NCBI RefSeq assembly: GCF_024521635.1
Contig: NW_026250414.1
Location: 806,001-870,000, forward strand
Origin: Tricharina praecox
Taxonomy: Eukaryota
Length of the DNA stretch: 64,000 bases
Reading direction: 5' to 3'
The translations under genes and the position numbers were made by a program. The stretch's first letter is position 1. Every line of letters starts with the position of its first letter. Below the pieces are notes generated by a model. It searched no databases and had not been told where the DNA came from. It worked only from the letters and a program-made list of their open reading frames with translations. Of this stretch, positions 1-64,000 are shown one piece after another.

Positions 1-279
1 AACTACTCTAGCATCCGTCCTTCCGTCCACAAACAGTTTCGAGATGGGGAGGTGGGGAGGTGGGTACGCGGGTGGGTAGGTAGGTGGGTGGGTAGGCGGG
101 AAACCGGTTTCTGGAATCTGCTGCCTACTTCACCTCCCACAAAGTACTAGTCGTTGCTGTCGCTGTCCCGACTCCCGACTGCTGTCTGCTGCCTTCTTGG
201 GGCGCTCCTGCCTTCCTTCCTTCTTCATTCTCCATGGCGGGGGCGGGGCGGGATGGGGGGTGGGGGGTGGAAGGGGGGG

Positions 280-365
280 CACTGGAGGGGGTGGACACTG
301 GACACTGGAGGGGGTGGACACTGGACACTGGAGGGGGTGGACACTGGACACTGGAGGGGGGGCAC
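280..365. repeat. 23-bp G-rich tandem repeat (GGACACTGGACACTGGAGGGGGT) x ~3.5
   Basis: Direct reading of the sequence. Confidence 0.85.
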
Positions 366-467
366 TTCTTGCAGCGATGACCGCAGGCCGCAGGCGGCAG
401 GTCTGTGGCGTATGCATACATACCGTATTCGGGCGCTCACAGTGCACAGTCCACACTACCAGCAGCA

Positions 468-520
468 GCACCACCACCACCACCACCACCACCACCACCA
501 CCACCACCACCACCAACACC
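468..520. repeat. (CAC)n microsatellite
   Basis: Long CAC run; produces the poly-H/P/T/V/W ORFs in the track. Confidence 0.95.
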
Positions 521-1445
521 AGCTGCAAGCACGCTGGGCGCCTTTTTTGTTCTTGCACCCCAACGGTCGTATTCGATTGGATTCGCTTTTCTCGTCCGCG
601 CGAGGTCTGGATTGGCCTGACGCCGCCCTTCGATCATTTCTCCTCACTTCTCCGCACTCCCCACTCCGCACTCCCCTCCAACCGTGGTTCTCCATCGAAC
701 CACCACCATCATCACCAACCCGTAGTCCCATAACATTGCACATTGCACAAAGATAGGCGGTAACTAACAAACTGTGTGGTCATTTTTTCCCCAGGTTTGG
801 ACGGTGGACGGTGGACGGTGGACGATGGAGGATGAGACTCGTTTAACTTGGGATGATAGAGTAGAAGGCGGTATAGTAGAGTATCATACTTAGCGCAGAA
901 ACCAACGTGCCCAGTTTACGGCCAAAAACCGGAACCTGGGGCTGTATGGCGAGTGATATTCTATGATAACTGGGTGCATCATACCATTGCGACCTGCGCT
1001 GCGGATTCCAGTCTCGCGTACCTATCATACGCCCTCGGATACCGGCATAAGATATTGGCATACATAGGGTTTGGCGCCGCAACGGACCGTGTGGACACAT
1101 GACAGCGGGATCTCCACGCCCTTTGCTTTGCGGAGCGGGTATAGATAGGAAAGGAGTTTCTACATAGTTCTTCGGTACGTTCGCCACGGTCTACTAGTAC
1201 GTACATATCTACATACATATGTAGAAAGGCCGTATGCGAAAAGCAATCGATGTTGCCTCTGCCGCGCGGACACGAAGTAGGTATGATACCTATCCCGATT
1301 CATCACTAGCACCGTGTGTGTGTTTTCGCTGGTGCGCTCTTGGTACATACATCGGCTTGGTGCCCAGGCCGTCAGGCCGCCAGGCGGGGGAAGGGGATTG
1401 CCGCGCGTCGAGCCAGTTGTCCGGCCTGCTAACGGGATGTCCTGT

Positions 1446-1625
1446 CCAGTCCCGACTAATTTTAGGTATGGTCGGGACTGGTCGGGATATATCCGGACTA
1501 AAAAATTTCACGTCCGAACTCCGGACTGGTCGGGATATATCCGGACCGAAACTTTTCTGGTCGGTACTGGCCGGGATACTCTACTCTATACCCGTCCAGA
1601 TCAAAATCTTTTAGTCGGGGACTGG
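1446..1625. mobile_element. MITE-like / foldback element
   Basis: CCAGTCCCGACTAA (1446-1459) and TTAGTCGGGGACTGG (1611-1625) are near-perfect inverted repeats. Internal 24-bp direct repeat GGACTGGTCGGGATATATCCGGAC at 1475 and 1523. No clear TSD. Confidence 0.45.
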
Positions 1626-2342
1626 TTTCGGTCAGAGGTCACATGGTTACGGTTGCGGTTGCGTGGTTGCTTGTGATATCACTCGCGACATAATTGATAT
1701 GGTTTGGTCGGGTTGGAAATGAGCCGTGCACAGTACATAATGGAAAGAACCGCCTCGATACCCGGTGCGGATGGTGCCGCTCTATAAGAGTCAAAACCTA
1801 GACGCGGGAGCATCTCGACAAGTGCTGCCCCGAAGTTCGAACGGAAGAGCTAGCAGACGATCCTGCGGGCAGAGGTTCGGACGGAGACGGGGAGGGGCAA
1901 CGGCGTGTGTACACTACGGTATATTGTCATGTGCCTGGAAAGGTCACGAGCGATCAGCGATTAAACAAACAAAAAAGCGTGCACGGTAATCGATGTACCT
2001 ACTACTGCTAGGTGGCATGCAATCAGACGCTGAACCGTGCAGAGTAACTTGTGGACTGGAGAGGGAAATGTATCATACGCCGCCATATTCTGTGTGGGAT
2101 AAATTCGAGTATGAATCATGATCAAACAAAAAGAGCGTGCACTGGTGATGCTTTCCCACCTAGGTACTCGATCAGAAGTCTGGAGGGCGGTTCACCGTGG
2201 ATATGGCGTCACTCATTCCCCGACGTTCTGCCTCCCACTCAAGGAATATCACCGATAGTAAAAGTAAGCAAACAATAACCATTCCAAGCGCTCCTATGTT
2301 CAGTTCATTAAATACACCGCTCCCTATGCGTGTGTGCGTAGG

Positions 2343-3709
2343 TTACTCCTCATCACTATCGACGACCCTCCTCCTCTTCCGATCACGACTCTCGCCCCTC
2401 TGGCGTCTAGCGGGCCGCTCCTCCATATCCTCCTCCTCATCGTCGTCATCCGTCGCCTCCGCCTCCTCCTCCTCATCATCGCTGCCCTCGATAAACTCAT
2501 CCTCAAGGTCGTACTCATCCTCACGGACGCGGCCGCCCCTGGTGATCGGTGGCGAATCGCGCTTGCTCCTCGTACCCGTGACTCTGGCGTAAGAACGTTT
2601 AGCAGCGGACTCGAGGGGATCGCGATCTCTTGCCCTGCGGCGCTGGGCCTCGAGCTTGCGGTTGGCGCGCTCCTTCTCCTTGGCTATGCGCTCTGCCTCC
2701 TTGCGCTCCGCCTCAGGATCCTTCAGCTCGCTGAGCTCGAGCGGCGTGGTGCGGCTCGGGGTGGGGACTGCAGACTGCAGCTCGTTGTGAAGCCGCTGGA
2801 TCGCGTAGTCCGACGCGAGGTTAACGCTGGCGGAGACGACGTTGAGCGAGCGCGTGGCGTGGCCGACGACGCGGAGCGTGCCCGCGCTCTCGTGCGGGTC
2901 CAGCACGAAGGTGTGCGAGTCTTGCGATGGCTTGTATTTGCTCGGCTGGGTGGGGTCAACGGTTAGGTCCTTGAGCGGGAGGTCGTAGAGGGTGGGCGAC
3001 GACGCGATTTGGAGCGACATGCTGCCGTCGCTCCAGCGGATGACGCGCGCGTTGCTTTGGAGCTGCGCGGGGTTGCGGGGGTCACGGCGGACGCGGATCG
3101 CGGTCGTCGCCTTGGTGTACGCGGATGTGGTCTCGCCTGCGGAGATGTGGGGAAGGACGAATTTCTCCGGGTCGAAGAGTTGGGGCTCCATCGAGAGAAA
3201 GGACGGGATCTTCATGAGGTACAGGTGGGAATCGCTGCCGGCACCGGGACCAGGATGTCGCGGGAGTGTGATCTCGACGAAGCGCTCGGGTTCGGGGGTA
3301 GGCGAGTCGCGGACGGCCGCAGGCGTGGCGCCGAGTTCCGCGTCCGAGAACAATTCCTTGTCCCGTGCCTGGGCTTCGTCGTCATCGCCGAAAAGGTCGT
3401 CCAGTGGCTCGTCGTCGTCATCGTCGTTGGTGGTAGTGAGGTTGGGGTTCTCGTCGTCGGCCGTGGTCTTGCCCACGCGTTTGCGCGTCTGCGCGTCTTC
3501 CTCGTCGCTGGCATCTTCGTGGTCCGAGCCGAACATTGTGTCGTAGCGATTGCCCGTCGGCTTCTCGGGGGAGGCGATGGCGGCATGTTCTGGTGCCGCC
3601 TGAAGGGCAGGGGACGAACCCCCGTCGAGGGAAGAGAGTTCTGAAGGCGATTGAGTTAGGAGAGAGCGTGAAGCTGGGCGTGATTGCAGAACGTACCTGA
3701 GTCGGACAT
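2343..3709 (-). CDS. LEO1: Leo1, PAF1 complex subunit; exons 3709-3697 and 3640-2343
   Basis: Acidic N-terminus and Leo1 core (LYLMKIPSFLSMEPQLFDPEKF...SNARVIRWSDGSMSLQI). ATG TCC GAC TCA G|GTACGT...CTAAC...CAG intron 3696-3641 restores the frame. Confidence 0.9.
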
Positions 3710-4600
3710 TGTGTAGTTGTGGTTGCTCGGTCGGGCTGCAGAGTAGTGAGTGTGAATGGTGGATGGGGTGATATGGATGGAGAGTGGTGGTGGTCGTGGT
3801 AGTGGAATTCGTGTTTCGGAGGTTGATAGATGATTCGCGCCGCATGCTGAAAGCAGCTCCACGACACTTTGGCTCCCACGCTATCTCGGTCCACGTGATA
3901 CTGCTAACAGTCCACGTGACAAGGGCGCTTACTAAGCGACTTCCGCTCCCGCATCCGCCACCCAATCCCTTCGCCAAGACTTCGGCTCTCGCTGCTTCCT
4001 CGCTTTCGCCGTGTCGGTCGTGCCGCGTCGCACTGCACAGGTCGATGTGTTGGCCAGACAACGCAACCAGCGAAAGCAGAGCAGAGCAAAGCAAAGCAAA
4101 GCAAAGCAAAGCAAGGCGAAAGGAGCTGGCTGGCTGGCTGGCACGCACGCAAGCAGCAGCAGCAAGCAGCCATTCAGCACATCGCAAAGCAAAATTCCCA
4201 CTCACCACTCACAACTCAACACCTTCGCCCTCTCCCGATCATAAATCTACAACCTCAGATCTCTTCATTTATTCCGAACAATTCACCCCTCTTCCCCCGC
4301 CCCACCCTGCCCTTGTCGTATCGAACGAACTCTTAAGAACGGGTGCCCCTACTCAACCCACAACACTTGTCCCCCCCCGTTCCTTCGCCAGAAGAAAAAA
4401 ACAATCAAAACAATCCCACTCCCAGCCCCTCCAATTCTACGATCCTGAGGATCCTATCGTTCCCGCTCCGACCCCCACCGCCTGCCGATACGAGACACCA
4501 CCGATCCCAGAGCAGAGACATTCCCTATTCGTCGGAGTTACTTAGAGAAGGAGAAGTATAGATACCGAGAGAACTTCTCGACTTCTCGTCGTCCGCCGCG

Positions 4601-6926
4601 ATGGCCGAAGCACGGAAATCGTACATGACCAAGGAGCAGCTCGGTTTGAGACCCCCCTCCTGCTCACCTGCCTGCGTCACCTTCGCCAGCCGCACCCCGG
4701 CCGGACAAGACAGAGGACAAGAACAACGAAAATAACTGACGGGCTACGTGTGTGAAACGGACAGAGCAATACCTGGCAGACCTGCGAAACAACAAGCCCC
4801 AGCGCCCCTCAGGCAGCCGGCCGATATCGGCATCGAAATCGCGATGGTCGATTCTGCGCGCGGCGACCGCCTCGGTCCCCCCGCCAGCCTCTGAGCCCGT
4901 CGTCATCGATCCATTCGGGCCTCCGACCCTTCACAGTGCTACTCCTCCGCCTGCGCTGAGTCGCCGGGAAAGCAAGCTGATCCGGAAACACTCGTCGGGA
5001 GCGTCGCACAGGCGGTCCAACACCACCTCATCGATCCTGGGATTCGTGAACAGATCTCCGCCGAAATCCGCGGGAGGAGAGGCCGACGAGAAGGGATGGG
5101 ATGGAGTGGATCGACAGGATGGCAGGACCGGCGACACCGCAAGTCCGTCGCGCAGCTCATCGAATGCGAAGAAACGCGAGTCGGCCCCCGCGGGCAGCTT
5201 CCGGGGGTTCTCTTCGGGGTTGATCGGCGGAGGCGGCACTGGGAGACCGCAGAGCATATCGTCCGGCTCGAGTTCCTCTTCTGGGAATTCGGAGCGGAAG
5301 AAGCGTGTGTCTTGGAAATTGCCCCGGAATGAGGCTGGCGCTGTTATGATGCCGCCATGTCATCCCCCAAAACCAGAAGACGCATCGAAAATCGAGAAGG
5401 AATTGACGCTGCACTTTGAATCTTTATCAACACAGGACGCCCTGCCAACTATTGCCCCTCTGAGGATCAACAAAGCCGGTTCCCCCAGTCCTTCGCCGAA
5501 TACACGCGCCGCCATGACGGATTCGCCATCGAACAGGACGGCCGTGGCAGGAGTCCCCTCGCAAGCACCCAGTGGTAGTCGCAGACAATACGGAACGCCA
5601 CTTCCCCGTCGAACGGAGTACGTTGAGCCATGGAGGCGGGAACCAACTCAGGAGAACAATCCCAAATACACGACGACTGACTCTACTGAGGCATTGCCAT
5701 CGCCACCGCCCTCAGGGTCTGAAGAAGACGAAGCTGAAGCTGAAGCTGAGATCCTAAAGGGGCTCGGTAGAAAGCCGTTCCCGAAAGTTGGCGGTCCGAG
5801 CGGGCCTAGAGGTCCGACCCCTCCTCAGGAGCAGACCCCGGTCCGGAAAAACACCACCAAATATGGAGCTCAGGTGAAGCCACCGCCACCTCCGGTCATC
5901 GCAATCGTCGAGGCTCCCAGTTCCCCGCCGACTGTTGCAGCACCTCGGGTCACGGTGTCCAGGTCAAATGCGGCACCGACCATCCCCGCGATATCATTCC
6001 CGGACGACCCTCCCAGACCCTCCATCAACGCCTCCGGTGCGAAATCCTCTCCGGCCGTGCCGACCATCAACTTTGGTGGCAATGGTGATGGAGGTCGCAA
6101 GGTTCCTTCTATCCCCTCGATCTCCACACCTGATGCTCCACCTTCAAACACACGCCCCAGTGGCCGCCCACTGCCGCATCCCCGTGGCGCAACGACCTCC
6201 TCCGTCTACTCCTCCTCCTCCTCAACCACGGGAGGACGTGCCCGCGCCAGCTGCAACCTGTGTAGGAACCCGATCGAAGGCCGTATAGTGACCGCCGGAT
6301 CCCTCCGCTTCCACCCCGAATGTTTCCGCTGCGACCACTGCGAAACGCCGCTCGAGCACGTCGGCTTCTACCCGGAGCCCAAAGAGCACCGCTCCAAGCG
6401 GCTCGAAAAGGCCGGCATCGAAGAAACTACGCTTACCGGCAACGGCACCGGCGTGCGCTTCTACTGCCACCTCGACTTCCACGAGCTCTTCTCGCCGCGC
6501 TGCAAGAGCTGCAAAACCCCGATCGAGGGAGAAGTCGTCATGGCGTGCGGCAGCACCTGGCACCCTGGCCACTTCTTCTGCGCCGAGTGTGGCGACCCCT
6601 TCACCGCCCAGAGCAAGTTCGTCGAGAAGGATGGATACGCGTGGTGCGTCGGCTGCTATACCAAGCGCTACTCCGGACGCTGCAAGAAGTGCAAGAAGCC
6701 TGTTACCGAGACGGTCGTGAAAGCGCTCGGCGGCGAGTGGCACGAAGATTGTTTCTGCTGCACGGTTTGTTCCCTTCCCCTCCGTCTTTACTACCGCTGG
6801 ATACTAACGGAAAGAAAACAGGAATGCAACACCACATTCGACGACGGCCGATTCTTCGTCCGCGGCACCGAAGGCAGAGAGGTTCCCGTGTGCGTGGGGT
6901 GCGAGGAGAGGCGACTCAAGGCGTAG
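4601..6926 (+). CDS. Paxillin-like LIM-domain protein (3 C-terminal LIM domains); introns 4644-4764 and 6765-6821
   Basis: Pro/Ser-rich N-terminus, then CxxC...HxxCxxCxxC LIM motifs (CNLC..HPECFRCDHC; CKSC..HPGHFFCAEC; CKKC..HEDCFCCTEC). Both introns have GT donors, CTGAC/CTAAC branch sites and AG acceptors. Confidence 0.88.
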
Positions 6927-6968
6927 GAGCCCGTCTTCCTCTAACCTCTAACCTCTCATCCAAGTGTG

Positions 6969-7021
6969 TGTGCGAGTATGGATAAATTTGTGCGAGTATG
7001 GATAAATTTGTGCGAGTATGG
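6969..7021. repeat. 20-bp tandem repeat (TGTGCGAGTATGGATAAATT) x ~2.6 downstream of the LIM gene stop
   Basis: Direct reading. Confidence 0.85.
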
Positions 7022-9636
7022 GTTTGTGCGGCGTGTGTTTTTGTGCAGGCATTGGGCGTGAGTTTAAGCATACTTAGGGTCTTTTTTTGATTGGTTTGCA
7101 TCATTTTCCTTCTCATTTTCCCTTTGTATCTATTGTGGTTGGATCAGCGTGCGTGCGTGTCTGTGTGTGGCTTGCGGCGATGGTTGTCATTTTTGATTTT
7201 GGTTCTGATGTGATTTGAGTTGATGCTTTTTGATGCGTTTTGTTTGGTGCTTTTGGAAGGGACGGAGTGTGTACTTTACTTTAGCATATGAACTACCTAA
7301 GAGGTATGCGAATTGAGCTTGAGTTGAGCTTGAGTTGAGCTTGAGTTTGTCGGGTTAGTGAAGTTCAATTCAATCATCCGTCTCCTCGGCGCGGTCATGG
7401 CATTGTTTTTTTCGACATCAGCCTGCTCGGGGATTTCGGGGATTTTGGAAACTTCCTAATCTATTCTAGACACGCCTCTAGACTCGGAACTAGAGTAGAG
7501 CTCAGGACCCGGGCGGAAGGAACGCGGCGGGGCGGGGCGGGGCGTGGTGCAGCAGTGGCAGGTGGATGAGGTGGATGGCTGGAGGAGCTATGGAAGCTAG
7601 ATACATACGGAAGCTAGTTGAACGCGGAAGGTGGGGTGGGATGGTGCTTGGGAGCCTTGGGACCAGGGAGGCGGGGAGGCGGGGAGGCGGGGAGGAGGGG
7701 AGGCGGGGTGTTTCGTAGAGCTTTGGAGAGGTGATGATTGTGATTCAGTATGCTGCTAATGATATTTACTGACGATGTGTACGGTGTGAATGGCTACTGA
7801 CGATACATATGATGTGAATGGCTACTGGCGATACGGTTTGAATGGCGACTACTAGTAGCGGGTGCGATTTGTCTTGGAGAGGGGGTGGGATTGGAAGCTG
7901 CAGTGGTGAGCATGAATGGCCGTTGAGTGACTACCAACTGGCACTCCGCCTTGCATAGAATCCCCCGAACACTTCCACCCGTCATTGACTCCGGATCTAG
8001 GCACCTAGGCGTTTGCTTCACCACTTGGTCTCTCGCTCATGCCTGTCTACCCACACAAATCCAAGCAAGCTCATCATTCATGTAGAGCTTAGCGAGAATC
8101 ATCCTCGACAGCAACGACATCACTCCAGACCCCGCGCTTACGCAGCCAACTACCTCCCTAACTACCACAAGCTTTTACTCCGAGTCTCCGCCATACGAAC
8201 CCATGAATGATGACATGCCTGCACCGTACCGGTATTAAGCTTAATGAAGCCGACCGCCGACGACGACGAGAACCAGCCATCCCCAAGCCATCCATCCAGC
8301 AGGGTTGAATACTTACCCACCTACCTGCCGAACATGAAACGTGCTTTCTGGACCCTGGGACATCTACCAGGTAGGTATTCGAAGTGCGATTCGAATTCAC
8401 CACACGCCTGCCGGATAGATAGGAAGAAGTGGCTTCCACGTTTCCACGTTTCAGTGCCTTCGATCTGGGGGCATACTCTACGTATATGGATCTATCGAGG
8501 GCGTATAACTATATAGTAGAGATGGGAGTGGATTCTGGTTAGTAATTTCACGGCGGTTCTCAATCCTCGATTCCGACTTCGTTAGTATCGAGGAGGTAGT
8601 CGCGGTGGTTCTCCCGTGAGAGCACATAGGAGAAGGAGTGACAGTACAGGAGTGACAGTACAACGCGAGGAGCTCAGGGATTGACCAAACAACTGTACTA
8701 TGTATTTACACATGTTGTACCAACTGCGCATGATCGTCCGGGATGGCCCGGGTCTCGTATGCACTATATTCATGTAGGGTGTCTCGATATCGTCTTCACA
8801 CAGCATCACTCCCCGCACTCCCCCCTTCCCTGCTTCCGAATGTAATTATGTGAGAAACCACCCGCCCACCCGCCCACCATCCTTCCCAACGTCTCGGGGC
8901 TTTCCTTCCGGAAGCGGCCAGATCTCTCGATGCCAGGCCAGGCCAGGTCGGGTCAGGGGATCCATCCACTGGTTTAATTCCGCAGCATACATAAATACAT
9001 GAGTATGTATGATGTATGTAAGTAAATGACGGGTGATCTGCGGCTGGCCCGGGCCCCGGAGGTTTGAACTGCCGTACGTACGCAGAGTACAATACATAGG
9101 CTTGCGGGGCTTATGCTTATACTTATGTTTAAATGCCTGCTCCTGCTCCCCTGGGGTCTTGTATGGGGCCTTGTCTTTATCGAGGATGCAACTACTCGAG
9201 TATATGTTGTACATGCGCGGCAGATATGTGTGTGCATTGTGCATACGTACCTTCGATCAGCGGGGACTTGTGTGTCTGTGTCTGTGTCTGTGTCTGTGTT
9301 CTATATAACGGCCTCTCCCTCGGGGCGGGGGGTGGCGGGTACCCGCGTGCAACGGAACGGCAGGTGCTCTCGAGTCCCTCCCTCGCTCGGCCTTAACGCC
9401 TTAACGGTCACTCCCCCTCCCCACCCTCCCTCCCTCCCATCACCACCAGCCGTTCCGATGTGGGTTGTGGGCTGTGTGTGAGCTGTGGCTTCCCGTGAAG
9501 GGGGGGATGGGTGGATATAATCACCGCAAGTGAGCACTGCGCTGCTCCCTTTTCTTTTTCCCTTTTCTCTCCCTCTACCCACCGTACGTGTGTACTGTAC
9601 ATACTGTACATACTGACTCTCTAGAAAGCAATAACT

Positions 9637-11703
9637 ATGGCGGATTCAGCTTCAGCAGCGCCGTCGTCAAGACAACACTCGGCGGAAGTGGAGCTGTGCA
9701 CGATCCGCTCCAACACGAGCCATGAGCAACTATTCCCGACGTTCTACCGGCGCAATGGTGGCGTGGGTGGTGGTAGCGGCGGGGGCGGAATGGGCGGCGG
9801 AATGGGCGGCAGTGGTGGCGGTGGGCTGCGCTCTCCGACCGCGACGATCACCACGGCGGCCTCGGCCTCCTCCTCATCGAAACCGGGGATCGCGCGGACA
9901 AATATGGAAAGAGTGGTGTATGCGCCGATGGCGGAGCAGCAGAAGTTGGGCTACTTCTCGACCGCGGCGCTGATCGTCAGTAAGTGCATCGGCACTGGCG
10001 TCTTTGCGAAGCCGAGTGTCGTGCTAGCCAATGCCGGTGGGAAGGGTGTGGCACTCGGGCTATGGTTTGCCTGCGGGCTTATGAGTCTCGCTGGGTGAGT
10101 GGGAAATGCACCGAGGACGAGGGGGGGAATGATGGATGAGCGGCTAATAAGTGCAAAGGCTGATCGTCTATGTCGAGATGGGACTGGCGCTGCCATTTTC
10201 GGGCGGAGAGGTTATCTATGTACGTTCGTTGTTGCCGTCCCTCGCTCCTCTTGATGGCATGTCCCGCTGACAGCCGTAAAGGTAGACGAAGCCTACCCGC
10301 GGCCCAAATACCTAGTCGTGATCGTGATCAGCCTTCTCTTCGTGATGTTAACGCACTGGGCTGGCAACTGCATCACGTTCGCGAAGCTGATCCTTCAAGC
10401 GTTCGACCCGGGCAACGCCAATCCCTCGTACCACCTACAGAAGTTCATCGCGCTGGTGATGCTCACGGCGGTGTGCGCGGTCCACATGTTCTCGCGGAAG
10501 ATGGGCATCGCGCTCAACAACTTCCTGGCGATCTACAAGGTCTCGCTCGTGCTGTTCATCATCATTGTCGGGTTCGCGGCGACGGGGAGGACGCAAGGCG
10601 CCGCGGAGGGGTTCAGGAACCTCGGGCTACAACAGCTCGTCGAGACGGAGAAGAAGAGTATGCAGGAGTATGCGAGTGCGATCCTGGGTGTGCTGTGGGC
10701 GTACACCGGGTGGGAGAATGCGAATTATATCCTGTCAGAGGTGCGCAGGGGACCGCCGGGCCATGAGGGAAGGGTCTTCAAGGCCGCGGCGTTCGTGAGT
10801 ATTGGTGGGTTGACGCTGCTATATATCCTCGCCAATATTGCGTATTTTACGGTGTTGAGTAATGAGGAACTCCTGTTGGAGGGGGATATCGTTGCGGCGA
10901 AGTTTTTTGTCAAGGTGTGTCCCTCCCCCTCCCCCCACAGCCAGTCCCACTCCATCGAGTAAAGTACTGACGACGGCCAGGTCTTCGGCAAAAGCGTCTT
11001 CTCCGAGCGGGTGCTCAAAGTGATGGTAGCGCTCAGCATTCTAGGCAATTTCATCAGCAGCACATACTCAGTGGCACGGGTGAAGCAAGAAATCGCCAAA
11101 CTGCGGATCCTACCCTTCTCCCAATTCTGGGCGCGACAATCCCACTACGACACGCCATCTGGCGGTCTTCTCCTACACTGGCTAGTCTGCGCCACCTTCA
11201 TCGTATTCACGCCCAACAACCAGAACGACGAGGTATACAACCTGGTGACGGACCTGTTCGTGTACGGGCAGACATGGATGATCATCGCGGTGTCCCTCGG
11301 CATCATCGCACTGTACTACCAGCCGCTGCGGAACTGGCGGCCGCAGCTGTTCCCGTTCGCGGTGCTCGTGGGTATCATCGCCGTCTACGTCCCCGCGCAG
11401 CTGTTCGTCGTGATCCTCTCCTGGTGGCCCGCGCCCGACGAGGTCGAGAAGAGGAAGGAGATCCCGTCATATGTCACCCCCGGCGTCGCCACGGGGATCA
11501 TCGCCTTCGGTTTGGTGTACTGGATGATGTTCGCGAAGGTCCTGCCTGCGCTGGGCTACGAGGTCTCGAGTTGTCCTGATGAGCTGGTCGATGGCAGCAG
11601 GATCGTCACGTACAAGAGGTACAAAACGGGGTTTGCCAAGCGCTGCGAGGAGTGGTGGGATACCCGCGTGTTAAGGAGGCGGAAGGAGGTGCTGTTGTCT
11701 TGA
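9637..11703 (+). CDS. APC-superfamily amino-acid permease (LAT/Mup1 methionine-permease-like); introns 10095-10158, 10220-10281, 10915-10980
   Basis: Motifs IGTGVFAKPS, YVEMGLALPFSGGEVIY and WAYTGWENANY; many hydrophobic segments; canonical introns join the three track ORFs in frame. Confidence 0.9.
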
Positions 11704-12960
11704 GGTATATATGGCTCGCGGATGAATCAAGGGTGCGTTATGTAGTGGTTAATCAATATAATGTTTGTCGTCTACACTGCAATCTGTTGCGCCCTCTTGC
11801 TCACGTTCCATCACTCGATATTCGAGTGATGCACTATGCCCTGATACCAGCGGAGACACGCAAAAAAATCAAAAACCTTCACCACCCCGATGGGTAGCTT
11901 GAAAACCCCCGAGAATTGAACCACTGTTCAATCCCCATCCGCCGGGTGCGTGACTACTAGGCCACGCGGGGGATTTTTCGTATTGGAGGATGGAGGGCGG
12001 AAAATATAAAGTGGTAGAATGTTTGCTAAGGGGCAGCGGTAGCAACGGGACTCTTCTCTTCTCCCTACAGAACTATCTATCATGTTTGATGCGCATACTC
12101 GAGCTCGGTAGAAGGATTCCTTGCTGACGGAGCTGACGGACATATCTCATTTTCGTGCTTCATGGTGGGTGTAAGGTTTTCTCTTCTGCAAGCAGATACT
12201 TCCATCTCCTCCCTTATGGTTCTTCCGTACACACCTCCATCCCCTTCCCGGACTCTGGCACATAGTATCTGCATTATCCAGTCACCCCCTTTTGTTCTTG
12301 TTTAATCATCATTGCACTCGATCTTAGCACCTTGGTAGAGATGATAGCAGATCACATATCCGTTTCCATCCAGCTGTTGGCACCGACCGCTGGCCGCGAG
12401 CTCAATACTCTGCCAACTGGTTCCCTATTGCTCACCGCCCAGCCCAGTCCTCTCCTCAAGTCAACTATCCCTACTCAACACCAGCAAGAAAGACACAACG
12501 AAGGAGAGAAAGTACTGGACATCAGCTATGTAGCCATACCCTTGAGCTATGTAAAACCCTACAACCGAGGCCGGACTCACTCCACCACCCCTCAGCCAAC
12601 GCAGGCACTTGCGGCGTCTATGAACTTGAAGCCTTCGGGAATCTGCTAGAGTATTGATACTGTGGAGTATAACAGATGAGGAATCAATAGGTAGTCAATG
12701 GGAGTGTTCGCCCGAGCTTTGGGATATTCTCGCCGTTGTTGCTCTCGATTATCCCAGCTTCAGCAGCTGATTGGTGATAGCCGGCATCGACGTTTGCACC
12801 AACCGTCGCTTACCCATCCCAGCCCTGGTCTACCTCGAGGTTCTGCAATGCTAGGTGCATATGATGATTAACCGAAACAAAAAGCTTATCCCCACCCCCA
12901 GGCTCTCTGCCAACACCAACCAGCGAGCAAAACGATATGGTCCTAGTCAAAACAAAAGGA

Positions 12961-13062
12961 TGTCCGGTGCGAGGATCGAACTCGCGATCTTCGGATTGCT
13001 GCCACTGAGTGGAAGTCATAGAAGATATGAGACCGACGCTCTACCAACTGAGCCAACCAGAC
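12961..13062 (-). tRNA. tRNA-Met(CAU), elongator type, 29-nt intron (13025-12997)
   Basis: Acceptor GTCTGGT/ACCGGAC, D arm GCTC-AGTTGGTA-GAGC, anticodon CAT at 13029-13027, U31:U39, T arm GCGAG-TTCGATC-CTCGC, downstream T-run. Confidence 0.95.
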
Positions 13063-13397
13063 ATAGGTATGTTTCGTTCGGTCCGTGACGTATATGGAAG
13101 CTTGAAGAAGACTCGACTGCAGGCTGCAGCCATGCGCCAGGCTACCTACTGACCAGTGTTCAGCTCAGTGATACATCCTCGAACACATACCCCGCCATAG
13201 GTATCTCGGGCATTCCACGATGTCGATTTCTGCTGCGTTTCCCTAATTATTACTATCACTAACGTACGGTAGAGTTTGGAGTAGGTATACATTATCTCAC
13301 GCCTTTCAAGGTCCTCGATATGTAGGATCACTTAGCTTGATCTCACTCAATAACCATTGCGAACAGCCGTCTGTGCGGTTGATATGTACATGCATTC

Positions 13398-13823
13398 TCA
13401 ATCCTTTCCAGCCCTTTCCTTATCCAACCTCACAACCTCCTCCATCACGCTAACGACCTGATCAACCGTAAACCGATGCATCAGCTTCCTCCTGGTACCC
13501 GTATCCCCCTTCCCACTGACTTCGCCCACCACACCATCCCCTGTGTCCCCCACCCCCTTCCCCACCCCCACCGCCACCTCCCTAGCAGGCAGAATATGCA
13601 CCACGGGTACATCGAACTCATACGCGTCCTTCCATCGCGTGTTACCGCGCTCGCCGCTGCGCTTGCTGGAAGCCATGACGTCAACCTCGGTGTACTCGAA
13701 TGGTCGGCGCTCCCATGCCTGTGCGAGCACGTCGCGTGCCGATGCGCAGAGCCCGCATGAGGCGCGCGTGAAGAAGGTTACGTGCACTGGAAGGCGGCGG
13801 AGGAGGGGGAGGGTCGGGTGCAT
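13398..13823 (-). CDS. Glutaredoxin-like protein (DUF836-type)
   Basis: VTFFTRASCGLC (CxxC), W..Y.FDVPVVH, KLMHRF. Confidence 0.85.
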   Translation of the reverse strand: MHPTLPLLRRLPVHVTFFTRASCGLCASARDVLAQAWERRPFEYTEVDVMASSKRSGERGNTRWKDAYEFDVPVVHILPAREVAVGVGKGVGDTGDGVVGEVSGKGDTGTRRKLMHRFTVDQVVSVMEEVVRLDKERAGKD

Positions 13824-14177
13824 CGTGTGTTGGTGAAGAGGGGGGGGTGGGGGGGGAGGGGTGAGGTAAGCGAGTGGTGGCGGGGGTAGAGGGGTTCGCG
13901 TAGTGTGGCCTCTGGACGTCCGCTAGTTCATGATGCAGCACTCGCGTTTCGTTCTCGTTTCTCGGGGATGCCGAGATCGTTGGGATGGTGGAGTTCGCTT
14001 GGCTGTGCATATCAGTGGAAGCGTGATCTCGTAATCATGTAGCGCATTTTGCTCAGCCGTGTTGTGTGCTCCGTCCCGACTCTCGTCCCCATGCATCTTT
14101 GATGCGAGAATTCAAACCACGCTTGTATATGCCATACCTATCTCCCTATCCCGGCAAGAATCTTGCATCACTCACAA

Positions 14178-14231
14178 AACATCCTCTCCATCCTCTCCAT
14201 CCTCTCCATCCTCTCCATCCTCTCCATCCTC
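14178..14231. repeat. (CATCCTCTC)n 9-bp tandem repeat
   Basis: Direct reading, ~5-6 copies. Confidence 0.85.
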
Positions 14232-14594
14232 TTGTAGACCTTCCAAGTTCCACCGTACAAAACCTAATTCCTAATTCCCAATTCCCATACAGCAGACTCT
14301 ATATCCATATACAGCAGCAGGGTGCACGAATTACGTATGTAGAACTTTGCATAGATAGATCATAGAAGCAATTAATTTCCTTTCCTGTGATACCAGTAGT
14401 CCACAACCCAGATCCAGACCCGCATTGTTGGGGCCGCTAAGAAAACTCTGCTATTAACAAACCAGTGGTCCCTTCAAAACCCCCCACTGCCCACCATCCC
14501 GGCGTCCCAGCGTCCCCTCCATCTCATCCTCGCATCCACGCATCCACGTGGCATCGCACCTCATCGATCGCACCGCACATCCCATCCCACAGCA

Positions 14595-15581
14595 ATGCAG
14601 CTCCTCACCCTCCTCCCCCTGCTCCTAAGCCTCTGCCCCTCCTCACAGGGGCGCAACCTCCCCCCGCCCGGGCCGCCGTCTCACCCAGCGGTGTACATCG
14701 ACTTCGACGGGACGATCGCGATTAGCGAAGCATTCGAGAACCTCGCGACGACGGCGTACCTCTCCGTCTCCTCCAGCTCCGGGATCCCTCCCTGGTCTCA
14801 TTTCGGCGACCTCTACATGGCCGACTACTACGCGGCGATTGGGCACCTGCCGAAGCCGACCACAATCTTGGAGGAGCTGCACCTGCAGGCGCTGCCGAAC
14901 CTGACGAGGGCGGAGAGGGATTCGTTTCACCGCGTCAAGGAGAGTGGCGTGTTTGATAGCGCGAGCGAGATGGCGCTGCGCGAGGAGGCGGCGACCGTAA
15001 AGGTTAGGCCCGGGTTTTGGGAGTTTGTGGCTGAGGCGGAGAAGCGTGGGGTGAGGGTTAGTGTCCTCTCGAGGAACTGGTCGGTTCGGTGGATCCGCAC
15101 GGTGCTGCGCGAGTCGGTGGGCGCCGGGAAGCTGGCGGAACGGCTATACATCTATTGTCCCGAGATCCTGCCCGACGGTGTGCTCGCGGCGAACCCGAGG
15201 GATCGCCCGGTCGATGTGTTCTCTGGGGATGATAAGAGGGAGGTTATGAAGCGGGAGCGCAGGGGCAGGGAGGAGATCGTGTTCATTGGCGATGATAACA
15301 GCGATTTGGCGCCGATCCTGCAGTACCCCACTGTCGTCGGTGTGGTGGCCGGCCTGGATGCGAAGTCGGCCAGGACGATTAGGCGCGAGCCTGGCGTCAA
15401 TCTGTGGCGTGCGGCTGATGGGTTCGTGAAGCGCACGAGTGTCGCCCGTGGTGCCTATGTGCTGGAGGACTTTAGGGAGATGATCACGCTTCTGGAGTGG
15501 GATACGGCTTTGAAAAACGAGACGATGCCGTCGCCGAAGAAGAAGTATCGCAAGGAGTCGAAGGGTGGTCGTGGTTATTAA
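14595..15581 (+). CDS. HAD-superfamily phosphatase (Cto1/thiamine-phosphate-phosphatase-like) with N-terminal signal peptide
   Basis: Motif I IDFDGT, motif II VLSRNWS, K in SGDDK, motif IV FIGDDNSD; hydrophobic N-terminus MQLLTLLPLLLSL. Confidence 0.8.
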   Translation: MQLLTLLPLLLSLCPSSQGRNLPPPGPPSHPAVYIDFDGTIAISEAFENLATTAYLSVSSSSGIPPWSHFGDLYMADYYAAIGHLPKPTTILEELHLQALPNLTRAERDSFHRVKESGVFDSASEMALREEAATVKVRPGFWEFVAEAEKRGVRVSVLSRNWSVRWIRTVLRESVGAGKLAERLYIYCPEILPDGVLAANPRDRPVDVFSGDDKREVMKRERRGREEIVFIGDDNSDLAPILQYPTVVGVVAGLDAKSARTIRREPGVNLWRAADGFVKRTSVARGAYVLEDFREMITLLEWDTALKNETMPSPKKKYRKESKGGRGY

Positions 15582-15682
15582 GGCTTCGTCTGGATGAAGC
15601 GAATGTAATACGCGCCAAGCGCTAGCAGTAGTGAGTAGAAGAAAGAAATATATAATGTAATTCAGCATTCCGCGAACCGACT

Positions 15683-17181
15683 TTACCGCACATCATAACC
15701 TATCGGCATTTTTGGCGGCTTGCGCAGCTCCATCGCATGAAACTTCGTGGCCTCAGGTCTATGAAAGAGGAGTTTCTCCACCAACTTCGGCCTGCCCGTC
15801 TCGACTGCCACTTTCCACTCGTACTCCATCCCCGATGCCCCAAACAGCTCGCCACACATTTCGAGCCAGACCTCGATGATCCTCAACCGCGGGCCGCGAG
15901 GGGTAATGTTTCGGACAGGGACGTAGGCCGAGAAGTAGTAATCGCGAGCGTGGTCGTCCTCAACATGAGACACCGCCATGTTCACCGCCAAGAAGAAGCC
16001 GTCGATCAGGACTCCATAAGAGTACGGGGGATACGCATCTTCTCCGGTGCCGGCCCCTCCATCGACGCTCCGCCGCATGACACCTAGCAGCTTCCGCAGC
16101 ATACCAGCGGCGCGTTCGCAATCCGGCCTCTCTGCCGACACCTGATCGAACACTGAAAACGCCTCACGAACCAGCGAACACGGCGGCGGCGGCTCGGGAA
16201 TCCACAAGTTGTCCTCGCCCATCAGCAGCAGGGCCTTGACAGCGTCGGAAATAGTCGACGCTAGTATCGCATCGAGCACACCCTGGACATGCGTGTCCGG
16301 GGCGCGGACGCGCACGGGCCTCCCGCCGTCTCCACGGCGCTCGTAGGGGTGGTCCCCCGGGGACTCGTAGCCCAGCTCGTATGCCACAGCCGCGGCGGGG
16401 GTGCGCCAGAACGACACGCACTGGTTTTGCGCGAGGATGCGCAGGGCGTCGGCCATGCCGCCCAGCGCCAGATCCTGCCCGTCGAGCAGAAACAGGTTCT
16501 CGAGCGCGCGCAGCAGCTCCTCGAGCTGCGCCACGGAAAGCCCGCTGCACGCGCCGCGCAGCGCCCGCGCCGTGTAGTACGGGAAGCCCTCGAAGCCATG
16601 GCGGTCGAGCGCCTGCAGCAGGCGGGGCTTGCGCGCGCTGGGCGCGCTGGCCCACAGGTCCCCGTGCCGGCTCCGCGCCTTCATGTCTTTTTCCAGCAGC
16701 TCGCGGAAGTGTGGGCATGTGCTGATGTAGACGACTGGCGGCAGGCGCGGCGCTTGGATCAGGTGGTGGAGGACGTCGCCTACTTCGGATGCGGAAAGCC
16801 GACGCGGCATGATGGGGCGGACGTACTGGCAGAGGCCGCGGCAGGTCGTTGCGAGAGAGCCTAGGTCGCGCAGCGGGAGGCAGGCGAGGACCAAGTCTAG
16901 GACTTCGGGGAGCAGGCCCACTAGGGTGCTGTAAGGGCCCAGTATGGTCAGACGGAGATCATGAGGGGCGGAGGACGGACGACTGACGGCGCAACCGAGC
17001 TTTCGGTCCCCACACCGCCTGGCTGCACGTTTCTATCGTCGTCGTGGTGGCGAACGGTTGCGATGGACTGCGAGACATCGGGAGGGGCTGATGGCGATGG
17101 CGGCGATGGCGGCGATGGAGGGGGCAGTTGCTGCGGGGGAGTGCGGGTGTCATCGGTCTTGCGTCTCTTTGGCACATGCAT
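15683..17181 (-). CDS. F-box protein; probable intron 16987-16929
   Basis: F-box LVGLLPEVLDLVLACLPLRDLGSLATTCRGL. A GTCAGT...CTGAC...CAG intron joins the upstream MHVPKRRKT exon (basic NLS-like) in frame. Confidence 0.7.
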
Positions 17182-18464
17182 TGATTGTTGGAGATACTGG
17201 GGGCAGTTGCAGGTTGCAGCTCACAGCTCAGGATGGGATTACCGACCGGAGCACAAGCAGGCAAGCAAGGACACTGACTGCAACCAGGCCGCTGCAACTT
17301 ATATGTACGCTGGGGACAGTGACAAGTGACGCCTGGGATGGGATGCACACACACACGGCGGACACAGTGCAGATATCACGCATTTCACATTACGCATCAC
17401 ACATCTCGCACCACACACATGGACACGGCACGCACGGAGCCTTGCCGACAGCGGCCTCAACGTTCTTCAGATGCTGCTGTTCTAGAGTTGACGAACTCTA
17501 GCATTCTCCCCCATCCGGCACACTAGCCATAGTCGAGCGGCAACAGCTGCTCGGTTCCGACGCCTGTTGGATACATAGCCTTTTTTCATGCGCATTGCGA
17601 AAATGACCTGTCATACCCGACGCTCAGCCTCCGCTCTTCTCTTCTCGAAGCATCGCTGGTGGGCCACTAGCCGACGGGACTGCGGGATGCGGGATGTGCG
17701 GAGCACGAGAACATGCACTAAGCATGTTTCAATCAACTCTCAATCAGAACTATGTACAATGATGCTCTTCTGTTGTCTGGGAACCACCGCCATGAGAGGA
17801 GCGATATGTGGGATGGACTGGGGATCAGATAAGATAGCAGGAGTGGCTAGCCGGATTGGGTGGCGCCGAACGGTGGAGGTATCAAGTCTCCAAAGTTGAA
17901 CAGAACCTCAACTTCTCATTCATTCTGCATTTTCGCTGATCCGTTGCCGCGCTACGTTATCTTCTCTCTCTCTCTCATCGAGGTCTCGGAACCACTGACT
18001 CATCTCATCTCATCTCATCTCACCGTGAGTGACAATTCATGCAAACCTCCAACCGTCAGCTCCAACCATCGCTTGCAACTTGCAAGTTGTCAATAGGCAG
18101 CTGGTGGTGAAATTGCAACGGATACCTAAGTAACGGCCGATAGCTGAATACCAAACTGGATTGACATAGGAGAGCAGCCGGTGACGCCTATCATGTCTCC
18201 ACAACGGCGTATTGAGAGGAAAAGTTAAAGGGCCATGGCGACTTGGCTGCAGTGTCCGGGCCGATAGTTACGGCGCAATTCCCAGACCTAAAAGTTGTGT
18301 TTCCCTACCAGTACGATCGTCGCCGGCAGGTGCTGATGTCGGATACGAGTAGGTAGCATTCACCCTCAGTCCTCGCCGCCTGAAGTGAACCAGTCAGCAT
18401 CATCCACAGCCCCACTCAGCAAATTCCCTCCTTGGTCCGCAAAAGACCAAAGCAAAAAAGCAGC

Positions 18465-18569
18465 TGTCCGGTGCGAGGATCGAACTCGCGATCTTCGGAT
18501 TGCCGCCACTGTGTGGAAGTCATACTGAAGCATATGAGACCGACGCTCTGCCAACTGAGCCAACCAGAC
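18465..18569 (-). tRNA. tRNA-Met(CAU), second copy, 32-nt intron (18532-18501)
   Basis: Mature sequence identical to the 12961-13062 copy except one D-loop base (T>C); T6 terminator downstream. Confidence 0.95.
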
Positions 18570-19143
18570 GTTGATTTGTGTGCTGTTTGTATCAGACGCT
18601 CAAGATGTATAGCCAGACTCCGGAATGGTAGACTGAGTCGGCGGTGGGCGGAAAGCTGAGAAGCAAACCAAATGGAGACCTGAAGAGGACCGGGCTACCA
18701 CTTGCAGAGCGGGTGGAAAGTGGAGCGATATATACGCCGCGGAGTTGGTACATACATACCTCCGCTTCCCTGCCCTATATCGGCCATGCCATCATAAAAC
18801 GCACCCCTGGGCCGCAGGCAGCGTTCACGGTTCTTCGTATCCCTCGGAGCAAATAAACCTGAAGATCGATGCAACGATCAATAGTGTAGGTATCATACCT
18901 AGGATAAAAGTATATCCGCATCCTACTAGGTGCGCTCAGGCCAACCTTGGTCCTAGTTGCCGTCCCCGCCCTCCGAGATCCTCTAGGTGAAGTTCAATCA
19001 ATCTATTCGAAGCACAAGGCTGCACCCGCTTCTGTAATATTTACAATAAAACGGCGCGGGTCGCCTGGTAGGAAGTCACTCACGCACGAAGCACGCATCC
19101 GCTCGCTCACCACTCACATCGCATTAATCGCATTCACCGCACG

Positions 19144-20118
19144 ATGAAGGCTGCAGCGATCCTACTCCTGTTGCTACCACTGTGCAGCGTAGCAACTGCC
19201 ACCTTCCCACCAGGAGCTCCTCCACCTTATCATTCCCACCCCCCTCACCCACCACCACCACCACCACCACCACCGGATCAAAACCGCACACTAACCACCC
19301 TCCTCCGCAGCGCCATCTGCGCCCCTCTGGTTGATGCCATAACGCGCTGCCAACTCCGCCCTCATCCCTCTCATCCCCACGACGACGACGCAAGAGAGTG
19401 TTTGTGCAGCCCGCCGCCGCCACCGCAGACTGCTATGTGCCATCGCGCGCTGTTCCTACTCTCTGCGCCAGGGAGCAGCGGTCGTGCGGTGTTCGGGGCG
19501 CTTGATGGGATAATACGGGAGTGCAATGCGGAGGGACCGAGGCATAGGCCGGTTGAGATCAGAATGGTGGGAGGGGATGCGGGTGGGGAAGGGGGTGGGG
19601 ATAGCGGTGGGGACAGCGGTGTTTGTGTTGCCGCTGGCGATGGCGATGGGTGGGGGGATGGAGAGGGGAAGTGGAGCTGCGTGGGCTTCTATGAGCGCGG
19701 GGGATGGTGGAGTTCGTGGGTTGAGAGGGGGGTGGTGGTTAAGGTGCGGGTTTTGGGTGGTGGGGACGATAATTCGCAAGGGGAGGGGGAGACGACGATG
19801 ACGACGATGACCGCCGCCACGACGTCGACGCCGTGCAACAGCTGTACTGTCACCGAGACCGAGACTGCGACTGCGATCGAAACTGCGACTGCGACCGAAA
19901 CTGCGACGCTCATGCTGCCGCATCCACCGCTACCGGCGCCACCACCACCCCCTCCACGGCCAAACCTACCACGGCCAACACGAACCAGGATTGCGGTAGC
20001 AACGGAGTCGGGGACGCCGAGCAGCGCTGCCGGCGACGGAAAATGTGGGGGAGGGAAAGCGTTGGTACCGGCTATGGGTGCCGCCCTGGCGCTGGTAATT
20101 GTAATTGCTGCGCTGTAA
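19144..20118 (+). CDS. Secreted, probably GPI-anchored Cys/Pro/Thr-rich cell-surface protein
   Basis: Signal peptide MKAAAILLLLLPLC, Cys-rich domain, Thr/Pro-rich stalk, hydrophobic C-terminal tail. Confidence 0.7.
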   Translation: MKAAAILLLLLPLCSVATATFPPGAPPPYHSHPPHPPPPPPPPPDQNRTLTTLLRSAICAPLVDAITRCQLRPHPSHPHDDDARECLCSPPPPPQTAMCHRALFLLSAPGSSGRAVFGALDGIIRECNAEGPRHRPVEIRMVGGDAGGEGGGDSGGDSGVCVAAGDGDGWGDGEGKWSCVGFYERGGWWSSWVERGVVVKVRVLGGGDDNSQGEGETTMTTMTAATTSTPCNSCTVTETETATAIETATATETATLMLPHPPLPAPPPPPPRPNLPRPTRTRIAVATESGTPSSAAGDGKCGGGKALVPAMGAALALVIVIAAL

Positions 20119-21022
20119 TTCCGTAACTCTAAGACGTATCATAGGTAACGTAGGAGTGGGAAAAATACTTGGATGATATACGGTAGTTTAATAGATACGT
20201 CCAGTGCCTCGGGGTTGGATCTGATGCGTACTATACGAGGCGTGGCATGGGATTTCTGAGATTTTCGCTGGGTTGTGGTTTCAGGACTGGTGATCTGTGG
20301 AATTAAGAGCCGAAGGTGATTGCCGGACTCTATGGTAGGACCGTTACCCAGGCCTGTCGAGCGAAATACGAAGCGGTGACTTATCTTCCAAAGCTTCTAG
20401 AGGTTCCAGGTTTGTTTGACTTCGCTCCACTCAGAACGCCGCACTGGATGTGCTGTAGAACCTGGTGGATGTATCATGAGATATCACTCGCTTTCTGATC
20501 GTTATGTACGAGGAAAACATTCAAAATTCGAGAGAACGCCTGTGTGCAATATATTGCCCTGATGTAGCATATAGCTCGAATGGAAGCGATGCTTAACCAA
20601 AAAAAAACTATAACCGAAAGAACGCCTTATCCCTTGGGCATATACTCGTGTTCGGACTATTTGTCGATCTTCGTCGGCTCAGTAACAATAGGCACTCCAG
20701 AACCGGGTAGGACCCAGCCTGCTATTTCTCAGGCAAAGTCTCTGCATAGCTCCGCCAGCTCGAGGCACGAATACGCTAGAACCCCACATTCTGCCGTTTT
20801 GAGATGTTGAGCATCTCGTTTTGCTTTGTGGGGATCGACATGAGGCGTGCTTACATTATATCTAGTGGGACTGCTAGGATCCACGTGCATGACGTGTAGG
20901 GTGGGGAGCTCCTGGTACCTTACTAGCTCTGAGACGCGCAGCGCGTACCCCACTCGGACTCACTCATCACATATCTACCACGATCGCGACTACGACCACG
21001 GCCACTCCACGAGCACACCACG

Positions 21023-22387
21023 ATGACGACGGACACGATCCCGGAAGAGCTCCGCACGGAGCTGCTAGCGACGCTGCGGCACGCGACCGAAGAAGAAGCA
21101 TGGCTGTACCTCACGACGCGGTTTACGATAGTGCAGCGGGCACGGGCACCACGGATCGACGTCCTCAAGCTGAGCGACGACATGCTACGCGAGCACTGCC
21201 GCTTCCCATCACGCGACCTGGCGGAGATCCCGCCGCTCCTCGGGCTCCCAGAGCACTTCAGCACTTCCAGCGGGCACCGGTACTCGCGCACCGAGGGGCT
21301 ATTTTTCCTGTGCGCGCGGCTGGGCTCCCGGGAGCCGCTCGGCGCGCTCGCCGCACGCTTCGGGCTCACGCCGCCGGAGCTGGCAGAGTGCGTGAACTAC
21401 CTCGTCGCCTGGATCGATGAGAAGTGGGGGTTCCTGCTGTACGATCATAGCTCGGGCCTGCTGACAGAGCAGCGCCTCGAGCTGTTCACAAGCAAGGTGC
21501 GCCAGCGCCAGGCGGAGGCGGGCGCCCCCTGGCCAAAGGTCTACGCCTTCTTGGGAAGGCCCGTATACCGCCCGTCGGAGTGGCAGCATGAGTGCGGCGT
21601 GAGGAATGAGCTGTCCGCGCTCGATTACACTCCTGTCAAGTGCCCCGACGGATTGATTTATCACGCCTTTGAGCCGTATGACCCGCTGGGTGGTTATAGT
21701 TCGGAGGAGGAGGACGAGGAGGAGCAGGGCGAAGTGCCGGTGGGCTATGATTTGGAGAAGGGGGAGGTGCCGGTGGGCTATGATTCAGAGGAGGAGGAGG
21801 AGGAGGCGCCGGTGGGCGAGGACTCGCTCCTGTCGACTATGGTCGTCGGAATGGGCCTCGACACCGAGGAACAAATGGAGAACGCGCCGTCTCCTGTGAC
21901 GGCATCGGTTGTGCCGCCGTTTCTAGAGCTGAATCTTGAGGCCGAGGAGCAAATGGAGGATGCGCCGCCATTTCCGGTTGTTAATGTTCTGTCTCCTTTT
22001 GAAGAGATGAATCTTTTATTATCTGCGGGGCAGCGAGAGGAAGAAGAAGAGGAGGAGGAGGCGGGCGATATTTCCATGGCTAGCATGGCCAGCATGGCCA
22101 GCATCGACAGTATGGCCAGCACGTCCGAGTCGGCACGAAAACAACGAGTGCAATGGGGCTACGAGGACGTCGTCGATCTGTGGGAGTATGTGGACGATAT
22201 CGGCTCGCAGCAGCCACTGGGACCGATCTACCGGGTGGCGATCATCATGACTAACATCCACGTCTGTATCTATGGCTGCGATACTACACTGTACTTTAAC
22301 TGCACTCCGCCCGAGGTAAAGGATTACCTGCGGATGCCAGGGCTGGAGGAAGTGGCAGAGTACCAGGAAGAATACCAGGAAGAGTGA
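21023..22387 (+). CDS. PIF/Harbinger (HARBI1-like, DDE_Tnp_4) transposase-derived protein with degenerate catalytic motifs and acidic insert
   Basis: Recognisable blocks: CRFPSRDL..LLGLP, EGLFFLCARL..FG, GAPWPKVYAFL, PDGLI, RVQWGY, PLGPIYRVAIIMTNIHVCIYG..T..YF..PP..DY. Single intact ORF. Confidence 0.8.
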   Translation: MTTDTIPEELRTELLATLRHATEEEAWLYLTTRFTIVQRARAPRIDVLKLSDDMLREHCRFPSRDLAEIPPLLGLPEHFSTSSGHRYSRTEGLFFLCARLGSREPLGALAARFGLTPPELAECVNYLVAWIDEKWGFLLYDHSSGLLTEQRLELFTSKVRQRQAEAGAPWPKVYAFLGRPVYRPSEWQHECGVRNELSALDYTPVKCPDGLIYHAFEPYDPLGGYSSEEEDEEEQGEVPVGYDLEKGEVPVGYDSEEEEEEAPVGEDSLLSTMVVGMGLDTEEQMENAPSPVTASVVPPFLELNLEAEEQMEDAPPFPVVNVLSPFEEMNLLLSAGQREEEEEEEEAGDISMASMASMASIDSMASTSESARKQRVQWGYEDVVDLWEYVDDIGSQQPLGPIYRVAIIMTNIHVCIYGCDTTLYFNCTPPEVKDYLRMPGLEEVAEYQEEYQEE

Positions 22388-23520
22388 AGCTCTCCCACAC
22401 CTGATCACCTCATGCAAGATAATAAACAGCGCCCCATCCATTGTAATTTGTGGCATACCTCATGCGTCTGACGGCTACATCTGCACAGTTCGTGCAGACT
22501 CAGTGCTCTAGTGACCTTCGACGCACGGATCGGTGGCGCGCATGGTTTGGCAGGCGCGGTTGCCGCCTAACCCACCTCGTTAACTATTCTCTTACGCGGC
22601 GGATGTCGTGTGACAGGTCCGTTTAGCAATGTTGTAGTGGAACCACAAGGGCTGATGAATAACATGTATGTGCAAAAGGGAAACCTCTATGTAAAACGGA
22701 GTCCATAATACACGTCTTGCATAGTTGAACTTAAGCTCTAACTAGCTGCAGTGCCTAGCTGCCGACGATCCAACAGTTTCGGGAAGCTGGAAAGAGATGC
22801 TTTGCTGGCAGGGACGTAAATACAAGGCTCCAGCAATCAATCAATCAATCAATCAGCTGGCTCATCCGCATCCGCATCAAATCCAATGCTTTTTCTCCAG
22901 CCTCCATGGCTGCAATTGGCAATTGCCAGCGTGATTGATTGCAGATCCCGCACCTCCAGCTGAGACTCGAGAGCAAGGCTCAATCGGTAAACGGATGTTT
23001 TGCATGAAGTGTCCGTATCCATTGGATTCGATCCACGGCTTCGCTCTCGGTACGTTGGGTGCGAGCTTCTGTTGTTGCTGGTAGGCTCGCCTACGCGAGG
23101 TTTTGCTGCGAACTCTCAAACGCTACGTGGATTCGCATGATGCTGATGATGGAAGGTGGGGATCAATAACTGGCGGGATAAAAGAAAGTTGCCCAGTTGA
23201 AACATTTCGATTGATGAAAAAGCTTTATTATGTACATACCATAGATGCGGGAAGGTCCAGTCGGTTCTGTGCGTGCCCCGCCTGCCAATCGCCGGTCAAC
23301 ACGTTGACCGCTCGCATCGCCTCCGCATAATTTAAAGCCAACCTCTGTTCTGCGGCTGCGTTGTGACGCAAACTAATACGTCTATTGTGCTTCTACAGAT
23401 GTCTGCGGGTAGTGATTGCGCACACGAGCGGGGGGAATAAAACCACCCGCTGTTTCCCTGTCCGTGGGTTAGGAAGCCCCATCTTTTTTTTCCCTCCCGA
23501 GGCGAATTACCTATGCAATC

Positions 23521-24990
23521 ATGAGTTTCGGCAGTGGCATCGGGGACATCATCGCGATTACGCAGCTCGCCTGGACTGTTTGGAGCGGCTACCAGAAGGC
23601 GCCGAAGGAATTCAAGGACATCTGTGGCGAAATCCACCGGTTTGCAACTACCCTCGAGGGAGCGCCGCCGTCCTGGCCCGATGCGCAGACGCAGGACCGG
23701 TTCCAGAGGATCGTTCTCGGCTGCAAGGAGCTCCTCGAGGAGCTGAACAAGATCCTCGAGCAGAATCAATCGTTGGCGGACTCGAAGGGCAGCAAGCTTG
23801 ACCGGCTGATGTGGGGCGAGGACCTCGGCGCTCTGAGGATGCGCATCGTGACAAATATCAGCAGCCTCACGAACTTCTATACTTCGCAGCATCTGTAAGC
23901 CTGTCTGCCCACCTCGTTGTTCTGTCCATTTTCTGACGGAAAGGGTGAAAGGTATTCCTTGCACCGCATCGAACAGGAACTTGGGAAATACAAGATCGAC
24001 TCCTCGAAGATGACGGTGCCGCACACGATCACCCCACCGCTGTCCCCGCGCGCCGACTCGGCACCAGCAGGCTCGCACTGGGAGCCCCCCGCCACACCCC
24101 CGCCCTACCCCGAGCGAGCGCAAACCCTCCAGGCCAGCCCGAGCACCAAACGGCCCTCCTTTTCCGGGCGGACCTCCATCCCCTCCAACAAGAAACCCAC
24201 CCTCACCGCGAAGCTCTACAGCTTCACACACAGCCGGCAGGACCTTCTCGAAGCCATCGACCAAGAAAACCTCGCGCTGGTACAGCAGCTCGTGCACGAC
24301 TACGGACGGGACGTAAACCACGCCTCGATCGACCGCAACGGCGAGACGCCGCTGACCCTCGCCGCGGCGCTGGGGCACACGGACATCGTACGATGGTTGG
24401 TCGATAACGGCGCGGACTTTGAGCGGCGCAACCACTTCGGCTTCTCGCCGCTAGCGGCGGCCGCCCGCCTCGGGAAGCACCGCGTCGTCGGGCTGCTGCT
24501 CGAGCGCGGCGCCGACACCGAGGCGAAGGATAAGGCGTTCCGCGCCACGGTGCTGCAGCTCGCTGTCGAGGCCGGCGCCGTGGCCGTCGAGTCCGTTCGC
24601 CTGCTCCTCGAAGCGGGCGCTGACGTACATGCGACGAATTACGCCGGCAGAGAGGTCGTCCACTACCTCCAGAACACGCTCTCCCCCGGCGTCCGACAGC
24701 AGCTCATGTTCATGCTTAAAGACTACGGCGTGTCGATGCCGCGGAAGAGCAGTCGCGGCTCTGGTGCTACGCCGCCTCCGCCCTATGAAGGCTACCGCGG
24801 AAGCGCACCGGTTTCGCCATCGCAGGATGTCGATTCGTGGTATACTTCGGTGCCGTATTGGAAACGGTTTGGGAGGAATAGTCGGCCGCAGAGCCTCGGG
24901 AATAAATATGAGGGCCACCATTGGGCGTCAATGTCGCATCCGGTGCCCGATGGTTATGGGCTGTCGAATGCGGCGACAACGAGTTGGTAG
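23521..24990 (+). CDS. Fungal STAND-type N-terminal helical (SesA/HeLo-like) domain + ankyrin repeats, no NTPase; intron 23895-23951
   Basis: N-terminus MSFGSGIGDIIAITQLAWTVWSGYQKAPKEF; ankyrin motifs GETPLTLAAALGHTDIVRWLVDNGAD, GFSPLAAAARLGK..LLLERGAD. GTAAGC...CTGAC...AG intron keeps the frame. Confidence 0.8.
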
Positions 24991-26556
24991 AGCTACCGGG
25001 AGACTCGATGGAATGCAGGACGGTGGGCCGTGGGGAGGAGAATAAGAGGGCGATCCAACGCGGGTGCGGGATGGTGAATCGAATGATCGCTTGTGATTTA
25101 ACGGATCGGTGCGGTATGTATCGGGAATAGCACGGTACGAAGCTGGGGGGGCCATTTATTTACTAAAGTGCTGTGTTTCCGCGGAGCGAAGGAAGAGTTG
25201 GAGAGTAAATACTGGGAACGTCAGGAGTTGGTACGGCTGTAAATATTGTCTAGTCGGAGGGGAGGGGGTTTTTATTTATTTATCTGGCGTCGTGTTTTTC
25301 TTTTGGTCTTTGGTTCTGTATCGATGGATAGGTTGGTTTCATTTTCTGGATGCGAATTCTTTTCGTGCCTGTATTGAAGTCGTGGACAGTCCTTTCGGGA
25401 ATGTGAATTGAATTCGAATTCTCCTCTACCTACGTGCGGTTGATGCCGAAGTGCCGAGTTCTGCACGCGGACCTGTCACGATGCTGTCTACCTATCGGGC
25501 GTTCTAGTACCTATTGTAGCTCGTGCTGTGTTTGCCTACCAGAAAGAGAAAGACGACTTTGATGTTTGGAACGGTGTCCGCGTTCGCACTGCGCTAGCAC
25601 TCACTGCACAGTGCAAATGCTTCATCGAATCCCATGAACCTACGATCATGGACCATTTCATTGAGGTTGCACACCGTTCTCGTCAAGCATATCCGCTTCG
25701 TATCGAAGCCGTATATCGGCTTACTGCAGTGTAGATGTATAAACGACCAGGCCAGAGGCGGAGACACAACTTCCGGCAACCAGTCTCCTGGCGAATCGGA
25801 CATCTGTACGTAGCCTTCCGACCCGCTTCCGTGGAATGCCATTTTTCTTTCCAAAATGCCACCACCGTGCCCTCTGTCTTCTTCTCGACCGAAAACTCAA
25901 AGTTCCGAATGCAACGGTAGTTGTGCGACGGAAAGCCCCGTGTCCGAAACAGGCATCGGGCAAAGCCCGGTTCACCAAAGCTTGGCACCTCACTTGAGCC
26001 GCCCTTCTTCGACTGTCCAAGGGCGTGCGTCCCCATAACTCAATTAGCCTGATTTATCGGATCCCTTGCTGCTGCTGCCCTCCTGGATCAACTTTCAACT
26101 TTGACTTCTACTCTACTCGCTCCAACTTACCTCTCTCCATACCATCTCAACACCTCCCTCACCAAAACGAAACGATCGATCCTTTGCGGTGTTGCTCTAC
26201 CTCTACGGATCCACATCCTCGCAAGCTTCGTAGCAACCAAAGCCATCCTTGCGTTTTCCCGGAACGGTTGCTCACGGCTCGAGTTCCCGTGTCGCTCACT
26301 AAGTGCACGCAGCGGCGAGCTACTATCCTAACTTGAGTCGAGACAAAAGGAAAAGAAAATCGAATGGCCTCACATCTGTTTGGGTGAGTTCCCCATCTCG
26401 GCAACACCCACTCCCCTTTCCCACTCCTTTCGTCACACCTTCGCAAAGAGACGAGACAGTTGTAACAACAGCTCGGCCGCCCGTGCTCGCTCGCAACTTG
26501 CTCCACCCCCCCTCCACACCCCTTTCTCCTCGCCTTTCCCACTCCTAGATTAAACC

Positions 26557-27673
26557 ATGAACTCCATTAACGCAATGTTCAGTCGGTTCCGGCGGCCCGG
26601 CAAGCAACCGTCCTCGCCCTCGCAGCAATCCCCGACTGGCGGCAATGGAAGTGGTGGTAGTGGTGGCAACGGATTCAATGGCGGTGCAGGAAGCTCGCCC
26701 GGCGGCGGAGCCTCCCCGGCAGGTGGTCTGATGCCGAACTCACCTACTGGTGCCCGCGTCGCAGCGAAGCCGCTCTTCCTCTGCAAGCCGTTCGTCACCA
26801 GCCAGTTGGTCAAGGGTAGCTTCTCGACCATCGTTGTTCTGCCGAAGTACGTGGATCAGGGTGAATGGCTGGCACTCAATGGTATGTAGGATTGCTTGGA
26901 ATTGGGATACGGCGCCGCTGACTGCGGGACAGTGTTTGAGTTTTTCGACATGCTTAACCGCTTCTACGGTGTGATCCAGGAGTTTTGTACTCCTAGGAAT
27001 TGCCCGTCCATGTCGGCAGGCCCTGGGTAGGTTTCTGGATGTGCAAGTTGCATCGCGCGACACGATGCGATACCTGGAGTTCTGCACTAACACTTTCTGA
27101 GCAGTCTCGATTACACCTGGCTGGACGCGAACAAGAAGCCCATGCGCCTTCCGGCCCCCACATACATTGAGTATGTGCTGCAGTGGATCTCGAACCGCAT
27201 CAACGACGAGACTCTGTTCCCCACCAAGGCCAGTGGAACCACCACGGCGACCGCCGCCACCCCATCCGCGATGATGCCCGGCGCCTCCAGGAGTCTTACG
27301 GGCAACCAGTCCGGCGAGAACTGGGTCGGAAAGGAGGGCGGCTTCCCGCAGGTCTTCGAACAGACGTGTAAGGGCATCTACAAGCAGATGTTCCGCGTGT
27401 TTGCACACATCTACCACACCCACTTCGACAAGATCCTGCACATGAGCCTCGAGGCCCACTTCAACAGCTTATTCGTCCATTTTATTCACTTCTCGCGGGT
27501 CCGTACCACATGAGTCCACAGCTATCGGTACCATGCTGACAGTGAAATTATAGACTTTCAACCTCCTTGCTCCCGGCGACCTCGAGCCTCTACGCGCTCT
27601 CATCGAGAACTTCGAGGAGCAGGGCCTGTTCAAGGATAGCTCCAGCTCCCGCCCGCAGCAGCAACAGCAGTGA
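26557..27673 (+). CDS. MOB2: MOB kinase activator (Mob2/CBK1 activator); introns 26882-26932, 27027-27104, 27499-27553
   Basis: KPLFLCKPFV..LVKGSFSTIVVLPKYVDQGEWLALN, LPAPTYIEYVLQWI, YKQMFRVFAHIYHTHF. Confidence 0.92.
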
Positions 27674-29125
27674 TCGATCTTTGTCGACCTTACACTTACA
27701 CGTTTGATACCAACCACGTTCATGTCTTTTTACATCTTGCATCATCCATTTCTTTCAACGTTTTGTGTTGAAAGATTTCCTCTTTTTCGCCATGCGTGCC
27801 CCCTGTTTTTTTTTCCCTTTTCTTTTTCTTCATTGTCATTGGTGGGTTGGGGAATGATAGCGATATGTAGCGGTGAATTGAAGCGTTGAGTTACCTATCA
27901 CAAAGTTGAAGAGAGAGAGAGAGATGCCGGAGAGAGTTTCTCCGTCCGGAGACCGGTCCGAGTGCACGGGGGGTGATCTGGCGTGAATGATGCCTGTAGA
28001 TATCCCGGCGCACCCTGCTGGAACGGTGTCGACATGTAGCTTGTTTCACGCAACGAGCTTTCCGGCACTGAGCACTGACCAGTTGTCTGCTCCTCAAAAC
28101 GCTCGATGAAACGAGACAAGTATAGGTAGACATCACAGTTGCAAAAGCGGGGACGAAGATGATCAGTCGGGCACTGGTGGAACTCTCTGTACAAACTCAA
28201 GCAATAAGGTCTGTCCGAAAAACTCCACTCCACCCGACTCGCGTGACTGCATGGATAGCCGGTTGGGGACACGCAAGCAAGATCTGTATGGACTCTGCAC
28301 GGGCACGGGGTTGGTCGACGATGATGGGGAATCACGAGTGAGACTCGGGAGCAGAGCATCTGGTTTCTGCAGTGCAACACGGCCGACCGACTCGTGCTCG
28401 ATGGATTTGCGGAGGCAAAAATGTGGGGATGAATGAGGAGATGAGAGATCGAGAAGGTAATCATATGTAAACTTCAAGCATCCTTTGCTTTTGCTTTTGC
28501 TCCTTCTTTACATAGAATCCAGATACAGTGGAGACTCCCGCCTCCCGCACCGTTATAACTCAACTTACCTGTTGCTTCTGCTTTTGCTGTTGCGTGTCCT
28601 CAGCACTTCCCAGCCAATTAAATTCCCGCCTCCTCGTCGCTGCAGTTGGATCACGCCTGCGACAGGGATCCGCCACGAGCTCTCCTGCTTCTCCTTCTCA
28701 CACCTTCTCCGGAGGACAGAAAGAGAAAAAGACACGGTACTCGGAAGGGAAGCTACCCTACTCTATCTATCTTGCCGCTGTCTTCTCCCATCCTTCTATT
28801 CTACTTCTTCTCACATCCCTCACACACACACATACATCATCACTTTCATTCCCACAACACCCTCCACCGCCGCAACGACTACGATTGGATTCTTCATTGC
28901 ATCTGATCTCGTCGCATCCCCTTTCTGCCACCCACACACGCACGCACACTTGCATCATCACCACATCACATCCCAACGGACCGGCTGCGTGTTACCCAAG
29001 CATTCAAACTGAATCCTTAAGGGACTGATCGAAGCTCGAGGTATTTCCACTTCTTCCTTTCCGGCTTCCGCTGCATTCGAGATCTGAGCTGACGTGACGC
29101 GATGTAAAAGAAGTCTAGATTCATC

Positions 29126-30352
29126 ATGGCGATGAACTCCCTTATTTCGTGGGCGCTGTTTATCTCCGTCGTGGGAGCGATTTGGTTCGTTCAGCAGCGT
29201 GGGAAGACTCCCCAGGCCCAGAAGATCGCGAAGAAGGTTGCGGAGGTGTTACCGGAGAAGGTGAAGGCTGTGCCTGAGAAGGCAAAAGCAAAAGTGGCGA
29301 GCAGCGGTGGTGGTGGGGTGGAGTCGGCCGGCGAGGTCAAGAAGAAGGCCAAGAAGAAGGTCAAGAAGTCGTCATCATCGGCGGCCGCGTCGCTGAGCAA
29401 CTCCGTCGTCAAGGAGAAGAAGGTCGAGGTCAAGAGCGATGACGACGACGATGACGACGATGTTGCCGAGGAGGTCGATCTGAAGGACGTTGCTCGCCGC
29501 TTGAAGCTCGGAGGAGCTGGACGCTACGCAGGCAGCCAGACCTCTTCCACCGGTGCCGACGGCGACATCGATGAGGAGTACTCCAAGTCCAACGACCCCT
29601 CCGATATGCTCGAACCCTCTACCAGCGGCCCAGGAGTCCTCCGCATCGGTGCCCCCGTCCAGCCTCCCCGTACCCAGAAGAAGAAGTCCGCCCCCGTCAA
29701 CGACTCCGGAGTCCACGCTGCCAAGAACGCAAAGAAGAAGGAGAAGGAGAAGGCTGCACGCGCCCAGGAACGCGCCGAACAGCACGCCCGCCTCGAACAG
29801 CACCGTAAGGCCCAACGCGTTGCTGAGGCCGCTCGTCCTGCTGTCTCCTCCCCCGCTCCCGTCTCCGCCGCCGCTGCCGCTGCTTCCTCCGCCTGGACTC
29901 AGGTCGGAAGCAAGAAGCCCCCCCGCGCTACTACCCCCGTCCCCGCCGCCACCTCGACCGCTTCTTCCTCCAGCGCGCTCCTCGACACCTTCACCCCCGG
30001 CGACTCCGACTCCGAGCCCATCCAGCGCTCCACCACCCTCGGCGACTCCTGGGAGTCCATCCCTCCCAACGCCATGGTCCCCGAGCCGGAGTGGAACGAG
30101 GTCAAGAGCAAGAAGTCGACTCGCAGCATGAGGAAATCCGACGACTCGGCCGACGAGACGATCACCCTTCCAAAGGCGAAGACGCCCACCCCCGCCCCTG
30201 AGCCGAGGGCCACCCTGGCTCCCCCTGTGGCTACTAAGCAGGTCAAGGCCCCCAAGAAGGAGACTCGTGGCAGCACGACGTCGGGATCCGACTGGGCCGA
30301 GGTCGATAACATCGACAACTGGGAGGTGCACCCGGAGAGCTCAGATTACTAG
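29126..30352 (+). CDS. Hypothetical protein: N-terminal membrane anchor plus long charged/disordered tail; probable 5'-UTR intron starting 29041
   Basis: 408-aa ORF with strong C/G third-position bias; ISWALFISVVGAIWFV anchor; upstream GTATTT...CTGAC...AG. Confidence 0.75.
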   Translation: MAMNSLISWALFISVVGAIWFVQQRGKTPQAQKIAKKVAEVLPEKVKAVPEKAKAKVASSGGGGVESAGEVKKKAKKKVKKSSSSAAASLSNSVVKEKKVEVKSDDDDDDDDVAEEVDLKDVARRLKLGGAGRYAGSQTSSTGADGDIDEEYSKSNDPSDMLEPSTSGPGVLRIGAPVQPPRTQKKKSAPVNDSGVHAAKNAKKKEKEKAARAQERAEQHARLEQHRKAQRVAEAARPAVSSPAPVSAAAAAASSAWTQVGSKKPPRATTPVPAATSTASSSSALLDTFTPGDSDSEPIQRSTTLGDSWESIPPNAMVPEPEWNEVKSKKSTRSMRKSDDSADETITLPKAKTPTPAPEPRATLAPPVATKQVKAPKKETRGSTTSGSDWAEVDNIDNWEVHPESSDY

Positions 30353-31442
30353 AAGTTGGTCATGAGACGACGGCGGTAGAAGGGGAGATGAGATGAGCGA
30401 CGATGGGGATGATGGTGCTCTTTTTAGCGGTTATTTCCTAGGTTTCTTTTTCCTTGACTTCGACTTCGACCTCTTCGTGGGTTTTCGCTTCATTTTTCAT
30501 ATTGGGCGGACTTGAACAAAAAAAGGAATCGTGCTGTTGATTCTACCTACCTACATACTCTGACGTGTAATTGCCCGGATGCACATCTCATCCCCCGCCC
30601 ATCAAGACCAGACTCTGTCCTGTCCAGTCCGGGCTTTGGGGACTTGTGGCATATCATACGAAGGGGCATGGGCATGCGGCTTGTAGTGCGAAATTGAAAG
30701 ATGAAACTTCAATGTACTTTAAAGATTTATTGTTTCCTTCCTTCCTTCTGTCGAGTCTACTTTTTTGTTTTTTTAAAGGGTTAATTGGGATGGGATGGGA
30801 TGGGATGGGATGGCTAGAGAAAGAAAATGGCTTAAAAGGAGCTGTATCGCGTTTGAGAATTGTACCTGTACCTGTACTCGAACTAGGTACTGCCTACTGC
30901 CTACGGGACTTGATGGTAAACTTGATACTCGGTAAGGCATGCTACCTGCTCGTTGCTTTGCGACTCGTGAGTTGTTCCATTGGCCGTGATGTCTATTCTA
31001 GGGAGACTGAGGATTAGAATGATGAGGGAAGCGGACGAGTGTGAGTGACTCGATTCACTGCTGGTTTTCCGGTGTCGTGGGATGGCAAGAAAGCGAAAGG
31101 AAGGCCAGTGGGATATACCAAGCCCGCTAGGGGCAAAGCGTGGAAGCCTTGCGGACCGCGGTGGACTTGTAGTGCTGGATATCGATGGAATGGAACGCGG
31201 AATGGTCGTGAGCGCAGAATCATTCGCACGACACGTTCCTCCCCACATACGTGCAAGAACCAGATCGCAGTGAATCGAAGTGAAGTGAAATAGAGTATAT
31301 ACACGAACCGTCTCCCTCCTCAACGCCGTAGTAATGAGCAAAAGCATCGGAAAAGAGCAGCCAAACATCGCCATCAATCATCAAACTATCAAAATCGCCA
31401 TCGTCCCGTGTTCATTCTCGTCCCTCCGCTCCCTCCGCTCCC

Positions 31443-31795
31443 CTACGAATGCTTCATGCCGCCCAACGGATTGGCCCGAACCTTGGTCCAGTCGATTCCC
31501 ATTTCCACCTCCTCGTCGACAAGGCCGCACACCGCGACGTTGTCGCCGCGTATCAGGTACAGCCCGTGCTCCACCTCCTGACTCGCATCCTCCGAGTCCG
31601 GGCTCGCAAAGATCCGCTCGACCGTCGACGATAGGATCAGGTTCGTGGTCTGGTCGTGGCCCAGGAGCTGCCCCGTGAGCGTGCGGCCGTCGGAGGTGAT
31701 GATTGTTACTGTTTCTGGGGACGGTTAGTTATGCAGAAGGCGGAGAGGGTGGAAGCGGGTGGAATACTGCCGACGAAGGGACCGAGCGACGACAT
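31443..31795 (-). CDS. LSM8: U6 snRNA-associated Sm-like protein Lsm8; intron 31767-31715
   Basis: Spliced product MSSLGPFVGKTVTIITSDGRTLTGQLLGHDQTTNLIL...GLYLIRGDNVAVCGLVDEE..IDWTKVRA; not called as one ORF in the track. Confidence 0.93.
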
Positions 31796-32054
31796 CGCGA
31801 CTGGTGGGGTGGTGGTGCTGAGAGTGGTGGTGGGGGGAAGGAGGTGAGGTGTTGTGGCGGTGTTGCTGCGGTGCCACAGGGATGACGCGGTTGGGAACTG
31901 GGTACTACAAACGTTTAAGACAGGTCGACGCAACGTAAACCGACCACCAACCTCAGCTCCATCGACAGCTACTCTACCGTCAACCACAACAACAACAGCA
32001 ACAGCAACAGCAACACATATCTTTCACATCCTCACTGTCAACACCCCACGAACG

Positions 32055-33285
32055 ATGCCACCACCACCGCCACCACCACCGCCCCCACCCCCACCACCAC
32101 CTCCCGGCGGCTTCGGAGGAGGCAAAGCGGCTGCCCCTTCAAGAGTATGTGTCGACCGCCCCAGTGCTACCAGAGCCCTCCGACAATACTAACGGACAGG
32201 TCCAGGGAGCGCTCAACGGCGACATCACGAAGGGGATCCGGCTGAAGAAGGCGCAAACGAACGATCGCAGCGCCCCGATAATCGATGCGAAGATCTCGGG
32301 CGGCGGAGGAGGAGGAGGCGTTGTGCAGATGGGAAAGCCGCCGGCTATTCCGGGTGCTCCGCCGATTCCAGGTGCGGCCGCTGCGGCGATGAGAGCGAGG
32401 AGTGATAGTGCCGGAGCATCCGTGAACCGTGGGAGGAGTAATAGTGAGACTACTGGGGGAGGAGGAGGAGGAGGGCTGGCCCCGGCTGCACAGCTGGGTG
32501 GATTATTTGCGGGCGGGATGCCACGACTGAGGAGTACGAGAGGCGGCGTGAATACTGGAGGTACTACATTCCTCTCTCCCACTATGAGGACCCTTTACTA
32601 GAGCTATAGCTAACCTACTCATACAGCGAACCGAGATTCCTCCTATATGTCCGACACGGAATCACCCCCACGAGCCCCGACAATCCCCACCCTCCGCGCG
32701 TCTCCCTCCGCGCCCAACGTCAACTCGCGCAAAACGCCCGCCCCGCCCCCTGGTCGTCCGCACTCCACCGCGCCGGTCCCACCACGCGCGCCTCCCCCAC
32801 CACCATCGCACATCCGCCCGCCACCCCCACCAAGCCGCAAGTCCCCCTCACCCACACCGCCCGCGCCCCCACCACCACGCGCCACCCCTCCACCCCCACC
32901 GCCCACAAACGGCGGCAACAGCAACGGCATATCCCTCCTGCAATCCGCGCTGAGCAAGCGCTCCGTCTCGCTCTCGCACACGCCGCCGCCGCCGCCGCCT
33001 CCACCCTCGGGGCCCAACCGCAACGCCCCGCCCCCTCCGCCACCGCCGCCTTCCGCGCCGGCTCCGCCTCCACCACCACCTCCCCCGCCGTCGGCTGCCT
33101 ACGGAAATTACTCCCTCAGCCCCGCGGTCGCCTCCGGCGCTCGCAAGATCGTCGTCGACGATAGCAGGTGGCGCTTTCAGCCCGAAGCGAGCTTTCCTGA
33201 ACCGAGGCCGTTTACTGGATGCAATAAGGCGTATAGGAGTGGTAGGGGGAGCAGTGTTCCGCTCGATTTGAGTAGTCTGGAGTAA
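32055..33285 (+). CDS. VRP1: Verprolin/WIP actin regulator; introns 32145-32199 and 32561-32626
   Basis: Poly-Pro N-terminus, WH2 ALNGDITKGIRLKKAQTNDRSAP, LGGLFAGGMPRLR, C-terminal DSRWRF..FPEPRPF..YRSGRGSSVPLDL. Confidence 0.9.
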
Positions 33286-35047
33286 AGCGATGCATGAAGG
33301 GGGGTGGGTGGGTGGGACGGTAATGATGTAGCCAGATGCTACGGATGTTGCTTGTTTAGTACTTAGAATGCTGCGGTTGTTGATTGATTAGTATCGTTTA
33401 CATTCTGCTGCTGTTCAGGTGCAAGCTTGCTCTGTTTGAAGCTGTAATTCCTTTGTGAAGAATGAAGATGTGCTCCCGTTCGAATACCATGTTTCGATCA
33501 CGCATGAGCGGTTGCTTGCCATTCGGTATTGAACAGCACTTCCCCTACCAGCTGTCCACGAAGCACATGTCTTAGCTCTGAGAGTGTACGAGTAGTCGAC
33601 CGCGCTTGAAGACCGTATATACCCTATATACCCGTGAATTCGTAGAAACATTCCCCATCGTGATCGGGGCGGGACTCGGGAGACATGAATTCGTCGTTCG
33701 TTTTAGAATGGTGCTGTAATTGGTGCGACCATGGGAGAGTGGGCGGTTTTGCCTGGGACTCTAGGACTCTAGGAAAATGGGTACCTAGGTAGTGGGATCG
33801 CTGGATACTGGAAGCAATGGATTCGAGAGCACTGAGGAGTGACTCGGAATGTTAGGATAGTAGTGGAGAAGCATCGCTGATCTCTTCTTCGCAGTGCCTA
33901 CGCCTATGATGCTCCGCTGCGAGAGAGAGAGGGTCATCATGTCGCTGCACCCATAGCTAGTCAATTTGAAGGTTCAGCAGCTGTAGATAGCGAGATGAGA
34001 CCGGAGCGAAAAACTTCAGATGAGCGAGTGAAGATTCGTATCCTCCACGCCCATGACTATGCTTTCAATAGTCATATCCAAGCAAACAAACTCGTCCTCG
34101 AAACCTCGACAGCGTCCAGGTATTCAACGAAAAGAAGTAGAAGATGTGCCACCTACCCCCCATGCTCATGTCTCTCACGAGACACGAGCGATCGGGAGAG
34201 CAATGCGCCTCGACCACACCGTTAAGCATGACAAAGGAGGTTCCTTCTAAGGACCCGGGAACGGAACTCTGTCCACGAAGATAAAGACAGAACTCAGCAA
34301 GCCACCGGAGTGGAGATCCTAATAAATAGTTGTAAAACTACCTACTGATGTAAGGAGAAGAGAGGGGAGTGGGGGAAGAGGGCATTTTATACTTGGTGCG
34401 GCTAAAAATTACGAGGCTCTGCTGCTAGCTAACTAGCGGGGGCTGGGGCAAAATTTTTCGCCGACCACGCTGCGCCGCTACCCTAGTCACGTGCGAGCGG
34501 CGAAATCTGTGCAATCCCGCAGGTTGCGAACGCTTTCGTCGAGATGCAGTTGAACATCGTGAGTTCGGGGTGGATTCTACGGAGGCACACATCGTCACCG
34601 GCAGCACACTGCTCTGCTTCACTCAATCTCTAAATCAAGAAAGTATCAAACATGTTGAGTTCCAGTGTCGCTACGTTTCCGAGTGAGCATCCGTGCAAAT
34701 ACCCAGCCTCCCACAGCGGCCCGACTTGATAAATAGAGCCGATCGGCTCGTTCCAACACGGCGAAAATTCAAAATCGATCTATCAACAGCTGCCTGCTCG
34801 CACGCACCATGCTTCTTTTTTTTTCTCCCAGCGTTGAGATGAGGCTCGCGGCGGGTGCAGCAACTGGTGGTGTATCCCGTTAGCGCCGCCCTTTTCCAAC
34901 GACTGCCCTTCGTATCCAACTTACCCCGCCCTCGCCCAAAGAAAATCCTCCTCTTCCATACTTCCACCGCCCAAAAAGTCATCTTCCACTACTCCCTCCA
35001 CAACACACAACTCCTTCAACCGATTACCACCACTCTACATCATCAAA

Positions 35048-36252
35048 ATGGGTTTCACTGATCTCGCTGCCGAGGCTGGCCTCTCTGGTAGGCTTCCCCG
35101 ATGCGCAGGCGGGATGGGGTCCGAGGATGGTTATGACTGACGGGTCCTCGTTATGCAGCCCTTAACAGCTGGTTGACCACCAGGAGCTACGTCGTTGGGT
35201 GAGTCGCAGCCACTTTCTACTCTGTTTTTTGCTTCACCGATATCCGGCGCACGTTCTGCGTGTATTCTCCCTGGCCTGGATGCGATGGCCCACCTCTGTC
35301 ATCGCTACCTCGATCACATACCCCCCTCCCCCCAATCCCGAAAATGTTTGAATGATGAGATAAAATTGGTCCGTGTTTAAGAGGCGGCTTAAGACCCCGC
35401 TGTTTGACTACAACCCAATAGCTTCATTGCACCTCTGATCCTGCATTTCCTTGCTACTTTATCAATCATCCTCTGCATGCAAGAACTCCGGAAACAGTGA
35501 AGACTGACATTCCCTCCCAGATACACCCCTTCCCAGGGAGATGTGACCATCTACAAGGCTATCTCCAGCGCCCCCGACTCGGCCAAGTACCCCAACGCCG
35601 CGCGCTGGTACAAGAACATCCACTCGTACGAGACCGACTTCGAGACGCTCCCCGGAGAGCAGTCTACCGACATCTCCCAGTACGGACCCGAGGTCGTCGA
35701 GAACACCGTCAACCCTGCCGCCGCCCCCGAGAAGGTCGAGGAGGAAGATGACGATGATGAGGTCGACCTGTTCGGCTCTGACGATGAGGATGAGGACAAG
35801 GAGAAGGAGGCGCTGGCCGCTAAGCGGTTGGAGGAGTACAGGGCCAAGAAGGCGCTGAAGCCCAAGACTAGTGTGTTGCCGCGACCCAAAAGAGGATGCA
35901 TAGTTGTGCAGACGCTGATGAATGGATAGTTGCCAAGTCGGTCGTCACGCTCGATGTCAAGCCGTGGGATGACGAGACAAACATGGACGAGCTGGTTGCC
36001 AACGTCAAGGCCATCGAGAAGGGTTCGTTGCCACATCCTCTCCACATTGTCCCCGCGCACTACTAATACCACGTAGACGGTCTCGTTTGGGGAGCCCACA
36101 CTCTGGTCGCCGTCGGTTACGGTATCAAGAAGCTGCAGATCAACCTTGTCGTCGAGGACGAGAAGATCTCTCTCGACGAGCTGCAGCAGCAGATCGAGGA
36201 GGACGAGGACCACGTCCAGTCCACCGATATCGCCGCAATGCAGAAGTTGTAA
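35048..36252 (+). CDS. EFB1: Translation elongation factor 1-beta; introns 35088-35158, 35199-35520, 35871-35929, 36023-36076
   Basis: [79 protein letters not shown]. Confidence 0.97.
35348..35441 (+). ncRNA. snR18: Box C/D snoRNA U18/snR18 in EF-1beta intron 2
   Basis: Box C ATGATGA 35352-35358; guide TTGGTCCGTGTTT 35366-35378 complementary to LSU rRNA AAACACGGACCAA; D' variant AAGA; box D CTGA 35435-35438. Yeast snR18 lies in the EFB1 intron. Confidence 0.88.
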
Positions 36253-36645
36253 ACTGTCCGCGGGTAGCGAATGAGGTACATGATTTGGGATTGGTTGGGG
36301 CTTCTTGAACGGCGCAAAATAATGATCGCGGCTTGAAGGGGGAAATTTGGGAAAAAGTTAGAATCGGGTGACCTTTTTTCTCCCTACTTACGTACTGTGG
36401 TCGTGTGCTGGGCTCTATGAAACCGAATCGCGAAACAACGTGAAGCCTTGTAACTACACCCTCACGATCTCCTAGTTCTAGGCAATCGCACCGCCATCTT
36501 TCCAACATCCGAATCTCAAGTAAGGTACTGTAGTGGTTCACCCCAACACAAAACTAGTCTACCATGTTGACGTCTCCCACCTAAACTATGACCCTAGATC
36601 CCCCTCCGCGATTTCGTTTCATTCACAGTTCATCACCCCCACTAA

Positions 36646-37494
36646 CTAGAAAAACCCGAGCATCCACCTTCCCGTCCTCCGTCGCCAGCTCAATCTTGGA
36701 GCTTCAGCGTCGAAACTACTCCGTCTCCAGCTGGACACGCTACCGCTAGCTGCGATCACGCTATCTCCGCCATCTCCGGTCCCTCCGCTCGACTCACTCC
36801 GAGCCTCGTCCAAGTCTTCCGCTCGTGGATCTTCCAATTGAAGTGATTGATCGAATTCCTGCTCCGAAATGGAGACGGAGAGTGGGAGCGACTCGTCCAG
36901 CTCATCAGAGAGGGCGCGGGTTAGGGAGAGCTGCTGCGAGGGCGAGGAGACGTCGCCGTCGGTGGTTGTCGCTAGCTCTAGCGATGGCGAAAAGTGCGGG
37001 TGCAGCTGGGTGGCTGGTTCTTGTCAGCTCTCAGCTAGAGAGGCGGGGGGTGGGGGGGGGGGGGGGTGCGTACCTCCATCCGCCGTGTCTGCGGTCACTG
37101 CAGCGTCCCGGCGGCGCAGGGCGAATATGCGGTACACAACGGTGCGGGAGACGAGCGCCCAGCCATACCCGTCGCCGTCCTCGTCGCCGTCGCCGTCCCT
37201 GTCGCCGGAGGAAATCGAGGAAATCAAGGAAATCAAGGAAATCGAGGAAATCGAGTCTGCATGGTCGAAGCTTCCGGGTATCCGCCTCGAGTACCGGTAC
37301 GGCCGCGGCGTTCTTGCCGCGTGGTCGTCGTGGTCGTCGTGGTGGTCGGGGTGGTCGGGGTGGTCGGGGTGCTCAGGGTGCTCGGGGTGGCCGGAGATCG
37401 GCGAAGAGCCGGCAGAGCCGGCGGAGGAAATTGAGGAAGCTGAGGCCGCGTCGTCGAAGCTTCCCGGCATCCGCCCCGAGTATGGCCGCGACAT
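36646..37494 (-). CDS. Orphan disordered Ser/Asp-rich protein with duplicated PGSF motif; intron 37073-37014
   Basis: ATG 37494; a GTACGC...CTGAC...CAG intron joins the 37024-37836 ORF to the 36646-36837 ORF frame. Confidence 0.55.
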
Positions 37495-38145
37495 TCTTGC
37501 TGGCTGGTTGCTTGGTTGGTGGTGTGGAAGGTGGGGATGGGCGGCGGTCGGGGATTGGGGATGCGGGGATGAAAGGATGGAGTCCGCCGCCCGCCCCCGC
37601 TGCTTTGAAGTGTGGATGGTGTGGTGTAGTAGGTGGAGTTCAATCGCAATGGGGGCTCGACGGTCCTGTTTGCTACGCGGGCCGCCGAAACGGGCCGCCG
37701 GGGCTTGGAATCGGACCGTCTTCAGGGCTACGAACGATTGCGAAAGATTGCGAAAGATTGCGAAAGATTGCGACGTCGGGCGACGATGGGCGACGATGGG
37801 CGACGTCGGGCGTGTCCCCGTACCTAGCGGACGCATGCGCTGGACGTTTCATTCAACTTTCACATGAGGGGCGGCAAGCGTTGATGTTGGTAACGCCCTC
37901 TCTCTTTCTCTCTGTACAGAGGCGTGGAAGTAATACGAATGATAGCGGTAACATTGATCGCCGCCCGCCCACCCAAAGCTCAATTGCGATACGCTCAGAT
38001 CGCCGTTCGGCACCTATTTGCTGCAACCCATTCGAAACGTGAAACATGAACCGAGAACCGAGTGCCCATCCATGACTATAGTACTCCCCGTAACCATTAT
38101 GCATATCCCCCCATCCCCCATCTACCCTCCATCCCCATGCACCCA

Positions 38146-38591
38146 CTACTTCTCCACCGCGCTCTCCTTCCTGGAACTCCTCACATCCCAGAACCCACCT
38201 CCAACACCCGCGCCATCCAGCTGCGCCCACGTCCCCGCGCCCCGCTCGCGCTCCAGCTTTCCCGCCCACACGCGCAACTGTATTGGCCGCAGCTCGCCGG
38301 CGTAGCGTACGACAATCCCGAAACACAGGAGGACTGCGGCTAGCAGCGTTTCTAGCGCTATGTCCGTCGGGATGGCCGTAGAGGTGGTGGTCGTGGTGAG
38401 CGTGGTGGAGTGCTCGTGCGCTGAGTAGACACTGCAGTTTGCTTGGGTTAGTGATGATGATCGGGAAGCGGAGGTGGGAGGGAGGGGGACGGGGACGGGG
38501 GACGGGGGACGGGGGACGGGGGACGGGGGATGTACGAGTGCGTGAATAGGAGGGCCGCGGTGGCGATGAGGAGTGTTGTTGTGACTGTCAT
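38146..38591 (-). CDS. EMC5: ER membrane complex subunit 5 / MMgT family; intron 38535-38432
   Basis: Spliced: MTVTTTLLIATAALLFTHSVYSAHEH...IPTDIALETLLAAVLLCFGIV...LRPIQLRVWAGKLERE; missed by the ORF track. Confidence 0.85.
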
Positions 38592-41500
38592 TGTGGTTGT
38601 GTAGTTGTGTGGTGATGGTGATGGTGGGAAACTCGAGAGGAGAGGTGTCGTTGTCGTTGACGTTGTCGTTGTCGCGTTCGGCTCACGTTGGTTGGTTAAT
38701 TAGCTACTGCCAAGCTCGTGATCCCTGCATGACGCAGATCGGAGCAGCGTCTTGAGGCATCACTCGGATTTGCGCGTGAGTGAGTGTGCTGGATTTGGGA
38801 TTGCGTTGGGTATTTCGAAATTCCGGAGAGTGTCTGGACACTGCAGCCGGCTTAGGAAGTTCGCGAAGCAAGGTTTGGGAATGGAAGTGGGGGGGGGGGG
38901 TTGTTTCGCGTTGGACCCTCAATTCCACTCCGCTCAAGGATTACACGGCAAAGCCACGCGTACGGTTAAGGTAGTGCGAGATAGGTGTTAAGAAGTATCA
39001 TACCTGGATCAATCATATGGCAGAAAGGAAGTATCTTCTGTAGTTAACAAACTCAGAGAACCTATGAATTTGATTCACCACAACGCCCGGGGATGTGAAT
39101 CAATTATCATGGGTCCCAGAGGCCAGAAAACTCGCAGCCGCGCCGGCACCCCAGCCTATCATACGGTAAAACAGCAACCCCACCATCCCACCCGCTCGGA
39201 TGCATACGGCCCTCTCGACCGTGGTCCGTTAGACAACTATTTTTATGGACGATTTGTAACTTGTGAGGGGTGCACAACTGCACGAGGAGGCCGGAATTCT
39301 CCGTAGACGATGACGACACCGAGTGATCGATGGTCACGTGATGAGAATGAGTCAGCGGGACCAGCGAAAGGTTGTTGACCACGGTGAGAAGGGGGAGGGG
39401 ATGGGCATTGGGGACTCGGGAGGACAATAACATGGTCATATGACGGTGTGACCGGGTAGATAAGGAGTCTGGGGTTAGCTCGCGAATAACTATGGATCAA
39501 AATAAAAAGCGGGGTTAGACCGGCGGAGACTCGGAGTAGGAGGAGCCTTCGCTTGTATGCACACTCTGGTTTTGCGGAGAATTGAGATTGGCCGACGTAT
39601 GTATGGTCCGGCGTTTTGCAAGACTCATGTACCCTGTGGGGGCTGTGTGTTGGTGATGCATGGCGGATGCACTGAGTGGCAATCCTGCCTTGTGCGACCA
39701 TATGCTCCATGGCCCTTGGCATTCCTCCAGCCCTTCCTCGTCTTATCCTCACGGTACCACGAGCCCCTCCTCTCGGGACCCCGCATCTTTGCGAGCGGAT
39801 AGGAGTGCGCACATTCTTGTCAGTACATATTGGTAGCCATCGTGAGCCGTGATTCCCTTGTCAGTACTTGTGAGGAGGTGGCTGACCGCAACGATTGGAT
39901 ACCGCTGTTTTCCGTCTCCGGCGTGCATATCGGTGGTTGAAGATATCCTATCCCCTGCATGTTTCATCTCCGTAGGGGGATTGTACAGCGCTGAGCTTCT
40001 CGATTACCTCTCAATGTATCTGGCGATCATTGCGTCCACGTACCGGTTTTTGATTAATGATAGCTTCTGCCTTCTTGGATACCGCCTGAGAGCGTTTTTC
40101 CACCACTGGACGCTTTCTTTTTCTAGTGACACGGCTGCTGCCTGAAGTCTGGTAACTCGCGGTATCACTCCTAGCCACAACCACTGAGGACGCAATCTTC
40201 ACCTTTTCCGAGATGGAATGCCTCGGTGCTTGCACAAACCGGCTAGGGGTTTGGGATCACAATTTTTCTCCATGACCAGCAGCCAGCCGAGCACGAGTGA
40301 CGAGCTCAGTCAAGGGCAAGGCAGTATTGGGACCAGGCGTTCCGGCCAAAGTGGGTACTGGCGGTGCGCCCCTCCCACAGGCGCAGTCCGACTGCCGCGG
40401 CGAAGCGCGCAGTCTGAAACACCACACTTCCGGTGCATGCAGAGTACCGGTACGCTAAGGTCAGGGAGCATCCCATGTGCCACCACTTGAGACCATGCGA
40501 ACAAGCGGGATGGGTTCCGTCCGGTGTCCCGTCTGCGCAGTCGGAGACACGCAGCCACTGCAGTTCCTGTCCCTCCCGTTCGGAGGCCAAGCAAATTCTG
40601 ATACAATCTATTATCTGCTGATACCTAGCTTTACAGTACACAGCTCTCCACAGCTGGGTGTGTTTGGAATCAATTTATGCGGTGCAACAGAGTGAGCTCA
40701 TCATACCACTATGAATCACCGCCATCCCCCGTTGGCTACACTTGTGGCTTACATATCTACCTACATGGTACACCACAAACCACAAAACCACGAACCAACG
40801 ATTCTTCACCGACTCACCCAACACCTCAAAGTGTTCGCCAATCATGAACATTCGAATCCGATCCACAAAACGTGGCATTCTGCTCATTTTGAGATGAAAG
40901 AAAAATGGCGTAATAGGGAGTTGTGATCTACTCCATTTAAACCATCCTTCCCGTCACCACCGATCACAGGAGCGATGCTGTGGGAGCAATGGAGATTCAC
41001 ATGTTTGAGAATTCTGTTGTGCAATTAGGGCCCATTCAACCGCGAAGTAGAGCTGCAAAGCTGGAATCCACCACGCAAACTAGGGGTCCCTATCCGAGTT
41101 GTGAATGAAGTGTGGCTGGAATGCTGTTTGCTATCACGGTTTATGTTCGGGCCTCCGAAGGCGAAGTTCGCAAGAGCTCTGTTACATCATTTCCTCGGCA
41201 CCCTTGTCGCAACCCTTGAACCGACTCCGTGTGTTGATGTCTGGCGCACATTCCGCTGATTCGTCCATTGCAATCTATGCACATTGATGTCGCGGCGCTA
41301 AAGATCTGATTCGACGCATTCGAGCTCTGCAGCCTCGTACAGGCTGCAATAGCCGCCTGCATGACACCAGAGATCACGTCCACGGTCCGATGTGGTGATG
41401 ATGGTACTGTACATAGGTATCTTGATGGCAGCCTGACCGGCGAAGAATTGGGAAGGAGGCATCCCCCCAGGTGCACATTCCTCCCTTTTGTTGGCAACCA

Positions 41501-41710
41501 TGTTGGCAAACCAGAGGGCTGGCGGTCCGCTGCTGCTGCGGCATACGATGGGAATGAACCGTCCCCACACCGATCTACAACCTTCCCCGCTCTTGATGTT
41601 TTCTTGCGGTGTCCCTCTGATTGATCGTCATAACCCCCAAAAACAAAGTCAAGTTCACGTCTTCGATATCTCTTGGACAAACAAACGAAAAATCTATTCA
41701 TCCAACGGTT

Positions 41711-44700
41711 ATGGATTGCTTCCACATCGTCCTCCAAAATGGCCTATCCAGTATTCGGTACAATCGTAGCCTCCATGCTAAAATCTCATCCCACGCTGCA
41801 CGGATAGGCACTTTCCTGGCCGACGAGTCGGCCCGAACTGATTTCCTCACCGATTTCAACGATTATACAAGCCACCTGTTGGACTTCCTCGCGTTCAACG
41901 AGAAAATGCACGCCGAACTCGGCCGTCGTACGGGCTCGCAGAGCATATCACGTGAGGTGCTCGAGTTGGTCTGTTCTATGCTTTCGTACCCCGAGTTTGA
42001 TCTTGCAGACGCGGATACGATGGACAAGTTGGTCGTTGAGGCCCTCAAACATGCCTTACCGTTGCAGCCCGCTGCACTTAAGGAGCTCGCCACCAAGTTG
42101 GCCGAGAAACCGGGGCTTCTGGAACGCGTTGCGTCGGCGCAAGAAGGAGCGGAAGCTATCCGCAGCCTCTTCTCGGTGCATTTTGTCAACTCCATGCCGT
42201 CGATATCCAATGCTTGGGCGCAGAAGTTGGTTGGCCTGTGTTCCGTCTGCACCGGAAGCCCCATCTGCCACGGAATCGCGACTGAGGTCGAGAAGTGGCG
42301 TGCGTTGACGGAAATCATCGCGGCGCTAGAAACTCATCAACGTGAGATACAGGAAGCCCCGCAGCCGCATTACGCTCGAGCTCCTACCGCCGCGGTGGTG
42401 ATCCGGAGGCTTGATGCAGATGAAAAGAGGTCGTTTTCTGCGGCCAGGAGAAGATCTTCGGTCCTCGAGCCCGAAATCCCGCCGCTCCCGGAACGCGTGG
42501 CGATGATGCTGGATGGACTGCACCTGCAACAGCCAAGGTCCTCGCGCGCCATAGCGGTGCTCTTGGAGCAGGTGCGCGGCGTCGAGATGCCCGCCATCGT
42601 TCAGGCGCTTCTACCGACGTTTCCATGCCGTCCGTGTTATGATCTCTCCAAGGATCCGAAAGCATTGGTGGAGAAGGATAAGCGGATCATGAGAGCCCGT
42701 GCTGACAGTGGATTCTGCTTCGAAAACCCTACAAAAGAGGAGACATTGTTTGGGGAAATGATTGGGCTATGGAAGGTGCTGCTGTCTGCGGCAGCACTTA
42801 AAGATATTCAGAAGCAGATGCTCGGTGGTGTGTGATCCCCTTTCTATTCCTGGGGGGTATCATAGCAGAACTGATGAACTTTTGGATAGGTCACAAGGAG
42901 GTACTTGAAGCCCGACTGCGCATATTGGCTTCCGGAGAGTGGAAGACTGGAAAGCTTTCGAATCTCCCAGGGACCCCCGCTCAGCGGAAATACCTTGATC
43001 CACCACTTCTGGAGGCCGAGGTTGGAAGGCAGCTTCGAATACTTTGGCAGGTGGGTTCCGGGCCAACCGAGGACGGCGGATACAAGCAGCATATCAAGAG
43101 TTCGTAACCCCACTTTTTGCCTCCGGCCAGATGATAGAATAGCTAAGTGGTGTATCTTAGTTTGGAGGGTCGTTAAACCTGTGGATGTAAGATATTAAAC
43201 CCTCAAGTCTTCAAACGGGGTAACTGACGAAATCTTAGGTTTCCAAAGCCATCGACCATGTGGTCATGGTGTGGAGAACGAGGATTCTACAGCCCGAAGA
43301 TGACCCGATCTTGTCGAAGTTTCCTACGTTGGACGAAGCATCCGGCATTTACATACCCATAGAATTGCCTATTCTATACAACTCGCAGAGAAGGCCTTCA
43401 ATCGATACCTACCCATCGATCTCGATTGATGACCGGAGAGGACTCGAAGACTACAGTCAGTCCATACTATCCGCTTGGGATGTTTTGATTCTGACATCCG
43501 TGGCAGACAAATTCTTCGAGTTCACAAAGCCGGTCATGGACAGTTTTCTGACAAACAGTGCGGACGCCGAATTTCCGTTTGATACATCTCCGGAGGAAAT
43601 CGAGGTCATCAAGCACAGAGATTCCGGGACGCTCATCATGGGCCGAAGCGGAACAGGAAAAACGACCTGCCTAGTTCAGAAGCTGGTACGGAATTACACG
43701 GCTCGGAAGCTCATTATCGGGCAAGCCCCACCTCGGCAGGTGAGTCGAACGGTTTCTCTAAAGTGTCCATCATTGCTGATTCGGATACGACGCATAGATT
43801 CTCCTCACCCGCTCAAAGCTTCTCGTCGAGAAGCTTAAGATATACACGAAGCGGCTGGTCGAATCACAGCTCTCCAAGGCGATCACAACGCAGGCCCAAT
43901 CCGACGATTTTACCTTGGACGAGGAGAGTGTGATGTTTTCCAAGACGATTGGTAGTCTTGGGGATGATGATTTCCCTTTGGTGTGCACATTCGATCAGCT
44001 ATTGAGATTGCTGTAAGCTATCTAGTCTTTTCTCCTGTCGGCAATGAACTCGGGCTAATACTTTCCTCCAGTGAGAATACAGTAGAGTTCGTGCACTCTG
44101 CTCCTTTCCGGGAGATGCCCTTGCTTACTTTCGTCCTTTGCGCAGATTCTCCAATCGTCAGAAGTTTCGCGAAGACAAAGCTAAACCGGAGATTTCCGAT
44201 GTGGCCGGACACTATGTGCGGAGATCGCAAGTCGTTGACTTTAAACTTTTCAAGTCCGAGTACTGGGGACAGTTCCCGTCCAGCTTTTCTCGGCACTATG
44301 AGCCTGGGCTGGTTTTCGCCGAGATCTTGGGAGTGATCAAAGGATCGATATCCAATGACGGCGAGCTCGGATGTCTTTCACGTCACGAATACCTTGCCCT
44401 CAGCCGCAAGAAGGCACCTACATTCTCGCCCGAGGAACGAGAAGATGTCTATGACATCTACCTGCGATACGAAAGCAAGAAAGCCCGACACGGGGATCGG
44501 GACGGGATAGACCGGGTGGCCTCGCTGCTCAAGTTCCTACAGACGGCGGAACCGGATTTCAAGCGGACGATGGAAACCTTCTTCGAGGAGATCTATGTTG
44601 ACGAGGTGCAGGATCAGCGATGCATAGACATCACCTTACTCCTCAAGCTCGCTAAGAACCCGACTGGAGTCCACTTCGCGGGTGACTCGGCGCAATGCAT

Positions 44701-47700
44701 CTCGAGGGACTCGACGTTCCGCTTCAGCGATGTCAAGGCTATGTTTTACAATCAGTTCAAGCCGCTGGCTGAGGCGACAAACAATGACAGTCTCGTCCAT
44801 CCAAAGTTGTTCCGGCTCAATAAGAACTTCAGATCTCACCAGGGAATCATTTCCCTCGCTTCGTTCGTTATGGAGCTGTTGTACAAAGGTGCGTCACAGT
44901 AGTCAGGGGCTTTTGCTTCTTCACTGTTTCTCTGTGTTTCATTGGATTGAGGTTTTTTTTTTCTTTTTTCAATCGCATGGTTTTTGTGGCGCGCGACTAC
45001 CACGAGTGACATAATGTGATGCCAATGCTGATATCTTTAGGTTTCCCCCAAACGGTCGACAGAATGGAAGAAGAAAGGGGCCAATACGATGGTTCCATAC
45101 CCACCATGTTCGTTGGCTTGGGTTCGGAAGTGCTTGCGCAGCGACTTGTCGGCCTGGCCGGTGTGTTTGAGAAAGTGTCGGATTTCGGAGCAGAACAGGT
45201 TATCCTCGTTCGAGACGACAGCATAAAGAAAGTAGTCGAGCGCACGCTCGGCGAAGACACAGCGCTGGTGCTCAGCATTCTTGACAGCAAGGGTATGGAG
45301 TTTGACGACGTGTTCCTGCTCGACTTTTTCTCTTCCAGCCCTACTCAGGCCGGATTGAGAACCTTGAAGGATATTCTGGTTCCCGGCAGTAACCGGGCGG
45401 AGAACGAGAGGAACGCACTGCTTTGCTCCGAGCTCAAGGTATGGACCCGGTTGTGACTTACTATAGAGTCAATACTGATCTGTGACCTTTCTCAGCATCT
45501 TTACGTTGCAATCACAAGACCTCGGATTCAGCTATGGATCCTCGAAAGCTCCCCCGAAGCCGCGGAGCCTATCGTCAAGTTATTAGCGAGGGACGGCGCG
45601 AAGCCACTCGTGGATGTTGTGCGGAGAAATGATCCAGACGTGAAGGAAAAGCTGAAGATGATGAAGCCTGCGGTTTCGAGTGATCCCAAAAAGTTTTCCG
45701 AGAAAGGTTACCAGTTTCTGCAAAGAGGATTATACAAAGAGGTATGAAAGTAGATAGAATTCCAACATATTTGCTGAGTCCTTAATTAATGCCGGTACGG
45801 TAGGCAAGCTTTTGCTTCCGCAGGGCAAAGGACGAGCGGGGACAAACCATCTCCAGAGCACATCTGAAGATGGAGGAGGGACGAATTCATCGAGGAGAGG
45901 GCGCTACCAACAAGTTCCTTGAGCTCTTTAGGGAGGCTGTAAAGCTTTTCCGAGAGGCTTCACAGTTAGGAAATGCCGCTTTTTGTCTTGAAGATATGAG
46001 CTACATCGAGGAAGCAGGAGGTGGGGTTCTACCGCTTACTAGCTCCTCCGTGGTCTGAAAAAAACTAATCGGTGTTGCAGACGTTTGGGTTGAAATTGGA
46101 CGCCACGACAAGGCGGCTTCACTGTACAAGAAATGCCGAGCATGGCGTAAAGCGTTTCAGTGCTACGATACGCTCGGATCCTATGCCGAAGCGGCGGCAG
46201 CGCTCCGTCAGGGAGAGCTATTCAACACACTCATTCGGTATCTCCGAGCCAATCGAGAACACCTGGAGCCATCGCAGGTGGCTGCGTACAGCAAGCTTTG
46301 CACTATTCTCTTGGCCCAAGGTCGGATAAAAGAGGACCACCAGGAATTCGTTATCGACTCCCTCGGGTCCGATCGAGAAAAGGAGGAATTCTTACGCAAG
46401 TTTCGCCTCGGGAAACAACTGGTCAAAGTCCTAGTCAAGACCCAGAATTACGGAGAGGCATTCCGCGAGCACATATCAGACGGCAGAATTGCAGATGCGT
46501 TGGAACTGGGGTTGAAGCATTTCCACAACTATTCAAGTATTGAATTGAAGGATCTTATGCAGCCTTTACGCTTCACAGAATTCGAACGGTTTCTTAATTT
46601 ATTGCACCGAGAACCCGGCGAGGAGGCACAATCTCGGCCGTACGATATGTTGCCGGAACTTCCCTGGTCTATTACTAATGCACTATCGGAATGGGCTTCC
46701 TTACGTGAGAAACTTCGTATTAGCACCTTGTGGGGCGTCTTCTCCAGCCTGGACGACGGCCTTCAAAAGGATATACTTGCCATCTTAGTTGGTCATCCTT
46801 CATCTCATCATGTTCATCTACTGACGCGATATTGCCAGATGGTTGTTAACTGGCGCGAGTTGGACTTGTTGCGAGGCTGTGAAGATCTCGCTCTTACTGA
46901 CCTGCGCGGGGTTGTCCAAGCCTTAATTACGACGGTCAATATCTGGGGATCAAATCGAGGCGAGAATCACGAACTTCCGCTGTCCACCGCGATTGTCATG
47001 GGTGCTTTCCCCATTCCGGATAAGCAGGAGACATGGCTCTTGCAGTATTCCCCCCTTCAAAAAGGCACGCCGGGTCCGTCACTCCACAAGTCGGAGGATC
47101 TTTCAAACAGAATCCAGAATGAAATTCTGCTGCGGATGTTGGAACTCTTCCGACGTCTGGAACAAGTTGCGAGGAATATATGGGAGCCGTTCTCCAAGGA
47201 TCTCTGCACCAAGCACATATCGAGAGGTTTGTTCTTCTACAGTCGGTCGCAGAATCTTCAAAGCTCACACTTGGCTTAGGAAATTGCGAAAGCGGGGCCC
47301 TTTGCTATAAAAGACATGTTCCGCCGAGCAGTGTGGAATGCAAGTCCAGAATCGAGGTATGAATCGCGGTCTCGATGGAAATTAACAGATGCGCTGAGCT
47401 AATGCGATTCTTTAAAAGGGTCTGCAAATGATGTCTTCCTTGGTTTGCAGCTTCCGTATGGTATATTTCCGGACCAAAAAATACAGGATGACTGGCAACG
47501 AAGAAGTCCTAACACTTTTCAGCAAGAACCATCTTCCAACCAGTCAGTTAATACTTTTTTTTTTTTTTTTTTTTCTTTTTGGGGGGGGGGGGGGGGGGGG
47601 GGGGTTCTGAGAAACTCTGACGAGTCTTAGAGCGCTATTGGCTGGAGTCTCTATTGCAGGAGACAATATTTAGATCAGCCATTCAACACGATTGCGACGC

Positions 47701-49801
47701 GACAAAAAACGCAATGTCCAACATCGCATCAGGGGGAAGAGAATATACGGCAATATTTGTTGGCGTCGAGGAATTGCTGTTTCATCGTTTGCGGAAGGAT
47801 AGGGAGTGGTACCTGAGGAATGACCTATCCTCAATTTTGGAGCAACGACAACTCTGCGAAAGTCTCGGTATGTGGTCCCTTCTCGACGATGCCCCGCTCG
47901 CAGAGAATGTATCATAAGAACATATGTTACGCAACGATGAGATTAGGCAACATGTCACATGTGCAGTCTATTGAAAATATGTTACTTTAATGGACGGGGT
48001 TGAGCTAACCGAGATAATTGATATTAGGCGAGAGAGTCGCAAAGCGATTTGAGACATACACAAAGCTGATACGCTATAGGTCGGATGTGCGTGTCAAATT
48101 GGATCCGCAACAGATAAATCAGAATGCAGTGTACGACGCATACCAAAGCCTCAAGGATGCAATCTTTAATGCCAAGCGCAACGAGGCCCATGGCGCTGTA
48201 AGTCACAAATATAGCATTCTTCATGCACATCGCTGATTCTGAATAGAAACTCAACTTGAGCTTGGGCCTGGGAAAACTCGAAACCCTCTCTGTGAATGAC
48301 TTTACCTGCTTCCACTCTATCATTGGAATGTTTGAGCGGCTAGCAGCTTTTCTAGTAGGCCCAGCACTCGAAAACTGACTATAACCGACATGGCTGATTG
48401 AAGCAGATGCTATGGACCTGCCAGTCTGCATGCGTTCTCCCGGCTTCATGGATCAAGATTCACCTGCCCGTCCTCATAACCCATCCGCATCAGCTCACGC
48501 GGGGACAACCAGGACGGGGAATCTATGGAGAATGCCTGGTTGAATTGCTCATATCTCTCATCAAATTGATAGAGCGCCTACAACTAGAGGATTCGTTCTA
48601 CTTCTCGTACGGCACCCGAAGATATATCAAGGCCGAAGCGTTTGGGCAAGGAATCCAAGAACGAAATCGGAACCTTCTTGCTATTGCAGTCTTCCATCTT
48701 GCGACTATGGAGGCTCCACCCCCACACTCGGCCGATGTCATCAGGGGAGTGCAGAAGGTATGGCGGATCTCCGCAACTACTATCATGCTAGGTTAGTGGA
48801 GTTGACGAGATCAATAGCTTTTCTGGAATCGCAATCTCTTCGCCGCCGACTTTCAAAATCGTCCACCGATCTCCATGCTTGAACCACTGCATTCGTCGTT
48901 CGCGCGATATGGAGGCAAAGACAGTTTAGTCATCGTCACAATCAAAGAGAAAGTTCCGCCCGCCGCTTTCAACCCCCTGATCATTCGCAAAGTTCCTACG
49001 TCCACTCTCGCCTCGCTGATCGAGTCTAGGAAGTCGCAGCCGGTAACTTCGGGACGCCAGGCCGGAGATTCCGACGAGAAATGGGAGGATGCAGCGGTTA
49101 GGAAAGCAGTGAGGAAGCTGCAGGCGTTTTGGCGCAGACGTCGCCCGTTCCTGCATTCGTACCGAGCGTCGCTCGAGCGCCCACGCGGCGAGGAATCCGC
49201 TTTTGTCTTCGAGAATATCATCAAGCCCAGCCTCAGAGCCATCCGCGATGCGCAACTGCAGGAGCTCAAACTCGCACGCACGAGAGAGCTGCATGAGCAC
49301 TCGTCCGAGGATGAGGATGAGGATGAGGATGAGGATGAGGATGAGGATGAGGATGAGGATGAGGATGAGGAGGAGCAAGGCAAAGCCGATATGGAAGAAC
49401 CCTCCCTGCCAGTGTCTCGCTTCGTACCGAGAATGCTTTGCAAGACCTTGATCCTCGATACCGTTGGCATCGACTTCTACGTCGCAGTTGGGACGCTCCG
49501 CGGTGAAGCCGAAGCCGCGAATGCGCTCTCCCTAGGCGTCCTTACAAACAACAGGATGCAGACATCCGCCGTCGAGGAGCTGATCGAAAGCGACGACATG
49601 GCGGAGTTGAACAGAATCGTTAAGATAGTTTCCGGCGAGATGCTGGGAGTGGAGAAGGTTGGGAAGATGTATGCCGACCCGCAGCGGCATTGGCGGGACC
49701 TGAGACGGGCGTTTGCCAAGGAGATGGAGGAACTCGAGAAAATGCGGGTCAGATTGATGGGGATCGTGCAAACGCTTGAGAGGATGTTGGCTGGGTTGTG
49801 A
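41711..49801 (+). CDS. TRANK1-like SF1 (UvrD-type) helicase with TPR-like repeats, CCCH finger and IQ-like motif; ~17 introns; start codon uncertain
   Basis: Walker A GRSGTGKT, TFDQLL, Walker B IYVDEVQD, AGDSAQCI, LNKNFRSHQGI, SKGMEFDDV, LYVAITRPR; helical repeats downstream. Canonical introns (e.g. 42828-42889, 43100-43160, 43187-43238, 43740-43797, 44889-45040, 45439-45495, 47227-47279) preserve the frame to TGA 49799-49801. Confidence 0.85.
49307..49369 (+). repeat. (GAGGAT)n encoding a poly-(Glu-Asp) tract in the helicase C-terminus
   Basis: Direct reading, ~10 copies. Confidence 0.9.
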
Positions 49802-50548
49802 TGCCACGAGTGGGGGTTTTCATGTCGGTGGTTCTGGGTATTCTATGGGGGTTGATTTTGTACTCAGTTCTGGGTGCTTCCGTCGGTTATTTTGGGTATT
49901 CTGTGGGGTTTTATATTTCATTTAGTTTTGGGTGCGCCACTCACGCCCTACGGAAGCTAGGTAGAGTGGTTTCAAATGGAGCCGTCCATGAAGTGATCAT
50001 GTGACATCACTCGCCCACCACCATTCGACGCAAGAGCACTGCGATGTTATTATTGGTGGAAGTGGAATGAACAGTCTTCTGTCCTTGTCGTACAGGCCTG
50101 GCAGGCCATGTGCCAAATCAAACTTTCCCCGTCGATACATACGGCGGTGACGCGTGAACCGGATGTGAACATGAATGAGCGAAGGTATAATATGCCCGCG
50201 CTGGAGCTAAAAAGGAACCATACGCCCTCGTCGGTATTATATACCTTCGTCGGTACGCATTACCCTCACCAGCCACAGCAAAATTTCTGCATTTTATTCG
50301 TCGATGCAACGAAGACAATGCAACATGACAGAAAGTGGGGTAGAAAAGAGAGAACCCCGAGATATTGTAATACTATCATCGAAATATTTTTACTGAGGAT
50401 TTGCTTGCATTGAATACCTGTCTAATGGCTAATTTGTCTCCAGTCGCGCGTTGTGACAAGCGCAGAGCAGATGAGTGGAATTTGCGCTTGAGTCATAAAA
50501 GTTACTGACTCGCTATGCGCACACCTAGTGACTTGTTATCGAGATGGA

Positions 50549-50611
50549 TTGACTCGTCACTAAAATAAGTTGACCTTCCACTAAATTAAATTGACTCGTC
50601 ACTGAAATACC
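50549..50611. repeat. 21-bp degenerate tandem triplet TTGACTCGTCACTAAAATAAG
   Basis: Copies at 50549, 50570, 50591. Confidence 0.7.
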
Positions 50612-52421
50612 AACCAAAATTTTACTTCTCAACCGATGGAACGCATAACCCACGAAAAAATCGTTATAAAAGTTGGGAAATCGGCACCATAGCGAGCTTC
50701 AGTGCTTCAATAAAATAGAAAAGCATTCTCTTTCTCTCTGTCGAACTCTTGTTGCCCAGCCGACTGCTTCAAAAAACTTGGTTTTGTACGCATAATTAAT
50801 GTGGCGGTGCCGTGGGCATCGCTTACCGACGAGGGTATATAATACCGTATTATCTTACATGAGAGGTATGAGGGACAGCGAGCAGAGGCAGGACCAAGAC
50901 CATCTCTCGAATGAATTGTTTGATTCAACGACGCATCCATCCGAGCCTGTTGCATCAGGACGGAATGTTGTGGGGGAGCCGGGCCGACGGAGTCTAGACA
51001 GCCTCAGCCGTTCGAGTACATAACCTTTCTCGGTTGGGTCGACGGCGATGGCGAAGCCCGGTTCCTGATCGGCGGCACGGGTGATCACCACCAATGATCC
51101 TACGGTACGTCGGCAAGTACTATTTTGGTCTGTACTTACTAGAAGTCCGTTCAACGTCGACGGGCCGACCTTGGCGCGGTACATACAATCCCCACTCGGG
51201 AGACACCCTGCTTGCTGTTTTAGCCTTCAGGATAAATGCATTTATTTCCCCTTGCCTTGGAATCGGTAGGTAGGAAAGCAAACCAACAAATCCATGTTAC
51301 TCAAAAAGCGCAGAGTGACTCGATGCGCGTATAGGGTATGGGACCGGGGTAAAGAACCGCGCTGAGTGGGCGCTGAGTGAGTGCGATCATGTACGACAGT
51401 GAGATAGACGGCGAGCGACGTCTGCGGTCAAGTATCCAGTTAACTCCATATCCCGCCTGGGGATTGCGCTCCGTACATATGTTCTGAGTGGGAGGAATAA
51501 TAGACAGGACAGCACCTGTAGCACAGCCAGGCAGCCTGGCTTGATCCTACCTAGGCAGCACAGCGAGCTTTAACCAATCATGCGGCGAGGTTCTCATTCG
51601 AGATCCGACAGCTGTGCGTCGCGGACGATGTCGGCATGGCGCAAAAAATGCGTGCCATTCGCCGAGTGATCGGTAGCGGGCAAAAACCGAATAGAAGAAG
51701 AACCCCCCTACCGAACACTCTTATCATACAACTAGCAGCTAGAGGGGCAATGAGGTTTTGCGTCCGTAGTTTTTCTGTGTACATATGTACCCGCTAGAAG
51801 CTGGAACGAATAGAGAACGGTCTAGGTAGTATTTCCGCCGTCGCCTCGAGGCTCGAGATCCAACTGGTAGAAATTGTGATCGTGTGAATACTAGTAGGTG
51901 CATACTACCCTGATGAGTTCGCACATACTATTTACGAGGACCTGACATTTCTACTGAGCACGAACTGAGATGCTGGACGGATTACAACCAATAAGACCCC
52001 AGTTGTGCACAGTCGTCCATGTCCTGAGATGCTCATTTGTACTGGATATCCGGATGCAAGAAACGCCAAGGCCACCTCACCTGTATCCATTGATCGGGGA
52101 AAGGTGCGGCATGCTATTATGTAAGCCTCGTGAACCTGAAAACTATGCAGGTCGAGTGGAGCTGGTGAATTATGAATTCGGCTGATCCGTCCGGTATGCT
52201 ACATATGACCCGCATCATAAACAGAACGCGCACTGGCGCAAGAATAAGGAAATAAAAGGTCTAACGTGTGTATATAATCCCACGGTCGATATCTAGTAGA
52301 GCACTCGTCTGTTACCGAGCCTTCCCACTCACAATTCCGCTTATAAAACCCCGTCGCCTGCTGCTCTTATATTGACTATCGCCGATCAAGAAAAACTTAA
52401 TAAGGACACGGCGGACGTCCG

Positions 52422-53332
52422 ATGGACGGCAACACGATAATCGCCGAAATGAACCACGAACATATTGCACATGGAGGGGTAAGATGATCGAAACAAGCTC
52501 CGCTCTGCCTCCACCTTATACTAACCTAGCCCATAGTATGGTGAGAATGGTTCTGCTTGGGTCCCATTGAATAGAGCGCCTGGCACCTCGATGGGGTCCG
52601 TGGCTTTCGGGGTGGTTCACTATCCAGAATGCCAGCACAGGGCCGTGGACTCACGTGAGTTGGGCATGCTTCGTTATCGGTGTGTATCTATATCGTATCG
52701 ATCCGGCAATTTCGGTAGGAAAACTGACAGCCTTAGGTGTCCCGGCGAGGGTCATCGACAGCACTATACTCGGTATAACGATGAGCTGGGGCCGCCGTCC
52801 GGTGCCGGATACCAGAGCAATCACGGACCCTTTCCCGGAGCGGCGGTGGACGTCTCCTACTACGGTGGACAATATCCAGTTAGGCATGATACCAGGTGAG
52901 TTACTAGCCCGTGAAGATTGGACAGCTCAGGATGGAAGCTTACTCGTTTGCCGTGCAGATATCAGCTTGCCCCTGATGAGCATAACGCCAACGTCGTCGC
53001 CGTCGAATACTCTGCCCCCGCAGAAGCAAGGTAAGTTTTGCACCCATGATTCGGAATGGCTCTTGTTGTATGTACGTTGACCCTGACTGCGCCCCAGGAG
53101 CCCGCAGAACACTGGCCGACGGGATGTTCCCCGCTGCCCTTACTGCCACGAGCCGGTCGTACAACTTAGGCGGCACATCATGACAGTGCATCCTCAAACG
53201 CTGCCGACAGAGCCTCAGAAGTACTTCTGCGGGGTGAAAGGTTGCCCCAGGACTAAAAGTTTCAATCGAAAGGATAATCGCGACCAACATTTGAGAACAG
53301 TCCATAAGATAGAACCTTTGGTTCGCGAGTAG
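52422..53332 (+). CDS. Two-finger C2H2 zinc-finger protein (multi-exon; start uncertain, 52422 or 52629)
   Basis: Last exon encodes PRCPYCHEPVVQLRRHIMTVH and YFCGVKGCPRTKSFNRKDNRDQHLRTVH. Phase-2 introns at 52896-52958 and 53031-53097 link upstream exons. Confidence 0.7.
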
Positions 53333-55695
53333 GGAGGTTGTTCAACGATGAGTCCGTGGACCGGAGGAGGAGGAGGAGGAGGAGGACGAGGATGCGATCT
53401 TCTGGTCGGGGGAGGATTTGTTGTCCCGGAGTGTAGTCCTTACAGGAAAACATTGGCCGTTTCCATTGAAGTTTCGATCGAGTGATTGTGAGCTAAGAGG
53501 ATTGGGACCCCGGGAGTAGATGACAGTGACCAACACTCATTATAAGAATGAGAAGTTGCGGCTCAGCCTGCTGCTCATGTCCCGGAGTTTGCGTCGGAGT
53601 GCGGAGAAGTTGCCAGCAGCACATCAAGCTCACTGTGCCTTTACTACTCCAAAAGCACAATTAATCTTAGAAGCACATCCACCGAGGCCAATTCAAAAAT
53701 TCATCAAATCAGCGAGGGACACATGGGTGATTATCCCTCTGAGATCGTGGCTGTTGCGGTCAGTCTTACCAAGTTTACTCCAGCTAGGACAGCTTGCGTG
53801 AAGACTGTTACAAACCGTGTCGGGCGACTCGTGCCCAGCGCACCACATTATTGCACAATATTTATCTCGCATGCGTAGTAGCATGCGTAGTATTGATCTC
53901 CGGAGGTTGCATTATGTCAAACGATCAGGGGCTCCTCTCATGTGAGTTTTCAGAGATTTTGAAGACAATGAACCGCTGGATCTTCGCGGGAGACCACAGA
54001 CCTGTGGTTGCCCTCCTAGCAGCTCGGGGCCTACCCCTAGACCTACGGCGTTTGTTTTCTAAATCGGCTTAGACGACCATCCATCAATAAGGAGATTACA
54101 ACGTCAACTTTTCAGATGAACGAGGTGGCGGCCGCCCGCTGGCAAGGAGGTTTGCGGTTTGTTGTTATGGGCAGCAGATCTGTTCGGTGGCAGTGGGTTT
54201 CATCATAAATCCACCGGATTAGATCATTCGTCTACTGATTAGCTTTAGGCAACGAGTATACCTCCTGAGGAGCCCTCATGGCGGCCCATTTTTTACTCAG
54301 TGCTTGCCGTCGTTTCCTTACCGCAGTCCAGGTTGACCCCATTCCGCCCCGTCATAGGAATTTGTCCTCCCCGTCCTACAGTGCCTTGATTTCATTCAGG
54401 TCTGGCGTTCCCTGCGCTCTCAACCTTCGGTCGTGTGGGCTCGCGGACCTGACCAGGCTGTGAAAGGGAGATAAGAGACGAATCGAAATAAGGTAACGCT
54501 CAAAAATCGCATTGTGTAGTCCAAAGATTATGCACGGGTACCTCCCGGCAATGCCTGTTGCTGGCTTCATATGTATGATGGAAACTGTGGATGGGGTCAG
54601 TATTTCTCGAGTCATCGACACCATTAGGTTTGATTCGATCCGGCGTCGCTCATGACTCCTCAGGGTTGCATATTATTCCTGGTCTTCAGGTCCGTGTGCA
54701 GCACTGCCTACAAGGCTGCAATCCCCCAAGATTTTTGGGCGGGGTTTATTGTTGGCCGAGTCTGTGCCGTGTTCTGCATCCGGCGCAGTTGCGGGGAGAA
54801 GGTCATGGGCGGCGATAACTGGTGAGTTTTTCTTCCTCGAGCCTCGAGGGAAATTTCGGTCCAATCACTCGGGACGTCGAGGCTCGGGCCCAAAAAGAAA
54901 AATCTTTTCCAGTATAGCCATTTGATACTAGAAATGTGCTTTTCGATAACTTCATGCCCCCACTCCATGCCGCTCCGAGTTTCCTTGCTTCGTTATCTTT
55001 TGTCCATTCCCTCCGCACGATCATCTAGAATGATGAGAATTGTACAAGAAGACAGCTTTCATCGCCCTGTCTTCACCTCTGGACTGCTCGCTCATCTGTT
55101 CTTCTTCCCTTGGTATCCCTCTACGGATAATATCCCCAGTCTAGGTATCCGATACTAGTGAACCCAAAGCAGTTCAATGAACATTGCGAGCCATCATTGA
55201 TGAGATCGCCGCGGACCTACCACGAGGAAAAAAAAGGATCGTATACTCGAATTGAAGTGTGATACAGGTTCGAATGAATGCGTCGAGGATCAGTGACGAC
55301 GGGCATTCTCCGACATCACTCGCGTTTTAAACTTCACTGGTATACATCGGTCCACCGCCCGACGACAGCGAGGCCCTCAAGGAATCATCCAATTACTTGC
55401 CAAACGCGAACCCACGCCCGTAAGAGAATGGAGAAAGCAGAAAGACCACAAACGGATGAAGAGCTGGGGCCACTCATTGGTATTTCTGTCCTGTACACCC
55501 AGTGTCGAGCATTCTCATCCCGACAGTACCAGCCGATCTGTCAATTTGGCTATCGGTGGATGCCCTTGCAATACAAGAGCCATGGACGCCCCGCAAGAGT
55601 TTAATCTGAAGCTCAAGCTCAGCGTTCCAACTTCCTTCACGGAAAAAGTCCCTTTCAAGTTTCAACCCCGTTGGCACCCAGCGTAAACGTTAAAC

Positions 55696-55737
55696 AAGCT
55701 CAAGCTCAAGCTCAAGCTCAAGCTCAAGCTCAAGCTC
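55696..55737. repeat. (AAGCTC)n hexamer repeat
   Basis: Direct reading, ~7 copies. Confidence 0.9.
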
Positions 55738-58700
55738 CTCAAGAAAATCTGGTTTCCTCCTATTCGCTAGGTTTAGAGCACTAATGTACTGCAGTTCTTA
55801 TAAAGTCCACCGTTGGTCCGAGCAGTCTTGTGGAAACTTCATCCAAACACACGACCTGGCAGCATCCGATACCGATGTTAAGCATTATCCCATAACGATC
55901 ATTGGAATGTGCCTCATCAAAATCCCCCGCCCGGTCGCCAGGCGCGGTAGTAGTAGCATTGGCGGACCCCCGCCGGACCCTGAGCGGTGGAACGCCGAAC
56001 TACCGCCGGAGAACACCCCCAACACCCCCAACACCCACGAAACCGAACGGGGCATCCCAGACATATCGTCGCCGGAGTACATTCCCACGACCTCCAGGAT
56101 TGTGATGCGGCGTGACGAAATATCCGAGCCGCCCGTGCCGCGGCGCGCCACGGCCGGCACCCAGCGCAGCGGTGTGGCTGCCCAGCCAGGAGTTTCTATC
56201 TGCAATAGTAGGCAACCAACAACCGAGAAAAGCGGCTGAGCTGGAGAACTAATACTCCGAAACAGTGGGCTGTTGCTGGTGGGTTTTCATGTGTGCACTC
56301 GGGATAAGATTCACTGTGAGTACTTCCCCAGGCTGCCATACAGCAAGGCCTCAAGCTCTCCAGAAGGCAGGCGAAATTTGCTGATCACGAGTGCCTTGCG
56401 ACAGATTGGCCTCGTCTGTATCGTGATTAGCAGGAATGGGCAAATTACGCTGTAGAGATTCCTACATTCCGCAACGGAATACCATTTATCCGCAGGGCAA
56501 CTCCATCTAACAGAATATGGAATGCGTAACCCATTCTGCGCGTACATGAACGTGTATTCGGCAGGATCGAGGGTTTACAAGGCGGGTTCTAATTCCCCAG
56601 TAGGGTGTATCTTACAGCTACATAGAAGATTCGCAAGCCGATTTTATGCGTATAGAAAAAGTGTTTCGCGAAATAATGATGTTCAGGTTTTTATGTGATG
56701 AGCGGATGACTCGATAGAATTGCTCGAGAGGATGACAGGTTAATTCACCACATTGATGAAGACGCGGACGAGTCGACAAGGCAAATCGCCGAGGCGGACA
56801 GGAGTCAGGCTCGGCTGTATCGGTACTATCGACCGCGAAAGTGAAGGCGATGTGCTGTGTCTTGCAAATGGTGTGTTGTGGGAGGGCCGAGGGGATACCG
56901 CTCTCGTCGACGCTGTGCGGATGGAACTACATGGAGGGAGACGACAGAAGGCTGAGGCGGCAGTAGGCTGATGAAACCTTGATGGCTATTTCACGGCAGT
57001 ATTAATATCGGATGAAACCACGCACTCATTCAAATGACGATCAGGATATAGAGGAGGATAGCCTCAGCCCTCTCAACGATCGAAGTTCTCATTCGCTAAC
57101 TCGCCTATGAAAAATCATCGTTGCCACTTCACCTTGGCAGCCGGAAAGTGTGTAGGACCGCCGAGCTACTAGCCTGAGTCGTGCGGGATGACCGGGGGAG
57201 GCCTCGGTTGGCAGCGCACAGGGGTTTCTATTCCGCTTAATCGGAGGTTACATACCAGCTGTGGACGCTAAATATATCGGCTATTAGTCGCGCCAGTCGC
57301 GCCAGTCGCGCAACCTCGACGGTGGTAGGCGAACTGCTATGTACCAGGTTAAAAGACTCCCAAAAGCGGGCAGACAATATGCGAGGTACGAGTAGAATAG
57401 AATTCTTTCTTCCGGCCCCAGAGATTATGCTAATGTTTTTGCTAATATTAAGGTAACAGGTGAGGTCTAGTGCCTTGCGGATCTCCATCCATGTACAAGT
57501 CTGGGCTCGCTTTCTCTCGGTGGTGCTTCGCTTCAGGTAGCTAGACGGGGTCTGACTGCACCGGTGAGATGGGAGTGTGGGGAGGAACAGCCAGAATGAC
57601 CCTGATTCCTCAACCCAGTGCATTCATCCTCCTCCCCCTCCTCCTCCTCCTGTCGCCTTCTTTCCGTTTGCTTCTCTTCCCGTTCCCTCAACCACCACTC
57701 CGACGCTCACTGGCTGCGACTTCCTTAGCGGCCTCCGGGGTTCGCATTCCCTCAGCAGCGGTGGCGAGAAAGCCCAGGATGGCCTGGCGATAAATTGTAG
57801 AATGGCCTGGCGAAGACCAAAGGAGGGTGTGATGGCGAAGGAGTGGTCCTCACCCACTTGGAGTGACAGCATATGGAGCAGCAACTAAACGTGGTGACAC
57901 CAGCCTTATCCCTCATGTGTCTACCGCTTGATCGCCAAAGCTTCTTAATGCCTCAGTAACTTCCCAGGCTGGGACCAAAAAAACGGGTTTCAAAAAATAT
58001 GCAGTCGGACGGCTTGGGTGGACAGAGACCTTTGTAAGAGCTATCTTCGGAAAACGCTCGCTTCCAACATCGCCATCGTCGCCCTTCGCCTTTTGCTTGT
58101 GACGGTCAAACGCACGTTTAACAGCAGCAATAAGACACTCCATCGGACCGCTATCCGCTGGAGATAGAGTTTGAATAGCTTAGTTGCCATGGCGGAAATG
58201 GAAGAGTGCCATTGTATGAACGAAGCGGCCTGCTCCCTCTGCGTTGGTCTGCTGGCTGACATGCTAGCTTGCGTAATTTGCAGTTGTATGTGCTGGCTAT
58301 GTAGGAGCAAGACCTGGCATACATTGACCTGAACCATGGACCAATGAGGAGGCCATTAGCAGCCCAGTCAGTCGTTGTTTACAGGACAGTCTGTAAGTGA
58401 ACAGAAGCAGGTATTCACAGCTAATTATAACCAAAAATCCGCCCCCTCGTGAGACTCCGAAAGGGAGTGCATCATCATTCAGGTCAACAATGTCCACAGA
58501 TCAGAGTAATGCATTTTATTGACGACGAAATTTGAGTTCTCCCCGGCCCGACCATTCGTGGGGTTCTCCGCTTGAACCCGTAGAACATATCTTTCATACC
58601 GATCATGCCCACCTCCAAAATCTCTTGAAACATCAACAATTTTCTTCTTATATCCTGCCGACTCCGCTTTTCCAGACTACTGCCAATTAAACACAACCGG

Positions 58701-58907
58701 GAATGACACGGCTGAGCAGAATGAACACAGCACCACACGACTACCGACTCAACGTCGGCTCTGAAGACTTCCATTGCAGTGTAAGAGTATTAAGAAATCT
58801 CCGAAGCGACGCCTTAATAACTTTACTCTTAGCGTGACGAAGCGAGCTTGAAAGCAACCACGGATGCAACATACACGCCGGAGCTCAGATCCACTGCCAC
58901 CCAGACT

Positions 58908-60484
58908 ATGAATGTCGCAGTTTTAATGTCGGCAAAAGAGAGAGGCGGCTGCGCCATTCGTGCAGATGCTGTGATAAGCGATGTAGCAGGCAGTTTTTCA
59001 TCGGCGCAGGAGGACGAGCTATTCCAACTTTCGCATGGTGGACCCGTGCTGCAGACGTCCTGCAGTTCGTCGGCGCCGAAGACAAAGGATTATTTCCGAT
59101 TCCCCCTCGATGAAGTGTCGAACATCGCGACAGCTTTTGTGGCCTTCGAGGAAGAGTATTTTGTATCGGCGCGAAGCCAGATGCCACACGCCCGGAGCAT
59201 GCACATGTCGTCGGGGGTGGAAGGTTTTGGCCAGTCTCCTCACGGTGAAGCGTCGAGTACTTTAGCAGATCCTGTGGCTTGGGAGGAGTATTTCGTATCA
59301 GCACAAAGCGAGGCAACACACGCACGGAGCATGCACACGACTTCGCAGGGCTGGAGCATGGACATGGACGGCGGCGGCCTGTTCCCTCACGGTGAAGCGT
59401 CGGGTACTTCAGCAAACACTGTCGTCTCGGAGGAGTCTTTCGCATCGGCGCATGCTAGGAGCGTGGTATCGGAGGTGGAAGGTTGTGGCCAGTCCCTTTA
59501 TGGTGAGACGTCGAGCGCTTCGGCCCATCTTGCGGCTTCGGAAGAAGAGTATTTCGCGTCGGCTCACGTCTGGAGCATGGACATGGAAGGCGGCGGCCTG
59601 TTCCCTCACGGTGAAGCGTCGGGTACTTCAGCAAACACTGTCGTCTCGGAGGAGTCTTTCGCATCGGCGCATGCTAGGAGCGTGGTATCGGAGGTGGAAG
59701 GTTGTGGCCAGTCCCTTTATGGTGAGACGTCGAGAGCTTCGGCCCATCTTGCGGCTTCGGAGGAAGAGTATTTCGCGTCGTCTCACGTCTGGAGCATGGA
59801 CATGGAAGGCGGCGGCCTGTTCCCTCACGGTGAAGCGTCGGGTACTTCGGCTGCACCGCCGCATCAAACCGACACTGCCAGGTCGCTCGCGGAGGGGCAT
59901 TTGGAAGCGCCAAAGCTATTGGGTTCCTCGATTCATCGTATCGATAAAATTGTTTCCGAAGCGGAGGCAAGCAATGCATCCTATCCAAGATTTCAGCGCA
60001 CTAATACCGGGTGAGTTTGTGATATTGCCGAAACCTCTAATTCAAAGACCAGGCAGCTGAGATAGAGATAATTACATAGAAATATTGTCAGGTTTCAATC
60101 CCCTAGGGTTCGACGTACTGCTGGTCATTCGACCGCCTCCCTCACTGTCCCCGCAGCCGTCCTGTAAGCTGATACATGGAAGTTCGGAGTGACCATCATG
60201 ATCCCGAGGCTGATTTCGACGTGGTTTAGAAAATTAGCGACCAAGAAATTGTGCCGCCTTTGCGGTGGATCCTTCCAGCAGCTTCAGCGGCATATCAAGA
60301 CGCTTCATCCCAAGCCCTGTCGTCCCCACCGGTCCGGTTCTTTTGCAAGGTGAAAGGTTGCGCCAGGGCCAAAAGCTTCAGTCGAAAGGATAACCTCGCC
60401 CAACATCTGAGGTTAGTCCATGGTATGTCGATACCGCCGAGACAATATTCGTCGGCGAATAATAGCGACGCGGTGGTTCAGTAA
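58908..60484 (+). pseudogene. Second C2H2 paralog with internal tandem repeats; apparent 1-bp deletion between fingers (pseudogene or assembly error)
   Basis: Long acidic repeat exon to ~60010 with introns after it. Finger 1 LCRLCGGSFQQLQRHIKTLH and finger 2 FFCKVKGCARAKSFSRKDNLAQHLRLVH lie in different frames. Confidence 0.6.
59352..59848 (+). repeat. 219-bp (73-aa) coding tandem repeat, ~2.3 near-identical copies, with more diverged half-units upstream
   Basis: TGGAGCATGGACATGGA recurs at 59352, 59571, 59790. Confidence 0.9.
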
Positions 60485-60847
60485 CAACACGGCATCAGCG
60501 GGAAGAGCAGTTTGGATAAGGAATAAGATCAGTAGCGAACAGCTGGAAGCACAGATCGGTAAATATGTGGGATTTGTCTTCAGTATTTGGGGCCGAGGGA
60601 GCTGTAAGACTTTCCTTTCTCATAGAGTAGCGCTTTGAAAACATTCTGACAACGCCGATGTCTGCCCCTCGGGGTTTTATCAATATCGCAAGAGTGAATT
60701 CCACGGGCCGAAAGATACATGGTTGCTGTTCGTCCTGATTATAGAAGCGAGCATGAATTACGGGGAGTCGACTGGTTATGTGGGAGGGATGTGCTTCTAG
60801 CTTCCCGAAGATGGGGCTCTGCGCGACTTCTTATACTGTATTATTGG

Positions 60848-61020
60848 ATTGGTCGCCAACTTGTAGAAGCACAAAAGGTTGATTGAACCTAAAGTGGTCC
60901 TGAGCCGCCACCATGGTCCACAACAATTGGTCGCCAACTCTCAGAAGCACAGAAGGTAACTTGCGTTGAGCTTAAAGTAGCCACTTCTATTGGTCGCTAA
61001 ATTTTAAATGCACAGTAAGT
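60848..61020. repeat. Three degenerate copies of ATTGGTCGCCAACT..AGAAGCACA.AAGGT
   Basis: Copies near 60848, 60926, 60989. Confidence 0.7.
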
Positions 61021-63170
61021 TCTAATCCAACCTGTGGTGTTCGGATGAAGGAGCCCCTTTCCATTCGGTGTCTGTTTGGTGAGTGAGGTGAAAATCTTGG
61101 AACGTTTACTCAACCGCGCCTTCAGCTACTACGGTCACCACCATCGCTACTCAGCTCGGAATCACCGCATTGCCTCAGTTATTCAAACGGAGACTGAGAA
61201 GTCTTCCATTGGAGGCTTTACCCTAACACCGATATTCGAGCGGAGTTCATCTGAACTTCTGAAGCTATGCTTCAGATAGCTGAGGCACCTGAAAGTTTAG
61301 CCCGCCAAACTTCGCTACAAGGCACGTAGCACACTATACATATGCAGTCGGAATCGCCTATTAGTGAATGACAACACGGGCACTTGATGTCAGTACAGTA
61401 ACTACTCCACCTACGTTAATCACCGTAAGCTGACAAGCCGGACTTCCTGTAATACCAGAGACATCAATGTAGTGGCCATTCATTCCTGGCAAGCCAGCAA
61501 ATACTGCGCAGGTTTGAGTTGGGGGCATATCGATGATAACGAGATGACGCACGATTGGATCACGGTGGTCAGAGATTCTACGTAATGGATATCTGCAGAC
61601 GCCTTCCAGACAACTCACATAGCTGGACACGTCGCAGGATACTTGTGATAGACTGTCTCATCGACACCCGCACGCAACTTAACTACGCAATATAGTTGAT
61701 TGTAGCTAGTGGTTCTTAGAATCAACTCGTCAGCTGAGTGACGTGGCCTGCTTAGCAGGTAGCTGCAGTGAGAGCGAGTTTGACCTGGCAGGAAATCCAA
61801 CGCCCATCCACTGCGCACGAACCATCATCTTAGACTTGTGATACAGGCCAGAGTTGATATCAGGGGGATTCTCAAGGGAGCTCGCAGCCCCGCGCCCAAC
61901 ATCTAAACTATCCAGTATCCCGGTGCGTGTTCACTAGGTGAGGGCTCTTCTAGTACTCCGCTCTCTTTTCTGGAGAAATCGTAAGTTGTTAGGTCTCCAT
62001 ATCCCAACGTCGTAGATTCCTGAATCCTGAGAAACTCGGTGATTCTCTGGGCAGTATCTATGAGAAGTGCAGTAGTCCGAACCGTGTAGGGGAAATAGGT
62101 ATTTCCCGACTCATAACATTCATTGGGCGTGGCTAAAGCTGGCACAGCTCATACATTCAGGTCTGCAGATTTGAGCCTCAGGGTTGCAAGTTACCCTTAT
62201 TGTGTGTCTCAGAGTTGCAGATCAGGATTCGATATTTTTGGGTCTCAGGTCAATGCACCTCTGAGCTTGCCCAATCATGAGTGTGTCTCGAATTAGAAAG
62301 AAAAAAGGCTAATTAAAGATAAGCACTCTAGTATGTAGAGTAAAGCCCTTCAGTATGAGCAGCATGATGTCCAGTAACTGCTCAATGTCTCCCTGTCGTT
62401 TTTTAGGATACCTAATTAGACAAAATATGTGATCAGGACCTGAGGCTCCTATGCAGCATAATCTAGACCGTCTATTTTTTTTGTTCCATCATCTTTGCAT
62501 TCAACCTTACTAGATCATGGCAGATACTTGCCCGTCTCCCACCCCACTGTGATTATATAATCTAGACCATCTTGAGGATGATTTCTCATGGAGCGGGAAT
62601 ATGAGGCTACGCATGGCGAGCGAGTATCCATGTATGATTGCAATGTCTGCCCCCCACAGGCCTTAAAAATACCGGGCCAATGTGACTTTTGCTTCTGGTG
62701 CTCTATTCCCATTCTCTGTGGACATTCCCACCTGCCCGGACACAACCAACCAATATATTACCATCAGTTGTTGCCTGTTGGTACCCAGTGGGACTCTGCT
62801 TCACGTGATCGAGTTTGAAGCAAATTTAGTGATGGCTTCAAGGGCACACCCGGAGTCCTGGACTAGGCTCTTCTGATTGTCGGCCCTGCTCAAACACCAG
62901 CTAAAACCTGAATTCAAAACCATGGATAACATTTCACTTACGCCGTACGACTATGCTGTTTGCACCCCAATAATCACCTCCATCTTTGGCGAGGATAACT
63001 CCCTAGTGCCCGACATAGGATCCCAATTTATGCCGGCTATTGCCTAGGTGGGATAGCATACTACTTCGATGCCGAGACCGCCGTCATACGATGCATAAAG
63101 CACGAGGTTTCTGACTGTACCGGTGCTTCTTGTCGGTGGCTTTGGCGTCAGCCCATGCCTTGGCCTCCTA

Positions 63171-63592
63171 ATTGGTGGTTGAGAGAGGGGGAGAACATCA
63201 ATTTATTGTCGTTTACGGCCTTGCTAGACTATGGCTCCCATCAACTTCCTGAACTTTCCTGCCAGCTCCGCGGGGGTAGAGAGAAAGTGCTATCGCCCCA
63301 GCTCCATGCTGCACTGCTGCCTACCAAATAAAACACAACAACAAAAGTTCACGCCCATTGTCCGCAAGATCCACAAACACAGTACCTTACGGGCAGTCCT
63401 GTTTGATCCGGAGGCGTCACTTCACTCCTCGGCCTCCTCCTCTATCGTTGTTAATTGGTGGTTGAGAGAGAGAACATCCATTTATTGTCGCATGCGGCCT
63501 ATGAATATGGCGACCACCAACTTCCCGAACTTTCTTGCCAGCTCCACGAGGCCGAGAGAAAGCTCTACTACCACAGCCCGTTGCTGCACCGC
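63171..63592 (+). repeat. ~140-bp degenerate direct duplication (offset ~283 bp)
   Basis: ATTGGTGGTTGAGAGAG..GAACATC.ATTTATTGTCG...CAACTTCC.GAACTTTC.TGCCAGCTCC at 63171 and 63454. Confidence 0.75.

Positions 63593-64000: not shown

Follow-up and report, generated by a model that had tools for sequence, protein, structure and literature searches.

The question raised by this locus is whether a large eukaryotic helicase carries a domain of the RelE type and, if so, whether that domain can still act as an RNase; RelE-fold RNases are, to our knowledge, regarded as prokaryotic. The window (the whole 64,000-nt stretch of Tricharina praecox DNA that was analyzed) contains an intron-rich gene for a UvrD/SF1 helicase-TPR protein at 41711..49801, with the start codon assumed; this gene and all features described below lie on the forward strand. 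We presume it to be "TRANK1/LBA1-like". The annotated homologues nearest to it are 2,117–2,244 aa long, and the closest named ones come from Pyronemataceae-type Pezizales (Sphaerosporella, Wilcoxina, and Trichophaea). Residue 1 of the homologue P0004 aligns at position 41711, the C-terminal exons align to the end of the homologue P0231, and no stop interrupts the frame of the spliced gene model over at least 1,590 aa. The genome contains at least one such locus (one was found, which is a lower bound).

The original prediction had removed two introns, at 42828..42889 (62 nt) and 43100..43160 (61 nt), from the RelE-like segment, and both were borne out. Each is bounded by GT..AG, ranks first among the stop-free donor/acceptor alternatives scored against two annotated homologues (35 alternatives for the first intron and 17 for the second), and is absent from the contigs of two of the three runs, X1 and X2. 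After their removal, the spliced peptide quoted at that time lies in one open frame, and the segment aligns unbroken across both introns with the Wilcoxina and Sphaerosporella proteins. A third intron, which was not part of the prediction, follows at 43187..43238 (52 nt; first of 8 alternatives in the same scoring and absent from the same contigs), and a further one at 43456–43506 was also spliced out in the X1 and X2 contigs. The splicing evidence consists of assembled contigs from two samples of two studies, the runs being labelled "RNA?"; since the GT..AG introns are skipped in these contigs, they are taken to represent spliced molecules. A single spliced X1 contig of 6,401 nt spans positions 41627–49298. 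In run X3 the locus had no cover, and this run counts as no evidence on splicing. Shifted splice sites and exon skipping were ruled out by the homologue scoring and the contigs; for the 26-nt exon between the second and the third intron, skipping scored 608 vs. 741 with the exon included. Within the helicase, a micro-exon of 15 nt with AG and GT flanks (44072..44086) is present at the joint of the X1 and X2 contigs.

The RelE-like segment comprises 96 aa, residues 354–449 of the spliced model, and is extended by a C-terminal helix to approximately aa 468. It is preceded by an N-terminal region (41711..42763, aa 1–351) without a Pfam family and with a CxxC shortly upstream of the domain; 100 of 125 homologues have a CxxC no more than 75 aa ahead of the domain. 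The first exon piece (42764..42827, aa 352–372) provides strand 1 and helix 1, with Trp354 and with Lys364 at the site of RelE K13. The second (42890..43099) encodes helix 2 with Arg381 at the K29 site, a loop, strand 2 with Glu414 at the K52 site and Glu416 at the K54 site, strand 3 with Arg422 (43036–43038) at the R61 site and the family-invariant Trp425-Gln426, and the start of strand 4 with Gln439 and Lys442. Strand 4 ends with Trp444 in the 26-nt exon (43161..43186), which also carries Pro449 (43178–43180) at the general-acid site, a register (RelE R81, YafQ H87, YoeB H83) taken from the range ends of structural alignments. The C-terminal helix (43239..43289, aa 452–468; helix 107–124 in the model) has Ala455 at the site of RelE Y87 and, in the homologue model, was matched with the helices at the C-termini of Cami1 and HigB-type toxins. 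Since this helix continues to approximately position 43290, the RelE-like unit lies on four exons: the predicted interruption by two introns holds, but the predicted count of three exons does not.

The fold was examined on AlphaFold models of two homologues, one from Wilcoxina (pLDDT 86.5; 56% identical to the window segment) and one from a basidiomycete (pLDDT 82.7), which were obtained from non-overlapping alignments, and the fold of the window protein itself is read from these. Both models have the order of elements E-H-H-E-E-E-H, that is, the strand-helix-helix and three-stranded antiparallel meander over ~90–100 aa that defines the RelE/ParE (BECR) superfamily. The best fold match of the Wilcoxina model was YafQ (Z 10.1, rmsd 2.2 Å, 87 residues aligned); Cami1 was matched at Z 8.9 over 94 residues, including the C-terminal helix, and the first unrelated fold appeared at Z 5.8. 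The basidiomycete model reached a best Z of 11.5 (rmsd 2.1 Å, 98 residues aligned), with YoeB at Z 10.7 and YafQ at Z 10.5. In both wide fold searches the first 24 rows were toxin-antitoxin toxins or Cami1; the titles of 20 of them name RelE, YoeB, YafQ, HigB, ParE, PfiT, or Cami1, and the remaining four we take to be toxins. With both models, YafQ, YoeB, RelE, HigB, ParE, and Cami1 ranked ahead of every unrelated fold. RelE-type matches also led the Foldseek search with the Wilcoxina model (best E 4.9e-3), while the basidiomycete model gave 14 matches at E<=0.001, those listed being all RelE/YoeB/YafQ/ParE-type toxin entries. The ESM Atlas searches yielded no more than leads, a mostly plant unnamed cluster (0.91) and a ParE-like one (0.85) in one search and ParE-like, YhaV, and ParE clusters at 0.81–0.83 in another, and BFVD gave three matches at E<=0.001, all unnamed. 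As judged from the homologue models, the segment truly belongs to the RelE/ParE superfamily (BECR fold). The claim of such a fold in a eukaryotic protein, for which the fold comparison had been set beforehand as the check, was upheld by both models.

Sequence searches were far less informative. Pfam named no family over the domain in the exon frames of the window or in two sets of 21 and 20 homologues. Two alignments were used for profiles: A1, with 30 of an initial 36 near-full segments, and A2, with 23 of 29 rows picked for having at least two of Glu, Arg, and His, so that its conservation line is circular; the basidiomycete homologue was modelled on A2. None of 30 A1 and 23 A2 members reached the cut-off of the Pfam/NCBIfam RelE/ParE profiles, and neither the A1 nor the A2 profile had a match at E<=10 among PDB sequences. 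PADLOC, run on eight proteins, matched only the helicase parts (GajB, MkoA) and left the domain unnamed. These blanks at cut-off in Pfam, NCBIfam, and PDB sequences, the best Foldseek value of the first model, and the ParE entries at Z 8–10 might point to a chance arrangement of small alpha/beta elements, or to a ParE-like action on topoisomerase. We regard this as very improbable, given that the same 24 leading rows were obtained with two models from non-overlapping alignments and stood well above unrelated folds. Moreover, the best sub-threshold sequence matches also fell on RelE-type profiles (TIGR02385, E 0.02, 15.4 vs. 27.9 bits, in 2 of 23 members; PF05016 ParE_toxin, E 0.016, in 1 of 23), and an RNase-type residue set is present in register in 17 of 141 domains (see below).

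The domain is followed by an SF1 (UvrD-like) helicase, with motifs I, II, III, IV, V, and VI at aa 569, 827, 857, 905, 1009, and 1060. Walker A (43641..43664, aa 569–576) is intact, and so are Walker B (Asp830 at 44600) and motifs III, IV, V, and VI in the helicase core, which occupies three exons (44146..45540) and was matched by Pfam PF00580 UvrD-helicase at E 2.5e-9. Further downstream lies a TPR-like repeat region (45640..46787), where the TPR matches of the window protein are weak (best E 0.025); in the homologues P0044 and P0151, TPR exceeded the cut-off. The last recognizable element is a CCCH-type finger, C-x8-C-x5-C-x3-H (47205..47317, aa 1571–1590), split by an intron at 47227–47279; its pattern was found in 23 of 63 long homologues vs. 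3 of 1,260 shuffles. As had been proposed, the RelE-like domain stands before the helicase, ~100 aa upstream of Walker A in the window protein. This arrangement is a property of the family: the A1 profile matched 381 cluster representatives at E<=0.001, and among the best 150 of these 381 Walker A followed the domain in 111 of 130 near-full matches, with a median spacing of 98 aa and a range of 92–109 aa in most of the 111, most of the other 19 being fragments. The identity to six close homologues was 49–71% in the domain, 23–50% in the N-terminal region, and 57–84% in the helicase parts. With the splicing, the fold of the homologues, the fixed position before the helicase, and the intact ATPase motifs established, the domain is a fixed N-terminal partner of a eukaryotic UvrD-type helicase-TPR-CCCH protein.

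Whether this partner can cut RNA depends on residues for which the bacterial enzymes provide the register. According to the accessible part of PMC4652777, the active sites consist of K52, K54, R61, R81, and Y87 in RelE, of H50, H63, D67, and H87 in YafQ, and of E46, R65, and H83 in YoeB; in the accessible part of PMC2807027, E56/R67/R71/H86 of RNase Sa2 superpose on RelE K52/K54/R61/R81, and RelE K29 touches the 16S rRNA. The E. coli RelE, YafQ, and YoeB sequences used for comparison were taken from the annotated genome. Strand 3 of the domain aligned with RelE Y60–V66 very weakly (hhalign probability 0.25%; E 3.7 in another alignment), and His105 of the basidiomycete homologue falls on YoeB H83 and YafQ H87, provided that the range ends contain no gaps (12..106=1..84 and 11..110=3..92, respectively). 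The residue matches are drawn from such very-low-significance alignments and range ends because the models are those of homologues and came without coordinates.

In this register, the window copy has Glu414, Glu416, Arg422, Pro449, and Ala455 at the K52, K54, R61, R81, and Y87 sites, respectively, and keeps one of the five RelE residues. A canonical RelE active site was rejected for this copy on the residues at K52, K54, R81, and Y87. A set of the RNase Sa/T1 or YoeB/YafQ type is likewise incomplete: Glu and Arg are present, with Pro in place of His, and Lys448 stands one place from the general-acid site. The toxin or RNase activity implied by the original prediction finds no support in this copy, which has Pro449 at the R81/H87/H83 site, Glu416 at K54, and Ala455 at Y87. 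The arginine of the RILW motif, which had been singled out for mutation, aligns with RelE R61 (in weak alignments) but is not family-invariant, being found in 47 of 141 domains. At the rRNA-contact sites, the window copy has Lys/Arg at K13, K17, and K29 and none at R16 and K28; across the family, a basic residue occupies K13 in 70, K17 in 40, K29 in 101, R16 in 48, and K28 in 50 of the 141 domains. Apart from K29, these sites are weakly kept, a point against the docking proposed below. Its net charge is +8, the family median being +3 and the range −11 to +13. Because Pro449 occupies the general-acid site and Glu414 and Arg422 are kept, the window copy has probably been disarmed as an RNase while retaining its RNA binding. 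On this residue pattern, we lean somewhat toward a disarmed or weak RNase by which the helicase would still be docked on RNA or the ribosome, and the basic residue at the K29 site in most of the family, the charge of the window domain, and the CCCH finger support such docking.

The residue counts were obtained from 141 near-full domains of 196 matching proteins, the partial ones being left out. Glu was present in 38, Arg in 47, and His in 20 of them, while 54 had none of the four residues. What is new here is that Glu, Arg, and His, the set of the RNase Sa/T1 type, occur together at the K52, R61, and R81 sites in 17 of the 141 family domains, 15 of which also have Lys/Arg at the K54 site. With independent residues 1.8 such domains would be expected, a figure that gives no probability since the rows are related; the pairwise identity among the 17 is 19–78%, with a median of 38%. 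The carriers of the full set (named ones are Dinochytrium, Cladochytrium, Nowakowskiella, Entophlyctis, Zopfochytrium, Blyttiomyces, Jimgerdemannia, and Rhizoctonia) are mostly chytrids, with one mucoromycete and one basidiomycete. Astraeus and one Kalaharituber protein have Arg and His, and the unnamed protein P0221 has ankyrin repeats, followed by the domain with Glu, Arg, and His and by the start of a P-loop. In a Dunaliella protein (green alga), the domain lies between Upf1-like and UvrD helicases (E 8e-5 with the A2 profile); the green-algal member has no Glu, Arg, or His, and sampling outside fungi was sparse. No domain match was obtained in phage records, where only two weak helicase-motif matches appeared, and none of 21 pattern matches in prokaryotic genomes was confirmed in a scan that reaches close relatives only.

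A tree was built with FastTree from the helicase parts of the 91 rows that have both Walker motifs (midpoint-rooted, without a proper outgroup). It contained an ascomycete clade of 67 rows, labelled after its named rows, in which 4 have Glu, 18 have Arg, and 1 has His, and a non-ascomycete clade with Glu in 17, Lys/Arg at the R61 site in 20, and His in 8 of 22 rows. With the polarity given by this midpoint root, His would have belonged to the ancestral form. The arbuscular-mycorrhizal and algal members are without His, and the nine closest relatives of the window copy often keep two arginines; both observations speak against a simple story. The two arginines, at the R61 and R81 sites, are those that matter most in RelE.

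These same arginines suggest another reading, namely that the window domain is an active ribosome-dependent mRNA interferase with a re-built site (Glu414, Arg422, and Lys448 or Lys442), and that the N-terminal region or the long C-terminal helix keeps it inactive as long as the helicase is not triggered. It would fit Glu414 at K52 and Arg422 at R61, as well as the nearest subclade, in which Arg occupies the R61 site in eight and the R81 site in six of the nine rows. The title of entry 8phj describes Cami1 as a case where a fused RelE domain reaches the ribosome, and, in the accessible parts of the sources, RelE-family active sites are described as plastic (PMC4652777) and E. coli RelE as cleaving mRNA on eukaryotic ribosomes (PMC11980606, PMC2807027). 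Since the sites are plastic, the loss of His need not mean the loss of cutting. Nevertheless, an active re-built site seems unlikely to us in view of Pro449 at the general-acid site, Glu416 at K54, and Ala455 at Y87, and of the 54 family domains with none of the four residues. The nearest homologue, P0231, whose helicase is 77% identical, has His at the R61 site and Pro at the R81 site, so the active site appears to be drifting.

The most conserved residues of the family, Trp354, Gly388, Trp425, Gln426, Gln439, and Trp444, are not RelE catalytic sites and could have a purely structural role. The ascomycete domain might, then, be no RNA-binding unit at all and serve the helicase only in a structural or regulatory way, as an intramolecular clamp or a protein-binding surface. 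The invariant Trp, Gly, and Gln away from the catalytic positions, the family net charge from strongly negative to strongly positive, and the tight spacing to Walker A are consistent with this, and ParE toxins, in the accessible part of PMC7180214, are the same fold working without RNase residues. We consider a role off RNA to be improbable, however, as 51 of the 67 ascomycete-clade rows have Lys/Arg at the K29 site and 56 have it at the strand-4 site, the window copy is positively charged, and a CCCH finger is located within the same protein. Our preferred reading of the window copy remains that of an RNase, disarmed or weak, with its docking on RNA or ribosomes retained.

With the RelE/YoeB/YafQ/HigB mRNA interferases, the domain shares the fold over its whole length (Z 7–11.5), Arg at the R61 site, and basic helices 1 and 2, and some of its relatives have His at the site matching YafQ H87/YoeB H83. 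It differs from them by being part of a ~2,100-aa protein of a spliced gene, by an identity of only 8–23%, and by longer loops and a long C-terminal helix, and the window copy has no equivalents of RelE K54, R81, and Y87. Unlike in a type II toxin-antitoxin module, the domain lies inside one long spliced frame, and no separate antitoxin gene was seen. The window domain is built like the RelE toxins, yet by its active site, by profile cut-off, and by gene structure it is not one of them.

The closest parallels in architecture are bacterial. According to the accessible text of the reports, a RelE-like domain precedes an SF1/UvrD helicase in ArmD of ARMADA type II, where the helicase is GajB-like, its Walker A is required for phage defence, and no mutation of the RelE domain is described (bioRxiv 10.1101/2025.09.15.676423), and in a RelE-helicase of Tiamat type I-K neighbourhoods (bioRxiv 10.64898/2026.09.30.754977). 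ArmD, as described there, has 704 aa, is without TPR or CCCH, and belongs to the four-gene operon armABCD, whereas the window gene is eukaryotic and is not in an operon. ArmD matched the window family by BLAST in the helicase motifs only (E 1e-4, 23% over ~110 aa), and its N-terminal domain was not detected by the A1 or the A2 profile; for these reasons, it is regarded as an architectural analogue. Cami1, a CARF-RelE CRISPR effector (Z 8.9), is alike in that its RelE domain works within a multidomain immune protein, but it is gated by a cyclic-oligoadenylate sensor, while the partners in the window protein are a helicase motor, TPRs, and a CCCH finger. TRANK1/LBA1 combines a UvrD-like helicase with repeats of the ankyrin and TPR types, and human TRANK1 is a psychiatric risk-locus gene. 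The window protein shows no ankyrin repeats, and its kinship to TRANK1 is presumed. The human TPR-ankyrin protein is described, in the accessible part of bioRxiv 10.1101/192815, as being of unknown function.

Bacterial RelE-UvrD fusions such as ArmD are, by the accessible account of ARMADA, already known. For eukaryotes, a 2025 survey of multidomain RelE/ParE proteins by Gerdes (PMC11980606) mentions, in its accessible part, toxin-antitoxin fusions only, and the words "helicase" and "UvrD" do not appear there; nor does a eukaryotic RelE-helicase fusion appear in the accessible parts of PMC2701414, PMC6514570, PMC3710099, and PMC3482391. Our literature searches, which covered few subscription journals and included some swamped queries, found neither a RelE-like domain in a eukaryotic helicase nor a paper joining TRANK1 or fungal helicases to RelE, or TRANK1 to UvrD. 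Anantharaman and Aravind reportedly described RelE/ParE domains fused to SF-I helicases in 2003, which may anticipate part of the finding, and such proteins may already be listed in the supplementary alignments of papers. That relatives from early-branching fungi have the full set of RNA-cutting residues, one of which is lost in the window copy, suggests that a family of eukaryotic helicase-RNase proteins has been overlooked.

A possible mechanism can be outlined from these observations. The older form of the family would be a metal-independent RNase, with Glu as the general base, Lys/Arg and Arg stabilizing the transition state, and His as the general acid. The ATP-driven helicase would feed RNA to the RNase domain or bring the domain to ribosomes, the repeat domains would switch the RNase, and the TPRs and the CCCH finger would act as sensors of RNA and partners. 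The window copy, like nearly all sampled ascomycete members, is without His and would dock without strong cutting. The likeliest role would be defence or RNA surveillance, as suggested by the bacterial analogues and by the numerous paralogues of some Pezizales, six Choiromyces proteins among them. More broadly, and as a tentative proposal that we hold with some reserve, this helicase family (fungi, a green alga, the unnamed ankyrin proteins, and animal TRANK1 if the presumed kinship holds) might form a so far unrecognised eukaryotic class of helicase-gated RelE RNases: the SF1 motor would sense foreign or stalled RNA and free the RelE domain to cut mRNA at the ribosome, in innate immunity or surveillance, with most ascomycete copies being non-cutting.

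The window copy is probably a disarmed form and, as such, less exciting than its His-bearing relatives. What it reveals is that a large family of eukaryotic helicases, for which there is no Pfam or NCBIfam model, contains the RelE fold as a constant component whose coding sequence is split by introns. Three candidate catalytic residues can now be named in a family otherwise annotated only as "P-loop NTPase", which makes their role directly testable, and if human TRANK1 belongs to this family, as we presume, the same catalytic-residue question would apply to TRANK1.

A short way upstream of the RelE-like domain of the helicase protein, a CxxC motif is encoded on the forward strand (about 42620-42640, aa 306-309), and by motif count a CxxC lies within 75 aa upstream of this domain in 100 of the 125 homologues. 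Since the N-terminal region of the window protein contains a further CxxC at aa 177-180, this region may, judging from its sequence, bind zinc. Farther along the gene, 3' of the TPR region, the sequence pattern of a CCCH-type zinc finger was recognized (47205-47317, + strand), its coding sequence being interrupted by an intron. The same pattern was counted in 23 of 63 long homologues, and Pfam gave no matches over the motif in the window.

RNA contigs of two runs revealed a micro-exon of only 15 nt (44072-44086, +), flanked on each side by a 59-nt intron. In the last exon, an in-frame six-base tandem repeat (49299-49385, +) encodes a Glu-Asp run, and breaks in the RNA contigs coincide with it. 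Upstream of the helicase gene are two candidate genes that may encode translation elongation factor 1-beta (35050-36310, +) and a small EMC5/MMGT1-like membrane protein (38146-38590, -).

The extra domains vary among the family members P0179, P0246, P0085, P0221, P0116, P0224 and P0205: NADAR, a WD40 propeller, an Upf1-like helicase or ankyrin repeats at the N-terminus, and Sel1 repeats at the C-terminus. One family protein reaches 4,101 aa, with a second P-loop. Part of these variable add-on architectures may represent gene-model fusions. Choiromyces venosus has six paralogues (P0047, P0056, P0062, P0064, P0067 and P0081), possibly forming a gene cluster, as their longest contigs are equal in length; Kalaharituber and Tuber have several each, whereas one locus, as a lower bound, was found in the Tricharina praecox genome.

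Follow-up and report, generated by a model that had tools for sequence, protein, structure and literature searches.

The window, the whole stretch of 64,000 nucleotides of DNA analysed here, contains a long multi-exon coding region in which a first-pass annotation had recognised a toxin-like domain, a helicase, TPR repeats and a CCCH finger, and from which it had proposed a one-gene immune system. This raises the question whether the locus holds a single intact gene, to which family its product belongs, and whether the toxin-like part is likely to act as a toxin.

The gene and its transcripts

Spliced transcript contigs from two runs of two studies (X1, 6401 nt, and X2, 7232 nt) span window positions 41627-49932, with the 5' end of the X1 contig at 41627 and the contigs reaching 49905 and 49932, in the 3' UTR; 15 GT..AG joints are listed on the locus. 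The spliced model comprises 20 exons and 19 GT..AG introns (1308 nt of intron), and its 6783-nt CDS on the + strand, from the ATG at 41711 to the stop codon at 49799-49801, encodes 2260 amino acids and is free of internal stops. The features of the model and the evidence for their limits are:

41711..49801, +, whole coding region; contigs of two runs, splice model, collinear with P0085 and five other full-length homologues
41711..42827, +, exon 1 (aa 1-373), start codon 41711; donor joint at 42828
42890..43099, +, exon 2 (aa 373-443), core of the predicted RelE-fold domain; joints 42828-42889 and 43100-43160
43161..43186, +, exon 3 (26 nt); listed contig joints
43239..43455, +, exon 4; listed contig joints
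43507..43739, +, exon 5, Walker A GRSGTGKTT at 43641-43667; contig joints, motif search
43798..44012, +, exon 6; contig joints
44072..44086, +, exon 7, a 15-nt micro-exon; both runs, aligns to homologues
44146..44888, +, exon 8, helicase motifs II, III and IV; contig joints, Pfam PF00580 at E 2.5e-9
45041..45438, +, exon 9, helicase motif V; contig joints, motif search
45496..45741, +, exon 10, helicase motif VI; contig joints, motif search
45804..46020, +, exon 11; contig joints
46081..46787, +, exon 12, TPR-like region; contig joints
46839..47226, +, exon 13, its last part the first Cys of the CCCH finger; contig joints, motif search
47280..47356, +, exon 14, remainder of the CCCH finger; contig joints, motif search
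47419..47542, +, exon 15; acceptor listed, donor 47543 (GTCAGT) deduced, junction aligns to homologues
47631..47867, +, exon 16; acceptor 47630 deduced, backed by homologue alignment
48028..48197, +, exon 17; contig joints
48247..48354, +, exon 18; acceptor listed, donor 48355 deduced
48407..48757, +, exon 19; both ends deduced, junctions align to homologues
48818..49801, +, exon 20 with stop codon 49799-49801; contig piece starts at 48816

The joint 44012>44146 holds the micro-exon in both runs. Note that introns 47543-47630, 48355-48406 and 48758-48817 were deduced from splice logic and contig coordinates. The latter two form the one pair among 36 frame-keeping pairs that totals the required 112 nt, and at all three junctions the alignment with six full-length homologues is gapless. 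A poly-T/poly-G tract lies inside intron 47543-47630, and intron 43456-43506 (51 nt) has no in-frame stop.

The gene is collinear from end to end with proteins of ~2200 aa from Trichophaea, Wilcoxina and Pyronema. Full-length collinear homologues include P0085, P0084, P0083, P0086 and P0087, the closest being P0085 from Trichophaea with 59% identity over residues 1-2073, and in the alignment the start codon at 41711 matches residue 1 of P0085, P0084, P0083 and P0004. The fungus is a Pezizomycete nearest to Trichophaea, and its region 41711-49801 (+) is one expressed, intact gene. The single intact protein that had been spliced by hand is thereby confirmed, and the transcript contigs preserve the frame. 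As to the gene-poor surroundings claimed earlier, six ORFs from the 50-60 kb interval were compared with Pfam, and all lacked a match.

Domain layout and relation to TRANK1

Structure models, profile matches and motif searches show that the protein starts with a helical Cys/His domain, which is followed by a predicted RelE/ParE-fold domain, a complete helicase core and a TPR-like region; a CCCH finger comes next, and the long helical tail contains an IQ-like motif:

41711..42700, +, N-terminal all-helical domain (aa 1-330); AF2 model of homologue P0085, pLDDT ~90
42239-42271 and 42620-42637, +, Cys/His motifs C..H and FPCxxC of the N-terminal domain; conservation across homologues
42758..43289, +, predicted RelE/ParE-fold domain (aa ~350-468), exons 1 to 4; AF2 model of P0085 residues 329-469
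43572..45576, +, UvrD-like SF1 helicase core (aa 546-1085), motifs I-VI; Pfam, motif search
45679..47174, +, TPR-like helical region (aa ~1120-1560); sub-threshold TPR matches
47205..47317, +, CCCH finger C-x8-C-x5-C-x3-H (aa 1571-1590), split by intron 47227-47279; pattern match
49109-49153, +, IQ-like motif in exon 20; motif search
49307-49375, +, acidic run in exon 20; motif search

Helicase motifs I to VI, claimed earlier as a complete UvrD-type set, could all be located in the spliced model. PF00580 matches exon 8 with 37.7 bits against a cut-off of 23, and in homologues both PF00580 and PF13361 score above cut-off. The CCCH finger is present as well, its C-x8-C-x5-C-x3-H spacing being found across the exon 13/14 junction, and PF00642 (zf-CCCH) reaches 21.5 bits on the Pyronema homologue P0087 (cut-off 20.5). 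Two further motifs hold in part. A TPR-like region is present, but in the window's own protein it stays below the Pfam cut-off, with eight weak matches on exon 12 (six TPR families, E 0.017-0.31); at the same place in the chytrid family member P0163, TPR_2 (42.4 bits) and TPR_1 (38.6 bits) lie above it. The IQ-like motif is conserved, but scores below the Pfam threshold. In the N-terminal domain C183 is invariant and C304 and C307 are conserved at 90% or more; the P0085 model of this domain matches alpha-solenoid-like folds only (Z <=7.1), and its linker to the RelE-fold domain is of low confidence (pTM 0.66). Identity to P0085 amounts to 77% in the helicase, 68% in the RelE-fold domain, 58% in the TPR-like region and 50% in the N-terminal domain, and by this measure the RelE-fold domain is shown to be the best-conserved part of the protein after the helicase.

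The proposed likeness to TRANK1 was borne out. As evidenced by BLASTP, the model matches bat TRANK1 (P0302) with E 1.5e-58 and 28% identity over helicase residues 708-1285, and with E 1.2e-5 over residues 354-587 in the RelE-fold region, and the helicase exon matches a 'TRNK1-like' protein of Mya at E 2.9e-27. The profile of the fungal pre-helicase domain matches 113 of 120 animal TRANK1 or TRANK1-like proteins at E <=1e-3 (112 at <=1e-5), and in these the stretch from the domain start down to Walker A has a median length of 243 residues (range 196-268), the same distance as in the fungal protein. On account of this shared domain and spacing, the gene is almost certainly a true fungal member of the TRANK1 family and not a new system. 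This family of giant helicases is poorly understood. Animal TRANK1 (TPR and ankyrin repeat-containing protein 1, lupus brain antigen 1 homologue) and the window protein have in common the UvrD-like helicase core and a helical or TPR region following it. The fungal protein, however, is ~700 aa shorter, differs in its N-terminal part (the 330-aa helical Cys/His domain), adds the CCCH finger and a different C-terminal tail, and belongs to a family that is multi-copy in Pezizomycetes. It also lacks ankyrin repeats: Pfam detected no ankyrin family on the window's exons or on 35 family proteins scanned, 33 of them fungal, whereas animal TRANK1 proteins bear PF12796 and PF00023. For vertebrate TRANK1, a human ISG screen has an entry in one of its tables (PMC6880163), and in crocodile cells under viral-mimic stimulation a log2FC of +4.72 is given (PMC5702629).

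The RelE-fold domain was detected in 426 cluster representatives at E <=1e-3, and 19 of 20 inspected were fungi, comprising chytrids, Endogonales, Glomeromycota, Pezizomycetes, Penicillium and lichen fungi. The module is carried by 36 of 87 relatives, 44 of the 51 others being fragment records, and one chytrid member has an extra NADAR domain. As judged from sequence searches, the unit of RelE-fold domain and helicase is shown to be ancestral, extending from chytrids to Ascomycota and to animal TRANK1. Within Pezizomycetes the family is not strictly single-copy, but multi-copy and tandemly expanded, with at least three paralogue lineages in Pyronemataceae; in the tree Tuber aestivum and Choiromyces have five copies each, several of which are listed on contigs of equal length. 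Several copies per genome might also be expected of a selfish or transposon-derived helicase gene that multiplied through movement. We find this scarcely credible in view of the 19 spliceosomal introns, the exon-sized fragments in other fungi that point to shared intron positions, the age of the paralogues (45-59% identical), the single copy within the window, the orthologues in animals, and the absence of transposase, integrase and Rep domains from Pfam scans of the window's exons and homologues.

The domain ahead of the helicase

The fold of this domain was modelled on the Trichophaea homologue P0085, 68% identical within the domain, and not on the window's own protein. The AF2 model (pLDDT 86.7, pTM 0.81) displays a strand, two helices and a three-stranded antiparallel sheet, the arrangement of the RelE/ParE fold, and this was reproduced in a second P0085 model. 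The best Foldseek matches were RelE, ParE, YafQ, YoeB and Cami1, with TM 0.65-0.74 normalised to target. VIA-align ranked 4lsy_A highest (Z 9.7, rmsd 2.2 Å, 86 of 88 residues), and in an unbiased scan of 48,161 PDB chains ranks 1-20 were all taken by RelE/ParE-superfamily toxins (Z 9.6-7.2). According to these models the domain very probably has the RelE/ParE fold, and the toxin-like fold postulated upstream of the helicase is thus found. The likeness to RelE, YoeB, YafQ, HigB, ParE and the RelE-like domain of Cami1 spans the whole toxin length, but the toxins are free-standing proteins of ~90 aa, whereas the fungal domain is embedded in a eukaryotic protein of 2260 aa and its model has an additional long C-terminal helix (residues 115-137).

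A further difference concerns sequence, where neither similarity to the toxins nor conserved residues of catalytic type are seen. No PDB sequence was matched at E <=10, Pfam ParE_toxin matched 1 of 26 members and only at E 0.14, hhalign to E. coli RelE yielded a probability of 0.3%, and a search of the E. coli K-12 chromosome with the domain gave no match. Across 118 domain copies no His, Arg, Glu or Tyr is conserved. The polar or basic positions that are kept comprise one S (100 copies), two Q (109 and 115) and one K/R (94), with Lys/Arg partly kept at columns 47 and 108 of the domain alignment. The window's clade replaces three better-kept polar positions (D to G, Q to W, Y to R), and animal TRANK1 retains more charged residues in the domain than the fungal copies do. 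When E. coli RelE was aligned by hand, with an hhalign match of 7 columns and negligible probability as anchor, the positions of its catalytic residues K52, K54, R81 and Y87 proved variable in the family, and at the R61 position just 39 of 118 copies have Arg.

These observations bear on the possibility of an active toxin, a ribosome-dependent mRNA endonuclease or other effector that is restrained within the protein until the helicase, TPR and CCCH parts detect foreign nucleic acid and set it free, so that translation shut-off or cell death would ensue as in an abortive-infection-like single-gene immune system. RelE, YoeB, YafQ and HigB have this fold, and so does the RelE-like domain of Cami1, a CRISPR-linked protein whose structure was solved on the 70S ribosome. 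The domain is also constrained, second only to the helicase, with a few polar or basic positions kept. The expansion of the family and the interferon induction of vertebrate TRANK1, as far as the data given in PMC6880163 and PMC5702629 extend, also speak for it. A shared fold by itself is no proof of function, however, and with the residue and sequence searches negative, the RelE catalytic positions variable, better-kept positions replaced in the window's own clade and no antitoxin-like partner evident on an unsystematic look, we consider an active toxin unlikely. Of the immune-effector reading, the anatomy in one protein thus stands, but toxin activity of the domain is not supported by its residues. 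The module is probably non-catalytic in use. A different catalytic set, S359, Q426, Q439 and K442, is conceivable, because active sites in the RelE family differ between subfamilies.

ParE toxins are not known to need catalytic residues, which counts in favour of a use in which the fold binds and poisons type II topoisomerase with the helicase on DNA beside it; ParE toxins are among the fold matches, and UvrD-type helicases are mostly DNA enzymes. We nevertheless hold such a use to be very unlikely, since the best fold matches are of the RelE, YafQ, YoeB and HigB types, similarity to ParE is absent from the PDB and Pfam searches, the CCCH finger points to RNA, and nothing ties the family to topoisomerases.

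Function and likeness to defence systems

We take the protein to be a probable nucleic-acid motor or sensor driven by ATP, its substrate most likely being RNA or RNA-protein complexes. CCCH fingers usually bind RNA, and it is the finger that suggests this substrate; UvrD-like helicases usually act on DNA, so that RNA is a guess. The RelE-fold module would probably have lost nuclease action and more likely constitute a docking or regulatory unit beside helicase domain 1A, perhaps touching ribosomes or RNA, and the TPR-like region and the tail would probably bind partners.

Such a motor could also be a housekeeping helicase, in DNA repair, recombination or replication like UvrD, Srs2 and Fbh1, or in routine RNA processing, with RelE-fold, TPR and CCCH parts that are structural or partner-binding only and without a role in conflict. 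A UvrD-type core, an ancient family widespread in fungi and animals, a uniform rather than modular architecture, 19 introns and ordinary neighbours upstream are all in keeping with this. We consider it rather unlikely in spite of that, because copy number varies strongly among related genera, with tandem clusters, because orthologues diverge fast (59% identity to the nearest genus), and because vertebrate TRANK1 acts as an interferon-stimulated gene in the data cited (PMC6880163, PMC5702629); that no named yeast or Sordariomycetes members are among the matches listed is a weak further point. Tandem expansion of the family and interferon induction of vertebrate TRANK1 make surveillance or defence more likely than housekeeping. 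On this indirect support an immune or surveillance role of the fungal gene is plausible, although vertebrate induction need not carry over to fungi and paralogue expansion also occurs in non-immune families; defence against mycovirus, transposon or non-self RNA is accordingly a tentative reading, conceivable but short of probable. The preferred explanation taken as one statement, with family, layout, non-catalytic fold, motor or sensor and a leaning to defence, we regard as evenly poised between right and wrong.

The likeness to NLR-like proteins that had been claimed is partial. In fungal NLR-like (STAND) receptors, too, an N-terminal module is followed by an NTPase and then by helical repeats, and lineage-specific expansion is found in both. 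The NTPase here is an SF1 helicase of UvrD type, however, and not NACHT or NB-ARC, with only weak P-loop matches below cut-off to STAND families in Pfam scans of the window and homologues, and the N-terminal RelE-fold module is not a swappable effector, but fixed in animals and fungi. For GajB of the bacterial Gabija system, PADLOC models match at E 1e-8 to 3e-13. This match is limited to parts of the helicase core, a GajA partner is lacking and the flanking domains are others, and as far as sequence goes it reflects a shared, generic UvrD-like character only.

Gene structure and transcripts

Between 41.6 and 49.8 kb on the forward strand, the stop-to-stop open reading frames form a chain of fragments with changing frame, as expected of an intron-rich gene. 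Two public sequencing runs from two studies, X1 and X2, contain 76% of the sampled words of the locus. Both runs are marked 'RNA?' in their records, not as confirmed RNA, and we treated their contigs as transcript-derived because these lack introns. The contigs of 6401 nt (X1) and 7232 nt (X2) skip 15 listed intervals, each with GT..AG ends; of the further joints three were unlisted and one was dropped at a repeat, and the remaining introns were placed by inference:

47543-47630, + strand: intron 15, placed from the donor GTCAGT and a frame that requires its removal
48355-48406 and 48758-48817, + strand: two introns, the one fitting pair among 36 that keep the frame

For the latter pair, the coordinates of the contig itself demand that two introns in the interval 48355-48817 total 112 nt. 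In intron 15, a long poly-T run and, immediately after it, a long poly-G run occupy about 47546-47614.

The final model has 20 exons and 19 introns (49-160 nt) and runs from the ATG at 41711 to the stop codon at 49799-49801, with a coding sequence of 6783 nt for 2260 amino acids. It includes a micro-exon of 15 nt (44072-44086, 5 codons) between two 59-nt introns, which is present in the contigs from X1 as well as X2 and is also kept in the proteins of the homologues. All checked junctions, among them the micro-exon and the three that were placed by inference, lie in gap-free alignment to six full-length homologues, and the protein is collinear with the homologue from Trichophaea hybrida, P0085 (2206 aa), with 59% identity for residues 1-2073 and 47% for residues 2134-2260. 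Because of this alignment and collinearity, and with spliced contigs and an open frame, the single, apparently intact protein that the first-pass annotation had put together at 41711-49801 is confirmed. Note that the introns 43456-43506 and 46788-46838, of 51 nt each, have no in-frame stop, and their retention would add 17 residues each and leave the frame intact; both are spliced out in the contigs.

Upstream of the gene, the X2 contig reaches back to 40796, about 900 nt ahead of the ATG. In X1 the gene contig begins at 41627, and a second contig, of low depth, covers 40776-41315. The transcription at 40776-41710 may be due to a long 5' UTR, to another transcript upstream or to read-through. 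An antisense ORF at 41141-41743 matched no Pfam family. Only one copy of the gene is present within the 64-kb window, and the genes upstream of it (2343-33285) look ordinary:

2343-4208, - strand: Leo1
4740-6926, + strand: LIM
10255-11703, + strand: amino-acid permease
14400-15581, + strand: HAD hydrolase
23899-24990, + strand: ankyrin repeats
31939-32601, + strand: WH2

Beyond the gene, transcript depth falls after 49977, and long ORFs are scarce in the stretch 50000-64000, where six were tested and gave no Pfam match; the GC content there is 0.47-0.53 versus 0.53-0.62 upstream.

Fold and residues of the pre-helicase domain

Ahead of the helicase, the region of residues about 350-468 is conserved in 36 of an initial set of 87 relatives. 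We rejected the possibility that the other 51 have exchanged this domain for different N-terminal effectors, as 44 of them are N-terminally truncated records. The fold was predicted on the copy in P0085, which is 68% identical to that of the window, from an alignment of 26 rows. In the resulting model (pLDDT 86.7, pTM 0.81) a strand and two helices are followed by three strands and a long helix, and its best Foldseek matches in the PDB are RelE, ParE, YafQ, YoeB and Cami1. When these matches were evaluated with VIA-align, 4lsy_A reached a Z score of 9.7 (rmsd 2.2 Å, 86/88 residues), and 33 chains had a Z score of at least 8. A second model, of residues 1-475, was compared without Foldseek to 48,161 PDB representatives; ranks 1-20 were all toxins of the RelE/ParE superfamily (Z 9.6-7.2), and the first unrelated chain was an importin that matched the N-domain. 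As evidenced by this ranking, a RelE/ParE toxin fold is well supported as a prediction, and the RelE/ParE-like domain postulated upstream of the helicase is thus borne out at the level of the fold. Sequence methods yielded no significant RelE/ParE match in a PDB profile search or in Pfam, and the domain had no significant match by hhalign to E. coli RelE or when the E. coli K-12 chromosome was scanned. Two ESM Atlas clusters for the domain, one eukaryotic (0.92) and one ParE_like (0.83), are to be taken as leads only.

The domain is constrained. Across 118 aligned copies, Gly, Trp, Leu, Ile, Ala and Pro account for most of the well-kept positions, the polar ones being a Ser (100/118), two Gln (109/118 and 115/118), an Asp (91/118) and a Lys/Arg (94/118), and no conserved His, Arg, Glu or Tyr was found among them. 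A hand alignment to E. coli RelE, anchored on YRLVYQV versus xRILWQV, puts the positions of K52, K54, R81 and Y87, which together with R61 we take to be the catalytic residues of RelE, into variable columns, while the R61 position is an Arg in 39 of the 118 copies. The clade of the window protein swaps out three of the better-kept polar positions of the family, and animal TRANK1 retains more charged residues in this domain. Judged by these columns, RelE-type RNase activity in the window protein is unlikely; an alternative active site could still be present. The absence of conserved His, Arg, Glu and Tyr and the variability at the catalytic positions also speak against an active effector for translation shutoff, the role initially envisaged for the domain, which we consider quite improbable. 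That the fold would act as a ParE-like binder of topoisomerase is highly improbable.

Domain architecture, family and copy number

The UvrD-type helicase is fully recognizable: exon 8 matches Pfam UvrD-helicase above the cut-off, homologues match PF00580 and PF13361, and motifs I (GRSGTGKTT), II (YVDEVQD), III, IV, V and VI were all found in the window protein, as the first reading had it. PADLOC returned generic GajB/UvrD similarity only. The CCCH finger proposed at the same time also stands, with a C-x8-C-x5-C-x3-H pattern that straddles the junction of exons 13 and 14 and a match of the Pyronema homologue to zf-CCCH above the cut-off. The gene models of three homologues, P0083, P0084 and P0086, have insertions precisely at the site of window intron 47227-47279, and P0085 lacks the finger in the alignment; this is probably annotation noise, the intron being mis-annotated in those records.

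Pfam matches to TPR in the window are all below threshold and the TPR-like exon had no match among PDB sequences; a chytrid member of the family shows TPR_1 and TPR_2 above the cut-off at the corresponding position. The IQ-like motif is kept among paralogues, yet its Pfam score remains below the cut-off, and IQ-bearing ESM Atlas clusters at 0.80 for the last exon are a lead only. Residues 1-330 are confidently predicted as an all-helical domain with conserved Cys/His positions, for which only alpha-solenoid-like matches were obtained, with Z scores of at most 7.1, a level uninformative for helical folds. At 49307-49375, a GAN-repeat encodes a run of 23 Asp/Glu residues; as all six full-length homologues are gapped here, the run is a recent expansion in the window lineage.

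A search with the helicase exon returned Pezizomycete proteins first and, among more distant matches, a clam 'TRNK1-like' protein and, from Rhizoctonia, one that bears the name TPR and ankyrin repeat-containing protein 1. The profile of the fungal toxin-fold domain matches 113 of 120 animal TRANK1(-like) proteins at E <=1e-3, and 112 at <=1e-5. In animal TRANK1 the Walker A motif follows the start of the domain after a median of 243 residues (range 196-268), as in the window, and in BLASTP of the window model against bat TRANK1 the E-values are 1.5e-58 for the helicase and 1.2e-5 for the toxin-fold region. On the strength of profile matches, spacing and BLASTP, the gene classifies by sequence as a fungal member of the TRANK1 family, and the likeness to a TRANK1-like helicase seen at first extends to the pre-helicase domain. 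The unit of toxin-fold domain and helicase is ancestral to animals and fungi. Whereas animal TRANK1 has ankyrin repeats in its name, Pfam found none in the window protein or in the fungal homologues scanned.

Among 1.84 billion cluster representatives searched, the domain was detected in 426. Of 20 that were looked up, 19 are fungal, from chytrids, Endogonales, Glomeromycota, Pezizomycetes, Penicillium and lichen fungi, and the remaining one, a sea-urchin repeat protein with 30 short stretches, is probably a spurious match. The architecture of the family is otherwise uniform, the additions being Sel1 repeats in some members and a NADAR domain in one chytrid protein. The latter, P0184 from Nowakowskiella (2894 aa), has NADAR at residues 20-159 (E 3.6e-21) and the toxin-fold domain at residues 878-996, and is the only one of the members examined that has clearly gained an enzyme-like module at its N-terminus.

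In a quick tree of 43 rows, built on the helicase region with SH-aLRT values as support, the window protein is sister to P0085 (99), and both fall within a Pyronemataceae clade (100) with at least three paralogue lineages. Copies cluster by species, with five each in Tuber aestivum and Choiromyces, and the family is therefore not strictly single-copy. All five Choiromyces copies (P0058, P0062, P0067, P0069, P0070) are listed on one contig size (1,081,568), as are P0061, P0065, P0071 and P0091 of Tuber aestivum (175,375); together with the species-wise clustering, this suggests tandem paralogue arrays. A selfish element is highly improbable, the least likely of the explanations considered.

Possible role of the TRANK1 family

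Human TRANK1 is linked to bipolar disorder, and animal TRANK1 is a large, conserved and interferon-induced gene without a known mechanism. The paralogue expansion in fungi and the interferon induction in vertebrates argue against a plain single-copy housekeeping gene, and we regard a housekeeping helicase as somewhat unlikely; an immune function in fungi is a plausible hypothesis. As to the induction, vertebrate TRANK1 is tabulated in a screen for human interferon-stimulated genes (PMC6880163), and in crocodile cells stimulated with a viral mimic it is one of the top induced genes, with a log2FC of +4.72 (PMC5702629).

The best reading, to which we assign an even chance, is that the window protein would be an ATP-driven surveillance helicase for nucleic acid, probably RNA, with the RelE/ParE fold as a non-catalytic docking or regulatory module. 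In a wider proposal, which we hold to be unlikely, the TRANK1 family from chytrids to humans would consist of ancient opisthokont nucleic-acid-sensing defence helicases around a captured RelE/ParE toxin module that may still have ribosomes or mRNA as its target, whether it docks, stalls or cleaves, and the fungal copies would restrict mycoviruses or other non-self RNA. If this were true, a tractable fungus could reveal the function of interferon-induced human TRANK1. The family does have intact and expressed members in fungi, often in several copies, and the locus offers a concrete hypothesis, contact with ribosome or RNA via the toxin fold. For the one-gene immune system that the first-pass annotation had in mind, the anatomy was right and no refuting result emerged, but a new kind of system was not borne out; the locus adds one more, well-documented fungal member to the TRANK1 family.

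Literature searches found no work that joins TRANK1 with RelE or with a UvrD helicase domain; co-mentions of TRANK1 and ParE were unrelated by title, a fungal TRANK1 helicase returned nothing relevant, and neither did RelE, UvrD and TPR in fungi or eukaryotes, by title or abstract start of the papers listed. Full-text searches did not find the toxin-fold assignment for TRANK1 in print. The assignment of this fold to the conserved domain ahead of the helicase in TRANK1 is the most useful by-product of the analysis.
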